From contig CAWFJP010000002.1 of the NCBI GenBank assembly GCA_963816145.1, positions 282,669 to 346,668 on the forward strand: 64,000 bases of DNA, in the 5' to 3' direction. A model generated the notes under the pieces. The model searched no databases. It saw only the letters and a program-made list of their open reading frames with translations, and was not told the DNA's origin. A program made the position numbers and the translations under genes. The DNA comes from an uncultured delta proteobacterium. GTDB taxonomy: Bacteria; Desulfobacterota; Binatia; UBA9968. Shown here in pieces: positions 1 to 64,000 of this stretch (positions are counted from its first letter, which is position 1; each line of letters starts with the position of its first letter).

Positions 1-1
1 C

Positions 2-943
2 AAGATCATCGTCGGCTTTACATCGGGCGGCTTTTACGATCGCTGGTCTCGCCTGCTGGCGCGCTACGTTCCGAAATATCTGGCCGGCAATCCGGAGATG
101 ATCGTGCAAAACATGCCTGGCGCCGGCGGAATGATCGCGGCGAATCACATTTACGGCGTCGCCAAGCCCGACGGATTATCCATAGCCATGCTTTCCTACG
201 GTTTGTACCTGGATCAGCTCGTCAGCCGTAAAGAGGTCCAGTACGACGTGCGCAAACTCAACTGGATCGGCTCGCCGGAAAAAAGCGAAGTGCTCATGTA
301 CATGCGCGCCGACGCGCCGTTTAAAACCATCGAGGACATTCGCAACGCAGCCACGCCGCCCAAGTGCGGCTCCACCGGAACCGCGGGAACCGACTATATT
401 CTCGCGCGCCTGCTGGAAGACACGCTCGGCGCCAAGATCGATACTGTGCTCGGCTATCCCGGCGGCAGCGAGATCGATCTCGCCGTCGAAAAGGGCGAAG
501 TGCAGTGCCGCGGCCTTACCGCGGCGCCGTTTTTCGGCCGGGAGCCGTTCATCTCCTGGCGCAAAAAAAACTTTGTCAACGTTCTCATTTACGGCGGAGT
601 AAAGCGGGATGAACGCATCCCCGACACGCCGAGTATTTATGAAATTTTCGACAAAGAAAAAACGCCGGACGAAAACCGGCGCGTCGCCGATGTCATTCTG
701 CGCGGCGGCGACTTCGGCCGCCCTTGGGTAATGCCGCCGGAAACGCCCGCCGAAATCGTAAAGACCATGCGCGCGGCCTATGCAAAGGCGATGGCGGACC
801 CGGCGCTAATCGAGGATGCCAAGAAAGCCAAATTCGAAGTTGAATTCGTTTCAGGTGAAGAACTGCAAAAACTGGCGGAAACTATGATCAATCAGCCGCC
901 TGGAGTAATCAAGCGTGTCAAAAAGCTGCTCGGGCAAAAATAG
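2..943 (+). CDS. Bug/TctC-family tripartite tricarboxylate transporter substrate-binding protein (5' end cut by window edge)
   Basis: Frame is open from nt 2 (KIIVGFTSGGFYDRW...) into listed ORF 98..943. NMPGAGGMIAANH motif and length are typical of Bug-family periplasmic receptors. Confidence 0.8.
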   Translation, partial: KIIVGFTSGGFYDRWSRLLARYVPKYLAGNPEMIVQNMPGAGGMIAANHIYGVAKPDGLSIAMLSYGLYLDQLVSRKEVQYDVRKLNWIGSPEKSEVLMYMRADAPFKTIEDIRNAATPPKCGSTGTAGTDYILARLLEDTLGAKIDTVLGYPGGSEIDLAVEKGEVQCRGLTAAPFFGREPFISWRKKNFVNVLIYGGVKRDERIPDTPSIYEIFDKEKTPDENRRVADVILRGGDFGRPWVMPPETPAEIVKTMRAAYAKAMADPALIEDAKKAKFEVEFVSGEELQKLAETMINQPPGVIKRVKKLLGQK

Positions 944-1014
944 CGGTTAAGCGCATCACTGGGATGGAGAAGCGATTTGCCTACCGGAGGCGTGGATCAG
1001 GACAGGAGAGCGTA

Positions 1015-1992
1015 ATGAAACTCGTTCAGATTTGGCTAGCAGTCTGTTTAGTTCTCGCACTGCCAACAGCTGGCACCGCCCAACAAGGAGTCGACTTTCC
1101 CGTAGCCGCTTCATCCAAAGTGTTAGGTTACGGGCCGCTGTGGGTGGCGTCGGGGATGGGCTTTCTCAAACGCGAAGGCCTCGACTCTGAGGTTTCGGCG
1201 ATGCGCGGCACCGCGCCCGCCATGCAGGCTTTGGTCTCGGATTCCATCCACGTCGCGTTGGCGGCCAACGATGGACCGATCGGGTTGGTGGAGAAAGGAT
1301 TGGACATCGCGATGATCGCCTGCGGCAGCAAGACAACCCACATGATCATGGGCGGAAAAGGATTCAAGACCTATGAGGATTTGCGCGGCGCCACCATCGG
1401 CTCATCGACGCTGACTTCCGGCACGGCATTTCTGCTTAAGCGCGTGTTGAAATCCAAGGGACTCGAATATCCCCGAGACTACAACCTCGTCAACGTCGGC
1501 GGCAGCGGTCCGGCATTTACCGCGCTCGGCACCGGCAACATCGCCGCGGCGATTCTCGCCGTGCCGATCAATTTTCGCGCTCAGGAAATGGGCTTCAATC
1601 TGATCGGCAAGGTCACCGATGTTTTTCCCAATTATCTACTTTCCAGCTTCTCGGTCCGGCGCGGCTGGGCAGAGGCGCATCGCAAAGAGGTCGTTCATTT
1701 CCTTAAGGCGGTGCTGCAGGCGCGCAAGTGGCTCGACGAGAACAGAGAAGCGGGGGCGGAATTTTTAGCCAAAGAATTAGACATAAAACCCAAGCTCGCG
1801 CGTAAGGGCTTGAATTACTACCTCGAGAGTAAAGCCTGGGAACCGGATCTCAGTATCGATATCGATGGGCTCAAAACGGTTGTCGATATTTATGCCGAAC
1901 AGGCGAAGCTCCCCGGCGGCCCGCCCAACCCGGAAAAATATCTGGACATGAGTTACCTGCACGACGCGTGGAAAGAGTTGGGATGGAAGTAA
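1015..1992 (+). CDS. NMT1/THI5-like ABC transporter substrate-binding protein
   Basis: ORF 964..1992. Internal ATG 1015 is preceded by GGAGAG and gives signal peptide MKLVQIWLAVCLVLALPTAGTAQ. Overall resemblance to NitT/TauT-type binding proteins. Confidence 0.7.
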   Translation: MKLVQIWLAVCLVLALPTAGTAQQGVDFPVAASSKVLGYGPLWVASGMGFLKREGLDSEVSAMRGTAPAMQALVSDSIHVALAANDGPIGLVEKGLDIAMIACGSKTTHMIMGGKGFKTYEDLRGATIGSSTLTSGTAFLLKRVLKSKGLEYPRDYNLVNVGGSGPAFTALGTGNIAAAILAVPINFRAQEMGFNLIGKVTDVFPNYLLSSFSVRRGWAEAHRKEVVHFLKAVLQARKWLDENREAGAEFLAKELDIKPKLARKGLNYYLESKAWEPDLSIDIDGLKTVVDIYAEQAKLPGGPPNPEKYLDMSYLHDAWKELGWK

Positions 1993-1996
1993 GCCC

Positions 1997-3727
1997 ATGG
2001 AACTCACCAGGCGCGCGCCCCTTCGATCGGTTCAATTTCCAAAAATTCCATGGGCGTGGATCCCTTTGAGCGCGCTTGTCGGGCTGTTGATCGTAATGCT
2101 CGCCTACCCGCTGGCGCTGCTGTTCATCAAAAGTTTCGCTGTGACACGCCCCGGTGAGCCGACCGTCTGGGCGATGACAGGCTGGGTCGAAGCGTTTACG
2201 GACAGCAAGCTTGCCGTCGCCATCGGCAACACCTTCTACCTGGCGTTTCTTAGGGTCGTCATCACCACTGTGCTGGCAATTTTTTTCGCCTGGGTCGTAA
2301 CCCGCACGGACACGCCACTCAAGGGCTTCATCGAAGTGACGCTCTGGCTCGGCTTTTTTTTGCCGCTTCTCCCGATGACCATGGGTTGGATTCTGCTGCT
2401 GGATCCTTACAACGGACTTGCCAATAAGCTTCTTATGCAATCCTTTGGTCTCGCACGGCCTCCTTTCGATATCTTTTCTTACTGGGGCATTGTCTGGTGT
2501 CACCTGGCCTTCAGCACTTCGGTAAGATTCCTGTTGCTGACGCCCGCGTTCACGGCCATGGACGCGGCTCTAGAAGACGCCGCGCGCACCTCCGGCAGCA
2601 ACAATATGGGCGTGTTGCTACGCATCACCATACCAATTTTAGCGCCCGCCGTGCTCGCCTCCACGGCGTTGGGATTCATCAGGAGCCTCGAATCGTTGGA
2701 AATAGAAATGGTTCTTGGCATTCCCGCGGGCATCTACGTGGTGCCCACCAAAATCTGGGACTACATTCACTGGGAGCCGCCGCTTTACGATCGGGCCACT
2801 GCGCTGTGCAGCGTCTTTCTGCTTTTCGTCTTCTTTCTCATTTGGCTGCACCGGATTTTTCTCCGCGGTAAGGAATTCACTACGGTCAGCGGCCGCAGCT
2901 ACATGGTGCGGATTTTTCCGCTCGGCCGCTGGCGCTGGGTGACCTGCGGGTTCTGCCTTCTCTTTATCTTCGTGATGATCATCTTGCCGCTCGCGATGTT
3001 GATGATGGGCACATTCATGGAGTTCTTCGGCAACTTCACGACGGAGAAAGTATGGACGGTTCATCACTGGACCGCGGTCTTCACCGATCCGGTGTTTTTA
3101 GGTTCATTGAAAAACACCCTGGTCCTTGGATTGGGAGCCGGCATTGTCGGAACGATCCTCTACTCAACGATCAGTTATGTCATCGTGCGCACAAAGCTGC
3201 CGGGCCGCGGTGTCGTCGACATCCTGTCCTGGCTACCTTGGGCTCTGCCGGGAGTACTCATCAGCCTGGCCCTGCTATGGGCTGCGCTCGGATCTGGCGA
3301 TTATGTGAAGCTCGTCTACGGAACCGTTTCTCTTTTGGTGTTGGCGATAATCATCAAAGAGATGCCGCTCGGAACCCAGATCATCAAGGCAAGCGTGCTC
3401 CAGATCAGCCGTGAATTAGAGGAAGCTTCCAGCGCCGCGGGCGCCACACGGTTCACCGGTTTTTGCCGCATCATGCTACCGCTGCTGAGGCCAACGATGC
3501 TCTCGGTGGGGATCATAGTTTTCATCTCCGCCGCGCGTGACATCCCGACGGTGATCTTCCTGTCGACGAGTCAGAGCCGGACACTGTCTTTACTGATGCT
3601 TGACTACATCTCCGATGCCAACCAAGAGAAAGCCGCGGTGCTCGGTGTCTTTTTGGTCTTTCTCATCTTCGCTTTATTATTCGTCAGCTGGCTATTGGGT
3701 TTCCGGCGGAATGCTGTGCGCTCATGA
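1997..3727 (+). CDS. ABC transporter permease, duplicated MetI-like domains (Fe3+/FbpB-like type)
   Basis: 576 aa and very hydrophobic. Two EAA-type loops (LEDAARTSGSN..ITIPILAP and LEEASSAAGATRF..IMLPLLRP). Confidence 0.8.
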   Translation: MELTRRAPLRSVQFPKIPWAWIPLSALVGLLIVMLAYPLALLFIKSFAVTRPGEPTVWAMTGWVEAFTDSKLAVAIGNTFYLAFLRVVITTVLAIFFAWVVTRTDTPLKGFIEVTLWLGFFLPLLPMTMGWILLLDPYNGLANKLLMQSFGLARPPFDIFSYWGIVWCHLAFSTSVRFLLLTPAFTAMDAALEDAARTSGSNNMGVLLRITIPILAPAVLASTALGFIRSLESLEIEMVLGIPAGIYVVPTKIWDYIHWEPPLYDRATALCSVFLLFVFFLIWLHRIFLRGKEFTTVSGRSYMVRIFPLGRWRWVTCGFCLLFIFVMIILPLAMLMMGTFMEFFGNFTTEKVWTVHHWTAVFTDPVFLGSLKNTLVLGLGAGIVGTILYSTISYVIVRTKLPGRGVVDILSWLPWALPGVLISLALLWAALGSGDYVKLVYGTVSLLVLAIIIKEMPLGTQIIKASVLQISRELEEASSAAGATRFTGFCRIMLPLLRPTMLSVGIIVFISAARDIPTVIFLSTSQSRTLSLLMLDYISDANQEKAAVLGVFLVFLIFALLFVSWLLGFRRNAVRS

Positions 3728-3764
3728 CAGGTAAATTTGCGCGGCTAAGTCCAGGGGAGGAGCT

Positions 3765-4880
3765 ATGATACGAACGTTTATTATGGTGATTGCAATTTTG
3801 TTCACGCCGCTGGTCCTCAACGCCCCATCGGCTTGGTCTCAAAGCGAGGGTGCATGGCAACAAAAATGGAACGCAGCGTTGGCACAGGCGAAGACGGAAG
3901 GAAAAGTTGTGGTGCTGGGCCCTCCGGGAGACAGAATCCGAGACGCCATCATGCGGAGCTTCACGAAGGCTTTTCCCGATGTCAACCTGGAATTTTCCGG
4001 CGCGCGCGGTGGTGAACTAGCGACCAGGATCAAGGCGGAACGGGATGCCGGCATTTACAGTGTCGACATCATCATAAGCGGCACCAGCACCGCCGATGCT
4101 TATTTTAAACCGATGAAGGCGCTCGCTCCGATAGAACCGGCGTTGCTCTTGCCCGAAGTGATCGATGCCAAGAACTGGCGCGATCATCGCCTTGAATTTT
4201 CCGATCGCGACACTCGTTTCGATTTCATCTTTGCCACACAGAATAATGTACCGCTGATTTATAATCCGGCACAGGTGAAAGCGGAGGAGGTAGACGAGCT
4301 AGATAAAATCCTGGACCCCAAATGGAAAGGCAAACTTGTCGTTCAGGACCCGATTCCCTCCGGGACAGGAAACGGTGTGTTTCGCTGGCTGTGGCATGTG
4401 CTCGGTCCGGAAAAAACCAAAGATTATTATCGCAAACTCCGCGCCCAGGCCGGCGCCATCGACCGCGATCAAAGACGGCAGATCGAGTGGGTGGCGCAAG
4501 GCAAATATCCCCTGCATCTGGCCCCCGGAACGGTCATGTATCAACTAGAAAAGCGCGGCCTCAAGTTCGGCGTGATACCCTACTTCAAGGATTACGGGGC
4601 TTATCTTACCCCCGGTTTCGGTAGTGTCATGCTGATTGACCGGGCGCCCCACCCGGGCGCGTCAAAAGTTTTTCTCAACTGGCTTCTCAGCAAGGACGGG
4701 CAGACCGCCTTCAGCAAGGGCATGGGATACGTCAGCCGGCGCTTGGATGTACCCAGCGATCACGTGCCCGCCTACTGGGTGCCGAAACCCGGAGTTAAAT
4801 ATTGGGCCGGCTACTATGAGGAAGACGCGAGGATGAATTCCGATCAGGAAACATTTCTTAAGACACTTTTCGGCAGGTAA
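3765..4880 (+). CDS. extracellular solute-binding protein (family 1, Fe3+-type ABC receptor)
   Basis: 371 aa with N-terminal signal peptide MIRTFIMVIAILFTPLVLNAPSAWSQ. Lies directly downstream of the permease. Confidence 0.7.
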   Translation: MIRTFIMVIAILFTPLVLNAPSAWSQSEGAWQQKWNAALAQAKTEGKVVVLGPPGDRIRDAIMRSFTKAFPDVNLEFSGARGGELATRIKAERDAGIYSVDIIISGTSTADAYFKPMKALAPIEPALLLPEVIDAKNWRDHRLEFSDRDTRFDFIFATQNNVPLIYNPAQVKAEEVDELDKILDPKWKGKLVVQDPIPSGTGNGVFRWLWHVLGPEKTKDYYRKLRAQAGAIDRDQRRQIEWVAQGKYPLHLAPGTVMYQLEKRGLKFGVIPYFKDYGAYLTPGFGSVMLIDRAPHPGASKVFLNWLLSKDGQTAFSKGMGYVSRRLDVPSDHVPAYWVPKPGVKYWAGYYEEDARMNSDQETFLKTLFGR

Positions 4881-4897
4881 AAATTTTTTCTCTTTTA

Positions 4898-5164
4898 TGG
4901 TGCAGTCAGCAGGATCGTGCTCGGCTCAGGGAGATGTGCAAAGCTCACCAGGATAGCGAAGAGGTCTACGGAGCGACCAAGACATGGCGGGCGTTAAAAC
5001 AGTCCGGCACGTTGTGCGGCAAGCATCAAGTGGCGCGGCTGCGGCATCAGGCAGGGATCGAGCTGCGGCCCGAGCGCAAATTCAGACTGGCCTGCAAGGC
5101 TTGTAATACGGCGCCTGCCCGTCATTTTCTACGCCGGCCATTCATAGCGGATTATCCCGAGTAA
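4898..5164 (+). pseudogene. IS3-family transposase OrfB N-terminal remnant (no DDE core)
   Basis: Frame of ORF 4934..5164 reads ARLREMCKAHQDSEEVYGATKTWRALKQSGTLCGKHQVARLRHQAGIE...FLRRPFIADYPE. This matches the IS3 OrfB pattern (IH.ES...YG.RRI..EL...G..V.R.RV.RLMR..GL ... PN.L.R.F.A..PN). The ORF stops before any catalytic domain. Confidence 0.6.
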
Positions 5165-5267
5165 ATCAGGATGACCGCTGTCACATTGACCGACTTGGCT
5201 CGCGTGATTCCCGATTCCGCGAATTGCCCCGACACGATAGCGTTTGAGCACGGCGCTCGTTTCTAAC

Positions 5268-6491
5268 TCAGTTCCATAGTTCTTGGGTCGCCAATCGGGC
5301 GCCCTCCGCCAGCGCATAGAGTTTGGCAAAGGCGAGACTGGCATCGGGTAGATGGCGCAGGCCGCAATCGGTGCAGGCGATGACATTTTCTTTGCCGACC
5401 AGTTTGGCGAAGCGGACGATGCGCTCCGCTACCAGTTCCGGATGTTCGATGAACAGGGTGATGTCGTCGATCACGCCAGGAAACAGAATCTTGCCCTCCG
5501 GCAATTTCATCGCTTGCCAAATCTTCCACTCATGGCCATGGCGCGGATTGGCCGATTCGAGGGTAATACCCTCGACATTGGCTTGGAGCACGATATCGAT
5601 GATATCGCTGAGTGCGATGTCGCGGTGGTGCGGCCCTTGGTAGTTGCCCCAGCAGACATGGATGCGCACCTGTTCAGGCGGGATCATCTTGAGGGCATAG
5701 TTCAGACACTCAACATGTTTCTCGATGACTTTGCGAAATTGTTTGACGCTCAGGTGGGCGTAGTCGGTGTTGGCGCCTGAGGCCAGGTCCGGGCAGTCGA
5801 GCTGCAAGACGAATCCAGCATCGACGATCGCTTGGTACTCATGACGCATGACATCGGCGACCGCCTGCATGTAGGTCTCTTCGTTGGGATAGTATTCGTT
5901 GCGAAAAAAGCGCACGAAACAGCCGGGCGAAAGCGCCGACATGAAAACGTCCTGGGGTTGGGTCGTCGCGACTGCCGCGGCCAGCCGCGCAATGTCGGTT
6001 TCCACCGCGGCGAAATCCCCCCAGCCTATGGGACCGGTGCAGACGTAAGCGAAGCCGCCGTTGTCGTGACCGTCGCTCTGGGCGCGCGCCAGGTCGTAAA
6101 ACTCGGCGATGTCGGTGCGGTAGTGGCGCGGCGCGCCGTCGATGTCGCGTCTGACTATCCCAGTATCGCGCGGCCGGACAATCCCTTGGGCAACGCGCCA
6201 TGGTTCGGCGCTCTGGGCGCGCGAGCGCAGTTTTCGCTCTAGGCCGCTGACCCTGTGCACGACATAATCATTCCATGCGGTTTTGCTGAATTCGCCGTCG
6301 CCGACGATGTCGATGCCGACTTCGATTTGGCGCCGGACCACATCGTCGATGGCCGTGGCCAGTGCGGCGTCGATCACGGTCTGATCGTAAGACTCGCCGC
6401 GGCGCTTGGCCGCCAGCGCTTGGCGCACTTGCGCCGGCAGCGGCAGGCTGCCGGTATGGGTGGTGAGAATGCGGTCAGTGCTGCGCTTCAT
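5268..6491 (-). CDS. cobalamin-independent methionine synthase (MetE C-terminal domain)-like methyltransferase family protein
   Basis: ORF 5268..6614; likely start ATG 6491 (MKRSTDRILTTHTGSLPLP). Zn-ligand-like motifs IHVCWGNY..HH and IACTDCGL. Confidence 0.75.
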   Translation of the reverse strand: MKRSTDRILTTHTGSLPLPAQVRQALAAKRRGESYDQTVIDAALATAIDDVVRRQIEVGIDIVGDGEFSKTAWNDYVVHRVSGLERKLRSRAQSAEPWRVAQGIVRPRDTGIVRRDIDGAPRHYRTDIAEFYDLARAQSDGHDNGGFAYVCTGPIGWGDFAAVETDIARLAAAVATTQPQDVFMSALSPGCFVRFFRNEYYPNEETYMQAVADVMRHEYQAIVDAGFVLQLDCPDLASGANTDYAHLSVKQFRKVIEKHVECLNYALKMIPPEQVRIHVCWGNYQGPHHRDIALSDIIDIVLQANVEGITLESANPRHGHEWKIWQAMKLPEGKILFPGVIDDITLFIEHPELVAERIVRFAKLVGKENVIACTDCGLRHLPDASLAFAKLYALAEGARLATQELWN

Positions 6492-6623
6492 CGGAGTGCT
6501 CCTCGGCGTTGTACTTATTACCGACGTAGGAATTTTACAAGCAAAGGGAATCTGGGCGTCTCGCTCACGGGGGCTGCCGCTTTCACCTTCACCTAGAAGA
6601 TCCTGCCGGCACAATCAAATTCC

Positions 6624-6706
6624 GTCATGCCGGTGAAAACCGGCATCCATCTTGGCTTACCCACCAAATTGAAGAAATCCTAGATTTCGGCCGCCGCCGG
6701 AATGAC
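6624..6706. repeat. double-hairpin intergenic repeat, family D (GTCATGCCGG...CCGGAATGAC)
   Basis: Left arm GTCATGCCGGTGAAAACCGGCATCCA is itself a 7-bp hairpin. Right end is TAGATTTCGGCCGCCGCCGGAATGAC. Same family as 53676..53783 and 59781..59847. Confidence 0.7.
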
Positions 6707-6787
6707 AAGATCTGGAGTTGACTTATAACCGGCCGATCCGCCGATGGCATTGTCCTGTTTGGAGCGTTATAAAGTTGTCGAGGAAAT

Positions 6788-7399
6788 TTGTCGTTGAAAG
6801 GTATCGGAAAAGCAAAGCAGCGCTGCGCGGCATGCGGATCCTCGCTGACACTGTGCATGTGTGCGGAATTGCCGTGGTTGGAGTTGCGCACGAAGGTCGC
6901 GCTGGTGATTCATCGTCACGAGCTGCTGCGCAGCAGCAACACCGGCATGCTCGCCGTCAGAGCGCTGGTCAATAGCGAGCTGCGCATTCGCGGCGCAAGC
7001 CGGGCAACGCTCGATTTGACCGACCTGTTATCGCCACACTATCGGTCGTTGCTGTACTATCCCAGTACGGATGCTGTCGAACTCACTCCAGAGCTAGTTG
7101 CGCAAGACCCGCGGCCGATTCAACTGATTGTCCCGGACGGCACCTGGCGCCAAGCGCGCAAGATTCATTCGCGTCAGCGCGAATTAAGAGACGTGCCGCG
7201 GGTGAAGATCAGCACGCCCAACGACTCAACCTTTCAGTTGCGCGCCCAGAGCCGGCCGGAGGGGATGGCGACGCTGCTCGCCATCGCCGCAGCCTTGGGT
7301 ATCATCGAAGGTGAAACGGTGGCGCTGCAGCTGATGCAGCTCTATCAGGCGCGGGTGGCGCGAACGCTCAGCGCCCGCGGCCTTCTAAGACCAAGTTAA
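6788..7399 (+). CDS. DTW domain-containing protein (tRNA-uridine aminocarboxypropyltransferase family)
   Basis: N-terminal Cys cluster CAACGSSLTLCMC and the DTW motif in LIVPDGTWRQARK. Start is TTG 6788 or TTG 6794 (AGGAAA upstream). Confidence 0.75.
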   Translation: MSLKGIGKAKQRCAACGSSLTLCMCAELPWLELRTKVALVIHRHELLRSSNTGMLAVRALVNSELRIRGASRATLDLTDLLSPHYRSLLYYPSTDAVELTPELVAQDPRPIQLIVPDGTWRQARKIHSRQRELRDVPRVKISTPNDSTFQLRAQSRPEGMATLLAIAAALGIIEGETVALQLMQLYQARVARTLSARGLLRPS

Positions 7400-7474
7400 A
7401 GATTAACCAGGCGCCAATACACGGGCGGACATTTTTAGTATTCAGGCTTCCGTGTGAAGCAGGGCTAGGAGATT

Positions 7475-7563
7475 ACACCGCCGAGGCGCGGAGAGCGCAG
7501 AGTAAAGATGGTTTGATTAAATAAAATGCTTCGAACTCTGCGAACTCTGTGCCTCTGTGGTGA
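7475..7563. repeat. palindromic intergenic repeat with tandem-word arms (CGCAGAG/CACAGAG word variant)
   Basis: Left arm CACCGCCGAGGCGCGGAGAGCGCAGAG and right arm CTCTGCGAACTCTGTGCCTCTGTGGTGA are imperfect reverse complements around an AT-rich core. Lies between convergent genes. Confidence 0.6.
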
Positions 7564-7751
7564 ATGTTTTGGACCACATCCGGGGGCCAGTTCTGGCAAT
7601 CACGCATCAAGCGATTCAAAAGTCGGACTTACCTATCTTAAGAATCGAGCAGGGATAGCTCGACATCTTTCTGCGACAATCTGTCAGAGATCTTTCCTCC
7701 GCAAATCTCAACTCATTAGTGGCCGAACTTTTTGAACGCGCTTTTGCGCTA

Positions 7752-8745
7752 TCAATCGCCTTCGTCGTACGGCACCGTTACGAGCTGGTCTTTCGCCGAT
7801 CTCGCGTCCTCGTTCCACATTTCCAGTAGCTTCGCGCTGAATGGTCCGGGTTTGCCGTCACCGATCTTTTGTCCGTCCCATTCAACCACCGGCGCGATTT
7901 TGATCGAGCTTCCGATGAGCATCATCTCTGCTGCGTCGCGACCTTCTTCGACGGGAAGATCAGCGATTCGCACGGCGTTGAGCACGCCTTCGTTGCACGA
8001 GCCGCTGAGCGAAAGCGAGAACTCTCTGAATCGTGATCCCCGATAGGATCGTGTCGAAGGGGGGATGGCGGAACACGCGATCCTTAGTTACGAAGGCTAC
8101 GTTCATGTTGGAGCTTTCCGCCACCATACCACGCTGGTCGATGAAAACGCCGTTGTCGGCGCCGCGGTCTTTGGCCTCCAGGACGACGAGCACATTGGGT
8201 AAATAATTGGTCGACTTGATGCGGGCAAAGAGCGGCGGCTTGATCGGCACCTGGCTGGTGACGAGTTTGATGCCCAGGCGGTAGTAACTCTCCGGGTACG
8301 CTTCCTGCTTAAAGACGATCACGTAGAAGCTGCTGCCGACGCACTCCGCGGGACCGAGGCCGTAGCCGCCGGGACCGGCGGAAAGCCAGTAGCGGACGGA
8401 TCCGTCGCGCTGGCGGCTCGCCGCCGCGGTCGCCAAAATGATCTGGCGCAATTGCTCTCGCGAAAATGGCAACGTAATGCGCGCGCCGTCGGCCGACTTG
8501 ATCAAGCGATCCAAGTGCGGGTCGAGTTGATAGAGCATTCCGTGCGTCAGCGTGGCCGTATCGAAGACGGCGTGGCCGCGGTGCACCATGTGATCGTCGA
8601 GCGGCAGCACCATGAGCGCGGGGTCGGTGACGATGCCGCCGAGAACGCTCGAGTACATCGCGTAGAAATTGTTCGCCTTCGCGTGGACCGCCTGCCGCAA
8701 ACCGGCAATCGCTTCCTCTGAGGTAAAGACAGGGATTGTCGCCAT
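7752..8745 (-). pseudogene. class IV (branched-chain/D-amino-acid) aminotransferase, apparent 1-nt frameshift near 7986..8000
   Basis: ORF 7960..8745 carries the N-terminal and central fold-type IV region. ORF 7752..7985 carries the C-terminal part (VLNAVRIADLPVEE..EMMLIGSS..PVVEWDGQKIGDGKPGP). Reading ..AFAQRLV then shifting one base gives NEGVLNAV. Confidence 0.75.
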
Positions 8746-8840
8746 GGTTTATTTCCGCTTTCGTCTCAAATTCAGCTTGCTCGATACATTGTCTGGTAGG
8801 AAAAGGTCACGACCGTTTCCCGCTGCAACCATCCTTCGAT

Positions 8841-9923
8841 CTAATCTCTAATATCCTGCAAGAACCAACTCGTCGGAATCTCCTGTCCCAAGCCGCGCTT
8901 CTTCGCTTCACGCACGACGTAGCCCGCGGTTGACGCAAACTGCAATCCTTGGGTGCCGCTGTTGGCGAAGAATGTGACTTGGTTCTTGTCGGTGCGGCCT
9001 TGGCGCTGGCCGGAGATCACCTCGGTGAGGACGGGATAATCTCTGGAGAAGATGTCGACTTTGGGGTTGGCGATGCGCTTGATCTCTTCGGCGTTGCCGG
9101 CGACCACCGCGGCTTCGCCGCCGATGCGCAGCTGGCCGACGTCGAGATTCAGTGTCGGGCGGCCCATGCGGATCACGACGTCGGAATTTTGCACGATCTC
9201 GGGGCTCCACTCGTTGGCTTTGACGCAGGTGAGGTGCATGCCGGACTCGATCAGATCGGGATCGCTGACCAGAACTTGGATCGAGTCGGTGCAGGTGGCG
9301 ACGATATCCGAGCCGCGCAGCACTTCTTCCGGCTTGTCGACGGGGATGATTTCCAAACCCAGTTTTTTGCCCATCTCGTCGGCGTAGGTTTCGCGATTCT
9401 TCTTCGTCGGGCTGTAGACTTTGACCTTGGTGATCTTGCGCACTTCGTTAAAGGCCAATAGATAGGTGCGTGCCATGCCGCCAGAACCGAAAATGCCGAC
9501 GGTCTTGGAATCTTCGCGGGAGAGATATTTCACGCCGAGACCGGCGCAGGCGCCGACGCGCATATGTTGGATGATGCCGTCGTTGATGATCGCCAGCGGC
9601 TCGCCATTCTTGGTCGAAAAGACCATGACAAAACCGCAGAACGTGCCGGGCTGGACGCAATACTTTTCCACGGTCTTGCCGTCGGGCCATTCGAGCATGT
9701 CGGACTTCATGCGGATGGCAAACGTCTCGAAGGAGCGCGAGGCGCCTTCCATGGTGCCCCAGCGATACATCAGCTTGGGGTCGTCATTGGGGACGAAAAA
9801 GTCGTAGCGGCCCCGGTAGTTGGCGCGTTCGTTAACCAGGTCGCGGTAGCCGGTGTCGAGGGCTGCGACGCAGCCCTTCATATCGAGGATCTGTTCGACG
9901 ACTTTGTTATTGATCAGCAGCAT
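8841..9923 (-). CDS. ornithine cyclodeaminase/mu-crystallin family protein
   Basis: 360 aa with Rossmann motif VGIFGSGGMARTYLLAF and family-typical N-terminal region. Confidence 0.8.
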   Translation of the reverse strand: MLLINNKVVEQILDMKGCVAALDTGYRDLVNERANYRGRYDFFVPNDDPKLMYRWGTMEGASRSFETFAIRMKSDMLEWPDGKTVEKYCVQPGTFCGFVMVFSTKNGEPLAIINDGIIQHMRVGACAGLGVKYLSREDSKTVGIFGSGGMARTYLLAFNEVRKITKVKVYSPTKKNRETYADEMGKKLGLEIIPVDKPEEVLRGSDIVATCTDSIQVLVSDPDLIESGMHLTCVKANEWSPEIVQNSDVVIRMGRPTLNLDVGQLRIGGEAAVVAGNAEEIKRIANPKVDIFSRDYPVLTEVISGQRQGRTDKNQVTFFANSGTQGLQFASTAGYVVREAKKRGLGQEIPTSWFLQDIRD

Positions 9924-10022
9924 GGAGCCTCCGGTGTCAGGGCACTGACGATTCTATTTCGTACAAGCGCGGCGAATGCAAGCGCAGATATGCCAACGCC
10001 GGCTCTTGCGTCGCAGCGGGAC

Positions 10023-10050
10023 GAGATTTCTCGCTTTGCTCGGAATGACA
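10023..10050. repeat. solo arm of family E repeat (GAGATTTCTCGC..TCGGAATGACA)
   Basis: GAGATTTCTCGCTTTGCTCGGAATGACA matches the arms of the palindrome at 50749..50816. Confidence 0.55.
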
Positions 10051-10102
10051 GCGTCGTTCATAAGGAGCGATGTAGTGAATGTTGCTTGCTCGCGTGCGCA
10101 AG

Positions 10103-10129
10103 CAAAAAGGCGCCGCTATGAGCGGCGCT
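10103..10129 (-). terminator. intrinsic terminator candidate downstream of the DUF1178 gene
   Basis: GGCGCCGC/GCGGCGC(T) stem with TATGA loop. On the minus strand it is followed by CTTTTTG. Confidence 0.5.
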
Positions 10130-10160
10130 TGGGATGAACAATGCTGGGGGAAGCGAAAGG

Positions 10161-10613
10161 TTAGCTGTCGAGCTCGGGCTTGGGCAGCGGCATGCAGGGC
10201 ACGCCTTCTTCGGCGAGTTCTTTGACTTCGCTGAGGGTGGCGGTGCCGTGTATCGGCCGCTCTTCCGCCTCGCCTTTGTGGATCTGCTTGGCTTCTTCGG
10301 CGAAGCGCGGGCCTACGTCTTCGAAATTCTCTTTGACGTAGTGATGCACGCGCAGGAGCATCTCTTTGAATTCCGCTGCGGTCGGCGGCGGCGCGGGAAC
10401 CGGGGTGGTCTTCTGGGCCTTTGCCGGCAGCGCGGGCGGCTGCTCTTTCTTTACATGGACGGCGCAGGCATGGGGCATTTTTTCAACTTTGGTGGTGCCG
10501 CAAGTGGGGCAAGAAATGAGCTTCCTGTCGGCCTGTTTCTGGAAGTCTTCGAAGCTCGGAAACCAGCCTTCGAAGCTGTGATTTTTCTTACAGAGGAGGT
10601 TGTAGATGACCAT
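10161..10613 (-). CDS. DUF1178 family protein
   Basis: N-terminus MVIYNLLCKKNHSFEGWFPSFEDFQKQADRKLISCPTCGTTKVEK matches the DUF1178 zinc-ribbon-like pattern. Confidence 0.7.
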   Translation of the reverse strand: MVIYNLLCKKNHSFEGWFPSFEDFQKQADRKLISCPTCGTTKVEKMPHACAVHVKKEQPPALPAKAQKTTPVPAPPPTAAEFKEMLLRVHHYVKENFEDVGPRFAEEAKQIHKGEAEERPIHGTATLSEVKELAEEGVPCMPLPKPELDS

Positions 10614-10760
10614 AGGAATTGACCGTTGTGATAATCAATAAGGGTGCCAAGGCAGCTTGTCAAGGGTGGCCGGTGCTTGCGAGAAGCGGCAAGGCGCCAA
10701 AAGCGGTTTGGATTCCAATCCTTTGCGCAAAAGTATAAAAAGGGCGGTGAAACCGTTAGG

Positions 10761-11930
10761 ATGAAAGCAATGGCGGATCAAATCAGCTTGCGAGTGGTGC
10801 AGAAGATTGCCGGAGTGGCGCGCGAACGTTGGGATGCGCTGGTCGGCGAGGCGACGCCGTTTCTCAAGTGGGACTGGCTCGAAAGTCTGGAACAATCCGG
10901 TTGCGTCAACGATAAGTCCGGCTGGCTGCCGCATCATATCGTGGTCGAAAAGGGCGGCGAGCTGATTGCCGCCTGCCCGATGTATTTGAAGCTGCATAGC
11001 ATGGGCGAGTTCGTCTTCGACTACGAATGGGCTGAGGCGGCCCAGCATGCGGGCATTCAATACTATCCCAAGATGTTGGTGGGCGTGCCGTTCACACCGG
11101 TGACCGGCCACCGGTTTGTTACCGCACCCGGCGAAGATCGTCCGCAGTTGATTCAGTTCATGGGCCAAGCGTTGGCGAAGATCGCCGCTGACAACAAGAT
11201 CTCTTCAGTGCATGTGAATTTTTGCCTGGCCGACGAACGCGAGGCGTTGGAAGCGGTGGGGTTCTTTCCGCGCCATGGCATACAGTATCATTGGCAGAAT
11301 CGCAACTTTAGTTCATTCGACGATTACCTCGCCAGCTTTCGCAGCGATCGGCGCAACAAGGTCAAACGCGAGCGGCGCGAGGTGGCCGAGCGCGGCATCA
11401 CGATTCGCGCCTATGAGGGTGAGGAACTCACACAAAAACACCTGCGAACAATGTTTAGCCTGTACAAAGGGCATGTCGACCGGCTTTACTACGGCCGGCA
11501 ATATTTGACCCGGGAGTTTTTCGACGAACTACACAAGCGTTTTGCGACGAATTTGTGCTTGATGCTCGCCGAACGCGACGGCAAGATCATCGCCGGCACG
11601 TTCAACGTGCGCGACGACAAGGCGATGTACGGCCGCTATTGGGGCTGTTCCGAGGAGCATCCGTTTCTCCATTTCAACGTCTGTTACTATTCCGCCATCG
11701 AGCATTCGATTCGGACCGGGCTCGAACGCTTCGAAGCCGGCGCCGGCGGCAGTTTCAAACAGCTGCGCGGCCTCGATCCCGAACATACCACCAGTGTGCA
11801 TTACATCGTCGACGGCAAGTTTCGCCGGGCAGTGGAGCGCTTTCTCGCCCAAGAGCGGGAAATGATCCGGCGCAAACGCGAGATGCAGCTGGAGCATAGC
11901 CAGTTAAAGCGGGAGCAGGAAGAGCCGTAA
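10761..11930 (+). CDS. FemAB-like/GNAT-fold N-acetyltransferase family protein (COG3146-like)
   Basis: ORF 10644..11930; likely start ATG 10761 (MKAMADQISLRVVQKI). Resemblance across ~390 aa (WDWLESLEQSGCV, YYGRYWG, HFNVCYY, ERFEAGAGG). Confidence 0.65.
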   Translation: MKAMADQISLRVVQKIAGVARERWDALVGEATPFLKWDWLESLEQSGCVNDKSGWLPHHIVVEKGGELIAACPMYLKLHSMGEFVFDYEWAEAAQHAGIQYYPKMLVGVPFTPVTGHRFVTAPGEDRPQLIQFMGQALAKIAADNKISSVHVNFCLADEREALEAVGFFPRHGIQYHWQNRNFSSFDDYLASFRSDRRNKVKRERREVAERGITIRAYEGEELTQKHLRTMFSLYKGHVDRLYYGRQYLTREFFDELHKRFATNLCLMLAERDGKIIAGTFNVRDDKAMYGRYWGCSEEHPFLHFNVCYYSAIEHSIRTGLERFEAGAGGSFKQLRGLDPEHTTSVHYIVDGKFRRAVERFLAQEREMIRRKREMQLEHSQLKREQEEP

Positions 11931-11960
11931 AGCCGTGATCGCGGTTCCGCGATCACGGCT
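11931..11960. terminator. perfect 13-bp hairpin immediately after stop codon (bidirectional terminator candidate, no U-tract)
   Basis: AGCCGTGATCGCG-GTTC-CGCGATCACGGCT starts 1 nt after TAA 11928..11930. Sits between convergent genes. Confidence 0.5.
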
Positions 11961-11992
11961 GGTTCAAGGTTCAAGGGTTCAAAAGTTCAAGG
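11961..11992. repeat. solo tandem-word arm, family B (GGTTCAAG x4)
   Basis: GGTTCAA GGTTCAA GGGTTCAA AAGTTCAA GG. Same word as both arms of 52383..52513. Confidence 0.6.
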
Positions 11993-12037
11993 TCGGATTC
12001 GGAACGGAAATTCATCGCGGAGATTCTAGCTGCTTCG

Positions 12038-13351
12038 TTAGAGTAGGGTGCCGCTCAGGACCACGGCGGCGACGGTAAAATAGATCACTAGTCCGGTGAC
12101 ATCGACTAGGGTTGCGACAAACGGCGCCGACGCGCTCGCTGGGTCGAAGCCCAGCGATCTCAGGATAAACGGCAGGATCGATCCCACCAGCGAGCCCCAC
12201 ATCACCACGCCAACCAAGCTTAACCCGACCGTCAGAGCGATGAGAAAATAGTGTTCGCCATAGGCGTTAAACAAGAATTGCCAGAGCAGTATTCGAACCA
12301 GACCGATGGCGGCGAGGATGCTGCCGAGTGCCAGCCCGGTGGCGAACTCGCGACGGATGACACGCCACCAGTCGCGCAGGTGCACTTCGCCCAAGGCCAT
12401 GGCGCGGATGACCAGTGTCGTTGCTTGCGAGCCGGAATTGCCGCCGCTGCTGATGATCAACGGCACGAACAGCGCGAGTATGACCGCGCTGGCGATCTCC
12501 GCTTCGAAGTATCCCATCGCCGTCGCGGTCAGCATCTCGCCCAAAAAGAGCGCGGCCAGCCAGCCGGCACGTTTGCGGATCATCTTGGGCAATGAAACCT
12601 GCAGATACGGTCCGTCCAACGACTCGACGCCGCCGATTTTTTGAATGTCTTCGGTGGCTTCTTCCTGGACGACATCGACGATGTCGTCGACGCTGACGAT
12701 GCCCTTGATGCGCCCCGCGCCATCGACGACGGGAATCATCAACAGATGGTGGCGCATAAACAGCTTGCTCAAGGCCTCTTGGTCCATCTCTTCGTTTGCT
12801 GAAATGATCTGCGTGCGCATGACCTCACGAATCGTCTTGTCGGCCAGAGCGACGATCAGATCGCGAAACGTGATGACGCCGAGCAATCGTTCTTCGTGGT
12901 CGACGACGTAGGCATAATAAGTAGTTCGCGCCCGCGTTTGGGCGTCGCGGCGCAGGTAGCTGATCGCCTCGCCGACCGTCATGTCGGGACGCAGACGCGA
13001 GTAGCGGGTGTTCATCAAGCCGCCGGCATCGTCCTCGGCATAATCGAGCAGCCCCTTGACTTCCCGCTGGGTCGCATCGTCGAGCAGCTCGAGCAGCTCG
13101 GTTCGCTCCTCGCCTGGAGCTTCCTGGATGAGATCGGCGGCGTCGTCGGGGGCGAGCAGACGCATCCATAGCCGCCGTTCGCCTGGCGGCAGGCCGAGTA
13201 CCAAATGGGTTCGATCGCGAAGGTTTAATTGAAGGAAGAACGATTCGGCATCGTCCCGCCGCAAATATTCAAAGCCCTCTGCCCGTTCGGGCTGGGAGAG
13301 GACCGGCCAAGCGTCGTAGAGCTCTGTGGGGGTGAATGTTTTTTGTGCCAT
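12038..13351 (-). CDS. mgtE: magnesium transporter MgtE
   Basis: 437 aa with N-domain, CBS pair and C-terminal TM domain carrying PLIISSGGNSGSQ and FDPASASAPFVATLVDVTG motifs. Confidence 0.9.
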   Translation of the reverse strand: MAQKTFTPTELYDAWPVLSQPERAEGFEYLRRDDAESFFLQLNLRDRTHLVLGLPPGERRLWMRLLAPDDAADLIQEAPGEERTELLELLDDATQREVKGLLDYAEDDAGGLMNTRYSRLRPDMTVGEAISYLRRDAQTRARTTYYAYVVDHEERLLGVITFRDLIVALADKTIREVMRTQIISANEEMDQEALSKLFMRHHLLMIPVVDGAGRIKGIVSVDDIVDVVQEEATEDIQKIGGVESLDGPYLQVSLPKMIRKRAGWLAALFLGEMLTATAMGYFEAEIASAVILALFVPLIISSGGNSGSQATTLVIRAMALGEVHLRDWWRVIRREFATGLALGSILAAIGLVRILLWQFLFNAYGEHYFLIALTVGLSLVGVVMWGSLVGSILPFILRSLGFDPASASAPFVATLVDVTGLVIYFTVAAVVLSGTLL

Positions 13352-13429
13352 CGCGCGCCTGTTTGAGCGACTACTTCGCTCATTCCTAACACATCATCTC
13401 GCTCGTGCAATCGATTACGACTGGCCAGT

Positions 13430-14302
13430 GTGTATCGAGCGTGCTATCGAGTCGAAAACATTCCTCACGCCGGCAATTTCTTGACTCCACTGCGGCTTTC
13501 CATTAACGTCGGCGCCAGTGCAGCTGTGAAATCTTCCTGGAAAAATGTCGCCGAGCCGGTGGTTTTCTTCACTGTCCTACTGATATTGTGGGAGATCCTG
13601 GTCGAAGTCATCAAGGTTCCTTCGTTTATTCTACCGCCGCCACGCGACCTATGGACGGCGTTTTTCAAAAAGCTGCCGATACTCGGCCACCATTCGTTGA
13701 TTACTTTCATCGAAGCCTTCGGCGGCTTCGCCTTGTCGCTGATACTCGGCGTCGGCTTCGCCATCTCGGTGGTTTATTCGCGCCATTTGCAAAACACCAT
13801 CTATCCGTTGATCGTCATTCTCTACGCCATGCCCAAGAGCGCCTTTGCGCCGTTGATGGTGATCTGGGTGGGTTACGGGCTGGTCTCGAAAATTTCGATC
13901 GCTTTCCTGGTGGCGTTTTTCCCCATCGTGGTAAATACCGTGGTTGGTTTGAAGGAAGTCGAACCTGAACTTCTGGAGCTGGCGCGCATCAACCGCGGCA
14001 CGGCGTGGGATGTCTTTACGAAGATTCGCCTGCCCAACTCGCTGCCCTATATGTTCGCTGGCATTAAAGTCGCCATCGTGCTCTCGGTCACCGGCGCCAT
14101 CGTCGCCGAGTTCGTTGCCGCCAATGAAGGGTTGGGCTATCTGGTGCTGCAGGCCAACTACAGTTTGGACACCGCGTTTGCCTTGGTGATCTTGCTCATT
14201 CTCGCGGTGTTGTCTTTGGCGCTGTTTTGGCTGGCGGAGTTCTGTCAAAGAAAACTCGCGCCCTGGAGCGCGGCGGTGCGCGAAGTTGAAGGTTCGTTTT
14301 AA
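13430..14302 (+). CDS. ABC transporter permease (NitT/TauT family)
   Basis: Hydrophobic 6-TM-type protein with EAA-like loop LELARINRGTAWDVFTKIRLPNSLP. True start may be the in-frame GTG 13526 (VKSSWKNVAEP). Confidence 0.8.
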   Translation: MYRACYRVENIPHAGNFLTPLRLSINVGASAAVKSSWKNVAEPVVFFTVLLILWEILVEVIKVPSFILPPPRDLWTAFFKKLPILGHHSLITFIEAFGGFALSLILGVGFAISVVYSRHLQNTIYPLIVILYAMPKSAFAPLMVIWVGYGLVSKISIAFLVAFFPIVVNTVVGLKEVEPELLELARINRGTAWDVFTKIRLPNSLPYMFAGIKVAIVLSVTGAIVAEFVAANEGLGYLVLQANYSLDTAFALVILLILAVLSLALFWLAEFCQRKLAPWSAAVREVEGSF

Positions 14303-14323
14303 TTTCCGGTCTGCGGAGGAAAC

Positions 14324-15325
14324 ATGAAGTATTGGTTTACGACATCGATAGCGGTTGGCTTGGCACTCGCGATCACCGGTTCCGGAGTTTCGCTCCAAGC
14401 CGCTGAATTGACGCCGGCGAACATCCGCATGGATTTTATCATCGGTGGCAAGCATGCGCCCTGGTACGTCGCCTTGGAAAAAGGTTTCTATGCCAAGCGC
14501 GGCTTGGCAGCGACGATTCAGGCGAGCACGGGTTCGGCGGATACCGTGCGCATTGTCGGTTCCGGCGGCGCCGACTTCGGCTTTGCCGATGCCGCGACCA
14601 TGATCGTTGCCAGGTCCCGCGGCACACCGGTGCAAGCCGCGGCGCAGTTCGGTTATGTCGGCGCGACGATCTTGTGGCGCGATGAGGGCGTGATCAAAAG
14701 CATCAAGGACCTCCCCGGCAAGTCGTGGGCCATCAGCCCCGGCCAGGCGCAGTGGTATCTGATGCCGGCCTACGCGCGCATCAATAAGATCGATTTCAAA
14801 GCAATCAAGATTCAGGAAACCGCGGCGCCTATCCAACCGGCGGCGTTGGCGACTAAGAAGGCCGACTTCATCATCATGTACCGCGCATCCAACGATGAGG
14901 TTGCCGAGCAGGCGGCGGCGAAGGTCGGCGTCAAGCTCACCCGCGTGTTTATGAAAGACACCGGCCTGGATATTTACGGCACCAGCCTGATCGTCAAGGA
15001 CGAAGACGTCAAGAAACGGCCGGAATTCGTGCGCGCTTACGTTGAAGGGACGTTGGAAGGACTGCGCTACGCGCGCGACAACCAGGAAGAGGCGCTGAAA
15101 ATCCTGCTTAAGCACAAACCCGAGCTCGACTCGGCGCTGACCACGCAGCAGCTCAAGAACGCGCTCACCGAAGTGTTCCTGCCGCTGGAATCGGTCAACG
15201 TCGGCATGGGCTACATGAAGCCGGAGATCATGGAGAAGACCGTCAGGACGGTGAATGACTACTTCGATGTCGGCCGCAAGGTCGCGGCCAAGGAAGTTTA
15301 TACCAATCAATTTGTCAAGCGTTGA
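14324..15325 (+). CDS. NMT1/THI5-like ABC transporter substrate-binding protein
   Basis: 333 aa with signal peptide MKYWFTTSIAVGLALAITGSGVSLQA. Located between the permease and ATPase genes. Confidence 0.75.
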   Translation: MKYWFTTSIAVGLALAITGSGVSLQAAELTPANIRMDFIIGGKHAPWYVALEKGFYAKRGLAATIQASTGSADTVRIVGSGGADFGFADAATMIVARSRGTPVQAAAQFGYVGATILWRDEGVIKSIKDLPGKSWAISPGQAQWYLMPAYARINKIDFKAIKIQETAAPIQPAALATKKADFIIMYRASNDEVAEQAAAKVGVKLTRVFMKDTGLDIYGTSLIVKDEDVKKRPEFVRAYVEGTLEGLRYARDNQEEALKILLKHKPELDSALTTQQLKNALTEVFLPLESVNVGMGYMKPEIMEKTVRTVNDYFDVGRKVAAKEVYTNQFVKR

Positions 15326-15349
15326 CCTGCTCTGGTTGAAAGTAATGAC

Positions 15350-16147
15350 GTGCCGCCGCTGATCGCCGTTTATCAAGTCTCGCGAGTGTTCTCGACCGCT
15401 AGCCGCACGGTTACGGCGCTGGATAATGTCTCCTTCGACATTCAACCGGGCAACTTCGTGTCGATCGTCGGCCCGAGCGGCTGCGGCAAAAGCACGTTGT
15501 TGAAGATCATCTCCGGCTTGATGCCGACGTCCGCGGGCGCTGTCACCGTGGCTGGGCGCCAGGTCGACAGCCCGCTGGAAAATGTCGGCATGGTCTTTCA
15601 ATCGCCGGTGCTGCTCAAATGGCGCTCGGTGCTGGGCAACATTTTGTTGCCGGTGGAATTCGCCAAATTCGACCGTGCAAATTTCGCCGACAAGGCACGC
15701 GCGTTGATCAAGCTCGTCGGTCTGGAAGGCTTCGAGGAAATGTATCCGCACGAGCTATCCGGCGGCATGCAGCAGCGCGCCTCGCTGTGCCGCGCGCTGG
15801 TGACCGACCCGCAGCTCCTGTTGATGGACGAACCCTTCGGCGCGCTCGATGCCATGACCCGCGACGAGCTGGACATGGAACTGTTGCGCATCTGGGAAGA
15901 GCGCAAAAAGACGGTCCTGTTCGTGACTCATAGCATTCAGGAAGCGGTGTTTCTCTCTGACTTGGTTTACGTCATGTCGGCGCGGCCGGGCCGCTTATTG
16001 GAGACCATCGCCATCGATTTGCCGCGGCCGCGCACCATGGAAATGATGAGTGCCGTGAAATTCGGCGAATACACCCTAAGAATTCGCGCCCTGCTCACCT
16101 CGGCCAGTGGTGCCAATGCCACCACGGCAATCGGTTCAACCATGTGA
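15350..16147 (+). CDS. ABC transporter ATP-binding protein (NitT/TauT family)
   Basis: Walker A GPSGCGKST, signature LSGGMQQR, Walker B LLLMDEPFGALD. Confidence 0.88.
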   Translation: MPPLIAVYQVSRVFSTASRTVTALDNVSFDIQPGNFVSIVGPSGCGKSTLLKIISGLMPTSAGAVTVAGRQVDSPLENVGMVFQSPVLLKWRSVLGNILLPVEFAKFDRANFADKARALIKLVGLEGFEEMYPHELSGGMQQRASLCRALVTDPQLLLMDEPFGALDAMTRDELDMELLRIWEERKKTVLFVTHSIQEAVFLSDLVYVMSARPGRLLETIAIDLPRPRTMEMMSAVKFGEYTLRIRALLTSASGANATTAIGSTM

Positions 16148-16232
16148 AATTCTGTTTCCAGTGCGCTATGATTGGGCAAATGGAGCAGGGTAGTGCGCCT
16201 GTTCAAGGCTCCGAACATAAGTCGTTATTCGA

Positions 16233-17276
16233 ATGGCACCTCCAAAAGGACTCACCTACGCTCAGGCTGGCGTTAGCATCGAAGCCGGCGATGAATTGGT
16301 GCGGCGCATCGGCCCCATCGCGAAGCGAACCAAGGTGCCCGGCGTGCTCGCCGGCGTCGGCGGTTTCAGCGCGCTGTTCGACCTCAAATCGCGCGGCTAC
16401 CGCAACCCTGTTTTGGTTTCCTCCACCGACGGCGTCGGTACCAAGCTCAAGATCGCCTTTCAAACCGGCATTCATGACACCATCGGCATCGATTTAGTTG
16501 CCATGGGCGTCAACGATATTTTGACCCAGGGCGCGGCGCCGCTATTTTTCTTGGACTACTTTGTCTGCGGCAAGCTCGACGTAGAAATCACCGAAGCAGT
16601 GATGCGCGGTATCGCCGCCGGCTGCCGCCAGGCTGGCTGTGCGCTGATCGGTGGCGAGACTGCCGAGCATCCCGGCGATTTTTCGAAAGGCGAGTACGAT
16701 CTCGCCGGCTTCATCGTCGGGGTTTTGGAGAAAAAGCGGATTATCGATTCGGCGGCGATCGTTCCGGGCGATGTTTTGATCGGCATTCCGTCCAGCGGAT
16801 TGCACAGTAACGGCTATTCCTTGGCGCGCAAGGTTTTGCTCGAACGGGGCGGATTGAAACTTCACCGTCGTATGGCCGAGCTCAGTCGTAAACTCGGTGA
16901 GGAACTGCTCGAACCGACGCGGATTTACGCCAAAATCACCAAGAAGTTGTTCGGCGAGTTTCGCATCAAAGGCGTGGCGCATATCACCGGCGGCGGTATC
17001 ACGGGGAATCTGCCGAGAGTGTTGCCGCAAGGGCGGCACGCGATAATCCAACGGGCGAGCTGGCCGGTGCCGCCGGTTTTCAATTTAATTCAAAAAATTG
17101 GTGCGGTTAGCCAGGCTGAGATGGACGCGACGTTCAATATGGGCCTCGGCATGATTCTCGTCGTGGCGAAAAAGGACGCCGACCGGGTTGTCGGCGTGCT
17201 GCAACGCATGCGCGAGCGCTGCTTTGTTATCGGCGAGGTTCGCCAAGGATCGAAGGGCGCGACGATTCGTTCGTAA
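16233..17276 (+). CDS. purM: phosphoribosylformylglycinamidine cyclo-ligase (AIR synthetase)
   Basis: LTYAQAGVSIEAGDELV, GGFSALFDL, VSSTDGVGTKL, GGETAE and HITGGG motifs; 347 aa. Confidence 0.92.
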   Translation: MAPPKGLTYAQAGVSIEAGDELVRRIGPIAKRTKVPGVLAGVGGFSALFDLKSRGYRNPVLVSSTDGVGTKLKIAFQTGIHDTIGIDLVAMGVNDILTQGAAPLFFLDYFVCGKLDVEITEAVMRGIAAGCRQAGCALIGGETAEHPGDFSKGEYDLAGFIVGVLEKKRIIDSAAIVPGDVLIGIPSSGLHSNGYSLARKVLLERGGLKLHRRMAELSRKLGEELLEPTRIYAKITKKLFGEFRIKGVAHITGGGITGNLPRVLPQGRHAIIQRASWPVPPVFNLIQKIGAVSQAEMDATFNMGLGMILVVAKKDADRVVGVLQRMRERCFVIGEVRQGSKGATIRS

Positions 17277-17280
17277 AGTT

Positions 17281-17943
17281 ATGGCAAGGCAAGTTCCCAT
17301 CGGTGTGTTGGTTTCGGGTGGCGGCACCAATCTCCAGGCGATCATCGACGCCATCGAGACTGGGACGCTCGACGCTCAGATACAATTCGTCTTGAGTAAC
17401 AAAGCCGACGCTTTCGGACTAGCGCGCGCGCAAAAGCACGGCATTCCCACCGAAGTCTTGGACCACAAGGCTTATTCGAGCCGCGAGGCCTATGACCAAG
17501 CAGTGGTCGACCTGTTGCGCCGGCGCGGCGTCGAATTGGTGATCCTCGCCGGCTTCATGCGGCTGCTTTCTTCCGTGTTCATCAAGGCCTACTCCAACCG
17601 CATTATGAACATTCACCCGGCTTTGCTGCCGTCATTTCCCGGCCTTCACGTGCAAAAAAAGGCCGTGGATCACGGCGTGCGCTTTTCCGGCTGCACGGTC
17701 CATTTCGTCAACGAGGAGTGCGACGAGGGGCCGATCGTCATCCAAGCAGTAGTGCCGGTGTTTCCCGACGATAACGACGAAACCTTAGCCGCACGGATTC
17801 TCAAACAGGAACATCAGATCTATCCCCGAGCTATTCAGCTCTACGCCGAAGGCCGCCTCCATGTGAGTGGTCGGCGGGTGCTGGTAGACGGACTGACCAA
17901 GGATGAGGGCGCAGTACTCATCCAACCGCCGTTGGAACGATGA
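17281..17943 (+). CDS. purN: phosphoribosylglycinamide formyltransferase
   Basis: ATG 17281 gives MARQVPIGVLVSGGGTNLQAIIDA. Also NIHPALLPSFPG and GCTVHFV motifs. Directly follows purM. Confidence 0.9.
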   Translation: MARQVPIGVLVSGGGTNLQAIIDAIETGTLDAQIQFVLSNKADAFGLARAQKHGIPTEVLDHKAYSSREAYDQAVVDLLRRRGVELVILAGFMRLLSSVFIKAYSNRIMNIHPALLPSFPGLHVQKKAVDHGVRFSGCTVHFVNEECDEGPIVIQAVVPVFPDDNDETLAARILKQEHQIYPRAIQLYAEGRLHVSGRRVLVDGLTKDEGAVLIQPPLER

Positions 17944-18914
17944 AAAAAGCCAAACCGGTACTTATCTTGTTAGCGAAGTTGCTGGTTAGCGGCGGGCTCT
18001 TGGCTTATTTCATCTCGCGGGTTCATCCAGAGAGATTTCTCGATACTTTCGCGACGGCGAAATATTCCTGGATCGCGCTGGCGCTGGTCACCTATTTATT
18101 TGCCCAAGCGATTAGCGCGGTACGTTGGGCTGCGCTTGCACGGCCGTTGGGGATTGAGACGCCGTTCAAAGATCTTCTCAAATACTACTTGATCGGCATG
18201 TTCTTCAATCTCTTCGCGCCTGGCACGGTCGGCGGCGATGTCAGCCGGGTGTTTTACCTCGTGCGCGATGACGAGGCCCACGCCGAAGGACGCGCAGTGA
18301 CGACGACGCACGCGGCGATGTCGGTGCTGATGGATCGCGCCATCGGAATGATTGTGTTGGTGTGGTTAGGTGCAGCGGGGTTGCTGTTGTTTCCCATATA
18401 CGCGGTGCCGGGGACGGTGCGTTCGATCACGTTGCTGCTCGCGGCAGGTTTTGTCGCCGCGGTTCTGCTAATTCCGTTGCTCAGACGCTTACTACCCGAG
18501 GATGGTCATCCGATGGTCGTCAAAATCCGCTTAGCCTTGCGCAGTTATCGAACCCAGTGGCGCGCATTGGTGGTCGCGGCTTTACTCTCCTTGATCGTTC
18601 ATTTAATCCAAGCCTGGATGCATCTGGTGATGGGGCGGGCGCTCAGCTTAGAGATACCGTATTCGTATTGTATCATTGTCTATCCACTCGTGGGCACCTT
18701 TGCGGCGATCCCAGTGAGTCTAAATGGCTTGGGGTTGCGCGAAGGCGGTTACATTTATTTGCTCGCCGTGATCGGCATTAGCAGTGAAAAGGGCATTGCC
18801 TTCGGTCTGTTGCTGTTCTTGATCGTTGCGATCGACAGTTTGCTCGGCGGTGTCTTGTTCTTGCTGCAAAAGTCGCCAACGGTGGCGCGTTCGATGACCG
18901 AAAAGGCGGTCTAA
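17940..18914 (+). CDS. flippase-like (lysylphosphatidylglycerol synthase TM region / UPF0104) membrane protein
   Basis: 324 aa polytopic protein. Has the FFNLFAPGTVGGDVSRVFYL motif typical of the family. ATGA overlap with the purN stop. Confidence 0.65.
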   Translation: MKKAKPVLILLAKLLVSGGLLAYFISRVHPERFLDTFATAKYSWIALALVTYLFAQAISAVRWAALARPLGIETPFKDLLKYYLIGMFFNLFAPGTVGGDVSRVFYLVRDDEAHAEGRAVTTTHAAMSVLMDRAIGMIVLVWLGAAGLLLFPIYAVPGTVRSITLLLAAGFVAAVLLIPLLRRLLPEDGHPMVVKIRLALRSYRTQWRALVVAALLSLIVHLIQAWMHLVMGRALSLEIPYSYCIIVYPLVGTFAAIPVSLNGLGLREGGYIYLLAVIGISSEKGIAFGLLLFLIVAIDSLLGGVLFLLQKSPTVARSMTEKAV

Positions 18915-20263
18915 TTCAAATAGCCACGGAATAACGTCGCCAGGCCGAGGAACGAAAGAAACCCAAACGCATCGGTAAGTCCGGTAACGATGATGCCGGA
19001 ACCTAGTGCCGGGTCGAGTTTCATGCCTTTTAGCAATAACGGAATCACCGCGCCGGCAAACCCGGCCATCAGGCCAAGGTTCAATAACATCGCGCCGGCG
19101 AGAACCAGTCCAAGATAAGGATTGCCCTTCCAAAAACCAGCCGCCAGCGCGATCATAGCGCCGGCAGCGACGGCGATGCAGATATTGACTGAGATCTGTT
19201 TGACGATCGCTTTCCAGGCCGAGGAAAACTCCAGCTCGCCCAAGGCGATGGCGCGAATGATGACTGTCGCGGTCTGAGTGGCGCCGTTGCCGCCGACGCC
19301 GGCGACCACCGGCATGAAGGTCACCAGCCCGATGATGTCATGGAGCGTGCCTTCGAACAGGCCGACAATGGACGCCGCCAGGGTTGCCGTCAGCAGATTG
19401 AGGATGGTCCAGGGCAGGCGCATTCTCACCGAGCGCGAGACCGGGGTGAAGACGCGGTCCTCCTCGGCCAAGCCGACCATCTTGTACATGTCCTCGGTGC
19501 TTTCTTCTTTGATGATATCGATGACATCGTCGACAGTAATGATGCCCTCCAAGCGGCCGCCCTCGTCGACGATGGGCAGCGCTAAAAGCTCGTACTTGGC
19601 GACGATGCGCGCGGCATCTTCTTGATCCATGAAGACATCGGCTTTGATCGGATCGGCGATCATCATGTCGCGCAATTTGCGCGCCGGCGGCGCGATGACC
19701 AGGTTGCGGATCGGCACCACGCCCACCAGCTTGCTGTCGTTGTCGACCACATAGAGATAAAAAAAACTCTCCAATTCGCCGCGCTCGCGAATCTTGTCGA
19801 TGGCCCCTTGGGCGGTGGCGTCCGGTGGCAGGGCCATAAAGTCGGTGGTCATTAGGCGTCCCACTGTGCCGTCGGGGTAGTTGATGATCTCGCGCACTGC
19901 GGCCCGGCGCTCGGGATCAAGCAGTGCGAGCACGCGCTCCCGGCGCGCTTCCGGCAGGCTGTCGATGAAGGTGACCGCGTCGTCGGGGTCGGCGCGGACG
20001 ATCAGGCGGCCAACCTTTTCATCGTCGATCAAGGCGAGAATGTCGGGTAACAATTCGGGCGGCAGCTCTTTGAGCGTCTTGGCGGCGCGGCGCGACGAGA
20101 AAAGTACGTCGAAGAGTTGGCGCACTTCGGCTGGATCGAGCCCTTTGAACAGCAACGCAATGTCGGCAGGATGGCTTTTGCCGATGAAACGCAGGACGCG
20201 ATCCGGAGTCGCGGTGCGCAGCATTTCACGCACGGTATCGTAATCGATGGGAGCGGGTTTCAT
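18911..20263 (-). CDS. mgtE: magnesium transporter MgtE (second paralog)
   Basis: 450 aa with N-domain, CBS pair and TM domain carrying FMPVVAGVGGNGATQ and LDPALGSGIIVTGLTDAFG. Confidence 0.9.
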   Translation of the reverse strand: MKPAPIDYDTVREMLRTATPDRVLRFIGKSHPADIALLFKGLDPAEVRQLFDVLFSSRRAAKTLKELPPELLPDILALIDDEKVGRLIVRADPDDAVTFIDSLPEARRERVLALLDPERRAAVREIINYPDGTVGRLMTTDFMALPPDATAQGAIDKIRERGELESFFYLYVVDNDSKLVGVVPIRNLVIAPPARKLRDMMIADPIKADVFMDQEDAARIVAKYELLALPIVDEGGRLEGIITVDDVIDIIKEESTEDMYKMVGLAEEDRVFTPVSRSVRMRLPWTILNLLTATLAASIVGLFEGTLHDIIGLVTFMPVVAGVGGNGATQTATVIIRAIALGELEFSSAWKAIVKQISVNICIAVAAGAMIALAAGFWKGNPYLGLVLAGAMLLNLGLMAGFAGAVIPLLLKGMKLDPALGSGIIVTGLTDAFGFLSFLGLATLFRGYLN

Positions 20264-20411
20264 GGCTGTTTTCGACGCTGGCGGATGGTTCCTTCATAGA
20301 CACTGAGATGGTTATTTGCAAATGTTTCGGCCTTTGGTGTCGCGATTTCACCACGCGCTGGAAATTTGTTATTGTCTAGGCAAAGTGTGGTCTATCGAGG
20401 ATTAATCGCTG

Positions 20412-21848
20412 ATGGTTACACGAGATCGATTGGTGTGGCGCCGCTTATTGAAGGTCAGTCTGCTCAGTTGCCTGGCCGGGTTAGGCACTCAGCCGATTCG
20501 CGATGCCGGCGCGGCCAATTTGGCGGCCTTGGACGGCAACCGTCCACCCTCGTTTGCCAGTATCGCCAAAAAGACCATGCCGGCGGTGGTCAACATTTCG
20601 ACTCTGACGCAACGGTCGCCGCGCTCCGGTTCCAACGACCCCATCGAAGATTTTTTCAATCGATTTTTTGGCGATTCGGCGCCGCGGGAGAACAACTCGC
20701 GTAGTTTAGGCTCGGGAATCCTCATTAGCCGGGATGGTGAGATTCTCACCAGTTATCATGTCGTGCGCAGCGCCGATACGATTAAAGTCAAGTTAGCGGA
20801 TCAGAGCGAACACGAAGCACGCTTGATCGGCAAGGATGATCGCACCGACTTGGCGCTGATCAAGATTCGCCGCTCCGGCGGCAATATGCCCTTCGCCAGG
20901 CTTGGCAACTCGAGCCAATTGGAAGTCGGTGATTGGGTGATGGCGATCGGCAATCCGTTCGGTCTCGAGCATACCGTCACGGCGGGAATTGTCAGCGCCA
21001 AGGGCCGGGTGATTGGTGCCGGTCCCTACGACAACTTCATCCAGACCGACGCATCGATCAACCCAGGCAACAGCGGCGGACCGCTGATCAGCGCAGACGG
21101 CGAAGTGATCGGTGTCAACACCGCGATTTTTAGTCAATCCGGCGGCAATGTCGGGATCGGCTTCGCGATCCCCATCGATCTGGCGAAAAAGGTTTTGGAC
21201 CAGCTGCGCAAAAACGGCAAGGTGGTGCGCGGTTGGCTTGGCGTGCGCGCCCAGGATCTCAGTGCTAGCCAATCGGCTTCGCTGGGGGTCCCCCGAGGCC
21301 CTGCCGATCTGGCCATCGTGACGGAAGTTGCCGACAAAAGCCCCGCGGCCGAAGCGGGCATCAAGACCGGCGATGTGATCGTCGAGTTCAACGGCAAACC
21401 GGTGCCAAAGAGCAATGAATTTCCCAGCGTCATTGCCGATATCGCGCCGGGGCAAAAAGTCTCGCTGAAAATCTTGCGCGAGAAAAAAGAGCAAACTATC
21501 GCCGTGCGCATCGGCGAGCTCGCTGACGATGCCGACGCGAATCAACAAGCTGAGGCGCGCGATGCCGAACTCGGACTGCGGGTTCAACGCATCACGCCAG
21601 AAGCAGCCAGGCGCCTAGGGCTAAGCTCGCCTAAAGGCGTGCTGGTGGTTGAGGTGCAGCCGGGCAGCCCGGCCGATCTCGTGGGTATCGAACCGGCAGA
21701 TGTGATTCGCGAAGTCAACCAGCGCGCCGTGACCAATGTTAAAGATTTTGAACGGGCGACCCGGCAAGGCCGGCGCGGCGACCGCATCCTGCTGCTTGTA
21801 CAGCGGGGCGATAACGCGGTATTCTTCGCTGTGAAACGCAAAGGTTAG
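20412..21848 (+). CDS. Do-family (DegP/HtrA/DegQ) periplasmic serine endopeptidase with two PDZ domains
   Basis: Catalytic triad context (TSYHVV, DLALIKI, GNSGGPL) plus two PDZ-like C-terminal regions; 478 aa. Confidence 0.9.
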   Translation: MVTRDRLVWRRLLKVSLLSCLAGLGTQPIRDAGAANLAALDGNRPPSFASIAKKTMPAVVNISTLTQRSPRSGSNDPIEDFFNRFFGDSAPRENNSRSLGSGILISRDGEILTSYHVVRSADTIKVKLADQSEHEARLIGKDDRTDLALIKIRRSGGNMPFARLGNSSQLEVGDWVMAIGNPFGLEHTVTAGIVSAKGRVIGAGPYDNFIQTDASINPGNSGGPLISADGEVIGVNTAIFSQSGGNVGIGFAIPIDLAKKVLDQLRKNGKVVRGWLGVRAQDLSASQSASLGVPRGPADLAIVTEVADKSPAAEAGIKTGDVIVEFNGKPVPKSNEFPSVIADIAPGQKVSLKILREKKEQTIAVRIGELADDADANQQAEARDAELGLRVQRITPEAARRLGLSSPKGVLVVEVQPGSPADLVGIEPADVIREVNQRAVTNVKDFERATRQGRRGDRILLLVQRGDNAVFFAVKRKG

Positions 21849-21856
21849 GAGGACTC

Positions 21857-22045
21857 ATGTTTGGACTTGGTGTACCCGAGCTTATGGTAATCCTGGTGAT
21901 TGCCCTGGTGATCTTCGGCCCAAGTAAGCTGCCGCAGATCGGCAGCGGACTCGGTAAGGCGATCCGGGATTTCAAAAAAGGCGTGACGGAAAAAGAAGAT
22001 GAGGAGGCCGATGCTAAAAAAGACGGCAAAGATCTGCCGCGCTAG
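21857..22045 (+). CDS. tatA: twin-arginine translocase TatA/TatE family subunit
   Basis: MFGLGVPELMVILVIALVIFGPSKLPQIGSGLGKAIRDFKKG is a canonical TatA N-terminus; 62 aa. Confidence 0.88.
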   Translation: MFGLGVPELMVILVIALVIFGPSKLPQIGSGLGKAIRDFKKGVTEKEDEEADAKKDGKDLPR

Positions 22046-22242
22046 TCGCGATCGGCAAAGCTACAGCCTTTCCTCCGGCGAGCCCATCTTCCGCCATCGT
22101 TCGCCGACGTGAAATTCCCACTCGATTGATTATTTCAAATCCCGATCGATCCGCAAGTGGACCAAAAACCGCGCTGATTTCGCGCTGGACGGTCGTTCCG
22201 ACGCTTAGTGATAGAGCGCGCGATAACCTATGTGTGGACTGC

Positions 22243-22893
22243 CTAGAGTTCGCGCACGTGGTGAAACCCGTTTAAGCTTTTTCGGCCTAAAACCACGGTG
22301 TAGAGGGAAGTCTTGCTGAGCTTGTAAACTCTTTCCACCGTCAACTCGGTTGAGGTGATAAACGGTTTGAGTTTGAGGTCGGTACGCCACCCCAATAACC
22401 TTGTCAGCGGATCGATCGCTTGAGTGATCGATCCGAGTACCGGCATATCCGTGGTAAAATGATTCAAGATCACGATGCGGCCGCTCGGTTTACAGACGCG
22501 CTTGGCCTCGGCGATCATACGGACCGGATCGGGGACGACGGTAACGACATGAAAGGCCATTACGTAATCGAACGAATTGTCGGGGAACGTTAGATTGAGC
22601 GCATCCATTTCCATGACTTTGAAATGATGCCAGCCGTTTTCGTGAATTTTTTGGCGCGCCCGCGAAAGCATATCGGGCGCCAAGTCAACGCCGGTAACTT
22701 CGCAGTGGTTCGGATAGGCGGGGAACGAGGTGCCGGTGCCGGCGCCGATCTCGAGTATCTTCGCGCCTACTGGGATATAGAGATTTTCAATCACCCGTTC
22801 GATGCGATTGTAGAAAATCTTACCGAAGATTTTGTCGTATAGAGGGGCGAACTCTCCGTAAAGTTTGCTCTCGTGCGCCTCGATTTCAGCCAT
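22243..22893 (-). CDS. class I SAM-dependent methyltransferase (possibly phospholipid N-methyltransferase-like)
   Basis: SAM motif I ILEIGAGTGT and post-I VTGVDLAPDML. N-terminal YDKIFG..F..R resembles PmtA-type enzymes. Start ATG 22893. Confidence 0.7.
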   Translation of the reverse strand: MAEIEAHESKLYGEFAPLYDKIFGKIFYNRIERVIENLYIPVGAKILEIGAGTGTSFPAYPNHCEVTGVDLAPDMLSRARQKIHENGWHHFKVMEMDALNLTFPDNSFDYVMAFHVVTVVPDPVRMIAEAKRVCKPSGRIVILNHFTTDMPVLGSITQAIDPLTRLLGWRTDLKLKPFITSTELTVERVYKLSKTSLYTVVLGRKSLNGFHHVREL

Positions 22894-22922
22894 GCGCCCC
22901 AACCCCAATCAACCACGTCCGA

Positions 22923-23117
22923 CTAGGCGTCGCGGATGTCCTTCGGTTGTTTCTTGTAGAAAATCGAAATATCGCGCTTGCGGAATCGCCATTGCTTGCC
23001 TTTTTTGAAGGCCGGGAGAATGTTCTTCCGGGCAAATTCATTGACAGTGTCCGGACTCATATCGAGAATCACGGCGACCTGTTTGCTATTGAGCAGTTCT
23101 TCGTCTCGATCCACCAT
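22923..23117 (-). CDS. excisionase-family helix-turn-helix DNA-binding protein
   Basis: LLNSKQVAVILDMSPDTVNEFARKNILPAFKKGKQWRFRKRDI fits the HTH_17/excisionase pattern. Start ATG 23117 assumed. Confidence 0.55.
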   Translation of the reverse strand: MVDRDEELLNSKQVAVILDMSPDTVNEFARKNILPAFKKGKQWRFRKRDISIFYKKQPKDIRDA

Positions 23118-23433
23118 AGACTCTCCGTGCAGTAAACGCCAGTACGCGAAAAAGTTCGTTTTTTCTAACAAGTTCGTCTAGGGCTGTCAAGGCAAGAATT
23201 GCGCGGTGGTGGCGCACGATTTGAAAACATTGCGAGTCGAGAGAACCGCGCACCCACGGGCTGTATTCCCGCCACTTACGGGAGCGCGCTCGTAACTCTG
23301 GGCGAGCGCATCCGGGTTGCCTTTCACTTGCGAGTACGGCGAACTTCCTTTAGCATGACGATGATTTAGTTCCTTGCGATCCCACCGAGGAGGGGTAACC
23401 GCCCGAAGCGATGAAGCGCGTCTCTGTTTGGAC

Positions 23434-26400
23434 ATGAAAAAGCTCCTCAAGATTGGCGCGTTCATTAGCATTACCGGCGTGCTTTTTTTTATTGTTTGCA
23501 CGGTTGCGTTCTACCATCTGGTCAGGGTCGGCGAGCTTCGTAGTTTTCTCATCGAGGAGATCGAAAAAAACACCGCACTTAAAGTTGACCTCGGCGCCGC
23601 GGACCTTGAGGTCGGTTGGGTCACTGGAGTCGGTTTTCGCGACGTGTCGATTGCCATGCCGGAAAGCGCCGCGCCGGAGATCACCGCCGCGCGGATTACG
23701 GCTAGAGTGGCTTTACTGCCGTTGCTCCATCGCCAAATCATTTTCTATGAAATTCGTTTGCAACAGCCGACGGTTGCGTTGGTCGGCGACACCGAGGGGC
23801 ATTTGCCGCTGCTCGACAAACTGCTCAATTTGCCGTTGCTCAAGCGCGAAAATTCGGACTTCAGCCTGGATCTGCAATCGATCAAAATTCACAACGGCGC
23901 GATCGATTACGTCGATCGGCGCACGACCGTTAGTGTCGGCGAGTGGCGGCTGCGCAAGGCCGACATCGATATTGAACGAGTGCGCGGCCAGAAGTTGCGC
24001 GAGTTCATGACGGATCTAATCGCGCGGCAGGCGGGGGAATCCAACGGTGCGGCGCTGCATTTCGCACTGAAGGGCGAGGTCGAACGAGACCATGCGTCGA
24101 TGCAGCTCAACGCCTCCGGTCGGTTGGTGTTCCCGCAGGAAGCTCTGGTGCTTAACCAAGCGCGCTGGTACGCCGATATCGATCTCGTCGATTTTCCCGC
24201 GGAATTGATTAAGGCCCAGCTAAGCGCCCATCTGCCGATCAAGTCGGCGAGCGGCCATCTAGCTCAACGCCTCCACGTCGAGGGCTATCCTGATAAGCAG
24301 CTGCGAATGAAAGGCGATCTCGAGTTCAAAAACATCGCCATCGATGCGCCCGAATTGCTGCTCGCACCGTTGACTGGCGCGAGCGGCCGGACGACATTCG
24401 AAGCGGACTGGAGCCGGGAAAAGTTGGCTATCAAGCGCGCCGATCTGCGCATCGGCGATGTCAAATTCACGTTTGCGGGAAGTCTCGGCGCGCTAGAGGG
24501 CGCGGAGCCGCATTTATCGCTGCAACTATCGGAGCTGTCGGCGCCGCTGGCAACTCTGCGCCGATATCTGCCGGTGAGAATCATCGAATCGCCGCAATGG
24601 GAAACCAGCCTGAACTCGATTCAGACCGGCCAGGTGGTGCTGAAAGGCGCCGGCGTCAATGCGACTCTTGGCGAATTGCGCCGGTTGGCGCAGACCGGTA
24701 TCGGCAAGCAACTTTGGTTCGATGCCGAATTGCGCGACGTCTCGGGCAGTCTTGCGGCGCGCGGCACGTTGCCGCTGCGCGGCGTCTCGGGCCGCGTGAG
24801 TTTGCACGATGGCCGACTGACGGCGCGTGATCTCAAGGGCGCCTACGGCGATTCCCAACTACTGGATGTTGACGGCAGCTATGATTTGACGCCGAGCGGC
24901 CGCGGCGGCTTTGAGCTCGCGGCCCGCGGGGATTTCAATTTAGCCGAGCTGCGCGAACAACTCAAAGGCGAGTTTATTTCCGAAAGCGTCGGCAAGATTG
25001 TCGCTTCGATTCACGAGCTTGACGGCCGTAGCCGCGTCGATTTGACACTAACGCGAATGGCCAGCGAACCGCTGCAATTTGCCGGCAAGGTCGCCTTGGA
25101 CAATGCGCGGCTGCGTTACGAAGATTATGCCTTGGACGAAATTAAGGGAGAACTGGCTTTTTCTCCCAAGGAAATCAAAGGCGAGAAAATCCGCGCGCAA
25201 CTGAGCGGCTCGCCGGTGCAGCTCCAACTCACGCTTAAAGACTACGCTGCTGACGGCGGCAGCTTCGACCTGGGAGTCGAATCTGGCGGTGTGCGCGCCG
25301 GCGTGATCACGCGCCTGTTACTGTCTCAAGGCACGCTCAACGATCCCGGCATCGTCCGCGGCGCGGTGCGCTACCGCGGCGCTTTCGCCGATAAAAACAC
25401 GCATAAATTCACCGGCGATCTCGAACTGACCAATGTCCAGTTAATGCTGAAACCGCTTTTGCAGCCGCTGCGCGAGCTCAACGGCAAGATCAAGATCGAC
25501 GAAACCGGCATCGACTTCCAGAGCGTCAAGGGGCTGCTGGTCGGCGCGCCGGCCAATTTCAGCGGGCGTTGGCGCTACGCGGAAAAGCCGCCGCTGCTCT
25601 TCAACTTCGCCGCGCCCAATCTGGACGTGACTTATTTGATATCGCAAATCGATGCCGAGGCCAGCGAGTTTTACGCCAAACTTCAAGCCGAGGGAAAAAT
25701 TACCCTGGCAAAAGGGCGGATCAAGAACTTCGAGTTCAATGACATGAAGTGCGATGCGACGATCGACCGACGCGTCTGGCGACTGACCAATCTGACCGCG
25801 CGCTCTGCCGGCGGCACGGTCGTTGGTGGGACCACCATTCACGACCGGCCGGACACCCTGGGGATCGTCGCCGAGCCGAAGATTCAAGGCGTCCCGGTGC
25901 AGTCGTTTCTCAAATGGTTCGACCTCACCAATACCGAGATGACCGGCCGGGTCAATATTACCGGCAAGCTCGAAACCGTCGGCAACTCCGACCCGGAACT
26001 CAAGCAAAACTTGAACGGTGCGTTCAACATGCGGATCGAGGACGGCACGATCAATCGTATGCGTGTGGTGGTGCAGCTGCTCAACCTGCTTGATCTGTCG
26101 CGCTGGTTCACCTTGCAGCTGCCAGATTTGACCAAACAGGGGATTCGTTTTCGCGCCATTACCGCCGATTTCAAAGTCGTCAAAGGCGTCTACGCGACGG
26201 AAAATCTTGTCGTCGATAGCAGCGATCTGCGCATGACCGGCATCGGCAAAATCGACGTGCCCAAGGATGAATTGGATTTCGTGGTTGCGGTGCGGCCGTT
26301 TGCCGGCATCGATTCGGCAATTAACCAAATTCCGATTCTTGGCCGGGGCATCGCCGCCATCAAGAATTCCTTTCTGGTTGCAAGTTTTAACATCACGGGA

Positions 26401-26553
26401 AGGATTGACGACCCGACAATTACTCCGGCGCCGCTGGGCACCCTCTCGGAAATGTTCTGGGGCGTTCTTGGCATTCCAAAATCAATAATTACCCTTGGCG
26501 AGCCGGAAAAAACGGACGAGCCGGCGGAGCCGGCGAAACCGGCGCCGAAATGA
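23434..26553 (+). CDS. AsmA-family / YhdP-like large envelope protein
   Basis: About 1040 aa. Single N-terminal TM (MKKLLKIGAFISITGVLFFIVCTVAFY), long beta-rich repetitive body, and C-terminal AsmA_2-like region (LRMTGIGKIDV..LDFVVAVRP). Confidence 0.7.
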   Translation: MKKLLKIGAFISITGVLFFIVCTVAFYHLVRVGELRSFLIEEIEKNTALKVDLGAADLEVGWVTGVGFRDVSIAMPESAAPEITAARITARVALLPLLHRQIIFYEIRLQQPTVALVGDTEGHLPLLDKLLNLPLLKRENSDFSLDLQSIKIHNGAIDYVDRRTTVSVGEWRLRKADIDIERVRGQKLREFMTDLIARQAGESNGAALHFALKGEVERDHASMQLNASGRLVFPQEALVLNQARWYADIDLVDFPAELIKAQLSAHLPIKSASGHLAQRLHVEGYPDKQLRMKGDLEFKNIAIDAPELLLAPLTGASGRTTFEADWSREKLAIKRADLRIGDVKFTFAGSLGALEGAEPHLSLQLSELSAPLATLRRYLPVRIIESPQWETSLNSIQTGQVVLKGAGVNATLGELRRLAQTGIGKQLWFDAELRDVSGSLAARGTLPLRGVSGRVSLHDGRLTARDLKGAYGDSQLLDVDGSYDLTPSGRGGFELAARGDFNLAELREQLKGEFISESVGKIVASIHELDGRSRVDLTLTRMASEPLQFAGKVALDNARLRYEDYALDEIKGELAFSPKEIKGEKIRAQLSGSPVQLQLTLKDYAADGGSFDLGVESGGVRAGVITRLLLSQGTLNDPGIVRGAVRYRGAFADKNTHKFTGDLELTNVQLMLKPLLQPLRELNGKIKIDETGIDFQSVKGLLVGAPANFSGRWRYAEKPPLLFNFAAPNLDVTYLISQIDAEASEFYAKLQAEGKITLAKGRIKNFEFNDMKCDATIDRRVWRLTNLTARSAGGTVVGGTTIHDRPDTLGIVAEPKIQGVPVQSFLKWFDLTNTEMTGRVNITGKLETVGNSDPELKQNLNGAFNMRIEDGTINRMRVVVQLLNLLDLSRWFTLQLPDLTKQGIRFRAITADFKVVKGVYATENLVVDSSDLRMTGIGKIDVPKDELDFVVAVRPFAGIDSAINQIPILGRGIAAIKNSFLVASFNITGRIDDPTITPAPLGTLSEMFWGVLGIPKSIITLGEPEKTDEPAEPAKPAPK

Positions 26554-26843
26554 AAGCCAAGCTGGCGCTCTACACGCGGCGGGATTGTTGTTTGTGCGAC
26601 GAGATGAAAGCGGCGATTCGACAAGCCGCCGCCGCGGCATCGTTCGATTTCGAGGAGATCGACATCGATACCAACCGAGAGCTGCAAGCGCGTTTTAACG
26701 ATCAAGTGCCGGTGCTCTTCATCGACGGACGCAAGGCGTTCAAATACCGCGTCACCGCCAAACAGCTGGCAAATCGAATCAGCCGAAAACGTTCGAGACT
26801 TTTCACGGGGCTCGCGAGTTTACTGGGAAAGGGGTCATCATGA
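26550..26843 (+). CDS. glutaredoxin-like (DUF836/thioredoxin-fold) protein
   Basis: LALYTRRDCCLCDEMK..VPVLFIDG; 97 aa. ATGA overlaps with both neighbours. Confidence 0.65.
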   Translation: MKAKLALYTRRDCCLCDEMKAAIRQAAAAASFDFEEIDIDTNRELQARFNDQVPVLFIDGRKAFKYRVTAKQLANRISRKRSRLFTGLASLLGKGSS

Positions 26844-27841
26844 ACGCAAAGCGTCTTCCGCTCTTCCTGCTGATCGTAGTGTTGACTCAAGCGCGCCTAA
26901 CCTCGGCCGCCGATCGTCTGATCGGCGCACAGTCGGCGCGGGTCATGTCTCAATCGATGCCGTGGATCGCCGAGGAAACCGGCATTTTTCGGAAGTACAA
27001 TTTAGAATTTCCGCTGGTCTACATCGGCACCTCGCCGCTGGCGACGGCGGCGATGTTGGGTGGCGAGGCGCAGCTCTTGATCGACGGCGGGGTCGGTTTG
27101 GTGCGCACGGTGGTGGGCGGTAACAACGATCTGGTGTTCATCGCCGGCATCAAGAATCATTTGACCCAGAGCATACTCGCCAAGCCGGAGATCAAACGAC
27201 TGGAAGATTTGCGCGGCAAGAAGATCGGCGTCACGCGGATCGGCGCGACGACGCATTATTTCGCGATTCAGGCTTTCAAGCGGCGCGGCATGGAAGCGGG
27301 CAAGGATTATTCCATGATTCAGACCGGCGGCGCGCCGGAGATGTTGGCGGCGCTCCTGTCGGGCGCCATTGATGCCGGGACCATGTCGGCGCCCTGGGAT
27401 GCCCGGGCGATTTCCCAAGGCTATGGTTACGTTGTCTATGGCCCCGATCTGGCCATCCCGCAAGTGGCCGTGTCGTTCATCACGCGGCGTTCTTTTATTG
27501 CGCAAAACTCGCCGCTGCTCGGCCGTTTCATGCGCGCCATGGCCGAGGCCGCAAAGATTCTCCATACTGATAAAGAAATTGTTTTCAAAGTCCTGAGCAA
27601 ATATCTGCGCATTGACGATCGCAAGGTGCTCGAGCAAGCCTATAGCGCTGAGATCAAAGCTCTCGAGCCGCGCATGGAGTTGCGCCTCGAAGCGGTCCAG
27701 GCGATCCTCGACGACATTGCGCCCACCGATGCGCGGGCGCGGAAATACAAACCGCAGGAACTTTACGACCGGCGCTACTTGGACGAAATGGAAAAGAGCG
27801 GGTTCATGGACAAGTTATGGAGCGGGGCGGTGGCGCGATGA
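26840..27841 (+). CDS. NMT1/THI5-like ABC transporter substrate-binding protein
   Basis: 333 aa with signal peptide MNAKRLPLFLLIVVLTQARLTSA. Family resemblance to 1015..1992, 14324..15325 and 61940..62974. Confidence 0.72.
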   Translation: MNAKRLPLFLLIVVLTQARLTSAADRLIGAQSARVMSQSMPWIAEETGIFRKYNLEFPLVYIGTSPLATAAMLGGEAQLLIDGGVGLVRTVVGGNNDLVFIAGIKNHLTQSILAKPEIKRLEDLRGKKIGVTRIGATTHYFAIQAFKRRGMEAGKDYSMIQTGGAPEMLAALLSGAIDAGTMSAPWDARAISQGYGYVVYGPDLAIPQVAVSFITRRSFIAQNSPLLGRFMRAMAEAAKILHTDKEIVFKVLSKYLRIDDRKVLEQAYSAEIKALEPRMELRLEAVQAILDDIAPTDARARKYKPQELYDRRYLDEMEKSGFMDKLWSGAVAR

Positions 27842-27963
27842 ACGTCGAAGGTCTGACGAAGCTCGCAGGTAGTTCTGCTTAATTATTGTGACGCGGAGAC
27901 AGAGTTAATTTTCGATTAGAATTTGAGCGGTATCAGGATTCTAGGGTTCGATTGATGGAGAAT

Positions 27964-28257
27964 TCAGTTCAATCGTGGATTAATGCTTTGCGGCTGAGCG
28001 GCATGTTTTACGTGGTGCCCTTTCAGGCCGCGTCTTAGATCGTACGAAAACACTGACAAAACCAGTGAAGCACCCGGTAGAGTTTGGACCGCTCCCCCCA
28101 AAACGAAGTCGCACCGATGCAACCAGTCGTAGCCGTTTGAGCTTTCTGAGATCAGGTTGCTCGTCTGACGGGAAATTGGTGCAGCGCCCTCGATAATTGT
28201 AATACATTCTCGGAGGCGGCATCTGTTCGGTTCACTCCAAATATTGGCAGTTTTCAA
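27964..28257 (-). CDS. hypothetical protein (weak call) downstream of the orphan receiver gene
   Basis: 97-codon ORF with TTG start in an AT-richer region. No recognisable motif. Confidence 0.2.
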   Translation of the reverse strand: MKTANIWSEPNRCRLRECITIIEGAAPISRQTSNLISESSNGYDWLHRCDFVLGGAVQTLPGASLVLSVFSYDLRRGLKGHHVKHAAQPQSINPRLN

Positions 28258-28353
28258 CTTCCCTCAACAGTCCTGCATCCGGCTATCGCTCGCGGTGAGC
28301 AGCGCGGCAGAGCGGCGATCAGGGTACTGCGAAAATAGTCGGGTTAGAACAAA

Positions 28354-28821
28354 TCACGCTACACGTCGTCCGTGGACATAGTCACTAAGCGTTCGTCGCA
28401 GATTATCGTACAACACTGGTTTTTGCGAACAAACCCCGATTCCGCATCGATTGAGATCGGAAACATCGGGCATCGGATCGTTTTTTACCATTCCGATGAC
28501 GAATATATTTGGCCTTCTGTCCAGGGCAAACTGCACAATATATGTCCATTCCGGCATATCAAGATCCACAATCAGCACAGCTGGATCATTGGTTCTGAAA
28601 TAGGAAATTGCCGTTATCGGGTTGTCTGTCTGGAAGACGCGATAGCCATCGCAGCTAAGCACGGCTGCAAGAATTACTCTTGAAATCGTCTCATGTTCGA
28701 CGACGATGGCTGTGATAGGAAACCCGCTGACAAGTTTCCGTTGTTCATTTGTGTTTTCGTGCTTTTCCAAAATAAGTGCGTCTGGCGTGAACATATTTTC
28801 TCCCTTCGTTAAACTTACCAT
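28354..28821 (-). CDS. stand-alone response-regulator receiver (REC) domain protein with degenerate acidic pocket
   Basis: Beta1 AIVVEHE (canonical DD replaced by E-H), beta3 VLIVDLDMP (phospho-Asp candidate), and beta5 SQKP Lys. No output domain. ATG 28821 overlaps the upstream gene stop (TGATG). Confidence 0.55.
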   Translation of the reverse strand: MVSLTKGENMFTPDALILEKHENTNEQRKLVSGFPITAIVVEHETISRVILAAVLSCDGYRVFQTDNPITAISYFRTNDPAVLIVDLDMPEWTYIVQFALDRRPNIFVIGMVKNDPMPDVSDLNRCGIGVCSQKPVLYDNLRRTLSDYVHGRRVA

Positions 28822-29408
28822 CAACGTTGATACGGATTCAGCTGGTATTGATTTGGACTATGTGATCGAAAGTTGTTTCTGTTTTGGTACTGTTCCAAGT
28901 AGCGATTGGGATTACCCGCAGCTGGTTTTCCGGTGTAAGGGTTTACCTTTCCAGGATATGACCGGTTGTTATAAGGATTACCGTAGGGCCTACTCCGGTA
29001 GTGCCCACCCACGTAGGTTCCGTCTTTCCGCGTGTATGGATCAACCCAGACCTGAGCACTCGCCACGGTGAGCCAAGTAAAGACAATAGCAACAGTGAGA
29101 ATGCAGATCTTTTTCACCTTCGATCTCCCTTCGAGCGATCCGCCTCTAATTTCGAGAGCAACCGTCGTGCCGATCCCGCATCGAATGAAATCGAGCACTT
29201 CGCTTGTATCGTTGTCGCCACTACGTGTCACGATGGCAAAGCTTGGCAGAGACAATCTCCGGTGAATGAGACTCTCGAACGTTTTTACGAATACTTGGTA
29301 AAATCTCGCCGGGCAGCTTTTGGCAATCAAGAACCTTTCCGTATCGGAGCACACAGGGGCGAATAAAAGGAATTCTTGTTTGCGTGCTGTTATTCGCCGT
29401 CGCGGCAT
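28821..29408 (-). CDS. hypothetical exported or membrane-anchored Tyr/Pro/Asn-rich protein
   Basis: Open frame 28821..29417. Internal GTG 29117, with GGGAG 7 nt upstream, gives a classical signal peptide VKKICILTVAIVFTWLTVASA|Q. That is followed by a 77-aa tail with four (D/N)PY motifs (DPYTRKDGTYVGGHYRSRPYGNPYNN..VNPYTG..LNPYQR). The long form (ATG 29408) would make it a single-pass protein. Confidence 0.4.
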   Translation of the reverse strand: MPRRRITARKQEFLLFAPVCSDTERFLIAKSCPARFYQVFVKTFESLIHRRLSLPSFAIVTRSGDNDTSEVLDFIRCGIGTTVALEIRGGSLEGRSKVKKICILTVAIVFTWLTVASAQVWVDPYTRKDGTYVGGHYRSRPYGNPYNNRSYPGKVNPYTGKPAAGNPNRYLEQYQNRNNFRSHSPNQYQLNPYQR

Positions 29409-29671
29409 CACAAACAACGGCTCACTCTACTGGGTTCGAGACCTGGGCAAGTATTTGCCGCAGGATTGAACTGTAAGACGCTGTAGCACGATCGTATTAT
29501 CGGGATTAAAGAAGTTAAATGGTCCGATGGTGGAAGTGCATGTGCCGGCCAAAGAGATCGGGGTGATGGTTGTGCCCGCGGCAATTTGCCAAAGGCAGTC
29601 GCACTGATCGCAGACTCGCCATGAGATCGCTCTAGTGGGTTTGAATTTTCTATCTGCTCCGGAGGCCGGTT

Positions 29672-30090
29672 ATGAGAGCTAACAGATCAAGTGGATTCAG
29701 CTTGGGGTTAGTAGTTTTGTCGGCATCGTTGATTGTTCCTGTTCACCTCTTTGCCGCGCAACCAGCTCAAGCGCCGGCGGTCAAAGAGCCGCCGAGGCAG
29801 ACTGCGCCGGCGAGTGATAAGAACACGACTTGGAAATTGGCTGGGCACTCGCCAGCGATTGCGCGCCGCTGGACATCCTGAGCAAGCGGGGACCGGCTCA
29901 AGGTGACATCAAGAGTCTTAAGCAGTTAGCCGACATGCTCAAGGACAACGGGCACGAGGCGGAGATGAAAGAATTTAAAGCCGGCATCCGGCCGGCGGTG
30001 GAAGTGCGGTCGCCGTCAGCCGGGATTCACGTCATGTTCATACACCAAGAGCACTGTGACAAGAAACCGCCGGCGGTTGAGAAGAAGTAG
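29672..30090 (+). CDS. hypothetical secreted protein, apparently split by a frameshift between 29821 and 29881
   Basis: ORF 29672..29881 begins with signal peptide MRANRSSGFSLGLVVLSASLIVPVHLFAA. ORF 29830..30090 starts only at a TTG without SD and overlaps it in another frame. Confidence 0.3.
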
Positions 30091-30092
30091 GG

Positions 30093-31928
30093 CTAATCTT
30101 CCTGTTCGTGGCGCCGCCGCGGCCGGTCGGCCTGTTTGAGAATCTTCTTGCGCAGCCGAATCGACTGCGGCGTCACTTCCACCAATTCATCGTCGGCGAT
30201 CCATTCCAAGGCGGCTTCCAGGCCCATTTCCCGGTGCGGTGAGATGATGATGTTTTCGTCCTTGCCGGCGGCGCGCATGTTGGTGAGCTTTTTCTCTTTA
30301 CAGACGTTGACGTTAAGATCGTTTTCGCGCGAGTACTCGCCGACCACCATGCCTTCGTAGACTTTGGTGCCGGGCGCGATGAACAAGACGCCGCGTTCCT
30401 GCAAGTGATATATCGCGTAGGGCGGGGCCACGCCTTCGCGGTCGGCGACCATGGCGGCGTTGGTGCGCGATTGAATCGGCCCATGCCACGGCTCCCAGCC
30501 GTTGAACAGCGCGTTCATGATGCCGGTGCCGCGGGTGTCGGTGAGAAAGCGCGAGCGAAAGCCAATCAAGCCGCGCGACGGCACGGCGAATTCCAAGCGC
30601 ACGCGGCTCGTGCCGGCGTGGATCATCTTGGTCATCTTGCCCTTGCGCATGGCCAACAGCTGCGACACCACGCCGATAAAATCTTCGGGAATGTCGATCA
30701 CCAGCAGTTCCATCGGTTCGTGGACCACGCCGTCAATTTCACGGGTGATGACCGTGGGCTTGGAGACCATCATTTCGTAACCTTCGCGGCGCATGGTCTC
30801 GATGACGATGGCCAGAGCGAATTCACCGCGCCCGGTGACTTGGAAGGCATCGGCGGTGGCGGTCTCTTCGACGCGCAGACTGACATTGCGCCGGGCCTCG
30901 AAGAACAAGCGTTCGCGCAGTTTACGCGAGGTGACATGCTCGCCTTCACGGCCGGACCAGGGCGAATTGTTGGCGATGAACAACATTGCGATGGTCGGCT
31001 CGTCGATGCGTAGCGGCGGCAGGGCCAGCGGCTTTTCCCGGTCGGTGATGGTGTCACCGATGCCAATGTCTTCAATGCCGGCAATGGCGGCGATGTCACC
31101 GGCTTGCACCGAGGGGACCTCGACGCGCTTGAGCCCTTGCCAGCCGTAGACTTGGGTAATTTTGACGACCTCTTGCTTGCCGCCGACGCGGCAGAGCATG
31201 TATTGCCCCGGCGCTAGGGAGCCGTTTTTGACTCGGCCCACGGCGAGCCGGCCGACGTAGTCGTTGTAATCGAGGTTGTTGGCTTGGAATTGTGTCGGCA
31301 TCGCCGGGTCATAGCTGGGCTCCGGCAGTGTGTTGACGATTAGCTCGAACATCGGCTTCAAATTTTCACCAGGGTGTTTCAGATCCAATGTCGCGGTGCC
31401 GGCGCGGGCGTTGGTATAGACGACCGGAAAGTCGAGCTGGTCTTCGCTGGCGTCGAGATCGATAAACAGATCGTAGATTTCGTCGAGCACCTCGGCGATG
31501 CGCGCGTCCGGCCGGTCGATTTTGTTGATGCAGACGATCGGGGTGAGTTTGGCTTCGAGCGCCTTTTTTAAGACGAAGCGGGTCTGCGGCAGCGGGCCTT
31601 CCGAGGCGTCGACCAGCAGCATGACGCCATCGACCATCGCCAAGGTCCTTTCCACTTCGCCGCCGAAGTCGGCGTGGCCGGGGGTGTCGACGATATTGAT
31701 CTTGACGTTGGCGTAATGGATCGAGGTGTTTTTTGCCATGATCGTGATGCCGCGCTCGCGTTCGAGGTCCATGGAGTCCATGACCCGCTCGGCGACCTGT
31801 TCGTTGGCGCGGAAAATGCCGCTCTGGTGCAGCAAGGCGTCGACCAAAGTGGTTTTGCCATGGTCGACGTGGGCGATGATCGCGATGTTGCGCAGATCGC
31901 CGCGGTGGGCGAGTTGAGCTTGAGTCAT
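30093..31928 (-). CDS. typA: translational GTPase TypA/BipA
   Basis: [32 protein letters not shown] and NKIDR G-motifs; 611 aa with BipA-type C-terminus. Confidence 0.93.
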
Positions 31929-32052
31929 AACCGAGTGTTATTAAAGTTCGACCGTGCGAAGTCAAGCTGGCAAGGAAAAGTCCCGCAATTCTCAGGCATT
32001 GGAAGTCGTTACCTTGCGATTGCCGGTGTCGTAGAGTATTTTTAAAGATTAC

Positions 32053-33792
32053 ATGGGGCGGCTGTGGCAATATCTAAGGCGATACTCGAAGCGCTACTTG
32101 ATTGGTGGGGTATGCCTGCTCGGCACCGCGACCCTGGTCATGATGATTCCCTGGTGGACCCGGGCTGTGGTGCGCATCATCGAGCAGGGAGGGTCGCTTG
32201 GCGATGTGAGGTTTTACGCCTTGCTAATCATCGCTGCGGCGGTCTTGCAAGGTTTCGTGCGCACCTACTCGCGGGCGTTGATTTTCAACGCCGGCCGCGA
32301 TGTCGAATACGATCTGCGCAACGATCTGTTCTCGCACCTGGAAAAACTGCCGCTGGCTTTTTATCAAGCCAACCGTACCGGCGATCTGATGTCACGGGTG
32401 ATCAACGATATCTCCGCCGTGCGCGTCATGCTCGGCCCCGGCGTGCTCAATTTCGCCAACGCGCCGCTCTATTACGTCTATGCGGTCGTTCTCATGCTGT
32501 CGATGGATGTGCGCATGACTCTGGCGGCGTTGGCGCCTTTCCCCCTGCTCATGTTTGTCGCTCGGGTATTTCGCGGTCGGATCATGAAGAGTTCGCTCGA
32601 AGTGCAGCAGCAGATGTCGGTATTGAGCAGCCATGTGCAGGAAAACTTGAGCGGCATGCATGTGGTCAAAGCCTATTCCCAGGAAGAGTTTCAAACCCAG
32701 CAGTTCGTCGGCCTCAACAAAGACTACGAAGTCAAAAGCATGCAGATGGCCAAGATGCGCGGCATTGTCAATCCGGTGATGCAGGGAATTAACGGCCTCA
32801 CCGTGCTGATCGTCATCTGGTACGGCGGCGTGCGGGTCATGCGCGGCGATTTGTTGGTGGCGGATATCGTCGCGTTCATCGCCTATCTGAACGTTTTAGC
32901 CTGGCCGACCGCAGCCTTTGGCTGGATGCTATCGCTGGTCGAGCGCGGCCGGGCAGCGATGGGCCGGCTCGAGGAAATTCTCGAAACCGAGCCGGCCATC
33001 GCCAGCCCAGCGGCGCCGTTGCCCGTGCAAGGACTTAAAGACGGCATCGAATTTCGCAATGTCTCGTTCGCCTACAATAGCCAACGCAACGGTCACTCGG
33101 CTCTCAAAGGAATCAGCTTCAAACTCACAGTCGGCAAGTCGGTCGGATTGGTCGGCCGCATCGGTTCGGGCAAGAGCACGGTTGCTCAACTGGTGCCGCG
33201 GCTGTTTGACGTCAGCAGCGGCGAGATTCTCTTGGACGGCCGCAACCTCACCCAGCTGACGCTATCGGATCTGCGCCGGATGATGGGTTATGTGCCCCAG
33301 GACCCGTTTCTGTTTTCGAACACGCTACGCCGTAATATTGCCCTGGGCCGCGAAGAGTATAGCGAAGGAGAGCTTGACCGGGCGATCAAGATCGCCAAGC
33401 TTGACCGAGATTTGGAAATCTTTCCCAAAGGTTTGGAAACCATGGTCGGCGAGCGCGGCGTGACGCTATCCGGCGGGCAAAAACAGCGCGCGACGTTGGC
33501 GCGGGCACTGATCATGGACTCGCCGGTGTTAGTGCTGGACGACTGTTTGTCGAGCGTCGATGCTCAAACCGAGGCGGAGATTCTCGCTGGGCTAAGGCAC
33601 TTTCTCAAGGAAAAAACCTGCCTGATTATCTCGCACCGCATTTCGGCGGTGAAAGCGGCCGATGAGATTCTGGTTCTCGACGAAGGCGAGATCATCGAGC
33701 GCGGCGATCACGAAGCCCTGGTGCGCCGGGGCGGCGTCTATGCGGATCTCTACCAGCAGCAACGCTTGAGCGAGGAGCTCGAACAAATCTAA
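32053..33792 (+). CDS. ABC exporter, fused permease/ATPase (type I exporter half-transporter A)
   Basis: Six-TM N-domain. Walker A GRIGSGKST, signature LSGGQKQR, Walker B VLVLDDCLSSVD. Confidence 0.85.
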   Translation: MGRLWQYLRRYSKRYLIGGVCLLGTATLVMMIPWWTRAVVRIIEQGGSLGDVRFYALLIIAAAVLQGFVRTYSRALIFNAGRDVEYDLRNDLFSHLEKLPLAFYQANRTGDLMSRVINDISAVRVMLGPGVLNFANAPLYYVYAVVLMLSMDVRMTLAALAPFPLLMFVARVFRGRIMKSSLEVQQQMSVLSSHVQENLSGMHVVKAYSQEEFQTQQFVGLNKDYEVKSMQMAKMRGIVNPVMQGINGLTVLIVIWYGGVRVMRGDLLVADIVAFIAYLNVLAWPTAAFGWMLSLVERGRAAMGRLEEILETEPAIASPAAPLPVQGLKDGIEFRNVSFAYNSQRNGHSALKGISFKLTVGKSVGLVGRIGSGKSTVAQLVPRLFDVSSGEILLDGRNLTQLTLSDLRRMMGYVPQDPFLFSNTLRRNIALGREEYSEGELDRAIKIAKLDRDLEIFPKGLETMVGERGVTLSGGQKQRATLARALIMDSPVLVLDDCLSSVDAQTEAEILAGLRHFLKEKTCLIISHRISAVKAADEILVLDEGEIIERGDHEALVRRGGVYADLYQQQRLSEELEQI

Positions 33793-35606
33793 TGGCCCAG
33801 GCAGCGGAGCAAGAGGAAGTCCTCGGCAAAGCCTACGACCTGCGGCTGATCCAGCGCTTGTGGAAGTTCATTATTCCTTACAAGCGGTTGTTTTACTTCA
33901 CCATGCTGCTGTTGCCGCTGCAGCAAGCCTTCGGCGTGGCCCAGCCCTATTTAATGAAGATTGGTATCGACCGATACATCGCCGGCAAGGATCTTTGGGG
34001 TTTGAAGAATGTCATGCTGCTGTTCCTCGCCGCCCTGATCGGCGAGGCCGTGGCGGCGTTCGCGCACCAGTATTTCTCCATGCTGGTGGCGCAGCGCTGT
34101 TTGGCCGACATGCGGGCGGCGGTTTTTGCCCATGTGCAGAAACTGCCGATGAGTTATTTCGACCGCAATCCTGTGGGCCGATTGGTGACGCGCATGACGA
34201 CCGATGTCGACGTACTCCAGGAAATGTTTTCCTCAGGCGTGCTGACCCTGCTCTCCGATTTTATCATGGTGGTGTGGATCGTCAGCATCATGTTCTATCT
34301 GAATGTCGGCTTGGCCTTGGTGTCCTTGGCGTTGATCCCGCCGATGATGTTCGCCATCAACTTTTTCCGCGTCAAAGCGCGGCAGAACTACCGCCAGATC
34401 CGCGAGCGCATCGCCCGGGTGAACGCCTATCTGGGAGAGGCGATTTCCGGCATGACGGTGATCCATCTGTTTTCTCGCGAGGCGAAAACCTACCGCGAGT
34501 TCGAAGAACTCAACGCCGATCATCGCGACGCGTATCATCTGTCGAACACCTACGAGGCGGCACTCTATTCCATGGTCGAGGCCGCCGGATCGGTGAGCTT
34601 AGGGCTTTTGCTCTGGTACGGCGGCGGCGAGGTTTTGCACGGTATCATCGGCATCGGCACAGTGGTGGCTTTCAAGGAATACGTGAACCGGTTCTATGTG
34701 CCGATGCGCGATTTTAGCCAGAAGTACGCGGTCATGCAGTCGGCGATGGCGTCGGCGGAGCGGATTTTTCAACTGCTGGATACGCCGGTCGATATTCAAA
34801 ATATCCAAAACGCCCTGGTGCCCAAGCCGTTTCGCGGCGAAGTGGTTTTCGACAACGTCTGGTTCAACTACAAAGCCGGCGATCCGGTCTTGAAAGGCGT
34901 CTCGTTCCGCATTGCGCCGGGAGAGAAAGTCGCCGTCGTCGGCGCCACCGGCTCCGGCAAGACGACGACTATCAAGCTGCTCAACCGCTCCTACGATATT
35001 CAACAGGGTTCGATCAAAGTCAGCGGCGTCGACGTGCGCGAGTGGGATCTCCACGCGCTGCGCCGCCATATCGGCGTGGTGTTGCAGGATGTGTTTTTGT
35101 TTTCCGGCGATGTGCGCGGCAACTTGATCCTGGGCGATCCCACGGTTTCCCAAGAGCGCGTCGAACAAGCGGCGAAGCATGCCAATGCCGATCAATTTAT
35201 TCGCCAGTTGCCCGACGGCTACCTCTCCCAGGTGCGCGAACGAGGCAGCAACTTCTCGGCGGGGCAACGGCAACTCTTGTCGCTCGCGCGGGTGCTGGTG
35301 TTCCGGCCAGAAATATTGGTGATGGACGAGGCGACTTCTAGCGTCGACACCGAGACCGAAGCATTGATCCAAGATGCGCTGGAGAAAGTCATGCGCGACC
35401 GGACTTGTCTGTTGATCGCGCATCGGCTGTCGACGATCCGCAATGCTGACCGGATTATCGTGCTGCACCATGGCGAGGTGCGCGAGATGGGTTCCCACGC
35501 CGAGCTGATGGAACAGCGCGGCATCTATCACCGGCTGTACCAGCTGCAGTACGAGCGCGAGGAGTTAAAGCTCACCGGCCATGTCGAATCCAAGGTTGTT
35601 GCCTAG
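33792..35606 (+). CDS. ABC exporter, fused permease/ATPase (half-transporter B)
   Basis: Six-TM N-domain. Walker A GATGSGKTT, signature FSAGQRQL, Walker B ILVMDEATSSVD. Its start overlaps the stop of the preceding gene. Confidence 0.85.
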   Translation: MAQAAEQEEVLGKAYDLRLIQRLWKFIIPYKRLFYFTMLLLPLQQAFGVAQPYLMKIGIDRYIAGKDLWGLKNVMLLFLAALIGEAVAAFAHQYFSMLVAQRCLADMRAAVFAHVQKLPMSYFDRNPVGRLVTRMTTDVDVLQEMFSSGVLTLLSDFIMVVWIVSIMFYLNVGLALVSLALIPPMMFAINFFRVKARQNYRQIRERIARVNAYLGEAISGMTVIHLFSREAKTYREFEELNADHRDAYHLSNTYEAALYSMVEAAGSVSLGLLLWYGGGEVLHGIIGIGTVVAFKEYVNRFYVPMRDFSQKYAVMQSAMASAERIFQLLDTPVDIQNIQNALVPKPFRGEVVFDNVWFNYKAGDPVLKGVSFRIAPGEKVAVVGATGSGKTTTIKLLNRSYDIQQGSIKVSGVDVREWDLHALRRHIGVVLQDVFLFSGDVRGNLILGDPTVSQERVEQAAKHANADQFIRQLPDGYLSQVRERGSNFSAGQRQLLSLARVLVFRPEILVMDEATSSVDTETEALIQDALEKVMRDRTCLLIAHRLSTIRNADRIIVLHHGEVREMGSHAELMEQRGIYHRLYQLQYEREELKLTGHVESKVVA

Positions 35607-35700
35607 CAATCTCGTGCGCGCTGTCCTTGGGAGATCATTGCGGTTTGTTCGTCTAAATCGAGCGGCCTCTTTTCAGTCCATCCGAGTCGGAGTATTGGTA

Positions 35701-36723
35701 ATGACGCTCATGTCTTTGCTTTCCGCCTGTTCTCCGATCTACGTTCTGCGCGCCGCCTATGAAGAGGGAAAAATTCTCTGGCGCCGCCAACCGATCGCGG
35801 AATATATCCAGCAGCCGGATGTTAACGCCGAGACCCAGGAGAAGCTCAAAACCGTTCTGGCGGTGCGCGAGTATGCCCGCGATGTTCTCAAGCTCAACGT
35901 CGGCGGCAGCTATGGGAGCTACTCCTACGTCGATCGGCCGGACCTGACCTACGTTGTCGTCGCCGCGCCTAAGACCGAGCTGCGGCCTTACACCTGGTGG
36001 TTTCTGATCGTCGGCAGCGTGCCGTACAAGGGTTACTTCTCCAAGCAAGATGCTGAGGAAGAAATCGAACGTTTGAAGGCCGAAGGCTACGACACCAATC
36101 TGCGCACCTCGGCGGCGTTCAGCACTCTCGGCTGGTTCGACGATCCGTTGTTATCCCATCTGCTCAAGTACGACAAAGTCGGGCTTGCGGAAATTGTGTT
36201 TCACGAACTGTTTCACAACACGCTCTACATCAGCGGGCAAGGCGCTTTCAACGAAAGCGTCGCCAACTTCATCGGTCATCGAGCTGCGATTGAGTTTTTT
36301 CGCGTCAAATATGGCGCCGACAGCGCTGAACACAAGCGCGCGCTCGAGTGGTGGAGCGAAGAGCGGGAATTCGGAGCGTTTGTCGCGGAAGTCGTGCGCG
36401 ATTTGACTGAACTGTACAAGAGCGAGATCCCGCGCGCCGACAAACTGCGGCTGCGCGAGCTGGTTTTTAGCCGCAGCAAGGCCGAATGGGCGCGCCGCAT
36501 CGCCGAGCGGCCGACGCACCGCTTCCGCGGCTTCAGCCAACAGCCGTTCAACAATGCGGTACTGATGCACTACGCGGTTTACTTACAAGATTTGGACTTG
36601 TTCGAGTTGCTATATGACACCGCTGGACAGAAGCTGCCCAAAACCATTGAGCTATTGCAACAAGCCGTGGCGAACGGTGGCGATCCATTCGAGGCAGTGC
36701 GGCAATTAGTGAAGAATAATTAG
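35701..36723 (+). CDS. predicted lipoprotein aminopeptidase (COG4324/PF10023-like zinc peptidase)
   Basis: ATG 35701 gives lipobox MTLMSLLSAC. HELFHN zinc motif and downstream NESVANF. Confidence 0.65.
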   Translation: MTLMSLLSACSPIYVLRAAYEEGKILWRRQPIAEYIQQPDVNAETQEKLKTVLAVREYARDVLKLNVGGSYGSYSYVDRPDLTYVVVAAPKTELRPYTWWFLIVGSVPYKGYFSKQDAEEEIERLKAEGYDTNLRTSAAFSTLGWFDDPLLSHLLKYDKVGLAEIVFHELFHNTLYISGQGAFNESVANFIGHRAAIEFFRVKYGADSAEHKRALEWWSEEREFGAFVAEVVRDLTELYKSEIPRADKLRLRELVFSRSKAEWARRIAERPTHRFRGFSQQPFNNAVLMHYAVYLQDLDLFELLYDTAGQKLPKTIELLQQAVANGGDPFEAVRQLVKNN

Positions 36724-36774
36724 CCGCAGCGCTCCGATTGAGGTTAACCCGCGATCAAATGCGAAGATTATTAT

Positions 36775-36848
36775 TTACCACGAAGCGCGCGAGGGGTTAG
36801 GATAATTAAAATTCTGAACTTCGTGATCTTCGTGTCCTTCGCGGTGAG
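36775..36848. repeat. palindromic tandem-word repeat, family A (CACGAAG word)
   Basis: TTACCACGAAGCGCGCGAGG - TTAGGATAATTAAAATTCTGAA - CTTCGTGATCTTCGTGTCCTTCGCGGTGAG. Lies between convergent genes. Confidence 0.65.
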
Positions 36849-36871
36849 ATAGTATCTCCCTATGCGGCTGG

Positions 36872-37741
36872 TCAGCTTACCGCAGTTACTAAGGCAAATC
36901 GCCGGATCGCTTCGATATGCGCCGACGGCGACATCAGTCCCGACTTCATGGTGTTGAAGCTCACGTGGGTCGCGCCGAGATTTTTCCACGCTTCTAGATC
37001 TTTCTGCCAAGCGTCCGGTATGCCCTGGCCGTAGCTGATGCGACCTTCGATGCCGATGGATTGCGGCTCACGGCCTGCCGCCTTCGCATCATTGCGAATC
37101 TTGTCAATCATTGCCCGGCATTTTTCATCCGGTCCGACGAGCGGAAACCAGCCGTCGCCAGTACGCGCCAACCGGCCCAACGCGCGCTCATCGCTGCCGC
37201 CGAACCAGATCGGTATCGGCCTTTGCACGGGCAGGGGATTGATGCCGGCGTCGGTGATCTTATGCCACCGCCCTTCGAATGTTAGAGTCGGATGGGTCCA
37301 GAGTTGGCGCAAGACTTCGATCTGCTCTTCGGAGCGGCGGCCGCGATTTTTGAAATCTGCGCCGAGAGCTTCGTATTCCACCGGGTTCCAGCCTATGCCG
37401 ATGCCGAAGCGCAGCCGGCCGCCGCTCAAGACATCGAGCGCCGCGGCCTGTTTGGCGACCAAGACGGTTTGACGCTGGGGCAGAATGATGACGCCGGTGC
37501 AAAATTCGATTCGCCGGGTCACACCGGCGAGATAGCTGAATAAAACCACCGGCTCGTGGAACATGTCCAAGTGGCTATAGGGCGCGCGCCAGTTGGGCCG
37601 ACTCACCGGGTTGGCACCGATCACATGGTCGTAGGCCAGGATATGGGAAAAGCCCAACTCTTCGGCGGCCTGGCCGTAGTCCTTTATATAGTTTGGATCG
37701 GCGCCGATTTCGGTCTGCGGAAACACTACTCCGGCTTTCAT
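36872..37741 (-). CDS. LLM-class (luciferase-like) F420-dependent oxidoreductase
   Basis: ATG 37741 with GGAGGA upstream. MKAGVVFPQTEIGADP..GFSHILAYDHV..RIEFCTGVIILPQRQ is typical of the TIGR03619-type family. Confidence 0.78.
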   Translation of the reverse strand: MKAGVVFPQTEIGADPNYIKDYGQAAEELGFSHILAYDHVIGANPVSRPNWRAPYSHLDMFHEPVVLFSYLAGVTRRIEFCTGVIILPQRQTVLVAKQAAALDVLSGGRLRFGIGIGWNPVEYEALGADFKNRGRRSEEQIEVLRQLWTHPTLTFEGRWHKITDAGINPLPVQRPIPIWFGGSDERALGRLARTGDGWFPLVGPDEKCRAMIDKIRNDAKAAGREPQSIGIEGRISYGQGIPDAWQKDLEAWKNLGATHVSFNTMKSGLMSPSAHIEAIRRFALVTAVS

Positions 37742-37857
37742 GGAAAGTTCCTCCATTGGAAACTATTGAATACTCGGGCAATTCCGCTTTGTTTTGAAAC
37801 GACGGCCTTGAATTTCAGCTTGGCCATGCGCAGATTCTCCGTATGTAGAATTGTAAC

Positions 37858-37885
37858 TTGACTTAACCTAAGCGTTTCGTAGGAT
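37858..37885 (+). promoter_or_regulatory. sigma70-like promoter candidate upstream of htpX
   Basis: TTGACT (37858..37863), 16-nt spacer, TAGGAT (37880..37885), about 30 nt upstream of the htpX ATG. Confidence 0.3.
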
Positions 37886-37916
37886 ACTTTCTAGAAGCGG
37901 AATAGGAGTAAAAGCT

Positions 37917-38798
37917 ATGAACGGTTTGCGTACCACGATCCTGCTTGCGATGTTGACGGCGTTGGTCGTCTGGATCGGCCAGATGGTCGGCGGCCCCAAT
38001 GGCGCGATGATGGCGTTGATCTTCGCCGGCGCCATGAACTTCATCAGCTATTGGTTCAGCGATAAGATCGTTCTCAAGATGTACCGCGCGCAGGAGATAA
38101 CCGCCAACGATGACCCCGAGCTTTTCGGCATTGTCCAGGAGCTGGCCGGCCGGGGGGGCTTGCCGATGCCGAAGGTTTATATCATCCCCGAAGAAGCCCC
38201 CAACGCTTTTGCAACCGGGCGCAATCCCGAACATGCCGCTGTCGCGGTGACCCAAGGGATTCGCCGGATTCTCAATAAACGGGAACTCGCCGGTGTGCTT
38301 GGCCACGAACTCTCCCATGTGAAACATCGCGACATACTGATCAGCAGCATCGCCGCGACCCTCGCCGGCGCGATCAGTTATCTTGCCCAGATGGCGCAGT
38401 TCGCCGCGATATTTGGCGGCGGGCGGAGCCGCGACGATGAAGGCGGCGGTGGCGGTGTGTTCGGGCTTCTGTTCATGATGATCGTCGCGCCGATCGCCGC
38501 GATGTTGATTCAGATGGCGGTGTCGCGCTCGCGCGAGTATATGGCGGATGACGGCGGCGCGAAGTTATCCGGAGATCCACTGGCGTTGGCTAGCGCGCTG
38601 CGCAAGCTGCAGATGGGCGCGCAAAACATTCCGCTAGATGCCAGCCCGGCGACGCAAAACGCCACGGCGCATATGTTTATCGTCAGCCCGCTCAGCGGCA
38701 GCGGCTTCGCTTCGCTGTTCAGCACCCATCCGGCGATGGAAGAGCGCATCGCCCGGCTCGAAGCGATGGCAAAAGATATGAGTTACTTGAAAGCCTAA
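37917..38798 (+). CDS. htpX: zinc metalloprotease HtpX (M48 family)
   Basis: [10 protein letters not shown] HExxH motif, four TM segments, C-terminal [11 protein letters not shown]. Confidence 0.9.
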
Positions 38799-38816
38799 CC
38801 CGTCTATTCACCGCAT

Positions 38817-39491
38817 TTAGGTTTGTACGGGCGACCGGCCGGTCGCCCTTACCTTTTCTTCCAACCAGACCGAAAGATCGTAAAGCCCTCTGGGCCTAAT
38901 CTCGTGGCCCATTTCATACTCCTTAAAAGTCAGTGGCACTTTCAGCTCGCGCAAGCGCGCCACCGAGTCACGCGCACGGTCGACCTCGATCTGCGGATCT
39001 TGGGTGCCATGTTGAACCAAGACTGGCAGCGATTGCACGGCGGCGCTGATAGTTAGCCGCGGTGTCAGTTCTCTCGGCAGCCAGGTGCTGAGCGCGGCGA
39101 GGCCTGCGAAACGCTCCGGTTCGGTCAACGCCAGGCTGTAAGCCATCACACCGCCTTGGCTGAAGCCGAGCACGGCCAATCTGGTTGGGTCGATGGGATA
39201 GTGTGCGAGGCAGTCATCGAGGAACTCTTGCAAGGCCTTGCGGGACTCCAACATACCATTGATGTCGGGCACGCCCCCTTTGCTGGAGTCGTACCAAGCG
39301 TAACCCACCGCTTCGGGGCCGATCGGGGTTTCCAGCGGCGCCTGTGGGCAGATAATCAAGAACTGCCCGCCACAAAGATAGGGCGCAAGGCCGAGGAGAT
39401 CGAAGGCGTTGGCGCCGCGGCCATGCAAAGTGAGAATGGTCGGATGGGGTCCAGCGCCGGGTGGTTGATAGATGGTGTGGATGAGGTTCAT
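38817..39491 (-). CDS. alpha/beta hydrolase (phospholipase/carboxylesterase family)
   Basis: ATG 39491 with AGGAG upstream. Nucleophile elbow GFSQGG, HG..D and a C-terminal His region. Confidence 0.75.
   Translation of the reverse strand: MNLIHTIYQPPGAGPHPTILTLHGRGANAFDLLGLAPYLCGGQFLIICPQAPLETPIGPEAVGYAWYDSSKGGVPDINGMLESRKALQEFLDDCLAHYPIDPTRLAVLGFSQGGVMAYSLALTEPERFAGLAALSTWLPRELTPRLTISAAVQSLPVLVQHGTQDPQIEVDRARDSVARLRELKVPLTFKEYEMGHEIRPRGLYDLSVWLEEKVRATGRSPVQT
38829..38860 (+). terminator. intrinsic terminator candidate for htpX, embedded in the 3' end of the convergent hydrolase ORF
   Basis: GGGCGACC-GGCC-GGTCGCCC perfect hairpin followed by TTACCTTTTCTT. Confidence 0.55.
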
Positions 39492-39633
39492 GGATGGCTC
39501 CTGCGAGTGTCGTTTTGTCGCAATTACTGCCGCAGCGAATGACTTAACTTCGCTTGCGCTCAATCACCCCTACTCTAACTCTCCCCTCGTCGAGGGGGAG
39601 AGAATCGGCTAGCTGCGAATAGGCTGAGCCAGC

Positions 39634-41325
39634 TTATTCTTTTAGCTGTTCCAAATGTTTGATGCCGACGCGTAGCGCTGTGACGACGGTGACGATGGTG
39701 ACAGCTAGCATGATCAGCAGCGACGGTGCAACGACGGAATACTCCGGTAGAAAAATCCGGCCGCGTTGAAACGCGCGCATGGCCAGAGTGTAGATCGGCC
39801 AGGCGACGATCATTACGGCGATACCGATAAAGCCGATGCTGAAGATCATGCACACCGCGCCGCCGAAGCTGGTGGGGATCTCGGCGGCATTTTCGTAGTT
39901 GAAGTTGGGATAGAGCGCGCCCAAGCCGACGCCGATGGCGGTGATGCCGAAGGTCATTAGAAACATTGTGATCAGCGACAGGCTCATCATCCAGCCCGGC
40001 ACTTTGAGCATTAGGTTGCTGCAAAAGATCAACAGCTCGCCCAAGAATAGCAACGGCACGAAATTCAACCAGAACTTGCTCCACAACAATGCCCGCAAGG
40101 AGATTGGCGCGGTCTGGAGGAGCCAAAATGCTTTGCCCTCCAGGCTGACCGCCGGAAAGGCGAAGCGGATCGCGATGGCACTCAGCACAAAGCCGGCCAA
40201 GCCCAGGTTGGCGAAGGAGACGATGGTGCGGATGGTTCCCGCCGGCATTGGCGAGCGGTCAAGGGGCAGAACTTTGAAGTTATAGAGATAGACGACGATG
40301 AGGGCGGCCAACAAAAATAACTGCGACCATTGGGTCGTGTCGCGCAGGAACGTTTTCATGTCCTTGAGCATAATAGCCCGAGTGATCTCAGGAAAAGGCC
40401 GGGTCGATAGATCGAGCAGCCGGTCGAACCAGGCCAACTTGCGCCGCCCCTGGCGAGACTCCTGAGCCTTCGACCAGCCGTCGAGATAGACTGCGCTGGA
40501 ACACCAGCTGGCCGCCAACGGCAAAAACATCGCGTAGCTCGCGAGCAGGGCGAAAAAGAAGCCCGATTCGGTGTCGCGCTTGAACAACGTGCCGGCGAGG
40601 ATCTCGGCCAACCAGCTGCTCGGCAGAAATGGCGCCGACGGCGTTTCCATGGCGCTTAAGAACTGCATGAAATTGCCGAACGATTCCGGCTGGACCAAGC
40701 GCTCGGGTTGGGAGAAACGAAACAGAAAATACATGATCAGAAACGCGAACAGCCCGATGAAAAAGAGCAGGTCGCGGACGCGTTTGGCCGGCATGGCGTA
40801 GACCAAGAGATGGGTGACCAGTGCGCCGATGGCTGCAGGGATGAGCAAGAACAGTGGGAGAATTGCCGCGATCCAAAAATAAAGCTTGACGCCGCCGCCG
40901 AACACCGAGCCGTAGGCTGCGAAGATCGGCAGTGAAAAGAACAGCACCATCCAGGATGAATTGACCGTCGTGGCGATCAAGCGGGCGAAGAAGAAGCCGT
41001 TGGGCGATACCGGTGTCGCGTGGATTAGATCGAGATCGCGAGCGAGAAAAAACGTCGACAACGCCGCCACCAGGTTGCTGAACAGCAGCATCGATAGAAA
41101 GGTCAGCAATATTATCAATAGCAATTGGTAGGCGAGGGCCGGTCCGAGTTCGTAGACGGTTTCGAAGTAGCGCAAGACCCGGCGCACGACCAGATAGGTG
41201 CCGATCCAGAACAGGCCGGCGAGAAGCGCCAGTGAGAGTCTTCGGGTCCACGAGTGGGCGCCGCGAAAGAAACTATTCTTCCACGACAGCCAAAGCGGCG
41301 AGAGTAGTAGCGCCACCGAACTCAT
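39634..41325 (-). CDS. large polytopic membrane protein, putative ABC-2-type exporter permease
   Basis: 563 aa with at least 12 hydrophobic segments. Lies directly downstream of (1 nt gap) the ABC ATPase gene. Confidence 0.6.
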   Translation of the reverse strand: MSSVALLLSPLWLSWKNSFFRGAHSWTRRLSLALLAGLFWIGTYLVVRRVLRYFETVYELGPALAYQLLLIILLTFLSMLLFSNLVAALSTFFLARDLDLIHATPVSPNGFFFARLIATTVNSSWMVLFFSLPIFAAYGSVFGGGVKLYFWIAAILPLFLLIPAAIGALVTHLLVYAMPAKRVRDLLFFIGLFAFLIMYFLFRFSQPERLVQPESFGNFMQFLSAMETPSAPFLPSSWLAEILAGTLFKRDTESGFFFALLASYAMFLPLAASWCSSAVYLDGWSKAQESRQGRRKLAWFDRLLDLSTRPFPEITRAIMLKDMKTFLRDTTQWSQLFLLAALIVVYLYNFKVLPLDRSPMPAGTIRTIVSFANLGLAGFVLSAIAIRFAFPAVSLEGKAFWLLQTAPISLRALLWSKFWLNFVPLLFLGELLIFCSNLMLKVPGWMMSLSLITMFLMTFGITAIGVGLGALYPNFNYENAAEIPTSFGGAVCMIFSIGFIGIAVMIVAWPIYTLAMRAFQRGRIFLPEYSVVAPSLLIMLAVTIVTVVTALRVGIKHLEQLKE

Positions 41326-41326
41326 G

Positions 41327-42082
41327 TCAAAGCGCTTGTGCCGCCGGCGCCGCCAAGTCCTGCTCGCGGGTGAGTTCCAAGAATGCGCTTTCGAGATTGC
41401 CGTTGTTGCCGTCCGTCTGGGCGTGGATCTCGCTCATGGTGCCGCAGGAGATCAAGCGGCCTTTGCGAATAATGCCGATGCGGTGGCAGATCTCCTCGGC
41501 GACGCTGATGCTGTGGGTCGAGAGAAACACCGTCGTGCCGTTCTTAGCCAATACGCCGAAGAGATCTTTGAGGGTGCGCGCCCCTTTGGGGTCCATGCCG
41601 ACCATCGGTTCGTCGATGACCAGGATCTTGGGCTCGTGAATCAAGGCGCCGCAAACCACCAGACGCTGCTTCATGCCGTGGGAATAACTTTCAACCAACT
41701 CATCCTTCCACGGCGTCAATTCCAGGTGATCGAGAAGTTCCGCGATGCGCTTGCGCAGCCGCGCCGGGTCGACCCGATGGAGTTTGCCGACGAAGGTTAA
41801 GAACTCGCTGCCGCTGAGTTTTTCATAGATAAACGGCCGGTCGGGAATGAAGCCGGAAATCGCTTTGGCCTTCTGAGCCGCGCCGACCACATCGTGGCCG
41901 TCAAGCAGAACTTGTCCCGAAGTCGCCTTCAGGATGCCCATCATGCAGCGGATCGTCGTCGTTTTGCCGGCGCCATTGGGGCCGAGAAAGCCGAAGATCT
42001 CGCCGGGCGCGACTTCGAGGTTTAAATTATCTACCGCGGCCAGTTTGCCGTAGTGCTTGGTAAGATTTTTGATTTGAATCAT
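41327..42082 (-). CDS. ABC transporter ATP-binding protein (ABC-2/DrrA-like)
   Basis: Walker A GPNGAGKTTT, signature YSHGMKQR, Walker B ILVIDEPMVGMD. Confidence 0.88.
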   Translation of the reverse strand: MIQIKNLTKHYGKLAAVDNLNLEVAPGEIFGFLGPNGAGKTTTIRCMMGILKATSGQVLLDGHDVVGAAQKAKAISGFIPDRPFIYEKLSGSEFLTFVGKLHRVDPARLRKRIAELLDHLELTPWKDELVESYSHGMKQRLVVCGALIHEPKILVIDEPMVGMDPKGARTLKDLFGVLAKNGTTVFLSTHSISVAEEICHRIGIIRKGRLISCGTMSEIHAQTDGNNGNLESAFLELTREQDLAAPAAQAL

Positions 42083-42085
42083 TAA

Positions 42086-42182
42086 ATTTTGGATTTTAGA
42101 TTTTCGTCTGCGGGGCCGCTTTTGGATTGCCGGATCGAGGCGAGGGCCAGTAATCCAAAATCCAAAATCGAAAATCCAAAAT
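42086..42182. repeat. long imperfect palindrome with tandem-word arms, family C (TTTTGGA word), intercistronic
   Basis: ATTTTGGATTTTAGATTTTCG ... CGAAAATCCAAAAT outer arms and TTTTGGATTGCCGG / CCAGTAATCCAAAA inner arms. Fills the gap between the transglutaminase-like stop and the ABC ATPase start. Confidence 0.7.
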
Positions 42183-42193
42183 GTTGCTCCTTG

Positions 42194-43645
42194 TCATAGG
42201 ACTTCGATTTTCAGATTGCCGATGAGTTGCAAAATATCGATCTGCCGGTCGATCTCGCCTTCGAGAAACTTCACATGGGTGACGTCAGCGGGAAATTGGT
42301 TCAGCACCGAGTCGAGGGCGACCCAGCGGCCGAGCCAGACTTCTGACCAAGCGTGATAGTAAAAGGCGCCGCGCAGATAGACGACGCCGACCACCGTCTT
42401 GGCCGGAATCCCGGCAGCGCGGGCGAGCGCGTTGAACAGCACGGTGTGTTCGTTACAGTCGCCTTTTCTCGCCTGCAGGACTTCGAGCGCGTTGGGAATG
42501 CTCACGGTGGGCTCTTTGGCGAGCTCGCGATAAACCCAGTCTTTGAGCTTCACCGCCGCTTTCATGGCGTTGGTTTCAGCACCGACGATGCGCGCGGCGA
42601 GGGTCATGATGCTCGGATGGTCCGACTGCATGAAAGCGGTAGGCTGCAGGAAAGTTTGCAAGCGCACTTCTTTTACCGGAATCCTCGTGGCTGCGAGCTT
42701 GGTCAGATCTTCGCGGATTATCTGCAAGCGGTCGCCGGTGAGTTTCTGCCTGCCGCCGTCGAGCGCGAAATTTGCCAGGTTGACGCCGCCAAGTTTCAAT
42801 TCGACCGCCGCAAGGGATTGGGCGCTGGCGATCGGCGTGGCCAGCGGTATCGCCGCCTGAGCGATCATGTCCAAGGGCACGGAACGTGGGGGCAGAAATT
42901 TCGCTTCCTGTCGGCTTTGCCGGGTCATCGACATGCCCGCCGGCGATTCCTCTTTCAATGTCCGGCCATGAACGTCGACCCAGGAGAGCACCGAGATGCC
43001 GCCGAAGCTTTGGCGCATTTTAATCGCCGGTTCGAGGCGATTGCCGATGCGAATCTGTTCACGGCCTTCGATAACGATGGTCGTAACCTGCTGTGACAGC
43101 GTCGACGGGTCGAACGTCGAGAAGTAAAATTTCTTGCCGGTCTCCAATTGTTGAGTGACCACGTAGGGCTTGAGCGAAGCGAGCAAGTAGGGAGCCTGGG
43201 TCAAAGTGATTTCGCGGGCCGAGCGGTAGCCGGCGGAGTCGATATCCAGCGTCAGTTTGTTGTCTTTCACAGCGCCGCGTGCCTTGAATCCGATCTCCTT
43301 GGATTTCAGCGCGAAATCGAAGCGCTCCAAGATCCAGTCGTCGTTGGCTTCCATCGCCAAGCGGGTTTCGGCGGGCTGGACGGTACCGAGCAGATTTAGA
43401 TTGAGCTGGGAATAATCGGTGAGCTTGTAACCTTTGGCTTTCGGCTCGATGGACTGCGAGGCGTAGCCGATCTTTTCACCGCGGTAGTAGATGCCCCACC
43501 ATTCCTCGCTGGCTTCGGTGATTTTCTCCGTGCCGCGCAGCGTCAGGACCGGCGCCGGCGCAACGCTCTGGCGTTTTATGAGGAGAAAATTCATCGTTCC
43601 CCAGAAGAGAACAATGCCGATGCCGATGGATCGCTTAACAAGCAT
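42194..43645 (-). CDS. transglutaminase-like domain protein with N-terminal membrane anchor
   Basis: C-terminal core GDCNEHTVLFNALARAAGIP..YHAWSEVW..WVALD (Cys-His-Asp transglutaminase-like triad). N-terminal TM IGIGIVLFWGTMNFLLI. Confidence 0.75.
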   Translation of the reverse strand: MLVKRSIGIGIVLFWGTMNFLLIKRQSVAPAPVLTLRGTEKITEASEEWWGIYYRGEKIGYASQSIEPKAKGYKLTDYSQLNLNLLGTVQPAETRLAMEANDDWILERFDFALKSKEIGFKARGAVKDNKLTLDIDSAGYRSAREITLTQAPYLLASLKPYVVTQQLETGKKFYFSTFDPSTLSQQVTTIVIEGREQIRIGNRLEPAIKMRQSFGGISVLSWVDVHGRTLKEESPAGMSMTRQSRQEAKFLPPRSVPLDMIAQAAIPLATPIASAQSLAAVELKLGGVNLANFALDGGRQKLTGDRLQIIREDLTKLAATRIPVKEVRLQTFLQPTAFMQSDHPSIMTLAARIVGAETNAMKAAVKLKDWVYRELAKEPTVSIPNALEVLQARKGDCNEHTVLFNALARAAGIPAKTVVGVVYLRGAFYYHAWSEVWLGRWVALDSVLNQFPADVTHVKFLEGEIDRQIDILQLIGNLKIEVL

Positions 43646-43711
43646 ACTCTAGAACGTATATGGTAAGGCCCCGGCGCTTGTGAATCAATGTGAATCTAAC
43701 AATCTTGCAGT

Positions 43712-44179
43712 ATGAGTAATAAAGAGGTTCTTTTCGCCGCCGATCGCATGTTGGGCCGGCTTGCCAAGTGGCTGCGCATTCTTGGCCACGACGTCATTTA
43801 CGGCCAGCATCTCTCCGGCCACGGTCTGATCCGCGCGGCGCGCGCCGACGGTCGGTTGATTCTGACGCGCGATCGCAGTCTGGCGCGCAAACAGCCGCCG
43901 CCGTTTCTGTTCATCGAAAGCAATGACTACGTCGAACAGCTGCGCCAGGTGTTGCGCGTCTGCGATTTGCGTCCCGGCGAGGGGCTCTTTACCCGTTGTT
44001 TGGTGTGCAACTCGCGATTGCAACCACGCATCAAGGAATCGGTGGACAAGCTGGTGCCGCCCTATGTCTTTGCCACGCAGGAGCGCTTCTCTTGGTGCGG
44101 CCGCTGTCAAAAGCCCTATTGGCCAGCCACACACCAGCAAAAAATGCTCGACGCTCTCAAAAAAATTGCCGTTACTTGA
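43712..44179 (+). CDS. Mut7-C RNase (PIN-like, DUF82) domain protein
   Basis: FAADRMLGRLAKWLRILGHDV..LILTRDR..RCLVCN...RFSWCGRCQKPYWPATH (PIN-like N-part plus zinc ribbon). Confidence 0.7.
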   Translation: MSNKEVLFAADRMLGRLAKWLRILGHDVIYGQHLSGHGLIRAARADGRLILTRDRSLARKQPPPFLFIESNDYVEQLRQVLRVCDLRPGEGLFTRCLVCNSRLQPRIKESVDKLVPPYVFATQERFSWCGRCQKPYWPATHQQKMLDALKKIAVT

Positions 44180-44353
44180 TTATCGACGCCACTTCTTATC
44201 GGATGCGGTTTTGACCGGTTCACGATTATAGGGATGCGCAAGCGATTTTGGAAACCCCCGCAATTAAGTTCCCGCCCCAAGAGGCAGGGTTAATTCGCCT
44301 GGAACTAGAAATCCATCTGAGCGTATGCTAAAAAATGCTCCTGTTCTTTTGCT

Positions 44354-44429
44354 TCCCCGGTAGCTCAGTTGGTAGAGCAGGTGACTGTTAATCACCGGGT
44401 CGGGGGTTCGAGTCCCTCCCGGGGAGCCA
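44354..44429 (+). tRNA. tRNA-Asn (anticodon GTT), CCA encoded
   Basis: Manual cloverleaf. Acceptor TCCCCGG/CCGGGGA, D-arm GCTC..GAGC, anticodon stem GGTGA/TCACC with loop CTGTTAA, T-arm GGGGG-TTCGAGT-CCCTC, discriminator G, CCA. Confidence 0.93.
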
Positions 44430-44628
44430 GATATTCATATAATCAGATACCTCGTTTTGGCTGTCGGATAAAGTTCGTTTTTCGAGCGTAGCCTTCGGAT
44501 TCGCAAGGAAAGCGAAAACCTCAAACCCACTCTATAAAATCAAGATTTTATTTATCTGTTGGTTTAAGATTGCAGTCTTGCGGCCGTGTTTCGTGATGAG
44601 TTCGTCCTACACTCGAAAAGGTTAAAGG

Positions 44629-46251
44629 GTGCGCTCCATGGTGAAATCAGCTCTCACTGTTCTTCATCAACTCGTTGAAAAAGCGATTGCTGCGATTTCG
44701 TCAAAGAGCCTGTCGATTGTTTTGGTGGCCGTCCTTGCATTGGCGGGTTGCGCGACGATGGGATTTTTGCTGGGCATTCGGCAACCCCAAAGTCACGACG
44801 AGTTCAGCTACCTGCTCGCCGCCGATACCTTTGCTCATGGCAGGCTGACCAACCCGACCCACCCGATGTGGGTGCACTTCGAAACGCTGCATGTCATTCA
44901 CCAACCGAGCTACATGTCCAAATTTATGCCGGCGCAGGGAATCATTCTCATGCTCGGCAAGGTTCTCGGCGGTCATCCGATCGTTGGAGTTTGGTTCTCC
45001 ATGGCTTTCATGTGTGCCGTTATTTGCTGGATGTTGCAGGGGTGGTTGCCGACCCGCTGGGCTTTGCTCGGCGGCATCTTTGCAGTGATTCATCCGAACA
45101 TTGGCGTTGGCAATTACTGGGCGCAAAGTTACTGGGGTGGCGCGCTGCCTGCCGCCGGCGGTGCGTTGCTCCTGGGAGGCGTGCGCCATCTCATGGTCAC
45201 GCCGCGCACGGGTTACGCGGTAGCTGCCGCAATGGGTTTGGCGCTTCTCGCCAACAGCCGGCCGTATGAGGGTCTGGTTCTCAGTCTCCCGGTTGGGTTG
45301 GTATTCTTCAACTGGTTGGTCGGCAAGAATCGGCCGCCGGCGCCGGTTTTGATTCGCAGCATCCTGCTGCCCTTCGTCCTGATCGGTGTTCTCACGGTCG
45401 GCGCCATGGCCTACTACAACTACCGTATCACCGGCAACGTCGCGCAAATTCCGTACCTTCTACATACGCAACAATACATGATGTCGACACTTTTTATTTG
45501 GCAGCCGCTGCCGCCGAAACCTCACTATCGCCATCAACTCATCGAAGACTTTCATGCCCGATTCGAGCTCCCGTACTATCTGGAAAAACGTACTCTAAAG
45601 GGCTTTGTCACGATTAACTTCTTATCCTTTGCTTACCACATTGTTTTGGTCGGCAGCGTGTTCGCGATATCACTGATCGGTTCGGCTAAACAATTACTCT
45701 CATGGGCATGGAACGACCCTTGGGGGCGATTCGCGCTGTTTATTTACGGCTTTTTCATTTTTGGCATAATGATAGAAACCTACGCGTTGCCGCACTACTG
45801 GGCGCCGGTCACCGCGCTCAGCTACCTTTTTCTTTTGCAAGGTCTTCGACTTTGGCGCGAGCGCAATCCTCGGGTCGGGCAAGCCGTTTTGATCGCGCTG
45901 CCCATTCTGGCGCTAGCGATCTTGATCATGACGACATACCACTTGGTTGCGACCCGTGATGAGTTCACGCCTCCTAGGCAGCGAGCACGGTTGTTGCAGC
46001 GATTGAGCGAAGGCGACGGTCGGCACTTGGTTCTGGTCAAGTATGGACCGCACCATTCGTATTTCATGGAATGGGTCTATAACGACGCCGACATCGACGG
46101 CTCGAAGGTCGTCTGGGCCCGCGCCATGGATGATCAGGAAGACTGCAAGCTGGTGGCCTATTTCAAAGACCGTAAGGTCTGGTCATTGGCCATCGATTAT
46201 GATGAGTCGCCGGTACGGTTGGAGCCCTTGCCAACGGAATCTTGCCGTTGA
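44629..46251 (+). CDS. polytopic membrane protein, possibly GT-C fold (ArnT/PMT-like) glycosyltransferase
   Basis: 540 aa with many TM segments. HDEFSY acidic motif in the first predicted external loop, as in GT-C enzymes. Start is GTG 44629 or ATG 44638. Confidence 0.4.
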   Translation: MRSMVKSALTVLHQLVEKAIAAISSKSLSIVLVAVLALAGCATMGFLLGIRQPQSHDEFSYLLAADTFAHGRLTNPTHPMWVHFETLHVIHQPSYMSKFMPAQGIILMLGKVLGGHPIVGVWFSMAFMCAVICWMLQGWLPTRWALLGGIFAVIHPNIGVGNYWAQSYWGGALPAAGGALLLGGVRHLMVTPRTGYAVAAAMGLALLANSRPYEGLVLSLPVGLVFFNWLVGKNRPPAPVLIRSILLPFVLIGVLTVGAMAYYNYRITGNVAQIPYLLHTQQYMMSTLFIWQPLPPKPHYRHQLIEDFHARFELPYYLEKRTLKGFVTINFLSFAYHIVLVGSVFAISLIGSAKQLLSWAWNDPWGRFALFIYGFFIFGIMIETYALPHYWAPVTALSYLFLLQGLRLWRERNPRVGQAVLIALPILALAILIMTTYHLVATRDEFTPPRQRARLLQRLSEGDGRHLVLVKYGPHHSYFMEWVYNDADIDGSKVVWARAMDDQEDCKLVAYFKDRKVWSLAIDYDESPVRLEPLPTESCR

Positions 46252-46491
46252 TGCGCTGGGGCCGCGCGCCCGCAGTGATCGTTTCAAATTCGCGCAGCCG
46301 CTGAGGCCTTTTAATTTGTTGAATTTAGGGTGGGCATACGTTACTTTGACCACGCCTCTGGATAGGCTTGACGTAGACGGTGGAGAACTCGCGCTTGGTT
46401 TGCGGACGCGCTTAGACTACTGCTATGCGTCACACGCGATCTAATGGCGCCCATAGAAATTTTTTTAGAGCACGGTAGGAGGTTTTTTCTG

Positions 46492-48717
46492 ATGGCATCA
46501 ACGAACCAAGTCGTCGGTAATCCAACCCCAAGAATCGAAGGCGAACTCAAGGTCAGCGGTCAGGCCAAGTATGCGGTGGACGTGACCTTGCCCGGTATGC
46601 TCTGGGGCAAATTGCTGCGCAGCCCGATCGCCTCGGGTAAAATCAAGCGTATCGATGCCAGCAAGGCGGAAAAACTCAAAGGCGTGCGTGCGATTGTCAC
46701 GGGAGCGGATTGCTCGGGCCTAAAAATCGGCCGCAGACTCTATGACATGCCGATCATCGCCGACGGCGAAGTGCGCTTCATCGGTGAAAAGGTTGTGGCG
46801 GTGGCGGCGGACAGCGAGGACATTGCCGAAGAGGCGTTGAATCTGATCGAGGTCGAGTATGAAGAGACCGAACCCTTGCTCGATCCGGTCGAAGCGCTCA
46901 AGCCGGGGGCGAAACTCCTTCATCCCGATGTCATGAGTTACAAAGGGTTACCCAATCCGCTCAAGGAGCCGACCAACGATTTTGTCTACGTCACTTGGGG
47001 CAAAGGCGATCCTGAGGCCGGATTTCGCCAGGCGGACGTGATCGTCGAAAACACTTTTACCACGCCGGTCGTGCATCAGAGTTACATCGAGCCCCATTCC
47101 TGTGTCGTCAGCACTGCGGCCGACGGTTCGGCGGAATTCTGGTCGTGCAGCAAAGTGCCCTACGGCGTGCGCGAACAAGTCGCCAACGCGCTCAAGCTGC
47201 CGCAAGAAAAACTCAACTTTAACCCCGTCTATATCGGGGGTGACTTCGGCGGCAAGGGCGATTTCATGGATCTTGCCGTGGTTTATCTCTTGTCCAAGAA
47301 AGCCGGACGGCCGGTCAAGATGGTAATGGACTACGAAGAGGAATTCACCGCGGGCAATCCGCGGCACGCGTCAATCATCCACGTTAAAACCGGCGTAAAA
47401 AAAGACGGCACCCTGGTCGCACACCGCATGAGTTTTATTTTCGACAGCGGCGCCTACGGCGCATTTAAACCCAACGCCTTTCTCAACGGCCCGCACCTGT
47501 CCGCTGGGCCGTACAAGATTCCTCACGTATTTATCGAGGAACATATGGTCTACACCAACAAGATCCCCTGCGGCCATATGCGCTCGCCTGGCGACCCCCA
47601 GGGATTCTTCGCTAATGAAAGTCAATTGGACATGATCGCTAAAAAGATTGGCATGGACCCGATCAAGTTGCGCCAGAAAAACCTCATGCACGACGGCGAT
47701 ATCGATCCGACCGGCGAGGAGTATAGTTACATCAAAACCGACGAGACGCTCAAGAAAGCGCTGGACGACTCGGGCTATCAAAAACCCAAGCCGAAAAACG
47801 TTGGACGCGGTATCGCGCTGGTGCAGTGGACGCCCGCCGGCGGGACAGGCACGGTCGCGATCTCGATCGATGAGAAAAGCGTGGCGACGATTTCTTCCGC
47901 CATGGCCGATCAGGGCGCGGGCACTTACACCGTGCTCAGCGAAATCGTCGCCGAAGAGCTCAAGATCCCGTTGAGCCAAATCAAAACTCAGCAACTGGAC
48001 ACGCAGAATGGCGTAAAGGATACCGGGGTCGGCGGCAGCCGGGCGACACGCGTTTACGGCACGGCGGGTTATCAAGCGGCGATCAAGGCCGTCAATGCGA
48101 TTAAACAAGCGGCCGCGAGTCAGATGGGCGTGCCGGCAGATCAGATCATCCTCGCCAAGGGCGCGGCGCTGCATCCGCGCATGGAGCGCCGCTTGACCTA
48201 CGGCGAGATCGTCAAGGCGAACGGCGGGCCAATCGCGGTGGATGCCACGTTCAACGACAACAAGAAAATTCATGCCGCCTCCATGTGCGTTCAGGTGGCG
48301 GAGGTGGAAGTGGACCCCGAAACGGGTCGGGTGGAGCTCAAGAAATTCACTTCGACTCACAACACCGGCACCGTGCTCAATCCGCTCATGCACCAGGGCC
48401 AGATTGAAGGCGCCAGCATGACCGGCATCGGCTACACGCTGATGGAGGAAGTGATCATCAACGACGGTAAAGTCGCGACGACCCACTTCGGCGAGTACAA
48501 GATCCCCACCATCAAGGATGTTCCGGTATTCAAAGGCTCGGTTTCGGAAGCACCGCACGGAGCGGGCCCGTATGACAGCATGCCGATCGGCGAGACCGGT
48601 AATATTCCGACGGCGGCCGCCATCGCCAATGCGGTGGAAGACGCCTGCGGTGTGCGCATCACCAGCCTGCCGATTACAGCGGAGAAGATCTACCAAGCGC
48701 TGCACGGCGCCAAGTGA
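46492..48717 (+). CDS. xanthine dehydrogenase/aldehyde oxidase family molybdopterin-binding subunit
   Basis: ATG 46492 with AGGAGG upstream. N-terminal GNPTPRIEGELKVSGQAKYAVD, and C-terminal ..GEYKIPT..D.P..APHGAGPYD..IGE typical of CoxL/XdhB-like large subunits. Confidence 0.85.
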   Translation: MASTNQVVGNPTPRIEGELKVSGQAKYAVDVTLPGMLWGKLLRSPIASGKIKRIDASKAEKLKGVRAIVTGADCSGLKIGRRLYDMPIIADGEVRFIGEKVVAVAADSEDIAEEALNLIEVEYEETEPLLDPVEALKPGAKLLHPDVMSYKGLPNPLKEPTNDFVYVTWGKGDPEAGFRQADVIVENTFTTPVVHQSYIEPHSCVVSTAADGSAEFWSCSKVPYGVREQVANALKLPQEKLNFNPVYIGGDFGGKGDFMDLAVVYLLSKKAGRPVKMVMDYEEEFTAGNPRHASIIHVKTGVKKDGTLVAHRMSFIFDSGAYGAFKPNAFLNGPHLSAGPYKIPHVFIEEHMVYTNKIPCGHMRSPGDPQGFFANESQLDMIAKKIGMDPIKLRQKNLMHDGDIDPTGEEYSYIKTDETLKKALDDSGYQKPKPKNVGRGIALVQWTPAGGTGTVAISIDEKSVATISSAMADQGAGTYTVLSEIVAEELKIPLSQIKTQQLDTQNGVKDTGVGGSRATRVYGTAGYQAAIKAVNAIKQAAASQMGVPADQIILAKGAALHPRMERRLTYGEIVKANGGPIAVDATFNDNKKIHAASMCVQVAEVEVDPETGRVELKKFTSTHNTGTVLNPLMHQGQIEGASMTGIGYTLMEEVIINDGKVATTHFGEYKIPTIKDVPVFKGSVSEAPHGAGPYDSMPIGETGNIPTAAAIANAVEDACGVRITSLPITAEKIYQALHGAK

Positions 48718-48720
48718 TGC

Positions 48721-49269
48721 ATGGCGTCATTTCCGGGAACCATCGATCTCGGAAAGTTTCGGGTCGTTTATGAAGAAGAGCGGGAGCGGCCGTCCGATGG
48801 AACGGACGGCTACCTCCTGCAGCAGCGCGCCGTCATTCGCCTCAACGAAGAGCTGGTCAAACTCGAACAGCGCGACGACTACACGGTCTACTGCGACGAC
48901 GAGAATTTCAAGAAACAGCACGGCAAGCGGCCGTCGCCGCTGCAATATTTCATCGCCTCGATCGGTTTCTGCATGTTCAGCCAGTTCAAGCGGCTAGCCG
49001 CCAAAGCGGAAGTCGCCGTCGACGACCTCGAAATGGAGCTGCGCATGACCTACGACTTGAGCGGTAAGTTTCCCATCAAAGATTTTTCCGATGCCGCCCA
49101 AGGAATCGCCTACGTTTTCAAAATCAAAAGCGCCGCGCCGCTAGAAAAAGTGCTGCCCGTGGTCCAGGCCGCCGACAAAGGCTGCCATACGGTGAATTCG
49201 ATGCGTAAACGCGTGCCGGTGTCGGGGAGATTCGTTCTCAACGAATGCATCTATGATTTAACCGATTGA
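48721..49269 (+). CDS. OsmC/Ohr-family protein
   Basis: 182 aa with two family-typical Cys contexts (ASIGFCMFSQ and ADKGCHTVNS). Confidence 0.7.
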   Translation: MASFPGTIDLGKFRVVYEEERERPSDGTDGYLLQQRAVIRLNEELVKLEQRDDYTVYCDDENFKKQHGKRPSPLQYFIASIGFCMFSQFKRLAAKAEVAVDDLEMELRMTYDLSGKFPIKDFSDAAQGIAYVFKIKSAAPLEKVLPVVQAADKGCHTVNSMRKRVPVSGRFVLNECIYDLTD

Positions 49270-49365
49270 TCGATTGGCGAGTTTTGTGTCGGGACAAGGC
49301 GCGCCTTGCCGTTGTGCGCGTTACGGAATAAATCTTCGTAGACTGAACCAAAGGAATACCCATCC

Positions 49366-49917
49366 ATGGCAAAACTGACGGTGGGCGACCAATTTCCCCC
49401 GGCAAAACTAAACGACATCGACGGTCTTGCCGTCAACTTCCCCGCCGTATTCAAAAACGCCCCAGCGACGGTGGTGTTTTTCTACCGCGGCCGCTGGTGA
49501 CCCTGGTGCCGGGCCCAGGTGACGGCCTTTGTTTACGAATGGGAGCGGTACCTAGAAGGAAACGTACAGATCCTCGGCATCAGCGTCGAGCCACCGGAGG
49601 AGGGCAAGAAACTTAAAGAGCGCGTGACGCGCGACTGCCAGGAAGACCGTCCGCATATTTCGCTCGATCCCTACCCGGTGCGTTTGCTCAGCGATCCCGA
49701 TGCGACGTTGATCCGCGCGTGCGGCACGGAAAACGAAGGCCACTGGGCCGGAACGATCGCTGCGCCGGTGACCTATGTCGTCGGTCCCAGCGGTCTGGTG
49801 AAATGGGCCTACGTCAGCGATAGCGCCGCCGACCGGCCGAGTCCGGTGGCATTGGCCAAAGCGGCGTGCGCAGTGGCGGCGGGTCACGCGCCACCCGCAA
49901 CCTATCCGGGGAAATAG
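49366..49917 (+). CDS. peroxiredoxin-like-2 / AhpC-TSA thioredoxin-fold redoxin with in-frame TGA (candidate Sec, UxxC)
   Basis: ATG 49366 (AAGGAA upstream), then 44 sense codons to TGA 49498..49500. The same frame continues into ORF 49519..49917. The joined sequence reads VVFFYRGRW-[TGA]-PWC. Confidence 0.6.
49502..49528 (+). promoter_or_regulatory. GC-rich stem-loops 3' of TGA 49498 (weak SECIS candidate)
   Basis: Alternative 5-bp stems CCTGG(49502-06)/CCAGG(49515-19) or GGGCC(49511-15)/GGCCT(49524-28) with loop CAGGTGAC. Not evaluated thermodynamically. Confidence 0.25.
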
Positions 49918-50275
49918 TTAACGCCCACGATATATGAGTGAAGCCGGATCCGTGAGCCGGTCGATGACGTTTCAGAATCACGCGCAGGTTTAAATGAGCT
50001 GTAGGAACTGCACGATTCTAATCGCGCCTAAGCGAGAGTTCTAGCGGCAATCTAGAGAATTTACTGTGAGGGTGGCGGGAATAAACGATTCTGCTTCTTG
50101 CGCAACGTCCTAAATTTCAAGCGCTCTTGTTTATGCAAGCAGCGTGCGCTCTTGTCGCTCGAATGTTGCAGCGACCGCTAAGAGGCCATCCATTCGGACA
50201 CTGTTAGGGCCTTGTCACCCCTAACTTTCTCACATAAGATCGCGCCTGAATTTGTCTTGAGGAGTAAATGACCCG

Positions 50276-50728
50276 ATGATTCTCGACGGCACCATCGATC
50301 TTAACGCCCCGGTGGAAAAGGCCTGGGACTTTTTGATCGATATCAACAAATTTTCCACCTGCTTACCGGGTATCGACTCGGTGACGCAGATCGACGACAA
50401 GACCTTCGACGGGATCATTTCGGCGACGGTTGGGCCGATTTCCGGCAAGTTCAACTTTCGCTCGACGATCGTCGAGAGCATGCCGCCGGCGCAGATGGTG
50501 GTCAAGACCGAAGGCCAGGATACGGTGACCAAGAGCACGGTCAACGCCGACATGACGGTCGATCTGCGGCGGGTTTCCGACACTTCGTCGCAGATGGACT
50601 ACAAGGCCGATGTGAAAATCAAAGGCCGGCTGGGCATACTCGGCGATATGGTGTTGCGGGCGACGGCGACTTTGATTCTGCAAGAGTTCACCAAGAGACT
50701 GCATCAAGGGCTTGGCGCGCAGAGTTAA
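50276..50728 (+). CDS. CoxG/SRPBCC family protein (carbon monoxide dehydrogenase subunit G-like)
   Basis: MILDGTIDLNAPVEKAWDFLIDINKFSTCLPG..GPISGKFNF.. pattern typical of CoxG; 150 aa. Confidence 0.75.
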   Translation: MILDGTIDLNAPVEKAWDFLIDINKFSTCLPGIDSVTQIDDKTFDGIISATVGPISGKFNFRSTIVESMPPAQMVVKTEGQDTVTKSTVNADMTVDLRRVSDTSSQMDYKADVKIKGRLGILGDMVLRATATLILQEFTKRLHQGLGAQS

Positions 50729-50748
50729 TTTTAGTAAGGGATGGGGGA

Positions 50749-50816
50749 TAGATCTCGCACTGCGTTCGAGATGACAATCTAGCGACCCTGTCATTTCGAG
50801 CATAGCGAGAAATCTC
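50749..50816. repeat. palindromic repeat, family E (..TCGAGATGACA / TGTCATTTCGA..)
   Basis: AGATCTCGCACTGCGTTCGAGATGACA - ATCTAGCGACCC - TGTCATTTCGAGCATAGCGAGAAATCTC. Confidence 0.6.
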
Positions 50817-50863
50817 ATCGGGTCAGCAACGACAGACTGCGACAAAGCAACGAGGAGTTTTTC

Positions 50864-52375
50864 ATGGCGGATAAGTATGACGTAATCATAGTCGGCGGCG
50901 GTTCGGCCGGCTGCGTGGCAGCGACCCGGCTGTCGGAAGATCCCAATCGAAAAGTGTTGCTGCTCGAAGCGGGTCCTGATCCTTGGCCGCTGCCGGAGTT
51001 GGTTGCTGAGTCGAAGAACCAAACGCGCTTGTTGTTGGAGTCCGATTATGTCTCGATGTTCGGCACCCAGCGCCACTTAGACGGCAGCACGTACTATGCG
51101 CTCGCCGGCCGTATCATGGGCGGCGGGTCGTCGGTTAACGTCATGTCGGTGCTGCGGCCGCAGCGCTACGATTTGGATCAATGGGTGGCGGCGGGCAATC
51201 CGGATTGGACCTACGAGCGCTGTCTGCCGTTCATGAAGAAGATCGAGGCGGATCAAGATTTTCCCAACGACCCGATTCACGGCAAAGACGGGCCGCTCTA
51301 CGTCAAGCGCCAGTACACGCTCGACATGCCGATGTCGCCGCCGGCGCGGGCCTTCATCGACGCTGCCTACGCCATGGGATTGCCGAAGTGCCCGGACTTG
51401 AACGTCCCCGAGCCCTACGGTGTGTGCGCGTCGCCGTACAACATCAAAGACGGCAAGCGGCAGTCGACGGTGGTGGCGTATTTGAATAGCGCCCGTGAGC
51501 GGAAGAACCTGACGATCATCGACCAAGCCACCGTGCATACGCTGAAGCTCAACGGCAAAAAATGCGAAGGCGTCAATTATGAGTGCGACGGCCAAATGCA
51601 CAGCGCGCTCGGCGGACAGATCCTGCTGACCTCCGGAGTTTACGGATCACCGCAGATTCTCATGCTCACCGGCATCGGCGAGACGGAGCAGCTCAAGAAA
51701 CATAACATTCCACTGGTGCACGAGCTGAAGGGTGTCGGCGAGAATTATCAAGATCATCCGGTGGTCTTTATGACCTTTGAGGGGCCCAAGGAATCGAAGG
51801 AAGACTGGGTGGTGCCGCGCTTCCGTTTGATCATCCGTAAGAACCCGATCAGCGAAGCGGCTAATTTCCACATCAATATGCGGCCGCCGACGGAAGTGAC
51901 CGGCTTGAAGCGGATGATGCCGATCTCGGCGCATTTGCTTGAACAGCGCAATCGCGGCCGGGTGTTTTTACAAAGCGGCGATCCGCATGATCAGGTCGGC
52001 ATCGACTCCTGCATGCTCGAACATCCCGAGGATTTGAAAGCGATGGTCGAGGCGATGCAGTTCATTGACGAGTTGGTGCACCGGCCGGAAGTGAAAGAAT
52101 ACTATGGCCCGCTGATCCAGCCGGGGCCGGGTGAAGACTGGGGCGAATTCGCGCGCAAGACCTACGATAGCTACCACCACGGCGTCGGCACATGTAAGAT
52201 GGGGCCGGCGAGCGATCCGATGGCGGTGGTCGATCAGCGTCTGCGCGTGCACGGCATTCAAAACCTCTGGGTTGGCGATGCGTCGATCATGCCGGTGGTG
52301 AGCCGGGCGAATACCAATCTCACTTCGATCATGATCGGCGAGCGCTTAGCGGATTTTGTCCAGGAGGTCGCTTAG
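50864..52375 (+). CDS. GMC-family FAD-dependent oxidoreductase (choline dehydrogenase-like)
   Basis: YDVIIVGGGSAGCVAATRLSEDPNRKVLLLEAG, plus C-terminal HHGVGTCKMG and VGDASIMP signatures. Confidence 0.88.
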   Translation: MADKYDVIIVGGGSAGCVAATRLSEDPNRKVLLLEAGPDPWPLPELVAESKNQTRLLLESDYVSMFGTQRHLDGSTYYALAGRIMGGGSSVNVMSVLRPQRYDLDQWVAAGNPDWTYERCLPFMKKIEADQDFPNDPIHGKDGPLYVKRQYTLDMPMSPPARAFIDAAYAMGLPKCPDLNVPEPYGVCASPYNIKDGKRQSTVVAYLNSARERKNLTIIDQATVHTLKLNGKKCEGVNYECDGQMHSALGGQILLTSGVYGSPQILMLTGIGETEQLKKHNIPLVHELKGVGENYQDHPVVFMTFEGPKESKEDWVVPRFRLIIRKNPISEAANFHINMRPPTEVTGLKRMMPISAHLLEQRNRGRVFLQSGDPHDQVGIDSCMLEHPEDLKAMVEAMQFIDELVHRPEVKEYYGPLIQPGPGEDWGEFARKTYDSYHHGVGTCKMGPASDPMAVVDQRLRVHGIQNLWVGDASIMPVVSRANTNLTSIMIGERLADFVQEVA

Positions 52376-52382
52376 CGACCTC

Positions 52383-52513
52383 GGTTCAAGAGTTCAAGGT
52401 TCAAAGGTTCAAGGTTTTCGGATAAGAATTGGAAGTTGCGGAACCTAGAGCTTGGATTGGTACTCTGGCAGCGGGGCTTTGAGGTTGAACTTTTGAATCC
52501 TTGAACCTTGAAC
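52383..52513. repeat. long palindromic tandem-word repeat, family B (GGTTCAAG word)
   Basis: Left arm GGTTCAAGAGTTCAAGGTTCAAAGGTTCAAGG. Right arm GAGGTTGAACTTTTGAATCCTTGAACCTTGAAC. Core contains GGATAAGAATTGG. Confidence 0.7.
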
Positions 52514-52536
52514 GATTCTAATTTGAGGAGGTTCTC

Positions 52537-53046
52537 ATGTCCGACTATCCATTGACCGCTGCGGCGATCAAGAATGAATTCAAACGCGCCGGCATCCAGT
52601 TCGTTGTCGCGCTGCCGGATCGCGTGACGAGTCATCATTTGCTCAAAGGCCTGATCGCCGATCCCGATTACAAAGTCGTCCAGGTCTGTAAAGAAGACGA
52701 GGGCGTGTCAATTTGCAGCGGTCTGTACGCCGCCGGCCATAAGTCGGTGTTGATGATGCAGTACACCGGCTTCCTCGATTCCATCAACTCGATCCGCGGT
52801 ATCGCCGTCGAAGGCAAATTCCCCGTCTGCATCGTCGTTGGCTTGCTCGGCAAGGAGCCCGATGTCGCGCCGTCCAAGTCGAAGAAGTATGGCGTCAAGA
52901 TCATCGAACCGATCTGCGAGGTCATGGGCCTTGAGCATTGTCTTGTCGAACGGGACGCCGATACGCCAAAAATATTTTCCGCCATCGAAAAATCGTTCGC
53001 CAACTCGTCGCCGAGCGTAATTATGATCGGAAGGGAGCCGCGCTAA
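52537..53046 (+). CDS. TPP-dependent decarboxylase, alpha (PYR-domain) subunit, sulfopyruvate/phosphonopyruvate decarboxylase-like
   Basis: 169 aa. GIQFVVALPD..., CKEDEGVSICSGLYAAG and MMQYTGF resemble ComD-type subunits. Confidence 0.65.
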   Translation: MSDYPLTAAAIKNEFKRAGIQFVVALPDRVTSHHLLKGLIADPDYKVVQVCKEDEGVSICSGLYAAGHKSVLMMQYTGFLDSINSIRGIAVEGKFPVCIVVGLLGKEPDVAPSKSKKYGVKIIEPICEVMGLEHCLVERDADTPKIFSAIEKSFANSSPSVIMIGREPR

Positions 53047-53047
53047 C

Positions 53048-53614
53048 ATGATGAAGCGAGATGAGATGCTGAAAGCCTTTGCGCGCCAGCGCAAAGATGA
53101 AATCGTTGTAGCGGTGTACATGGCGGCCCAGGAGATCACGCATATCTCGCCGAGCGAACTCAACTACACCTTCATCGGCGCCATGGGACAGGGGTCGTCT
53201 CATGCGCTGGGCTTGGCGCTGGGCCGGCCGGACAAGAAAGTCGTCGTGTTCGACGGCGACGGCAGCTTGTTGATGAATCTGGGTTCGCTGGTGACCATCG
53301 GCAATCAAGCGCCGAAGAATTATATTCATTGCTTATGCGAAAACGGCTGCTACGAAACCAACGGTTCGGTGCTGACGCCCAACTCGGGAAACATCCGCTT
53401 TGCCGAGTTCGCCAAGACCGCCGGCTACAAGAAAACTTACGAGATCGCCGACCTCGCCGAGTGGGAACAGAAGCTGCCGGAAATTCTCAAGGCTGAGGGG
53501 CCGGTCTTCGTTACGCTGAAAGTCGAGCCGGGCGAAGCCTACCCCGAGAACTTCCCGCGCCTCTACAGCACCGAACACCGGGAAAAGTTTCGCCAGACGC
53601 TGGCCAAGAGTTGA
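53048..53614 (+). CDS. TPP-dependent decarboxylase, beta (PP-domain) subunit
   Basis: GAMGQGSSHALGLAL...VVVFDGDGSLLMNLGSL...N TPP-binding motif; 188 aa. Starts 1 nt after the alpha subunit stop. Confidence 0.68.
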   Translation: MMKRDEMLKAFARQRKDEIVVAVYMAAQEITHISPSELNYTFIGAMGQGSSHALGLALGRPDKKVVVFDGDGSLLMNLGSLVTIGNQAPKNYIHCLCENGCYETNGSVLTPNSGNIRFAEFAKTAGYKKTYEIADLAEWEQKLPEILKAEGPVFVTLKVEPGEAYPENFPRLYSTEHREKFRQTLAKS

Positions 53615-53675
53615 TGTCTTAAGGTCATTCGCGGTAAGGGTTGAAATCCCTTGTCTTCAGGCGAAGCGAAGATAT

Positions 53676-53783
53676 GTCATGCCGGCGACAGCCGGCATCC
53701 ATGTTCGCATGCGCTGCAGGGCCGAAGAAAACCTGGATTCCGGCCCCGGATCACGTCCGGGGCAGGCTCTACGCCGGAATGAC
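53676..53783. repeat. double-hairpin intergenic repeat, family D, with expanded right-arm loop
   Basis: GTCATGCCGGCGACAGCCGGCATCCA ... TGGATTCCGGC[CCCGGATCACGTCCGGGG..]GCCGGAATGAC. Confidence 0.7.
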
Positions 53784-53836
53784 AAATTATAGTCAGGACT
53801 TTAGCCTACCCGTCGCCGCCGCGTGATTGCTCATCT

Positions 53837-54712
53837 ATGACGTCGGAAGCGACGGCGCAAATTCTCGCGCTCATCACCTCGGTCTTCTACGCTGCGGCGC
53901 TGGTGTCGGCGCGGGCGGGCATGCGCTACTCGACACCGACAACGGTGACCCTGGTCTCGATCCTGATGCAAAATTTGCTGCTGTGGACGGCGGTGTTCGT
54001 CACCGGCGGCGTTCATGCGGTGCCGCTGACGGGCATCTTGTTATTTACCCTGGTCGGGGTTTTTCAGTTGGGCGTGCGCCTGTTCGCCTACACCGGGGTC
54101 GAGAAGATCGGCGCTTCGCGCAGCAGCGCGCTGCAGTCGGTCAGTCCACTGTTCAGCGCAACCATCGCGATCTTGGTCCTCGGCGAGCAGACTTCGACGC
54201 TGATCGTTCTCGGCACCTTACTCGTGGTATTGGGTATCATTCTGGTGTCGTGGAAACCCGAGCGTGAGATCGCTAGTTTCCGTCGCTGGCATCTGCTGCT
54301 GCCCATCGGCGCGGCGTTTCTCACCGGCATGAACCACCCGATTCGCCGCTATGTTTTGACCATGGCCAACGAGCCGTTGTTTTTCTCCGCGCTTATGGGC
54401 TTGGTGTCGTTCGCTGGATTCTTAATTTATTTGGCAGTGTCGCCGCGCTCGCAGCGGCTGGTGTGGAATCGCCAGGCGCTAAGGCCGTTTCTCACCACCG
54501 GATTGTCCGAAACTTTTTCGATCTTATGCATCATTACCGCCATCAGTCTGGGCCGGGTCGTGATCGTCGCGCCGATCGCCGCGAGTTATCCGGTCTGGTC
54601 GCTGGTATTCGCGGCGCTGTTTTTGCGCGATGTCGAAGCGGTCAATTGGAAGGTGATCGTCGGCATTATCAGCGTGGTGGCGGGGAACTTTGCGATTCAT
54701 TTGGGCCGATGA
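53837..54712 (+). CDS. DMT-superfamily (EamA-like) transporter
   Basis: 291 aa with about 10 TM segments in two homologous halves. Confidence 0.72.
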   Translation: MTSEATAQILALITSVFYAAALVSARAGMRYSTPTTVTLVSILMQNLLLWTAVFVTGGVHAVPLTGILLFTLVGVFQLGVRLFAYTGVEKIGASRSSALQSVSPLFSATIAILVLGEQTSTLIVLGTLLVVLGIILVSWKPEREIASFRRWHLLLPIGAAFLTGMNHPIRRYVLTMANEPLFFSALMGLVSFAGFLIYLAVSPRSQRLVWNRQALRPFLTTGLSETFSILCIITAISLGRVVIVAPIAASYPVWSLVFAALFLRDVEAVNWKVIVGIISVVAGNFAIHLGR

Positions 54713-54733
54713 TCGACTATGAGAAGAACGGAG

Positions 54734-54811
54734 CTCACCACGAAGAGCGCGAAGGACACGAAGGTTTGGGATAATTGTTCTGAGCTTCGCGCTCTTCGCG
54801 TCCTTCGTGGT
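54734..54811. repeat. palindromic tandem-word repeat, family A (CACGAAG word)
   Basis: CTCACCACGAAG AGCGCGAAG GACACGAAG G - TTTGGGATAATTGTTCTGAG - CTTCGCGCT CTTCGCGTC CTTCGTGGT. Confidence 0.72.
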
Positions 54812-54884
54812 AAATTTATTTCTGGCAACTCGGACTTGTGACACATTCGTGGCTCGAATAGGATCGCTTGTGGGAGACGCTAAC

Positions 54885-55511
54885 ATGAAACTTTACGATA
54901 TCTCTTTGACCCTTTCGCCGGAGTCGATTCGTTGGGTGACGGCACAGCCGCTGGAGTTGATCGGGCGCAAGCGCATGAGCAAGGGCGACACCAACAACTC
55001 GTCATCGATTCACACCAGCGTCCATGCCGGCACTCACGTCGACGCGCCGTTCCACTTTTTGCCGGATGGGATCACCATTGAGGCTTTGCCCTTGGAGACT
55101 TTTATCGGCCCGGCGCGGGTGTGCGCCGCCGAACCCGGCACGCATATTACCGCCGCCGATGTCGCCAAGGCAAATCTCCAGGGCGAAGCCCGAGTGCTGT
55201 TCAAGACACGCAACTCGCAGCTCCTGAAGAAGGGGGTCTACGATGCCAGCTTTGCGCCTTTCTCCGTTGACGGCGCCAAGGCTCTGGTCGACCTCGGGGT
55301 AAAATTGGTCGGGCTCGATTACCTGTCCGCCGCCGGAGCAAGCGAACAGGTGCCGGTGCATCGCGCGTTCCTCGATCATGGCGTGATCTTGCTCGAAGGT
55401 GTCGACCTGTCCGAAGTGCCGCCGGGGCGCTACGAACTCTTCTGCCCGCCGGTGAAACTCGCCGGCTCCGATGGCGCGCCATGCCGGGCGGTGCTGCGGG
55501 AGCTGGCGTGA
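54885..55511 (+). CDS. cyclase-family protein (arylformamidase/kynurenine formamidase-like)
   Basis: ATG 54885. HTSVHAGTHVDAPFHF metal-binding motif and C-terminal ..LLEGVDL.. Confidence 0.78.
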   Translation: MKLYDISLTLSPESIRWVTAQPLELIGRKRMSKGDTNNSSSIHTSVHAGTHVDAPFHFLPDGITIEALPLETFIGPARVCAAEPGTHITAADVAKANLQGEARVLFKTRNSQLLKKGVYDASFAPFSVDGAKALVDLGVKLVGLDYLSAAGASEQVPVHRAFLDHGVILLEGVDLSEVPPGRYELFCPPVKLAGSDGAPCRAVLRELA

Positions 55512-55532
55512 ATGTCGCACATCGGATCTATT

Positions 55533-55614
55533 CACCACGAAGGACACGAAGTGCACGAAGGTCGGAGTTATAATTATCCGAACCCTTCGTGTCCTTCGTG
55601 CTCTTCGTGGTGAG
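55533..55614. repeat. palindromic tandem-word repeat, family A (CACGAAG word)
   Basis: TCACCACGAAG GACACGAAG TGCACGAAG G - TCGGAGTTATAATTATCCGAAC - CCTTCGTGTC CTTCGTGCT CTTCGTGGTGA. Confidence 0.72.
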
Positions 55615-55647
55615 ATCGACTTTTCCCTCAAGCTAGAAAAATAGGAC

Positions 55648-56505
55648 ATGATTCAATTCACACCTTCGATCATCGTTCATGGCGGTGCGGGGCCGATCAA
55701 AGACGACAGTCTGGCGGCGCGGCGTGAGGGCTGCAAGGCGGCGGCGCTGGCGGGGTGGGAGATTCTCTGCGCCGGCGGCAGCGCCGTCGATGGCGCCGAA
55801 GCCGCGGTGGCCGTCCTTGAGGATGATCCGCTGTTCAATGCCGGGACCGGTTCCACCCTCAACAGTTTGGGTCAAGTCGAGATGGATGCGGCGATCATGG
55901 AGGGCGCGACGCTGCGCGCCGGTGCTGTGGCAGCGGTCAAGGGTATCAAGAATCCCATTAAGCTGGCGCGCCGCGTGCTCGAAGATGGCCGGCATATCTT
56001 GATCGCCGGTGAAGGCGCCTCGCTGTTCGCCCGCGCTATAGAATTCCCGGAATGCGATCCCGCCGCGTTGATTGTCGAAAGCGAAAAACTGCGCTGGAAC
56101 AGCAAGCATGGGACTGTCGGCTGTGTCGCTTTCGATCAAGACGGCAGATTCGCCGCCGCGACTTCCACCGGCGGTATCTTCAACAAGCTTCCCGGCCGCG
56201 TCGGCGACTCGCCGCTGATCGGCTGCGGCACCTACGCGAATAAGTTCGGCGCGGTCTCATGCACGGGGTACGGTGAAGCGATCATTCGCGTCCTGATGGC
56301 GCGCGATGCCGTGCAGTTGCTCCAGGACGGCATCGAGCCCACCGAAGCCGCGGGCATGGTGTTAGATAATCTTAAAGATTTGACCGGTAGCACCGCCGGC
56401 TTGATTCTCGTCGACGCCCGCGGTCGGGTCGGCTTCGGGCGCAACACGACACATATGCCGGTGTGCTATGTCACCGTCGGCAGCGACCCGAAAACTGCTG
56501 TGTGA
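55648..56505 (+). CDS. isoaspartyl peptidase / L-asparaginase (Ntn hydrolase)
   Basis: IIVHGGAG, DPLFNAGTGS, autoprocessing site HGTVGCVA, and TSTGG. Confidence 0.85.
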   Translation: MIQFTPSIIVHGGAGPIKDDSLAARREGCKAAALAGWEILCAGGSAVDGAEAAVAVLEDDPLFNAGTGSTLNSLGQVEMDAAIMEGATLRAGAVAAVKGIKNPIKLARRVLEDGRHILIAGEGASLFARAIEFPECDPAALIVESEKLRWNSKHGTVGCVAFDQDGRFAAATSTGGIFNKLPGRVGDSPLIGCGTYANKFGAVSCTGYGEAIIRVLMARDAVQLLQDGIEPTEAAGMVLDNLKDLTGSTAGLILVDARGRVGFGRNTTHMPVCYVTVGSDPKTAV

Positions 56506-56681
56506 AGCAACCGAGACGAACGATCAACATCCGGCCGAACCCTGCCGGAAGTGCTCGGTGAAGTTCTTACTAGAAAATCTTACAGCCGGGAGGGATGTCG
56601 TTGCGCAGGGGAATGAAAACCGCTATTTACGACCGGTGTTATCAACGCCGTTTTTGTAAGTTGACAAGCCGGACTAGATAA

Positions 56682-57629
56682 ATGGCAATGGCCCAACGCC
56701 GCATAATTTGTATCGTCGGCATGCACCGCAGCGGTACGTCGATGATTGCACGTATGCTCAATATTTGCGGTTTGGATCTCGGGCCCGCAGATCGCTTACT
56801 CAAGGCTGACAAAGCCAACCCATTAGGCCATTTCGAGCACCGTGGGTTCCTCGACATCGACCGCAAACTGCTGAAACACTTTCACGCCACTTGGCAAGAT
56901 CCGCCGGACTTGCCGGCAAGATGGGAAGACGATCCCAGCTTGCACTCACTGCTGCGCCAGGCTCGCGCCCTGGCGGCGAGCTTTCCAGCGGAGAATTCAT
57001 GGGGTTGGAAGGATCCACGAGCCAGTTTGTTTTTACCATTCTGGCGCAAAGCGATTCCGGACATGCGTTTTCTTATATGCCTGCGCAACCCTCTGGAGGT
57101 GGCGAGGTCATTAGAAAAACGCAACGGCATGGGCCTCGAGCACGGCGCTCGGCTTTGGTATTGGTATACCCTTTTGTCCTTGACCGATACGCAAAAATAC
57201 CCCAGGTTGTTTTCGTTGTTTGACGATTATTTCGAAAGCAGAGGCGAGGAAGTCCGGCGGGTGCTTGCTTTTTGCGGTCTTGGAGACTTCAAGCACACCG
57301 CGCTTCTTGAGTCGGCCATCGCCGGCGAATTGCGCCATCATGAGAGCAGTGATCAGCTATTGCGCGACGAACCTGCGATCCCGGTGGAATGCAAGAAACT
57401 TTACCTGGGTTTGCGCACCATCCTGGCGCAGAAGGATCTGCGGAATACCACTGGAGAGGAAACTAAAAGCGCGGCACTGTCGTCCGCTGTCAATGCCTTC
57501 GCGGCGGAATTCGATGCCCAGGCGGGGTTCAGCTATTTTTTGCGGTATCGTTCGACCAGCGCTCAAAGTTCACAGCGCGGGAAAGGACTACAGAAATTTT
57601 TGCGAACTCTGCGCGGGCATTCTACGTAA
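56682..57629 (+). CDS. sulfotransferase family protein
   Basis: N-terminal PAPS 5'-phosphosulfate-binding loop IVGMHRSGTSM and RNPLEV(A)RS 3'-phosphate motif. Confidence 0.68.
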   Translation: MAMAQRRIICIVGMHRSGTSMIARMLNICGLDLGPADRLLKADKANPLGHFEHRGFLDIDRKLLKHFHATWQDPPDLPARWEDDPSLHSLLRQARALAASFPAENSWGWKDPRASLFLPFWRKAIPDMRFLICLRNPLEVARSLEKRNGMGLEHGARLWYWYTLLSLTDTQKYPRLFSLFDDYFESRGEEVRRVLAFCGLGDFKHTALLESAIAGELRHHESSDQLLRDEPAIPVECKKLYLGLRTILAQKDLRNTTGEETKSAALSSAVNAFAAEFDAQAGFSYFLRYRSTSAQSSQRGKGLQKFLRTLRGHST

Positions 57630-57994
57630 ACCACCGTCCATCGCCGATGGCGAGGTGGCGCCGACGACATCGGCAAAGGCTTAGACGCGGTTGATGCGCG
57701 TCGACCACGTCAATCAAGATCGATCAAAAACCAAAGTTCGGTAGTCGCCTGCATCCCACCTTCGCTGTGATCAAGCCGCGATCGCCGCGCTGCTTTATCG
57801 ATCGATTTTCGCGACGTGCTGCAGGGCTTTTCTCAATGGGCTTAGACGCGATGATCAGACGCGCCGGACGTGAATCGAAGTGACGAAGGCCGCAGATTTG
57901 TGGTACAGCATGACAGTGTAACGACTGCGGTGGATGGCCGTAAAGGCGCCTTCGGTAGGCCGCCGGATTGTGCGTCTGCCGAGAGGAGGAAACA

Positions 57995-58948
57995 TTGGTC
58001 ATCGATTTCGAACATCACTATATTCCCGCCGAGCTTGGACGGAAGCTCGGTATGGACCCGACCAGGAAAGACGCGGTGCGGACCGGCGACGCGTCGATTC
58101 ACTCCCAGCTCTTCGATCTTGACGCGCAGATCGCCGACATGGATCGCGCCGGCATCGATATCGCCGTGCAGAGTTCGATTCTTGGCTGGGACACGACGTT
58201 GGAAAACTGCAGGCTGCTAAACGACTGCACGGCGCGGGCACAGCGGGAGTATCCTCAGCGTTTCGTCGGCCTGGCGCATTTGCCGCCGCTCGACGGCGCC
58301 GACGCGCTCGCCGAGCTGGAGCGCGCCGTCGGCGTGCTGGGATTGAAAGGCGTAACCATCTCGTCGCAGGCCAAGGGACTGTCCCTCGACGCCAAGGAGT
58401 TCACGCCGTTTTACGATGTCGTGAACCGGCTTCGAGTACCGATCTTCGTCCATCCGGCGCTCGGCCCCAAGGGGTATGACTTGATGAAGGACTATATGTT
58501 GCCGGTGATTCTCACCCGCGAGTTCGACCTCGGCGTGGCGGTGACCCGCCTGATCGCCGGCGGTGTGGTGGAACGGTATCCCGATTTGCAATTTGTCTTC
58601 GCTCACTTCGGCGGCGGCTTGGCCGGCTACAAGGAGCGCATCTCGCGCTCGTCCTATCGTTTCAAGTTGCCCAAATCGTTTGACGACTATTTCAACCAAC
58701 TCTATTTCGACATGGCGGGATTCGAAGGCAGCCCGATTGCGCTGCGGTGCGCGCTCGAAGTGATCAAGCCGGAGCGCATGCTGTTCGCCACCGATTATCC
58801 GCAGAACTTCAATGCCAGCAATCCTGAACAAGGCAAGAGCATTGACGGCGTCGGCGACTATATCGCCGAGATCCGCGGGTTGGCGCTCGATGGACAAATC
58901 AAAGAGGATATGTTGGGTGGAACGGCGGCGCGATTGCTGAAGATTTAA
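57995..58948 (+). CDS. amidohydrolase-2 family protein (ACMSD-like metal-dependent hydrolase/decarboxylase)
   Basis: ORF 57968..58948. In-frame TTG 57995 is preceded by GGAGGA. IDFEHHY, VHP, HFGGG and ATDYP metal-ligand contexts. Confidence 0.72.
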   Translation: MVIDFEHHYIPAELGRKLGMDPTRKDAVRTGDASIHSQLFDLDAQIADMDRAGIDIAVQSSILGWDTTLENCRLLNDCTARAQREYPQRFVGLAHLPPLDGADALAELERAVGVLGLKGVTISSQAKGLSLDAKEFTPFYDVVNRLRVPIFVHPALGPKGYDLMKDYMLPVILTREFDLGVAVTRLIAGGVVERYPDLQFVFAHFGGGLAGYKERISRSSYRFKLPKSFDDYFNQLYFDMAGFEGSPIALRCALEVIKPERMLFATDYPQNFNASNPEQGKSIDGVGDYIAEIRGLALDGQIKEDMLGGTAARLLKI

Positions 58949-58987
58949 TTCGACCGCGCGCCGAAAACGATCTAAGAGAGGATTATC

Positions 58988-59579
58988 ATGTTGCGAATCA
59001 AGGGAGCATCGAAGGAAACCGCGCCGAAAGAAGTGCAAGAGGTCTTTGCGGCGCAGGAAAAACAATACGGCACGATCTTGAACACCGCGAAGGTCTACGG
59101 CCTTGCGCCCGACGATCCAGCAGGGTGTGCAGGCGCTCCAAGCCGGCATCGTGGCGTCGGGCTTGATCAGCCCGGAGTTGCGCCACTTGTTGTGCATGAA
59201 GGCCGCCAGTATCAACGGTTGTCCGTATTGACTGGACATCAACGCATCCAGTGGGATGCAACATGGTGCGTCGGCGGAAAAGGTTGAGGCTGCGTTGGGG
59301 GATTACAAAAAGAATCCGATCTTCTCCTTGCGGGAGAAGCTGGCGCTGGAGCTATGCGAGCGCATGACCTACACCAGCAAACGGGTCACTGACCGCTTTT
59401 TCAATCGGCTCAAGAAGCAATTCTCAGAGGAAGAACTCGTCGAACTGGCGGCGGTCATCGCGCTGGAGAATTTTCGCAGCAAGTTCAATCCGGTGTTCGC
59501 CGTCGAGGCGCATGGCTTTTGCCCGGTGCCTTTGGTCAAAGAAGTCGCCGCCGAAGCGGCGAGCAAGTTTCACGAATGA
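58988..59579 (+). CDS. AhpD-like carboxymuconolactone decarboxylase (CMD) family protein with in-frame TGA at the second Cys of CxxC (candidate Sec) and an apparent 1-nt frameshift near 59102..59108
   Basis: N-terminal frame (58988..) reads MLRIKGASKETAPKEVQEVFAAQEKQYGTILNTAKVYGL. After a 1-nt shift it reads RPTIQQGVQALQAGIVASGLISPELRHLLCMKAASINGCPY-[TGA 59229..59231]-LDINASSGMQHGASAEKVEAAL..., continuing into ORF 59256..59579. Confidence 0.55.
59244..59259 (+). promoter_or_regulatory. SECIS-like hairpin 12 nt downstream of TGA 59229
   Basis: GCATCC-AGTG-GGATGC is a perfect 6-bp stem with a GU-containing tetraloop. Its position resembles the minimal bacterial SECIS, about 11 nt after UGA. 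Confidence 0.4.
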
Positions 59580-59619
59580 GACAAGGTGCTTTGCCGCAAC
59601 CGAAGCTCGGAGTGTCTCC

Positions 59620-59690
59620 CGCAAAGGGAACGCAAAGGGCGCAAAGTTCGGGAGGAAAGGCTCACCACGAAGGACACGAAGCGCACGAAG
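59620..59690. repeat. composite tandem-word arrays: CGCAAAG x3 (59620..59646) then solo family A arm (59661..59690)
   Basis: CGCAAAGGGAA CGCAAAGGG CGCAAAG ... CTCACCACGAAG GACACGAAG CGCACGAAG. No inverted partner nearby. Confidence 0.6.
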
Positions 59691-59780
59691 TTAGAAACCA
59701 TGGCTATTGGAACCTTCATGACCTCCTTAGAAAATAGATGTGCAGGTATGATCCGGGCAGCGAATTGGCACGAGGTTTCC

Positions 59781-59847
59781 GTCATACCGGCGAAAGCCGG
59801 TATCCATCCCCCTCCCGCCCCTGGATGCCGGCTTTCGCCGGCATGAC
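59781..59847. repeat. double-hairpin intergenic repeat, family D (most compact copy)
   Basis: GTCATACCGGCGAAAGCCGGTATCCA - TCCCCCTCCCGCCCC - TGGATGCCGGCTTTCGCCGGCATGAC. Confidence 0.75.
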
Positions 59848-59975
59848 GAATCAAAGAAAAAACCATGGAGCGGTGGGATGGCTGCGATTTCATACTCTGT
59901 AGACGAGCGTAAGCTCATGAACGCTTTGTGGTGAGTCAAATGGTCTTAGTTAAACGCGAGAGGTTAGGCAGACTG

Positions 59976-60952
59976 ATGTTCGTACGAAATGTCATTCGCA
60001 ATACGTTGATTGTTCTGGGACTGTTGTTGCCGCTGCAAACGGCGCATGGCGCTTCCGCGCCGACCAAAGTCACGATTCACGTGCCGTCGAAGAGCTTGTC
60101 GATCATGCCGTACTACTTCGGCAAGGACAAAGGCTTCTTTGCCGCGGAGCAGATCGAGCCGCAGTTGATCATGATGGCGCCGCCGACGGCGATCGCGGCG
60201 ATGGTGGCGGGCGAGTTGGATTTTTCTTCGACCACCGGCGCGGCGACCTCGGCGATCATGCGCGGCTTGCCGATTCGAAGAATCTTTTACGTTCAGTCCG
60301 ATCCTGTTCATGTGCTACTCGCCCAGCCGGAGATCAAGTCAGTTCAGGATCTGGTCGGCAAAACGTCGGCGTCACCGCGCTGACCGACGCCGTGGGCATG
60401 TCGGCCAATGTGATCCTGCGCGCTCACGGGATCGAAGCCGGCAAGGTGACTCTGCTCGCGTGTGCAGGTCACGGATAATGCGATCAAGTCTCTCACCAGC
60501 AAACGCATCGCCGCGACTTGCTGGCGCCGCCCTATGTGGAGGAGCTGGAGGCAAAGGGATATGTGCATCTGGCAGATGCGCGGACTTATGCGCCGCTGAG
60601 CTTTATTGGATTGGTTACTTCGATCGAAACGATGAAAAAATCGCCGCAAAAAGTCCAAGGCATGATTGCCGCGCTGCATCGGACGATGAATTATATTCTC
60701 AATCCCGCTAACCGAAGGGAAGTCGTCGAGTATGTCTCGACCTACCATAAGCTCGATCTAGCGCTGGCCGAAAAGGCGATGGCTGCGCAGATGTTGGGTT
60801 ACAGCAAAGACGGCACCAAGCCGCGCGCCGCGGTGGAAAAGGAAATCGAGATTTACCGTGAGGCATTGAAGGTCGCGAAAGCGTTTACGCCGGACGATTT
60901 GGAAGACATGAGCTTTTTGCGCAAGGCGCAGGGAGCCGTGCAAGCGCGGTAG
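59976..60952 (+). pseudogene. NMT1/THI5-like ABC substrate-binding protein, disrupted by at least three frameshifts (about 60360, 60450-60475, 60505-60520)
   Basis: Frame 0 reads MFVRNVIRNTLIVLGLLLPLQTAHG...DLVGK. After a run of four A (60360..60363) the next frame reads NVGVTALTDAVGMSANVILRAHGIEAGKVTLL. A further shift gives RVQVTDNAIKSLTSKRIAA, then LLAPPYVEELEAKGY... continues to 60952. Confidence 0.65.
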
Positions 60953-61079
60953 TATTTAGCTGAATGGACGAACGGTCGAGGTACGTGGGTTGACAATATT
61001 CTCCCCGTTGTAATAAGTGGCTTCAGTGCAGTTAGATTCTCTCACTTTAAACTTACGCTGCTGAAACTTAGAGGTTGCC

Positions 61080-61937
61080 ATGATCAAACCGGTCGGGTTG
61101 GTGCATGGACATTACGAATGCCGCTCCTTCGAGCAGTCGGTGCCGATTCTGGAAGAGTTGTTGGCGCTCAAGGTCGTTTCCCACGGAAACGGACAGTTGA
61201 TCATGAAGCATCCGAATACCGACTGGCTTCTCCTCATGCATGAAAACGCCGGCGCCTCGAACAAACAACACTACCACCACTACGGCGTTCGCGTCGCCAC
61301 CGACCAAGAGGTCGACAACGCTTACGAGTACCTGCAAAAACGAAAAGATGAACTCGGGCTCAAGATTATTCCGCCGGAGACCCGGCGCATCGCTCACTCC
61401 GTGCATTTTATCGAACCGGGTGGCAACTACTGGGAAATCGAGTCTTATGAAGGCGGGGCGAAGAAACACGGGCTCACGAGTGAGGTCGCATATCCGTGGC
61501 GCAGCGCTCTTGTGGACAGCCGTTTTCCGGACAGAGGTTACGTTCCTCAATGCCTGAGTCACGGAACTACCTCATGCTTCGACCTGGTTAGAGCGAGGCA
61601 GTTTTATCGCAGCGTCTTGGGACTCGATGTGATGCATCCGTTTCCGGATGCTGATCCATATTACATCAAGCATCCAGCGCATCCCTGGTACATCGTTAAT
61701 TTGCAGACGCCGAGCAAGAGCCGTGTGCCTTCAGGACTGCACCAGCGCTTCACGCTGGCGTTGGAATCCAATGCTGCGGTGGCGGAGGCTCATCGTTGGC
61801 TCAGTCAAAATGCCGCAAGCTTTGAGATCGCGCAACCTCTTGCCCTTTGCGCAGACTCGGACCGCGCTTCGTTTATCTTTACCGATCCGGACGCCAACTA
61901 TTGGGAAATTGTCGCTGCGTCAGCTAGCCGGACATAA
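61080..61937 (+). CDS. two-domain VOC (glyoxalase/bleomycin-resistance/extradiol dioxygenase) family protein
   Basis: 285 aa. HGHYECRSF..HYGVRVAT..SVHFIEPGGNYWEIESYE, and a second module ending FIFTDPDANYWEIV. Confidence 0.72.
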   Translation: MIKPVGLVHGHYECRSFEQSVPILEELLALKVVSHGNGQLIMKHPNTDWLLLMHENAGASNKQHYHHYGVRVATDQEVDNAYEYLQKRKDELGLKIIPPETRRIAHSVHFIEPGGNYWEIESYEGGAKKHGLTSEVAYPWRSALVDSRFPDRGYVPQCLSHGTTSCFDLVRARQFYRSVLGLDVMHPFPDADPYYIKHPAHPWYIVNLQTPSKSRVPSGLHQRFTLALESNAAVAEAHRWLSQNAASFEIAQPLALCADSDRASFIFTDPDANYWEIVAASASRT

Positions 61938-61939
61938 CC

Positions 61940-62974
61940 ATGAAAATGACCAAGCTGCTTTGCAATCCCTGTTTGATCATTTGCGCAGTTCTGCTGATTC
62001 TCTCAAGTCGGGACGGCCGAGCGCAATCGACCCCGAAGCCCATCGCGCTGAATATGGTTTACAACAATTTAAGTGTCGGCTCCGGCCCGCTCTGGGTTGC
62101 GCAAAATGCCGGCATTTTCCAAAAACATGGCCTCGATATGAGGTTGAGCCTGGCGCGTGGGAGCTTGTCGGTTCAAGCCATGCTGGCTGGCTCTTTCCCA
62201 GTCGGCATCGTCAGCGCATCGGGGATAGTCAGCAGTCACTTGAGCGGAGCGCGCTTGAAGATTGTCGCCGGTGTGATCAATACCTTGCTCTACACCGTCA
62301 TTGCCGCGCCGGACATCACCTCCGGCAGCCAACTAAAAGGCAAGCGCGTCGGTATCAGCCGATTCAATGATTCATCTGAGCTGGCTACCCGGATCGCGGC
62401 AAAGGAGCTCGGCCTCGACCCGGACCGTGACATCGCCATGGTTCAAGTCGGCAGTGGTCCGGATCGTTTTAATGCCTTGCGCGCCGGGGCGATACAGGCG
62501 GCTGTCGTCGGGCCGGCCGAGGTGGTTCGCGGTAAAAAAGAGGGTTTTAACACACTGATCGATCTCACGACGAAGAACATCGAATACCAAGGGTCGGTGA
62601 TGGCGATGACCGAGGATCTCATTGCGCAAGAAGATACGGCATTGAGGATCATACGGGCGATGGTTGAAGGTCTGCACTTTTTTAAGACCCGCAGAGACGA
62701 GTCGGTTCGCATCATGAGCGCCTATTTGAAGGGCGCCGACATTGAGGCGATGAAGCAAGGATGGTCCGCATACGCGGAACGCATCTTCCCGGTCAAGCCC
62801 TATCCTTCGGCAAAAGGCATGGAACTGGTGATCCGCGAGGTCGCAGCACAGAATCCGGCCGCAGCCAAAGTAACGCCCGAACGACTTTTCGATATGCGTT
62901 TGGTTGAACGCATCGATCGCAGTGGCTTTATCGATAACCTGTACCGCGAACGGCCGATGACGATCACCAAATGA
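61940..62974 (+). CDS. NMT1/THI5-like ABC transporter substrate-binding protein
   Basis: 344 aa with signal peptide MKMTKLLCNPCLIICAVLLILSS. Starts 2 nt after the VOC gene stop. Confidence 0.72.
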   Translation: MKMTKLLCNPCLIICAVLLILSSRDGRAQSTPKPIALNMVYNNLSVGSGPLWVAQNAGIFQKHGLDMRLSLARGSLSVQAMLAGSFPVGIVSASGIVSSHLSGARLKIVAGVINTLLYTVIAAPDITSGSQLKGKRVGISRFNDSSELATRIAAKELGLDPDRDIAMVQVGSGPDRFNALRAGAIQAAVVGPAEVVRGKKEGFNTLIDLTTKNIEYQGSVMAMTEDLIAQEDTALRIIRAMVEGLHFFKTRRDESVRIMSAYLKGADIEAMKQGWSAYAERIFPVKPYPSAKGMELVIREVAAQNPAAAKVTPERLFDMRLVERIDRSGFIDNLYRERPMTITK

Positions 62975-63127
62975 ACGAGTCTGAAATCGACTGAAGTGCC
63001 AAAGCGGAACCGACGCAGCCAGCCGTCACTTGACACTTTGAGTTGTATTGATTCTCTCGGCTGTATTATAAAGCCGCAGCGGCATGTTACCGGCTACGAA
63101 TACCGAGTCGAATTCCAGGAGGATCGA

Positions 63128-63985
63128 ATGATTAAACCGATTGGACTCACCCACGGCCATTACGAGTGCCGTTCGTTCAAGGAGACAATTCCAGTTCTTG
63201 AACAGATCCTGGCGTTTGAAAAGATCGAGGAAGCCGACCGCACCATCGTCATGAAGCATCCCAATACGGCTTGGCTCCTTGTGGTGCACGAGGGCGGGCC
63301 TAACGCGCCGGACAAGCCGCGCTGGAATCATTACGGCGTGCGGGTGGCAACCAATCGAGAAGTCGATAACGCGCGGGAATTCCTGCTGGCAAAACAAAGT
63401 GAATTTGGCCTGGTTGAGGTCGATAAGATGCAGAACCGACACCTGGCGCATTCTGTCCATTTTATCGAGCCAGGCGGCAACACCTGGGAAATCGAATCCT
63501 ACGAAATGGCGGTCAAAGTAGGTTTGGGGGCGAACGTCAGCGTGCCGTGGAAAGAGCCCATCGCGCCGGAACGTTTCCCCGGCCGAGGGTTTATTCCTCA
63601 AGCTCTCACCCATGGTACCATCACATGCGTGGATCTCGACGCGTCGCGCCGGTTTTACCGAGGAGTTCTCGGGCTGGAAGTTGTCAGTCCGTCGCCCAGC
63701 GTCAGGCCCCATTACATCAAGCACCCCTCGACCCCCTGGTATGTCGTCAGTCTGCAAAAGCCGGCGGCGGAGCGCCGGCTGCTGACGCCGTTGCAACGTT
63801 ACGCGATCACGGTGGAATCTGCCGCCGTTGTCGCGGAGGCGCATCGCTGGCTCGAAGAGAACGGCGATGATTTAGGCGTGACCCAGCTCGGCGCAATCGA
63901 AGAGCGTGGCGGCACGGCATCGTTCATCCTGAGCGATCCGGATCGGAACTGGTGGGAGGTTACGAGTCCGGTCATACTCAATTAA
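63128..63985 (+). CDS. two-domain VOC family protein, paralog of 61080..61937
   Basis: ATG 63128 with AGGAGG upstream. MIKPIGLTHGHYECRSFKETIPVLEQIL..HYGVRVATNREVDNA..SVHFIEPGGNTWEIESYE is colinear with the first copy. Confidence 0.75.
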   Translation: MIKPIGLTHGHYECRSFKETIPVLEQILAFEKIEEADRTIVMKHPNTAWLLVVHEGGPNAPDKPRWNHYGVRVATNREVDNAREFLLAKQSEFGLVEVDKMQNRHLAHSVHFIEPGGNTWEIESYEMAVKVGLGANVSVPWKEPIAPERFPGRGFIPQALTHGTITCVDLDASRRFYRGVLGLEVVSPSPSVRPHYIKHPSTPWYVVSLQKPAAERRLLTPLQRYAITVESAAVVAEAHRWLEENGDDLGVTQLGAIEERGGTASFILSDPDRNWWEVTSPVILN

Positions 63986-64000
63986 AAACATCGTCGATAA

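Follow-up and report, generated by a model that had tools for sequence, protein, structure and literature searches.

The closest described class of selenocysteine (Sec) proteins is that of the Prx-like thiol:disulfide oxidoreductases (PF00578, UxxC/UxxU). Kryukov and Gladyshev were the first to predict them, in 2004; the GOS study names them 'Prx-like 1', and Table 1 of PMC13188914 includes them. We examined a locus that shares with this class an AhpC/TSA domain, a thioredoxin fold, a UxxC motif with Sec in first position, Cys-containing CxxC homologues and a candidate SECIS directly downstream within the coding sequence. Namely, with a probability of roughly 90%, positions 49366-49917 of the window (the whole 64-kb stretch of DNA analysed) form one gene for a 183-residue thioredoxin-fold Prx-like redoxin with the active site U45-P-W-C48, in which Sec is inserted at UGA 49498-49500. 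The gene departs from the class as a compact subfamily with its own insertion carrying an invariant Cys91, without a Cys-form orthologue in ~97 copies, with a fixed synteny to a molybdenum-hydroxylase gene and with soil or groundwater Binatia-type bacteria as hosts. None of the curated NCBIfam models captured it, the best being the SelL-related NF040769 at 25.7 bits where 120 are required. We assign the gene to the known UxxC class, whose established standing had been pointed out before, as a new subfamily.

Two further groups of redoxins come close. The CxxC redoxins of PRX_like2 (CDD cd02970), compared here by motif, share the FYRGxWCPxC-type motif through the distant Cys homologue P0202 and differ in that their first Cys is replaced by Sec at our locus. 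In PRX_like2 as at our locus, the second Cys corresponds to the peroxiredoxin peroxidatic Cys, and both lack the Pro and the Thr that mark the Prx motif. The cd02970 selenoprotein included in a review has UxxS, not UxxC (PMC13188914). The BCP/PrxQ peroxiredoxins (PDB 3hjp, 3drn, 2cx3 and 5epf) gave the best structural and PDB sequence matches, with C48 falling on their peroxidatic Cys. Their signature is PxxxT/SxxC, whereas ours is RxxxUxxC (R41...U45..C48), so that the Pro and the Thr/Ser of the BCP/PrxQ signature are absent. The motif resembles the CxxC of ResA-type oxidoreductases. The NCBIfam BCP equivalog NF006960 scored 29.1 bits, far below its cutoff of 140.

One redoxin frame on both sides of a TGA

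A mechanical list of open reading frames broke the locus into 49366..49500 (44 aa) and a GTG-started tail at 49519..49917 (132 aa). The sequence-only reading had recognized the second entry as a mere tail and had joined the two across the TGA, and its account held at each point. A Shine-Dalgarno-like AAGGAA, read from the sequence at 49351..49356, ends 9 nt 5' of ATG 49366; 44 sense codons (MAKLTVGDQFPPAKLNDIDGLAVNFPAVFKNAPATVVFFYRGRW) lead to TGA 49498-49500; and the frame then stays open until TAG 49915-49917, a length of 183 codons if the TGA is read as sense. The junction reads FFYRGRW-TGA-PWC, as claimed. This full coding sequence, 49366..49917 with the stop included, lies on the plus strand, as do all its elements and the neighbouring genes described below, and its start Met is kept in 12 of 13 genome relatives.

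With U written as Cys, residues 6-147 of the joined protein matched Pfam AhpC-TSA (E 2e-20; 73.3 bits, cutoff 26), so that the domain spans the TGA, and residues 6-154 matched Pfam Redoxin. The Sec codon at 49498..49500 encodes U45, which aligns with the only invariant Cys of the distant Cys homologues, the first Cys of their CxxC. At this column P0202 reads FYRGDWCPIC and P0189 VRGPWCPVC, and P0172 likewise has Cys; P0202 thus bears out exactly the FYRGxWCPxC-type motif that had been named, with TGA standing for its first Cys. The 44 residues before the TGA also align with the N-terminus of full-length Cys homologues, through to the Cys at the TGA position.

An AlphaFold model of homologue P0001 (86% identical; pLDDT 80.9) showed a Trx/Prx fold. 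Its strand 34-40 and helix 47-57 flank U45-P-W-C48, which falls in a loop with a pLDDT of only ~59. The best PDB fold matches of the model were BCP/PrxQ proteins (TM 0.68-0.85), and ResA also matched. Against true peroxiredoxins, U45 sits on the Thr/Ser of PxxxT/SxxC, and their peroxidatic-Cys position is occupied by C48 (49507..49509), the second residue of UxxC, which is invariant in family alignments and which phmmer aligns to the peroxidatic Cys of 2cx3 and 3hjp. The expectation that U would align with the peroxidatic/CxxC Cys is supported with a refinement: U corresponds to the first Cys of CxxC, as in P0202, and is not at the peroxidatic position. Both the Pfam domain and the structure model need the two halves together, in agreement with the earlier statement that neither is a complete fold. 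Family alignments revealed a further invariant Cys, C91 (49636..49638), within the family-specific insertion RDCQEDRPHISLD, which is absent from Cys-type homologues; C91 may act as a third redox or resolving Cys.

The truncation seen in the window recurs in databases. Among the 120 closest entries, about 117 are tails of 132-133 aa arising from the same miscall, named 'redoxin domain-containing protein', 'peroxiredoxin' or 'AhpC', and the tail was matched by only 82 representatives among 1.84 billion proteins. A dedicated family model would correct these entries.

Conservation of the TGA and of a hairpin behind it

TGA occupies the Sec codon in 97 of 97 TGA-bearing copies (the window and 96 loci, 13 being species-level MAGs). 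It was found in all 95 motif instances from the window and 94 loci of genome and metagenome scans, and also in L095 and L098. The 94 loci come from independent assemblies, and a recurrence of this kind goes far beyond chance. Protein identity among these ~97 copies ranges from 51 to 99%. No TGC or TGT allele occurs at the Sec codon among them, and a scan with a pattern demanding a Cys codon at this site did not find a Cys form. The single haplotype without TGA, a rare one represented by L096 and L097, has TTA (Leu) and also a stem-breaking change, G15A. Most of the 13 species-representative MAGs with the gene are classified as Candidatus Binatia or 'Deltaproteobacteria'.

Both sides of the TGA are under coding constraint, with a median dN/dS of ~0.09 on either side. 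The N-terminal 43 codons gave values around 0.07-0.2 at saturated dS, like the C-terminal part. Relatives carry no additional stops or frameshifts, except for L014, the only disrupted copy, which has frameshifts along its whole length, the pattern of an error-prone assembly.

Upstream of the TGA, synonymous sites vary freely; just downstream they are almost frozen. Codons +4..+9 (49510-49527) have entropies of 0-0.5 bit, compared with an average of 1.46 bit for 41 other four- or sixfold degenerate codons, and the freezing is limited to this stretch (Mann-Whitney p = 1.5e-6). It coincides with a candidate bacterial SECIS hairpin, GGGCC-CAGGUGAC-GGCCU at 49511..49528, with 5 bp, an 8-nt loop and a 10-nt spacer after the UGA; counted from the U of UGA, the hairpin spans +13..+30 and its loop GGU lies at +20..+22. 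Among 73 unique sequences, 68 preserve every one of the five pairs. In L083, L084 and L098, four substitutions preserve structure by refolding in the same place with 6 bp and the loop CAGGUUA, and L095, a relative with 51% identity, has this stretch unchanged behind the TGA except at the free +5 site. Classical covariation support is thin because the element is nearly invariant.

The sequence-only reading had described weak GC-rich 5-bp stems 3' of the TGA. Two such stems are real and mutually exclusive (+4..+21 and +13..+30), but conservation supports only the second. In free RNA the +4..+21 stem, the most stable at -9.3 kcal/mol, is favoured over the +13..+30 hairpin (pair probability 0.85 versus 0.09), yet 22 of 73 sequences cannot form its second pair, and it leaves the frozen sites +23, +26 and +29 unexplained. 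Conservation was lower for a stem at +10..+28 and for an outer helix, GGCCG/CGGCC, around the UGA. The 81-nt fold of 49490-49570 had a minimum free energy (MFE) no better than shuffles (z = 0.69), so thermodynamics alone cannot single out the element, and Rfam returned no relevant match at gathering or permissive thresholds. We regard the +13..+30 hairpin as the most likely functional stem-loop, ahead of the more stable stem right after the TGA.

We compared this hairpin with the bSECIS consensus, which specifies a loop of 3-9 nt, a stem of 4-16 bp, an MFE <= -7.5, a G in the first two loop positions and a distance of 16-37 nt from the UGA (PMC13188914). The fit is partial. Stem and loop are within the limits, and the MFE of -7.8 kcal/mol barely passes. 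The distance is 15 nt, which closure of the loop by C18-G23 would raise to 16, and the loop G is found at positions 3-4, or at position 2 of AGGU in the closed form. The minimal upper SelB-binding stem-loop of the E. coli fdhF SECIS is similar in placement (stem +14..+30 in fdhF, +13..+30 here; apical-loop GGU at +21 and +20, respectively) and in being a short, weak stem inside coding sequence (-5.7 versus -7.8 kcal/mol). It differs in stem sequence and in having the loop GGUC and a bulged U, where the present hairpin has its 8-nt loop and no bulged U. The 49511-49528 hairpin is a putative target of the cognate SelB, and this compact, near-invariant element could be used to search for others like it or to test SelB binding.

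Alternative accounts of the locus

Readthrough of the UGA with an amino acid other than Sec, be it near-cognate Trp, Cys or Arg at a leaky UGA-C or the product of a reassigned code, is very unlikely. Termination is weak where C follows the UGA, and a full-length database protein, P0007, has W at the Sec position. The contig of P0007, however, has TGA, and its W is an artefact of the gene call; of two other full-length entries, P0001 has L from a real TTA variant and P0030 has R in the protein record. Reassignment is contradicted by the window itself, where TGA is the stop codon of 18 of 40 supported genes (TAA of 13, TAG of 9), so the genetic code is standard. Homologues with a catalytic Cys at the site form a classic Cys/Sec pair with the TGA copies, and passive leakiness would need no strongly constrained RNA element downstream. 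In addition, three relatives (L009, L050 and L070) show an independent Cys-to-TGA swap at the catalytic codon of a neighbouring OsmC-like gene, followed by an 8-bp hairpin with the loop GUA, a canonical SECIS, which indicates that the lineage decodes Sec.

Slightly less probable still is a pair of products, a 44-aa leader ending at the TGA and a 132-aa protein initiated at GTG 49519, with the conserved nucleotides serving re-initiation or regulation. The GTG is conserved and AGGUGA (49517-49522) resembles a Shine-Dalgarno sequence, but AGGUGA overlaps GTG 49519 and so is not placed to serve that start, and no in-frame start lies at Shine-Dalgarno distance 3' of it. A promoter and terminator scan listed the hairpin with TTTGTTTAC as terminator-like; we rejected this call because the T-run, which falls on freely varying third positions (TTT/TTC, GTT/GTC/GTA), is not conserved. 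The tail by itself would lack strands beta1-beta3 and the redox motif that the domain comprises, and the leader is conserved as protein and matches the N-terminus of full-length Cys homologues. A nonsense mutation in an ordinary CxxC redoxin, or a sequencing or assembly error, would fit the 132-aa fragment made by gene callers and the lack of visible Sec machinery within the window, but is effectively refuted by the same TGA in ~97 independent copies lacking any Cys-codon allele and by purifying selection on both halves, the relatives having neither a decayed pseudogene nor two unrelated ORFs here.

Genomic neighbourhood and proposed role

Directly upstream of the Sec gene, on the same strand, lies the gene for a molybdopterin-binding large subunit of the xanthine dehydrogenase/CO dehydrogenase (XDH/CODH) family (46444..48717; Pfam Ald_Xan_dh_C, MoCoBD_1 and MoCoBD_2), which scores under every NCBIfam equivalog cutoff. 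This arrangement holds in 63 of the 77 loci with enough upstream sequence. Between the two genes, 29 loci carry an OsmC-like gene, annotated in the window as an OsmC-related (seleno)protein (48721..49269; NCBIfam NF041052, 113.2 bits, cutoff 95). Its catalytic codon is TGC or TGT in 23 copies, including the window's Cys form (TGC 48970-48972), and TGA in the three relatives named above. Downstream, subsets of relatives share a CoxG-like (SRPBCC) gene (50276..50728; Pfam COXG, E 9e-21), seen in 13 of those loci whose downstream sequence reaches at least 500 nt, and a GMC-family flavin oxidoreductase gene (50864..52375; Pfam GMC_oxred_N and GMC_oxred_C), with tblastn matches in 12 loci.

OsmC-like selenoproteins (PF02566 UxxT; NF041052) have a different fold from the Prx-like protein. 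What the two have in common is their place in a pair of neighbouring genes for peroxide or thiol handling, with a catalytic Cys that can be swapped for Sec. Adjacent selenoprotein gene pairs have been described, such as Prx/SelW and Prx-like/AhpD-like, and the Prx-like/OsmC-like pair is absent from those given in the papers concerned. The fixed link between Sec redoxin, OsmC-like (seleno)protein and molybdenum hydroxylase suggests a functional partnership.

In the window's own genome, the Prx-like gene is the only candidate Sec gene seen; the OsmC-like gene is a second candidate on the relatives' contigs. Neither the 64-kb window nor any of 60 scanned loci contained selA, selB, selD or tRNA-Sec. 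An ORF at 16233-17276 with an AIRS fold, considered as SelD by Pfam architecture, is PurM (431 bits, against 27 for SelD with a cutoff of 125). A window-wide scan for other TGA-interrupted ORFs yielded 225 candidates, mostly spurious, and the ~2 kb beside a tRNA-Asn contained no att-like repeats or defence-system matches. Our literature search on Binatia/Binatota and selenocysteine found no report of selenocysteine use, and the present locus adds a well-supported selenoprotein subfamily to this phylum-level lineage.

From these data we infer how the gene may be decoded, along with its catalytic cycle and physiological partner. Translation would start at ATG 49366. With a ribosome at the UGA, the first ~12 nt downstream would be inside the mRNA channel, so that the competing +4..+21 stem could not form, and the 18-nt hairpin at 49511-49528, with its loop CAGGUGAC, would stand at the channel entrance. 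There it would recruit SelB-GTP-Sec-tRNA(Sec), Sec would be inserted and translation would go on to TAG 49915. In the folded protein, Sec45 is predicted to immediately precede helix alpha1 and to take the position that the nucleophilic first Cys has in a CxxC redoxin. From there it could attack a disulfide or peroxide and then form a selenenylsulfide with C48, which a thiol reductant would recycle.

The Sec gene keeps a fixed place directly behind a molybdenum-hydroxylase large-subunit gene, often with the OsmC-type gene, which resembles hydroperoxide reductases, between the two, and its role is therefore most likely peroxide or disulfide reduction tied to this oxidoreductase cluster. The Sec-redoxin is possibly the reductant of the OsmC-like protein. 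A bolder proposal, which we consider rather unlikely, is that it serves as a dedicated, obligately selenium-dependent accessory of the XDH/CODH-family molybdenum enzyme and not as a generic antioxidant; in such a role it might keep the molybdenum centre or its sulfido ligand reduced. Alternatively, the Sec-redoxin and the OsmC-like protein might act together as a peroxide relay of two (seleno)proteins. The module that belongs to the accessory proposal consists of the molybdenum-enzyme large subunit, the OsmC-like (seleno)protein and the Sec-redoxin, sometimes with CoxG and the GMC oxidoreductase.

Conservation of a redoxin frame across an in-frame TGA

On the forward strand, the gene under study opens at ATG 49366 behind a Shine-Dalgarno-like AAGGAA (49351-49356), reads 44 sense codons into TGA 49498-49500 and then continues stop-free to TAG 49915-49917, exactly as the sequence-only reading had described. 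Of this frame, mechanical ORF calling lists just two pieces, a head of 44 aa and a tail of 132 aa that starts at a GTG (49519-49917); that reading had likewise noted the listed tail. When U is entered as C, Pfam recognizes AhpC-TSA in residues 6-147 of the 183-aa product (E 2e-20; 73 bits, gathering score 26) and Redoxin in residues 6-154. The AhpC-TSA domain thus extends across the TGA, and a complete fold needs both halves.

Searching 5.8 billion proteins returned 349 relatives; among the best 120, about 117 are tails of 132-133 aa at 72% query coverage, the identical miscall repeated, and nearly all of the closest database entries thus present the protein as a fragment. A genome scan gave 14 loci from species-representative genomes, mostly Candidatus Binatia or MAGs labelled 'Deltaproteobacteria'. 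Decayed pseudogenes or pairs of unrelated ORFs among relatives had been named as evidence against a selenoprotein; instead, 13 of the 14 keep the in-frame TGA at the same codon together with the conserved N-terminal 44 residues. In the remaining locus, L014, the gene is frameshifted throughout (several frameshifts in 3001-3471, consistent with error-prone assembly). A metagenome scan contributed 80 further loci, and codon 45 reads TGA in every one of 95 motif instances; beyond these 95, it is TGA in L098 and in the divergent L095 (51% identity over the tail). No Cys form of the gene was recovered, though one of the two scan patterns demanded a Cys codon at the site. Three database proteins looked full-length: P0007 has W at the Sec site, which the gene call introduced, since its contig carries TGA; the L of P0001 is real, encoded by TTA in two samples; and the R of P0030 is known from the protein entry alone.

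For most pairings of the window with its genome relatives, codons 2-44 give a dN/dS of 0.07-0.2, dS being close to saturation or past it; codons 56-115 behave the same (median of computable values ~0.09 each). Four-fold sites upstream of the TGA vary freely while the amino acids are fixed. This pattern indicates that head and tail are translated in one frame. The genetic code is standard: of the 40 genes in the window that Pfam or NCBIfam supports, 18 end in TGA. Several of the results on this gene contradict each of three rival explanations, namely a pseudogene or sequencing error, two separate products, and read-through without Sec; even taken together these three are improbable.

L005 (QHOF01000456.1) and L010 (DATJFG010000044.1) are labelled Verrucomicrobia or Verrucomicrobiia despite a Binatia/'Deltaproteobacteria'-type locus; the near-identity of L005 to L002, a 'Deltaproteobacteria' contig, points to mis-binning or transfer.

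Active site, fold and family

An exhaustive HMMER search supplied three distant full-length Cys homologues, P0202 (VVVFYRGDWCPICRQQ), P0189 (VRGPWCPVCRRQ) and P0172, whose invariant Cys aligns with the UGA column; a second Cys falls on C48 in two of the three. The earlier proposal of a candidate selenoprotein is upheld by this alignment, by the conservation of TGA and by the low dN/dS on both sides of it. In alignments to solved BCP peroxiredoxins (PxxxS/TxxC), the peroxidatic Cys pairs with C48, U45 with Ser/Thr and R41 with Pro. On the two sets of alignments, U45-P-W-C48 is a thioredoxin-like UxxC, and U does not occupy the peroxidatic position of a genuine peroxiredoxin. Of the expected match between U and a peroxidatic/CxxC Cys, the part concerning the Cys homologues stands, but the part concerning the BCP peroxidatic Cys does not.

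NCBIfam models for BCP (29 against a cutoff of 140) and SelL-related proteins (26 against 120) score the studied protein far below threshold. The AlphaFold model of P0001, an 86% identical homologue, has a Trx/Prx fold (mean pLDDT 80.9, pTM 0.80) and places the active-site motif between strand 34-40 and helix 47-57. Its top PDB matches are BCP/PrxQ proteins (3hjp, TM 0.75/0.85), and ResA-type CxxC oxidoreductases are also among the fold matches. The family has an insertion of its own, RDCQEDRPHISLD, with an invariant Cys91.

The 'Prx-like thiol:disulfide oxidoreductase' (PF00578, UxxC/UxxU) and the 'OsmC-like protein' (PF02566, UxxT) are established predicted prokaryotic selenoprotein families, and neighbouring selenoprotein gene pairs have been noted before (PMC13188914, PMC2398784). 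The first was rightly invoked by the sequence-only reading, and the studied gene shows its defining features. The subfamily is compact: among 1.84 billion representatives, only 82 matched its tail. The lack of any Cys orthologue seen, a near-invariant candidate SECIS, the Cys91 insertion and fixed synteny with a Mo-hydroxylase gene are specific to it. Our literature search found no report of Sec use in the host lineage (Binatia/Binatota).

A candidate SECIS element downstream of the UGA

Codons +4 to +9 after the UGA (R-A-Q-V-T-A; CGG GCC CAG GTG ACG GCC; 49510-49527) have entropies of 0-0.5 bit across 73-76 unique sequences, against a mean of 1.46 bit at the 41 other four- or six-fold codons of the gene (Mann-Whitney p = 1.5e-6). 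In L095 the 27 nt after the TGA are unchanged except at the free +5 site, while the remainder of the gene has diverged. The constrained block coincides with a candidate SECIS hairpin at 49511-49528 on the forward strand (-7.8 kcal/mol), which, counted in nucleotides from the U of UGA, pairs G13-U30, G14-C29, G15-C28, C16-G27 and C17-G26 around the loop CAGGUGAC. Of 73 sequences, 68 preserve every one of the five pairs. In L083, L084 and L098, the three copies that diverge most, the substitutions are C12A, C17G, G23U and G27U; their RNA still refolds at the same place one register over, with a 6-bp stem and loop CAGGUUA.

Scored against the published bSECIS consensus (PMC13188914), which asks for a spacing of at least 16 nt and a G in the first two loop positions, the hairpin is within limits for stem length, loop length and energy and borderline for spacing (15-16 nt) and the loop G. 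The case for the element therefore rests on its conservation pattern. In E. coli fdhF, measured in the same coordinates, the SelB-binding stem-loop spans +14 to +30 with GGU at +21; GGU lies at +20 in the studied gene and at +22 in the relatives' OsmC-like Sec genes. The weak GC-rich stems noticed earlier just 3' of the TGA do exist, but the nearest, +4 to +21, is the poorer candidate. In free RNA it is the stabler stem (-9.3 kcal/mol, pair probability 0.85), but 22 of 73 sequences break its second pair, it does not account for the frozen sites at +23, +26 and +29, and with UGA in the A site it would probably sit inside the ribosome.

The rare TTA (Leu) haplotype encoding P0001, present in two independent samples (L096 1247-1798; L097 828-1379), also has pair G15-C28 disrupted by a G-to-A change (Ala to Thr), a combination suggesting that Sec was lost first and the SECIS relaxed afterwards.

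Gene neighbourhood and signs of Sec decoding

Upstream sequence of 300 nt or more is available for 77 loci. In 63 of them the gene directly upstream, on the same strand, encodes an XDH/CODH-family molybdopterin-binding large subunit, and in 29 of these 63 an OsmC-like gene lies in between. Some loci also have a CoxG-like gene and a GMC flavin oxidoreductase downstream. The 96-nt gap before ATG 49366 contains no promoter-like site, which makes it plausible that the gene is co-transcribed with those upstream of it. Fold, motif and synteny lead us to infer a selenol/thiol oxidoreductase in which Sec45 would be the attacking group, acting on a peroxide or a disulfide. Resolution of the intermediate as a selenenylsulfide would fall to C48, and recycling to a thiol reductant. 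The redoxin would act beside the OsmC-like, hydroperoxide-reductase-type protein in an oxidoreductase cluster able to generate reactive oxygen species.

The OsmC-related (seleno)protein gene immediately upstream (48721-49269, forward strand; NCBIfam NF041052, 113 bits against a curated cutoff of 95) has TGC at its catalytic codon (48970-48972), one of 23 copies with TGC or TGT there. Three divergent relatives have an in-frame TGA instead (L009 position 2674, L050 position 2192, L070 position 851); at +15 comes a hairpin of 8 bp, CUGACGCG-GUA-CGCGUCAG, that fits the bSECIS consensus fully. These contigs would thus carry two adjacent selenoprotein genes, which independently suggests that the lineage decodes Sec. 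Neither selA, selB, selD nor tRNA-Sec was found within the 64-kb window, nor tRNA-Sec in 60 scanned loci. The window's only AIRS-fold ORF could pass for selenophosphate synthetase on its SelD-like AIRS/AIRS_C architecture but is the PurM of a purM-purN pair (16233-17943), scoring 431 bits with TIGR00878 against only 27 with the SelD model.

About 2 kb (44430-46443) separates tRNA-Asn (44354-44429) from the Mo-enzyme gene; in 11 relatives it is missing, and the Mo-enzyme gene comes straight after the tRNA. The segment may be an insertion beside the tRNA gene; no att-like repeats were found around it, and its 540-aa ORF (44629-46251) has gene-like GC3 (0.64-0.73) and no Pfam, NCBIfam or PADLOC match. 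In L002 (~2430-3000), and likewise in L005, L022, L024 and L044 with the same 572-nt gap between the Mo-enzyme and Sec genes, a stop-interrupted IS200/RAYT-like HUH transposase frame (VMPNHIHGI; recognized by eye, unscored) replaces the OsmC-like gene. Similar repeated segments lie in the intergenic gaps upstream of the Sec gene in L004 (2480-3010), L018 (2170-2510) and L035 (1750-2100); translations such as RRKGAKV...LRVFASLRE recur across frames and loci, and the segments may be REP-like elements. In L072, L073 and L079 (~1857-2365) the OsmC-like gene is split across three reading frames and may be a pseudogene. Downstream of the GMC oxidoreductase, two adjacent ORFs (52537-53614) look like an alpha and a beta subunit of sulfopyruvate or phosphonopyruvate decarboxylase; neither reaches its equivalog cutoff, and they are conserved in L001 and L014 at least.

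Follow-up and report, generated by a model that had tools for sequence, protein, structure and literature searches.

Several small repeat systems have been described that resemble parts of the elements reported here. Intervening sequences (IVS) of 23S rRNA, such as that of Coxiella burnetii (PMC4990558), are small selfish inserts with inverted flanks that form a long stem enclosing an optional mini-ORF of about 115–125 aa (S23p/four-helix-bundle). They are transcribed within a host transcript, are acquired horizontally, are common in ORF-less hairpin-only versions, and have been demonstrated to be excised by RNase III. Miniature inverted-repeat transposable elements (MITEs) are short, ORF-less and high-copy, share terminal inverted repeats with a gene-carrying parent, and show insertion polymorphism and nesting. 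REP/BIME and REPIN-RAYT systems are abundant extragenic palindromic repeats located after stop codons that potentially affect mRNA; their units are self-palindromes of 20–40 bp carrying a terminal GTAG or CGTC tag (PMC3733652). Short tandem word arrays, i.e., the cyanobacterial STRR heptamers, the LSSR of Mrazek et al. and the TAACTGA repeats of Beggiatoaceae (PMC4679880), consist of intergenic tandem words of 7–9 nt, and the same word is shared by distant phyla with no known transfer mechanism. Free-standing homing endonuclease genes are small nuclease-fold genes with a patchy cross-phylum distribution at high identity and many degenerate or empty sites.

A preliminary description of a 64,000-nt stretch of a Binatia genome (contig CAWFJP010000002.1; hereafter the window) listed palindromic repeats built from 9-bp words that bracket a single cyclase gene, with further copies elsewhere. 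All copies listed there were found at the places given, and the observation is thus confirmed. Four elements with CRCGAAG words and one CRCAGAG variant are present, together with a sister array. All are given on the forward strand:

54735–54811 (+), element 1: TC, left arm ACCACGAAG-AGCGCGAAG-GACACGAAG (54737–54763), core GTTTGGGATAATTGTTCTGAG (54764–54784) and right arm CTTCGCGCT-CTTCGCGTC-CTTCGTGGT (54785–54811), between the EamA stop (54712) and a promoter-like site upstream of the cyclase gene.
55531–55614 (+), element 2: TTC, left arm ACCACGAAG-GACACGAAG-TGCACGAAG (55534–55560), palindromic core GTCGGAGTTATAATTATCCGAACC (55561–55584), right arm CTTCGTGTC-CTTCGTGCT-CTTCGTGGT (55585–55611) and GAG; member of a Binatia-wide subfamily with a conserved core.
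36777–36848 (+), element 3: decayed left arm ACCACGAAG-CGCGCGAGG (36777–36794), core GGTTAGGATAATTAAAATTCTGAA (36795–36818), right arm CTTCGTGAT-CTTCGTGTC-CTTCGCGGT (36819–36845) and GAG, between convergent genes (aminopeptidase stop 36723; luciferase-like gene stop 36872).
59664–59730 (+), intact left arm ACCACGAAG-GACACGAAG-CGCACGAAG (59664–59690), a 22-nt core and a probable decayed right arm CCTTCATGA-CCTCCTTAG (59713–59730), the latter inferred from the sequence; described previously as a solo arm.
59619–59646 (+), array of CGCAAAG words (CCGCAAAG-GGAACGCAAAG-GGCGCAAAG) followed by TTCGGGAGG, a sister word variant lying directly against the CACGAAG arm.
7476–7562 (+), CRCAGAG-word variant: left arm CACCGCCGAG-GCGCGGAG-AGCGCAGAG (7476–7502), AT-rich core and right arm CTCTGCGAA-CTCTGTGCC-TCTGTGGTG (7536–7562), between convergent genes.

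The pattern CRCGAAGNNCRCGAAG gave 13 hits in the window against 0.33 expected in shuffled sequences, whereas the single word CRCGAAG was not enriched (46 against 39.6), so it is the arrays that are non-random. The arms of element 1 are 81% complementary and those of element 2 are 87% complementary over 30 nt. The elements were predicted to fold into hairpins of 27–35 bp: element 1 at −42.6 kcal/mol (z −6.2), element 2 at −53.6 kcal/mol (z −11.2), element 3 at −29 kcal/mol (z −3.7) and the 7476 variant at −47.4 kcal/mol (z −8.4). Every copy is intergenic and starts 22–82 nt after a stop codon (54712 to 54734, 55511 to 55533, 36723 to 36775, 7399 to 7475, and 59579, the end of a 107-aa ORF, to 59619/59661). 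Six independent assemblies of the same species carry the elements at the same sites, with C/T changes in the right arm of element 1, which shows that they are not an assembly artefact.

The interpretation offered in the preliminary description was only partly supported. A dispersed, strictly intergenic, palindromic family built from 9-nt words and located after stop codons was correctly recognized, and slippage does occur in such arrays, as seen from a 15-nt length variant of the neighbouring GTTCAAG array. The permuted word order is also real, but it concerns only the 2-nt prefix of each word (GA/AG against TC/CT), which in a hairpin produces G.U and A.C oppositions. This transition-type difference need not reflect recombination among words, as had been suggested, since the same is seen in gene-carrying cassettes (see below), where the spacers are only about 50% Watson-Crick. 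The view that the repeats are unlike MITEs was not supported either, as they have inverted arms, small size, no ORF, high copy number and presence/absence polymorphism, and share their arms with a gene-carrying parent.

We showed that the same arms, TTCACCACGAAG-NNCACGAAG-NNCACGAAG ... CTTCGTGNN-CTTCGTGNN-CTTCGTGGTGAA, directly abut the start and stop codons of 123-aa GxxExxY genes (loci retrieved for comparison are designated L followed by a number). In L050, the left arm is followed by TTG, 123 codons, TAA, two nucleotides (cc) and the right arm, and the ORF matched TIGR04256 (E 7e-45) and PF13366 (PD-(D/E)XK; E 2e-43). Of 80 metagenome loci chosen only by protein similarity, nearly all showed the arms. 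Among 65 non-redundant cassettes, 40 had same-type arms on both sides (34 CRCGAAG, 5 CATGAAG, and 1 CACAGAG) and none had mixed types, i.e., the rare word variants always change in both arms together. The word cores pair almost entirely Watson-Crick (37–41 of 41 cassettes at each core position of the outer two words), and the predicted fold of the cassette RNA has the arms closing the ORF (−187 kcal/mol, z −5.5). Distant homologues (44–56% identity) in Bacteroides, Bernardetia and Sphingomonas also have such arms and lie co-directionally between housekeeping genes. Cultured carriers include Bacteroides finegoldii (radA-GxxExxY), Sphingomonas parapaucimobilis YK209 (fabD-GxxExxY-fabG) and Herpetosiphon aurantiacus DSM 785, and Nostoc punctiforme for the four-helix-bundle version. 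CACAGAG arms with the same outer TTCACCAC...GTGGTGAA flank GxxExxY genes in L199, Bacteroides finegoldii and Bernardetia.

The complete cassette is about 450 bp. The left arm, (T)TCACCACGAAG followed by two or more NNCRCGAAG words, ends 0–1 nt before the start codon of the GxxExxY gene, and the stop codon is followed within 2–10 nt by the inverted arm CTTCGYGNN...CTTCGTGGTGA(A). Cassettes lie mostly co-directionally behind host genes, even inside operons, e.g., between fabD and fabG; the upstream gene was on the same strand in 35 cases and on the opposite strand in 11, as called with a crude ORF heuristic. The outer inverted word, (T)TCACCAC... / ...GTGGTGA(A), was also found in the window: TTCACCAC...GTGGTGAG in element 2, TCACCAC...GTGGTaaa in element 1, TTTACCAC...GCGGTGAG in element 3 and ACACCGCC...GTGGTGAA in the 7476 variant. 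The window elements likewise have at least two 9-nt CRCNRAG words in each arm, with the same word type in both arms. However, they contain no TIGR04256/PF13366 ORF: the cores are 21–24 nt, and no GxxExxY similarity was found anywhere in the window. The window copies are therefore ORF-less relatives of the cassette and not complete members. Since the search for the gene covered the 64-kb window and not the rest of the genome, a trans-acting source in this organism is not shown.

Two short copies elsewhere keep only the two ends of the ORF between the arms. The core of the genome locus L108 equals GxxExxY residues 2–20 plus 111–123, and one metagenome contig has the core ATGGAAT+CCAGCGTTTCTTTCTCTA... 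In addition, many contigs skip exactly the ORF, joining positions 185–191 to 544–570 of L170. For the window itself the indication is weak: a position weight matrix comparison with the ORF ends gave no significant similarity for the cores of elements 1 and 3, and element 2 and the Binatia consensus reached only p about 0.01–0.07. Thus, either a deleted cassette or an empty hairpin later invaded by the gene could account for these copies. According to the latter model, the word hairpin is itself the primary mobile or self-generating repeat, GxxExxY genes are secondary invaders of its loop, as homing-endonuclease genes invade their targets, and the window copies never carried an ORF. Besides the absence of ORF remnants in elements 1 and 3, this model is supported by the 100–1000-fold excess of ORF-less hairpins over ORFs, by very diverse cores, down to a few nucleotides such as TTTT or CACGAA, and by four-helix-bundle mini-genes found in arrays built from quite different words, as if arrays were general landing pads (no further such examples turned up in the retrieved loci). 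Against it are at least two short copies retaining both ORF ends, the arms abutting start and stop codons within 0–10 nt in most cassettes, which fits co-evolution as a single unit, and the outer word and word type, which are specific to GxxExxY cassettes across phyla. We consider the empty-site model unlikely, but the strongest of the alternatives.

In the wetland metagenomes that hold this Binatia organism, arms were 100–1000 times deeper than either flanking DNA or the ORF (arms 1000–5000, flanks 7–14, ORF interior 2–13). At element 2, unrelated metagenome contigs stopped matching at 55531 and 55615–55617, with a depth of 1000–1900 against 7–14 in the flanks. Arms were found in at least 119 genome stretches from many phyla, and family copies with the same core occur in other Binatia-type MAGs. 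GxxExxY proteins 85% identical to the query, which comes from a Desulfobacteraceae MAG, are labelled Lacimicrobium, Desantisbacteria and Bipolaricaulota.

Comparison of orthologous loci showed that L126, L127, L131, and L133 lack element 2, that L126 and L127 lack element 1, and that L129 and L131 carry other word variants at that site. A Binatia MAG syntenic at 70–76% nucleotide identity (L034) has a CACGAAG element in the same intergenic region as element 3. Nesting was seen in L099 and in the orthologous locus L128, where the CGCAAAG + TTCGGAG arrangement found at 59619–59646 is nested inside a CACGAAG element. The EamA-cyclase-asparaginase order is kept without the elements or with other variants, and the bracketing of the cyclase gene is therefore incidental. 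Gene-cassette boundaries of the integron attC type mobilizing the cyclase gene, to which two similar palindromes around a single gene might point, are thus very unlikely; no RYYYAAC/GTTRRRY core sites are present in the sequence, and other copies are scattered singly.

RNA contigs cover 54706–54857 and 55415–55678 and thus read through elements 1 and 2, although these are assembled contigs in which RNA ends cannot be mapped and which may include DNA carry-over. No U-tract follows the stems, and a terminator consensus scan flagged only a 5-bp sub-hairpin at 54796. The criteria for an intrinsic terminator were thus not fulfilled, and the elements are not strict terminators. A host function as terminators, mRNA 3′-end stabilizers or, conjecturally, protein-binding arrays selected in place, with words expanded by slippage, was considered. 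The position just after stop codons, the enrichment between convergent or tandem genes (13 convergent, 19 tandem, and 3 divergent for paired elements, called with the same crude heuristic), the very stable predicted hairpins and the conserved promoter-like site just downstream of element 1 are in agreement with this. However, the elements are absent or replaced at orthologous sites in close relatives, the same 27-mers occur across phyla together with a selfish-looking gene, and a bias toward 3′ ends is equally expected from selection against insertions in promoters. We regard this explanation as improbable.

A REP/BIME or REPIN family mobilized by a RAYT (Y1 transposase), which the preliminary description had proposed to look for, would fit the extragenic, palindromic, high-copy nature of the elements and their location after stop codons. 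It is nevertheless very unlikely, since each arm is a tandem array that is not self-complementary, the termini are TCACCAC without a GTAG or CGTC tag, and the associated gene is GxxExxY, located inside the element rather than flanked by REPs. No RAYT was seen in the window or in the flanks of about 4 kb on each side available from other genomes. An all-against-all comparison of neighbouring ORFs in about 110 loci found no recurrent protein family; GxxExxY was missed because the copies there are remnants or lie at contig ends.

Compared to MITEs, the parent with the same ends encodes no recognized transposase (no transposase-like function is known for PF13366, and the function of the family is listed as unknown; PMC3424549), and the arms are internally repetitive. 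The flanks of about 60 cassettes and elements showed no consistent direct repeat, in a comparison that included no precise empty/filled pair at high identity. Compared to 23S rRNA IVS, the elements lie in mRNA intergenic spacers behind stop codons and not in rRNA helices, the ORF is a PD-(D/E)XK (GxxExxY) protein, the arms consist of tandem 9-nt words with a conserved outer word, and RNase III excision is only inferred; the resemblance is one of mechanism only. Four-helix-bundle genes outside rRNA were, however, also found here between inverted tandem-word arrays. Compared to STRR/LSSR-type arrays, of which the retrieved loci are full, the present arrays come as inverted pairs with a defined outer word and are physically tied to a mini-gene. 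In contrast to homing endonucleases, no cleavage activity, target or homing has been shown for GxxExxY.

The positions D67, E77, and K79 are invariant in 34 GxxExxY homologues. An AlphaFold model of the protein was poor (pLDDT 52), and searches revealed no PDB sequence match, no PHROG match, no phage match and only a weak Cas4-like PADLOC hit. In Rfam, only tRNA-Asn matched in the window at the gathering score, and sub-threshold matches to eukaryotic miRNA hairpins were generic. Literature searches with the 16-mers and 9-mers found only chance primer matches, those on GxxExxY, PF13366 and TIGR04256 found no paper on the repeats, and those on S23p and four-helix-bundle protein found nothing on flanking arrays. 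DnaA boxes, parS, Chi sites, CsrA or Hfq sponges, Rho rut sites and type I restriction motifs were rejected for lack of any fit beyond a few bases.

Taken together, the window elements are most likely the ORF-less, non-autonomous form of a small selfish cassette, and we hold this view with fair confidence. The structure of the complete cassette is shown by the analysis, as are the window copies that keep the arms plus a 21–24-nt core, lie 22–52 nt behind stop codons, appear from the RNA contigs to be transcribed with their neighbours, and are variably present in related genomes, and the excess of such forms over ORF-bearing cassettes in the habitat by two to three orders of magnitude. The remainder is inferred. 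Short forms would arise by internal deletion of the ORF, which is shown for two copies elsewhere and only weakly indicated for the window cores, and would then spread in trans, like MITEs. In RNA, the 27–35-bp stem would be a substrate for RNase III-type processing, making insertions behind stop codons nearly harmless, as with 23S rRNA IVS. The purine-rich left arm places a GAAGGA word, Shine-Dalgarno-like by sequence, about 8 nt before the ATG of the intact gene. The DNA could be moved by nuclease-driven homing into empty hairpins or by transposition. For the host, the copies flanking the cyclase gene are most likely neutral passengers, with at most side effects on mRNA processing or stability.

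A wider reading, which we put forward only tentatively, is that tandem-word hairpins are the cis-acting shell of an undescribed class of mobile mini-cassettes, with a GxxExxY PD-(D/E)XK nuclease or, with other words, a four-helix-bundle S23p/Avd-like protein as cargo. Such cassettes would move between phyla, settle behind stop codons inside operons, be rendered harmless by excision of the stem at the RNA level, and leave behind ORF-less hairpins that are among the most abundant repeats in soil and wetland bacteria. This would also explain part of the long-puzzling STRR/LSSR word arrays.

Short intergenic word arrays have been catalogued for decades without a source or a vehicle for their cross-phylum distribution. 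Here, one such family is tied physically and by arm covariation to a specific mini-gene, GxxExxY, which is widely annotated but of unknown function, and this tie offers a possible vehicle for the cross-phylum spread. For annotation, this explains the HEGHEG/FVSFVV pseudo-ORFs obtained by translating through the repeats and shows that the bracketing of the cyclase gene should not be read as a cassette. The finding provides a testable origin for a repeat that reaches 100–1000-fold excess coverage in wetland metagenomes and breaks assemblies, a functional context for PF13366/TIGR04256 and possibly for free-standing four-helix-bundle S23p-like genes, and a candidate for generalizing the strategy of 23S IVS, i.e., to insert and then be cut out at the RNA level, to ordinary operons.

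The sequence was shown to contain the elements of the preliminary description, whose observation is confirmed. The following copies were found:
54735–54811, element 1, on one side of the cyclase-family gene
54885–55511, the cyclase-family gene (Pfam PF04199)
55531–55614, element 2, on the other side of the cyclase-family gene
36777–36848, a further copy (element 3)
59664–59690, a further copy
7476–7562, a variant built from CRCAGAG words

Elements 1 and 2 each have three 9-nt words NNCRCGAAG, an AT-rich core of 21–24 nt and the inverted words CTTCGYGNN. Two-word arrays occurred 13 times against 0.33 expected, whereas the single word was not enriched. All copies are intergenic and begin 22–82 nt after a stop codon. 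Folding elements 1, 2 and 3 and the CRCAGAG-word variant as RNA gave long hairpins of -42.6, -53.6, -29.0 and -47.4 kcal/mol, with z-scores of -6.2, -11.2, -3.7 and -8.4, respectively. Six independent assemblies of the same species carry elements 1 and 2 at the same sites with a few C/T differences, and they are therefore not an assembly artefact, a possibility that had been named in advance as grounds for rejection. The interpretation offered in the preliminary description was only partly supported, as shown below for the shuffled words and for the bracketing of the cyclase gene.

A MAG labelled Candidatus Binatia (locus L034) was found to be syntenic with window positions 33292–38770 at 70–76% nucleotide identity, and it contains a CACGAAG element in the same intergenic region as element 3. 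Copies with nearly the same arms and the same palindromic core as element 2 were present in other MAGs labelled Binatia or deltaproteobacteria (loci L048, L072, L075 with three copies, and L113). The family consensus is TTCACCACGAAGGACACGAAGAGCACGAAG-TTCGGAGTTTTAATNATCCGAAC-CCTTCGTGTCCTTCGTGCTCTTCGTGGTGA. Thus, the “permuted” order of the 2-nt word prefixes (GA, AG on the left against TC, CT on the right) is a family trait, which in a hairpin gives G.U and A.C oppositions. In the metagenomes that hold this organism, depth over element 2 was 1000–1900 against 7–14 in the flanks, and unrelated contigs stopped matching exactly at 55531 and at 55615–55617.

A scan of one genome per species for three consecutive CRCGAAG words returned at least 119 stretches, from Planctomycetota, Verrucomicrobiota, Acidobacteriota, Desulfobacterota, Chloroflexota (including the complete genome of Herpetosiphon aurantiacus DSM 785), Gammaproteobacteria, Cyanobacteria, Nitrospirota and others. 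Outside the searched pattern, the outer word was almost always (T)NACCACGAAG ... CTTCGTGGT(GA), and many loci had an inverted partner 20–150 nt away. Cores differed between lineages. Other word variants (CACAGAG, CACGGAG, CGCAAAG, CACTAAG) and many unrelated 7–9-nt word arrays occurred in the same loci. In Herpetosiphon spp. (L021, L029, L040, L069, L117), CTTCGTG arms were found as direct tandem blocks just upstream of promoter-like sites, embedded among many other heptamer arrays (AAGGCAG, ATGTTCT, GGATGAG, GGCTATG). Nested composites were also observed: in locus L099 (about 6720–7000) CGCAGAG-word arms enclose CGCGAAG-word arms, and in L128 (3140–3420), a locus orthologous to the cyclase region, CACGAAG arms enclose a CGCAAAG element. 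Elements appear to insert into one another.

Other word families were detected within the window. A second family (GGTTCAAG, period 7–8) shows the same inverted-array architecture around a 76-nt core (52383–52416 and 52493–52513). It is conserved at the orthologous site in the cyclase-region loci L126–L128 and shows a 15-nt length variant and alternative cores in metagenome X14. A solo array of this family at 11961–11993 directly follows a perfect 28-nt hairpin, GCCGTGATCGCGGTTCCGCGATCACGGC. A third family (ATTTTGG/CCAAAAT heptamers) occurs as an inverted pair between two minus-strand genes (42063–42104 and 42152–42182), for which no cargo gene was identified. At 59780–59848, a 27-nt inverted repeat, CGTCATACCGGCGAAAGCCGGTATCCA / TGGATGCCGGCTTTCGCCGGCATGACG (93% complementary), gives the VIPAKAGIH/IPAFAGMT pseudo-peptides, and a related sequence is located upstream of the cyclase gene in L128. 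The 667-nt depth bin around this repeat (59342–60008), which also holds the CACGAAG arm at 59664–59690, reached about 355x against about 7x in X14, so part of that excess may come from this separate, very abundant REP-like family.

In several of the arm-selected loci, the core was found to contain a recognizable gene or a piece of one. In one of these, L050, the left arm ends 1 nt before a TTG start codon, a 123-codon ORF follows, and the right arm begins 2 nt after the TAA stop. The ORF matched TIGR04256 “GxxExxY protein” (E 7e-45) and Pfam PF13366 PDDEXK_3 (E 2e-43). To remove the bias of having searched for arms, we retrieved 80 metagenome loci by protein similarity only. Nearly all of them showed the left arm abutting the ATG and the right arm 2–10 nt after the stop. 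Among 65 non-redundant cassettes with enough flank, 40 had arms of the same word type on both sides (34 CRCGAAG, 5 CATGAAG/CTTCATG and 1 CACAGAG/CTCTGTG), and none was mixed. This is covariation between two arms separated by about 370 nt. In a subgroup of the metagenome GxxExxY loci (L169, L171, L180, L185, L192, L209), the stop codon is followed by a second left-type (direct) ACCACGAAG arm instead of the inverted arm, which suggests tandem or nested units. In 41 cassettes aligned from the outer word, nearly every word-core position of the outer two words paired Watson-Crick (37–41 of 41), whereas the 2-nt spacers paired in only about half of the cases, the rest being G.U (53 cells) or A.C (38 cells). 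The shuffled words, taken in the preliminary description to suggest slippage or recombination among words or a protein-binding array, are therefore a normal property of the parent cassette. The cassette RNA is predicted to close the ORF with the arm stem.

More distant GxxExxY genes (44–56% identity) in cultured bacteria showed the same architecture. In Bacteroides finegoldii the arms are TTCACCACAGAG...CTCTGTGGTGAA, Bernardetia has CACAGAG words, and Sphingomonas has a CGCGAAG left arm. In these three annotated genomes the gene is located co-directionally between housekeeping genes, in Sphingomonas between fabD and fabG. A crude ORF analysis placed the upstream gene on the same strand in 35 cassettes and on the opposite strand in 11.

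A profile search of the arm-selected genome loci showed one intact gene, one gene cut by a contig end, and three remnants. In L108, one of these loci, the core encodes GxxExxY residues 2–20 joined to residues 111–123. Besides, one wetland contig has the core ATGGAAT+CCAGCGTTTCTTTCTCTA..., again the two ORF ends. When a complete cassette was compared with four wetland and soil metagenomes, the arms had a depth of 200–5000 and the ORF interior a depth of 2–13, and many contigs joined position 185–191 directly to 544–570, with only a few to 40 nt in between. Short forms therefore outnumber gene-carrying forms by two to three orders of magnitude, although ORFs below 80% identity are not counted in this comparison. 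For the window copies themselves, similarity of the cores to the ORF ends was weak (p about 0.01–0.07) for element 2 and the Binatia consensus, and none was found for elements 1 and 3. Their origin by deletion is therefore inferred rather than shown.

Orthologous loci with 87–90% identical cyclase proteins (L126–L133) were found to keep the EamA-cyclase-asparaginase order, except for L133, but to differ at the two spacers. L126 and L127 have neither element, and their cyclase-asparaginase spacer is only 39 nt. L131 and L133 have 10–11-nt spacers downstream. L128 has the nested composite of CACGAAG arms and a CGCAAAG element. L129 and L130 carry an ACCACAAAG-word element at the site of element 1, and L131 carries an ACCACAGAG solo arm there. 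The elements come and go while the gene stays, so the bracketing of the cyclase gene that had been pointed out in the preliminary description is incidental. A promoter-like TTGTNA-17 nt-TANGAT motif upstream of the cyclase gene (in the window TTGTGA-17 nt-TAGGAT, 54836–54864) is conserved in all of these loci, even where the upstream gene differs, and is located downstream of element 1.

Soil metatranscriptome contigs covered 54706–54857 (all of element 1) and 55415–55678 (end of the cyclase gene, element 2 and the start of the asparaginase gene), and one RNA contig continued from a left arm into a GxxExxY reading frame. No U-tract follows the stems. On the evidence of these assembled contigs, which do not resolve RNA ends, the elements are transcribed with their neighbors and are not strict terminators.

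GxxExxY homologues 85% identical to the query were labelled Lacimicrobium (Gammaproteobacteria), Desantisbacteria and Bipolaricaulota, whereas the query itself comes from a Desulfobacteraceae MAG. This indicates recent transfer between phyla. D67, E77 and K79 were invariant in 34 sequences, as expected for an active PD-(D/E)XK site, although this activity is inferred from sequence alone. The function of the family is listed as unknown, with “multiple transfers” noted (PMC3424549). Sequence searches returned no solved structure and no phage copy, and only 8 plasmid or chromid copies were found; the predicted structure was too poor to use.

A parallel was found in locus L084 (3630–4083), where a four-helix-bundle gene (TIGR02436, the S23p family of 23S rRNA intervening sequences, E 2.5e-32) lies between inverted arrays of the heptamer AATTCGT. 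The same was shown, each with a different heptamer, in Nostoc punctiforme (GTCGGAG), Euhalothece (ACTGGTC) and Bernardetia (TAGTGAT), and both flanks of the Treponema and Anabaena genes also carry tandem-word arrays. These loci include L218, L220, L221 and L222 (Nostoc punctiforme, Euhalothece, Bernardetia, Treponema plasmids). This may link cyanobacterial STRR-type arrays to mini-gene cassettes. The published 23S IVS of Coxiella is a 428-nt selfish element with an S23p ORF that is cut out of the precursor by RNase III (PMC4990558), and it represents the closest known mechanism. It suggests, but does not show, that the arm stems of GxxExxY cassettes and of their ORF-less copies are processed in the same way. 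The arrangement of arms and gene and the covariation between the two arms were observed directly in the sequences, whereas nuclease activity of the protein and processing of the stems, like the deletion origin of the window copies, are inferences.

The elements are not REPs, as there is no tagged self-palindromic unit, and they are neither attC sites nor canonical terminators. They matched no Rfam family; the only Rfam or ARAGORN hit in the window was a tRNA-Asn (GTT) at 44354–44429, which is unrelated to the elements. A link between these arrays and GxxExxY genes was not found described in the searchable literature, although this does not prove that no description exists. The elements fulfill the descriptive criteria of MITEs, except that the flanks of about 60 cassettes and elements showed no consistent target duplication and that the partner with the same ends, the GxxExxY cassette, encodes no known transposase. 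We regard them as ORF-less relatives of a GxxExxY hairpin cassette, a variant of the MITE/IVS kind.

Follow-up and report, generated by a model that had tools for sequence, protein, structure and literature searches.

AhpD-like proteins with a CxxU motif (COG2128/YciW) are a selenoprotein family that came out of the Sargasso Sea and GOS metagenomes; they have been recognized since 2005 and are among the most abundant selenoproteins in ocean metagenomes (PMC1088965; PMC2398784). The family is also covered by reviews (PMC9312934, PMC13188914), in line with what the preliminary description of the locus studied here had said. The bacterial SECIS (bSECIS) elements that accompany such genes follow published rules: an apical loop of 3-9 nt, an upper stem of 4-16 bp, a G at loop position 1 or 2, a distance of 16-37 nt between UGA and loop, and a minimum free energy of at most -7.5 kcal/mol (PMC13188914). 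Here we describe a locus in a 64-kb stretch of DNA (the whole of which we call the window) that is supported, by sequence comparison, as a genuine selenocysteine-encoding gene of this AhpD-like (CxxU) redox family in soil Binatia. The family is already known and the Binatia gene adds a member to it. Taken as a whole, the locus in all likelihood encodes a Sec-containing AhpD/CMD oxidoreductase of 196 residues, in a copy where an extra G has been introduced by an assembly error.

Organization of the locus

In the window, an ORF with its ATG at 58988 opens with MLRIKGASKETAPKEVQEVFAAQEKQYGTILNTAKVYGL and then leaves the frame. The second frame reads (L)RPTIQQGVQALQ...INGCPY-TGA-LDINASSGMQHGAS... 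and runs into the ORF 59256-59579 (107 aa); within it, the stretch before the TGA is LRPTIQQGVQALQAGIVASGLISPELRHLLCMKAASINGCPY and the one after it LDINASSG, so that the peptide around the predicted Sec site is AASINGCPYU-LDINASSGMQHGASAEK. Owing to the extra G, the window copy has no frame that is uninterrupted apart from the Sec codon. Once this base is removed, the protein matches those of three relatives (L012, L016, and L017) with 100% identity. The Shine-Dalgarno-like sequence listed in Table 1 has its counterpart in relatives, which carry GGAGG-like motifs at the equivalent position.

Table 1. Coordinates, in the window, of the AhpD-like gene and of other genes discussed in the text
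Feature	Position	Strand	Description and basis
Whole gene	58988..59579	+	196 codons after removal of one base: 80, then UGA (Sec) as codon 81, then 115, then the stop
Shine-Dalgarno-like sequence AGAGAGGA	58975..58982	+	5 nt 5' of ATG 58988; sequence reading
Predicted redox motif Cys78-Pro-Tyr-Sec81 (TGT CCG TAT TGA)	59220..59231	+	Sec codon is TGA 59229-59231
Candidate SECIS hairpin, stem GCAUCC/GGAUGC, apical loop AGUG 59250-59253	59244..59259	+	Folding and conservation
Extra G, frame-shifting (GGC CTT G CGC CCG)	59105..59105	+	Alignment to relatives
True stop codon TGA	59577..59579	+	Sequence; terminal stops of relatives
NMT1/SsuA-like gene	59928..60952	+	Split into ORFs of 151 and 144 aa
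Prx-like (AhpC/TSA) gene	49366..49917	+	TGA 49498-49500 in FFYRGRW-U-PWC (UxxC)
OsmC-like ORF	48721..49269	+	Uninterrupted, 182 aa, no in-frame TGA
Xanthine-dehydrogenase-family Mo enzyme	46444..48717		Upstream of the OsmC-like ORF

The neighborhood of the gene provides no firm functional lead. An Amidohydro_2 gene lies upstream in 21 of 66 loci and an NMT1/SsuA-like binding protein downstream in 19 of 62, this synteny being limited in both cases to the subclade of the window. Between 52537 and 57629, the window encodes sulfopyruvate-decarboxylase-like alpha and TPP-binding ORFs, an EamA transporter, a cyclase, an asparaginase-2, and a sulfotransferase-family protein, and it contains further NMT1/SsuA-like binding proteins at 964-1992, 14324-15325, 26840-27841, and 61940-62974. 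Taken together, these genes hint that the Sec gene lies in a context of organosulfur or amide uptake. The intergenic spacer also contains a 27-nt inverted repeat (CGTCATACCGGCGAAAGCCGGTATCCA / TGGATGCCGGCTTTCGCCGGCATGACG, 59780-59848) which looks like a small REP/MITE-like insertion; much of the spacer around it is missing in the near-identical contigs L012 and L014.

Family assignment and predicted structure

The joined protein matches the Pfam CMD domain (PF02627) across the TGA, with an E-value of 1.8e-10 and 41 bits for a cut-off of 23, and its CxxU occupies the position of the family's CxxC, INGCPYU aligning with the INGCxxC of solved AhpD-like structures. The reading of the locus as an AhpD/CMD-family gene with the TGA at the second Cys, put forward in the preliminary description, is thereby borne out. 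AlphaFold predicts an all-helical AhpD fold (core pLDDT 83-97) with a helix starting at residue 79, so that the CxxU would cap this helix. The Foldseek matches include the Bmp8 debrominase, Pseudomonas aeruginosa AhpD, and Atu0492, and those to Cys-type AhpD-like structures reach a probability of 1.0 and target TM-scores of up to 0.89. The protein does not belong with canonical AhpD: the structures 1gu9 and 1lw1 are matched weakly (query TM-score 0.45-0.49, E >0.7), and TIGR00777, the profile of canonical Mycobacterium tuberculosis AhpD, gave no match to the window protein.

Two other models help to place the protein within the family. TIGR01926 (peroxidase-related enzyme), the model cited for the AhpD-like selenoprotein family, is matched with 42.4 bits, below its cut-off of 81.8, which makes the window protein a homolog but not a member. 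The best-scoring curated model is NF053654, with an end-to-end alignment (residues 1-173 on model positions 1-172 of 179; E 9e-47) and 159 bits for a cut-off of 310. Since all the sequences tested score below this cut-off, including other subclades and one Cys-type relative (138-170 bits), we regard the window clade as a sister clade of the NF053654 equivalog and not as part of it. NCBI annotates the fragments of the clade as hypothetical proteins.

Many Binatia MAGs contain two Sec-AhpD-like paralogs, both with TGA (e.g., L025 and L082, L030 and L075, L024 and L072, among L021-L094). The second paralogous clade, RTAHINGCPY-U-IDSNASGAM, has a 5-bp stem with the loop CGGGGC, compared with 6 bp and AGUG in the window, and this stem scores -4.7 kcal/mol on its own.

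Conservation of the UGA codon

Scanning one genome per GTDB species, we obtained 80 loci. TGA occupies codon 81 in 74 of these species-representative loci, which come mainly from Binatia MAGs and in some cases from Chloroflexota/Dehalococcoidia; TGT or TGC is found at this codon in five distant homologs (L095 and L097-L100, 32-35% identity). A comparison of orthologous loci had been proposed in the preliminary description, for which TGC at this codon and no conserved hairpin would have spoken against selenocysteine; the relatives showed TGA in these 74 loci and a conserved hairpin. Protein searches retrieved more than 600 relatives, nearly all of them C-terminal fragments of 107 aa, the product expected of gene callers that stop at an in-frame TGA; in the DNA around these relatives, an 80-codon ORF ends at the TGA and is in frame with the 107-aa ORF. 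An exhaustive search of 1.8 billion cluster representatives gave a similar picture, since among the matches listed at identities of at least 50% almost all cover an N- or a C-terminal piece of the protein. Identity to the nearest full-length relatives is 30-39%; in their alignment, as proposed for Cys-type CMD homologs, at least 90% of the aligned sequences have Cys in the Sec column, which is more strongly conserved than the column of the motif's first Cys. The in-frame UGA is thus aligned with the Cys of non-selenoprotein homologs, and its placement on the second Cys of INGCxxC, as first described, agrees with both the distant homologs and the solved structures.

The two halves of the gene evolve under purifying selection in a single continuous frame, the differences being overwhelmingly synonymous: with respect to L014, the synonymous to nonsynonymous counts are 24:2 upstream of the TGA and 31:0 downstream. 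Together with the conservation of the TGA, this leads us to reject one of the options initially considered, namely a pseudogene in which the TGA is a nonsense mutation. The terminal stop in 73 relatives is TGA in 49, TAG in 14, and TAA in 10. The codon is not reassigned, since the same gene usually terminates at TGA; these organisms use it as a functional stop, so that the internal TGA needs a local signal. A few full-length public calls carry W at the Sec codon (among them P0001-P0003 and P0127), which is due to code-4 gene models (JGI callers, short contigs).

A conserved hairpin after the UGA

The hairpin GCATCC-AGTG-GGATGC begins 12 nt after the TGA, exactly where the preliminary description had located it, and has a perfect 6-bp stem with -8.1 kcal/mol when folded alone. 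With a 4-nt loop (AGUG) that has G at position 2 followed by U, 6 bp, and 18 nt between UGA and loop, it satisfies the bSECIS rules. Its size and spacing had been called SECIS-like, which is right with respect to these rules, although the spacing of about 11 nt then invoked was the wrong measure, the rule being set on the UGA-to-loop distance. Taken in a single sequence, such a hairpin is weak evidence: a rule-fitting perfect hairpin of at least 6 bp follows 4.6% of all the TGA triplets of the window, and the z-score of the local 62-nt fold is -1.2. What gives it weight is its conservation in relatives. All 69 distinct sequences form the 5-bp core, compared with pairing in 17-53% of cells in slid controls; one core pair exchanges A-U, G-U, and G-C, and one distant sequence has a swap from C-G to G-C. 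There is little compensatory covariation (3 cells in 2 pairs), and conserved amino acids are encoded where the hairpin lies, so the support for the stem is mostly conservation.

Codon usage gives a further view of this region. Across 76 intact genes, synonymous diversity reaches its minimum for the whole gene at codons 86-91 (0.125 vs. a mean of 0.52). At the hairpin, Ala86 is encoded by GCA or GCG only, Ser87 by TCC in 74 of 76 genes, Ser88 by AGT (64/64), and Gly89 by GGG (52/52), whereas Ser, Gly, and Ala columns elsewhere in the gene use three or four codons. An RNA-level constraint overlies the coding constraint exactly at the hairpin, which is, as both synonymous diversity and universal pairing indicate, conserved beyond what the protein requires.

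A lower stem of the SECIS, suggested by the single-sequence fold, was dropped since it is not conserved in relatives. Rfam searches of the window at the gathering threshold returned tRNA-Asn alone and no SECIS family. One of the Cys-type homologs, in a Gammaproteobacteria MAG (L095:3226-3270), has a perfect 6-bp hairpin (AAUGCC-GCCAC-GGCAUU) after its TGT, at the place equivalent to that of the SECIS; it could be due to chance or be a relic of a Sec ancestor.

The extra base in the window

The window reads GGCCTTGCGCCCG where relatives have GGCCTT-CGCCCG, the one extra base being G 59105; it is the 1-nt indel that the preliminary description had inferred near 59102..59108 from the break of the frame. 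The nearest relatives have either GGC CTT CGC CCG (L012, L017) or GGC TTG CGC CCG (L016, L018-L020). The extra G occurs in the window and L011 only and is absent from L012, L013, and L014-L020; nine of ten other contigs with identical C-terminal 107 aa are intact, including all seven short-read contigs. L011, which shares the extra G, is a 669-kb contig with a Flye-style name from a long-read-style assembly. Its coding sequence differs from that of the window at five positions, all of them third-position synonymous changes in the corrected frame, which makes an inherited frameshift implausible; the recurrence of the G without plausible common ancestry then indicates a systematic error. As judged from the sequences, CTTG may have arisen from the merging of CTT and TTG, two synonymous Leu alleles that co-occur. 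Among the species representatives, frameshifts in the gene affect 4 of 20 Flye-style long-read MAG contigs vs. 1 of 54 others (Fisher p = 0.017). The frameshifted copies listed are L040, L083, L091, L092, L011, and the window, and L103, from the same long-read series, shows dozens of 1-nt indels in 5 kb.

The neighboring NMT1/SsuA-like gene is split in the window by three window-private 1-nt indels (60366, 60460, and 60518). It is intact, with 321 aa, in L011, L013, L016, and L017, and compared with L017 the window has 23 synonymous and 2 nonsynonymous (conservative) differences, a substitution pattern that points to local assembly errors. Speaking against an artefact, the window is clean elsewhere, with one private indel in 5.4 kb (47-52.4 kb), so that these errors would have to be local. 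An exact-pattern scan of metagenome contigs for the alleles with and without the inserted base gave no matches but also missed the known JGI contig L017, which makes it uninformative. We conclude that the extra G is very probably a consensus or polishing error of long-read metagenome assembly and that the organism probably has an intact gene. This had been one of the options initially proposed, and the intact relatives, the synonymous-only differences, and the NMT1 indels make it the best supported. The option of an N-terminally truncated gene starting at an internal GTG or TTG did not find support, as the 80 N-terminal codons are conserved in relatives, where they stay in frame and evolve under purifying selection; a designed internal start of either kind is rejected on the same grounds.

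Search for selenocysteine machinery and a second UGA-containing gene

We found none of selA, selB, selC, and selD within the 64-kb window, where the lone tRNA is tRNA-Asn and the EF-like GTPase is TypA. An AIRS-domain ORF (16233-17276) considered as a SelD candidate proved to be PurM (TIGR00878, 431 bits). No tRNA-Sec was found in the window or in 60 related loci. The search for further CxxU/UxxC TGA genes in the flanks of 114 loci gave shadow-frame noise apart from one gene of the window, which encodes an AhpC/TSA (Prx-like) protein with a UxxC motif (Table 1). Prx-like UxxC proteins are a published selenoprotein family. Nearly all homologs of this gene are post-TGA fragments, mostly of 132-133 aa, and its diverged loci (L101-L114) keep the TGA, an in-frame N-terminus of 44 codons, and ~30 invariant nucleotides after the TGA. 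The presence of this second conserved UGA gene offers indirect, sequence-level support for Sec use in the same organism. A candidate SECIS with the loop AGGU lies 16 nt after the UGA of the Prx-like gene. In one of its homologs, P0121, the Sec site is occupied by L. The Prx-like gene is directly preceded by an OsmC-like ORF, itself located downstream of a Mo enzyme, that matches NF041052, 'OsmC-related (seleno)protein', with 113 bits for a cut-off of 95.

Proposed mechanism and alternative explanations

We propose that the product of the locus is a thiol-selenol oxidoreductase of AhpD/CMD fold (COG2128/YciW-type), 196 residues long, with Cys78-Pro-Tyr-Sec81 as its active site. By the standard bacterial mechanism, the mRNA hairpin would bind SelB-GTP-Sec-tRNA(Sec) and bring it to the ribosome, where UGA codon 81 would be read as selenocysteine, and termination would take place at the gene's own UGA stop (59577), which is devoid of such a hairpin. 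Sec81, at the helix N-terminus and in the family's best-conserved Cys column, would be the presumed nucleophile attacking an oxidized substrate or partner, and Cys78 would resolve the resulting selenenylsulfide, by analogy with the CxxC of AhpD-like peroxidase or reductase proteins. In M. tuberculosis AhpD the second Cys is the nucleophile, which fits the higher conservation of the Sec column.

Two alternatives take the extra G as real. One of them accepts the family and sees in the window copy a genuine, very recent 1-nt insertion, leaving a fresh pseudogene or a truncated product from TTG 59103. It would be in keeping with the presence of the G in two separately assembled contigs, with the NMT1 gene being broken too in the window, and with the few private indels in the rest of the window. 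We nevertheless consider it rather unlikely: the changes between the window and L011, all synonymous in the intact frame, leave no time for decay, two independent identical insertions are themselves unlikely, the G is found only in long-read-style contigs and in none of the seven short-read contigs with the same protein, and three NMT1 frameshifts alongside a dN/dS far below 1 are more readily explained by sequencing error than by decay. The other alternative, that the cell bypasses the G by programmed +1 frameshifting at CUU-G, with tRNA-Leu slipping from CUU to UUG as at the prfB site, appears extremely improbable. More than 90 relatives need no shift to encode the protein, the A site presents neither a slow nor a stop codon (GCG is common), and CTTG would be explained by the merging of two co-occurring synonymous alleles, even if GGC CUU G CGC does permit the re-pairing that restores the conserved ...YGL-RPTIQ... 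and the allele recurs in two assemblies. If it were true, one short mRNA would need two recoding events, a +1 frameshift and UGA-to-Sec, to yield an active enzyme. In a milder version of such a reading, the Binatia clade would be an obligately Sec-containing, uncurated subfamily whose public annotations are all split fragments.

Other alternatives concern the UGA itself. Its decoding as Trp, Cys, or Gly, through near-cognate or suppressor decoding or through reassignment, would agree with the lack of visible Sec machinery in the 64-kb window and with the JGI full-length products that have W at codon 81. These W calls are, however, accounted for by code-4 models on short contigs, and such decoding is very unlikely given that 49 of 73 relatives employ TGA as a working terminal stop, that a conserved hairpin obeying the SECIS rules stands exactly where SelB needs one, and that the codon replaces a catalytic Cys, the classic signature of Sec. 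Hardly any credence can be given to the TGA as a true stop, either between two small genes (80 and 107 aa) or as a family-wide nonsense pseudogene, although every public gene caller annotates the locus in that way. The TGA lies inside one CMD domain and one helical fold, the spacing (80 codons, TGA, same frame) is fixed in more than 70 species, both halves are under purifying selection, and the protein sequence encoded by the eight codons from the TGA to the called ATG is conserved. Selenocysteine at codon 81, with an intact gene in the organism, thus stands as our preferred reading.

Implications

These results leave the understanding of Sec decoding unchanged, and their value lies mainly in the correction of annotations and in the record of Sec use in Binatia. 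Binatia, a little-studied uncultured soil phylum, would be added to the users of AhpD-like CxxU selenoproteins; our literature search retrieved no paper naming both 'selenocysteine' and 'Binatia', and nothing usable on selenium use in Binatia/Binatota or on Bmp8. Hundreds of public entries are split into "hypothetical proteins" of 80 and 107 aa, or have Trp called at the Sec site, and some of the split entries are labeled "alkylhydroperoxidase family enzyme" by JGI; a dedicated model would repair these annotations. The locus also provides what appears to be a clean example of how a recurrent 1-nt insertion in long-read metagenome assemblies can imitate a pseudogene.

Comparison with known systems

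The candidate SECIS of the window resembles the fdhF-type SECIS of Escherichia coli in that both are stem-loops that directly follow the UGA on its 3' side inside the ORF, have a small apical loop containing G then U, and are presumed to bind SelB, but its stem is much shorter (5-6 bp, -8.1 kcal/mol) and lacks a conserved lower stem. At the protein level, the all-helical AhpD fold and the aligned (IN)GCxxC are shared with Bmp8 (6ohi), P. aeruginosa PA0269 AhpD (7xw1, 2ijc, 2o4d), and Atu0492 (2gmy), which are only ~23% identical and have Cys instead of Sec. The substrates of these solved proteins, tetrabromopyrrole for Bmp8 and peroxiredoxin or peroxide for AhpD, are not implied to be those of the window protein. 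Like NF053654, 'YciW-related (seleno)protein' (GroundWater_YciW), the window protein is part of a family with both Sec and Cys forms. The published AhpD-like selenoproteins have the same CMD/AhpD core with an N-terminal extension, Sec in place of the second Cys of the motif to give CxxU, a SECIS directly downstream inside the coding sequence, and a predicted thiol-dependent redox function. The setting differs, since the window clade belongs to Binatia and some Chloroflexota of soil and groundwater and not to marine plankton.
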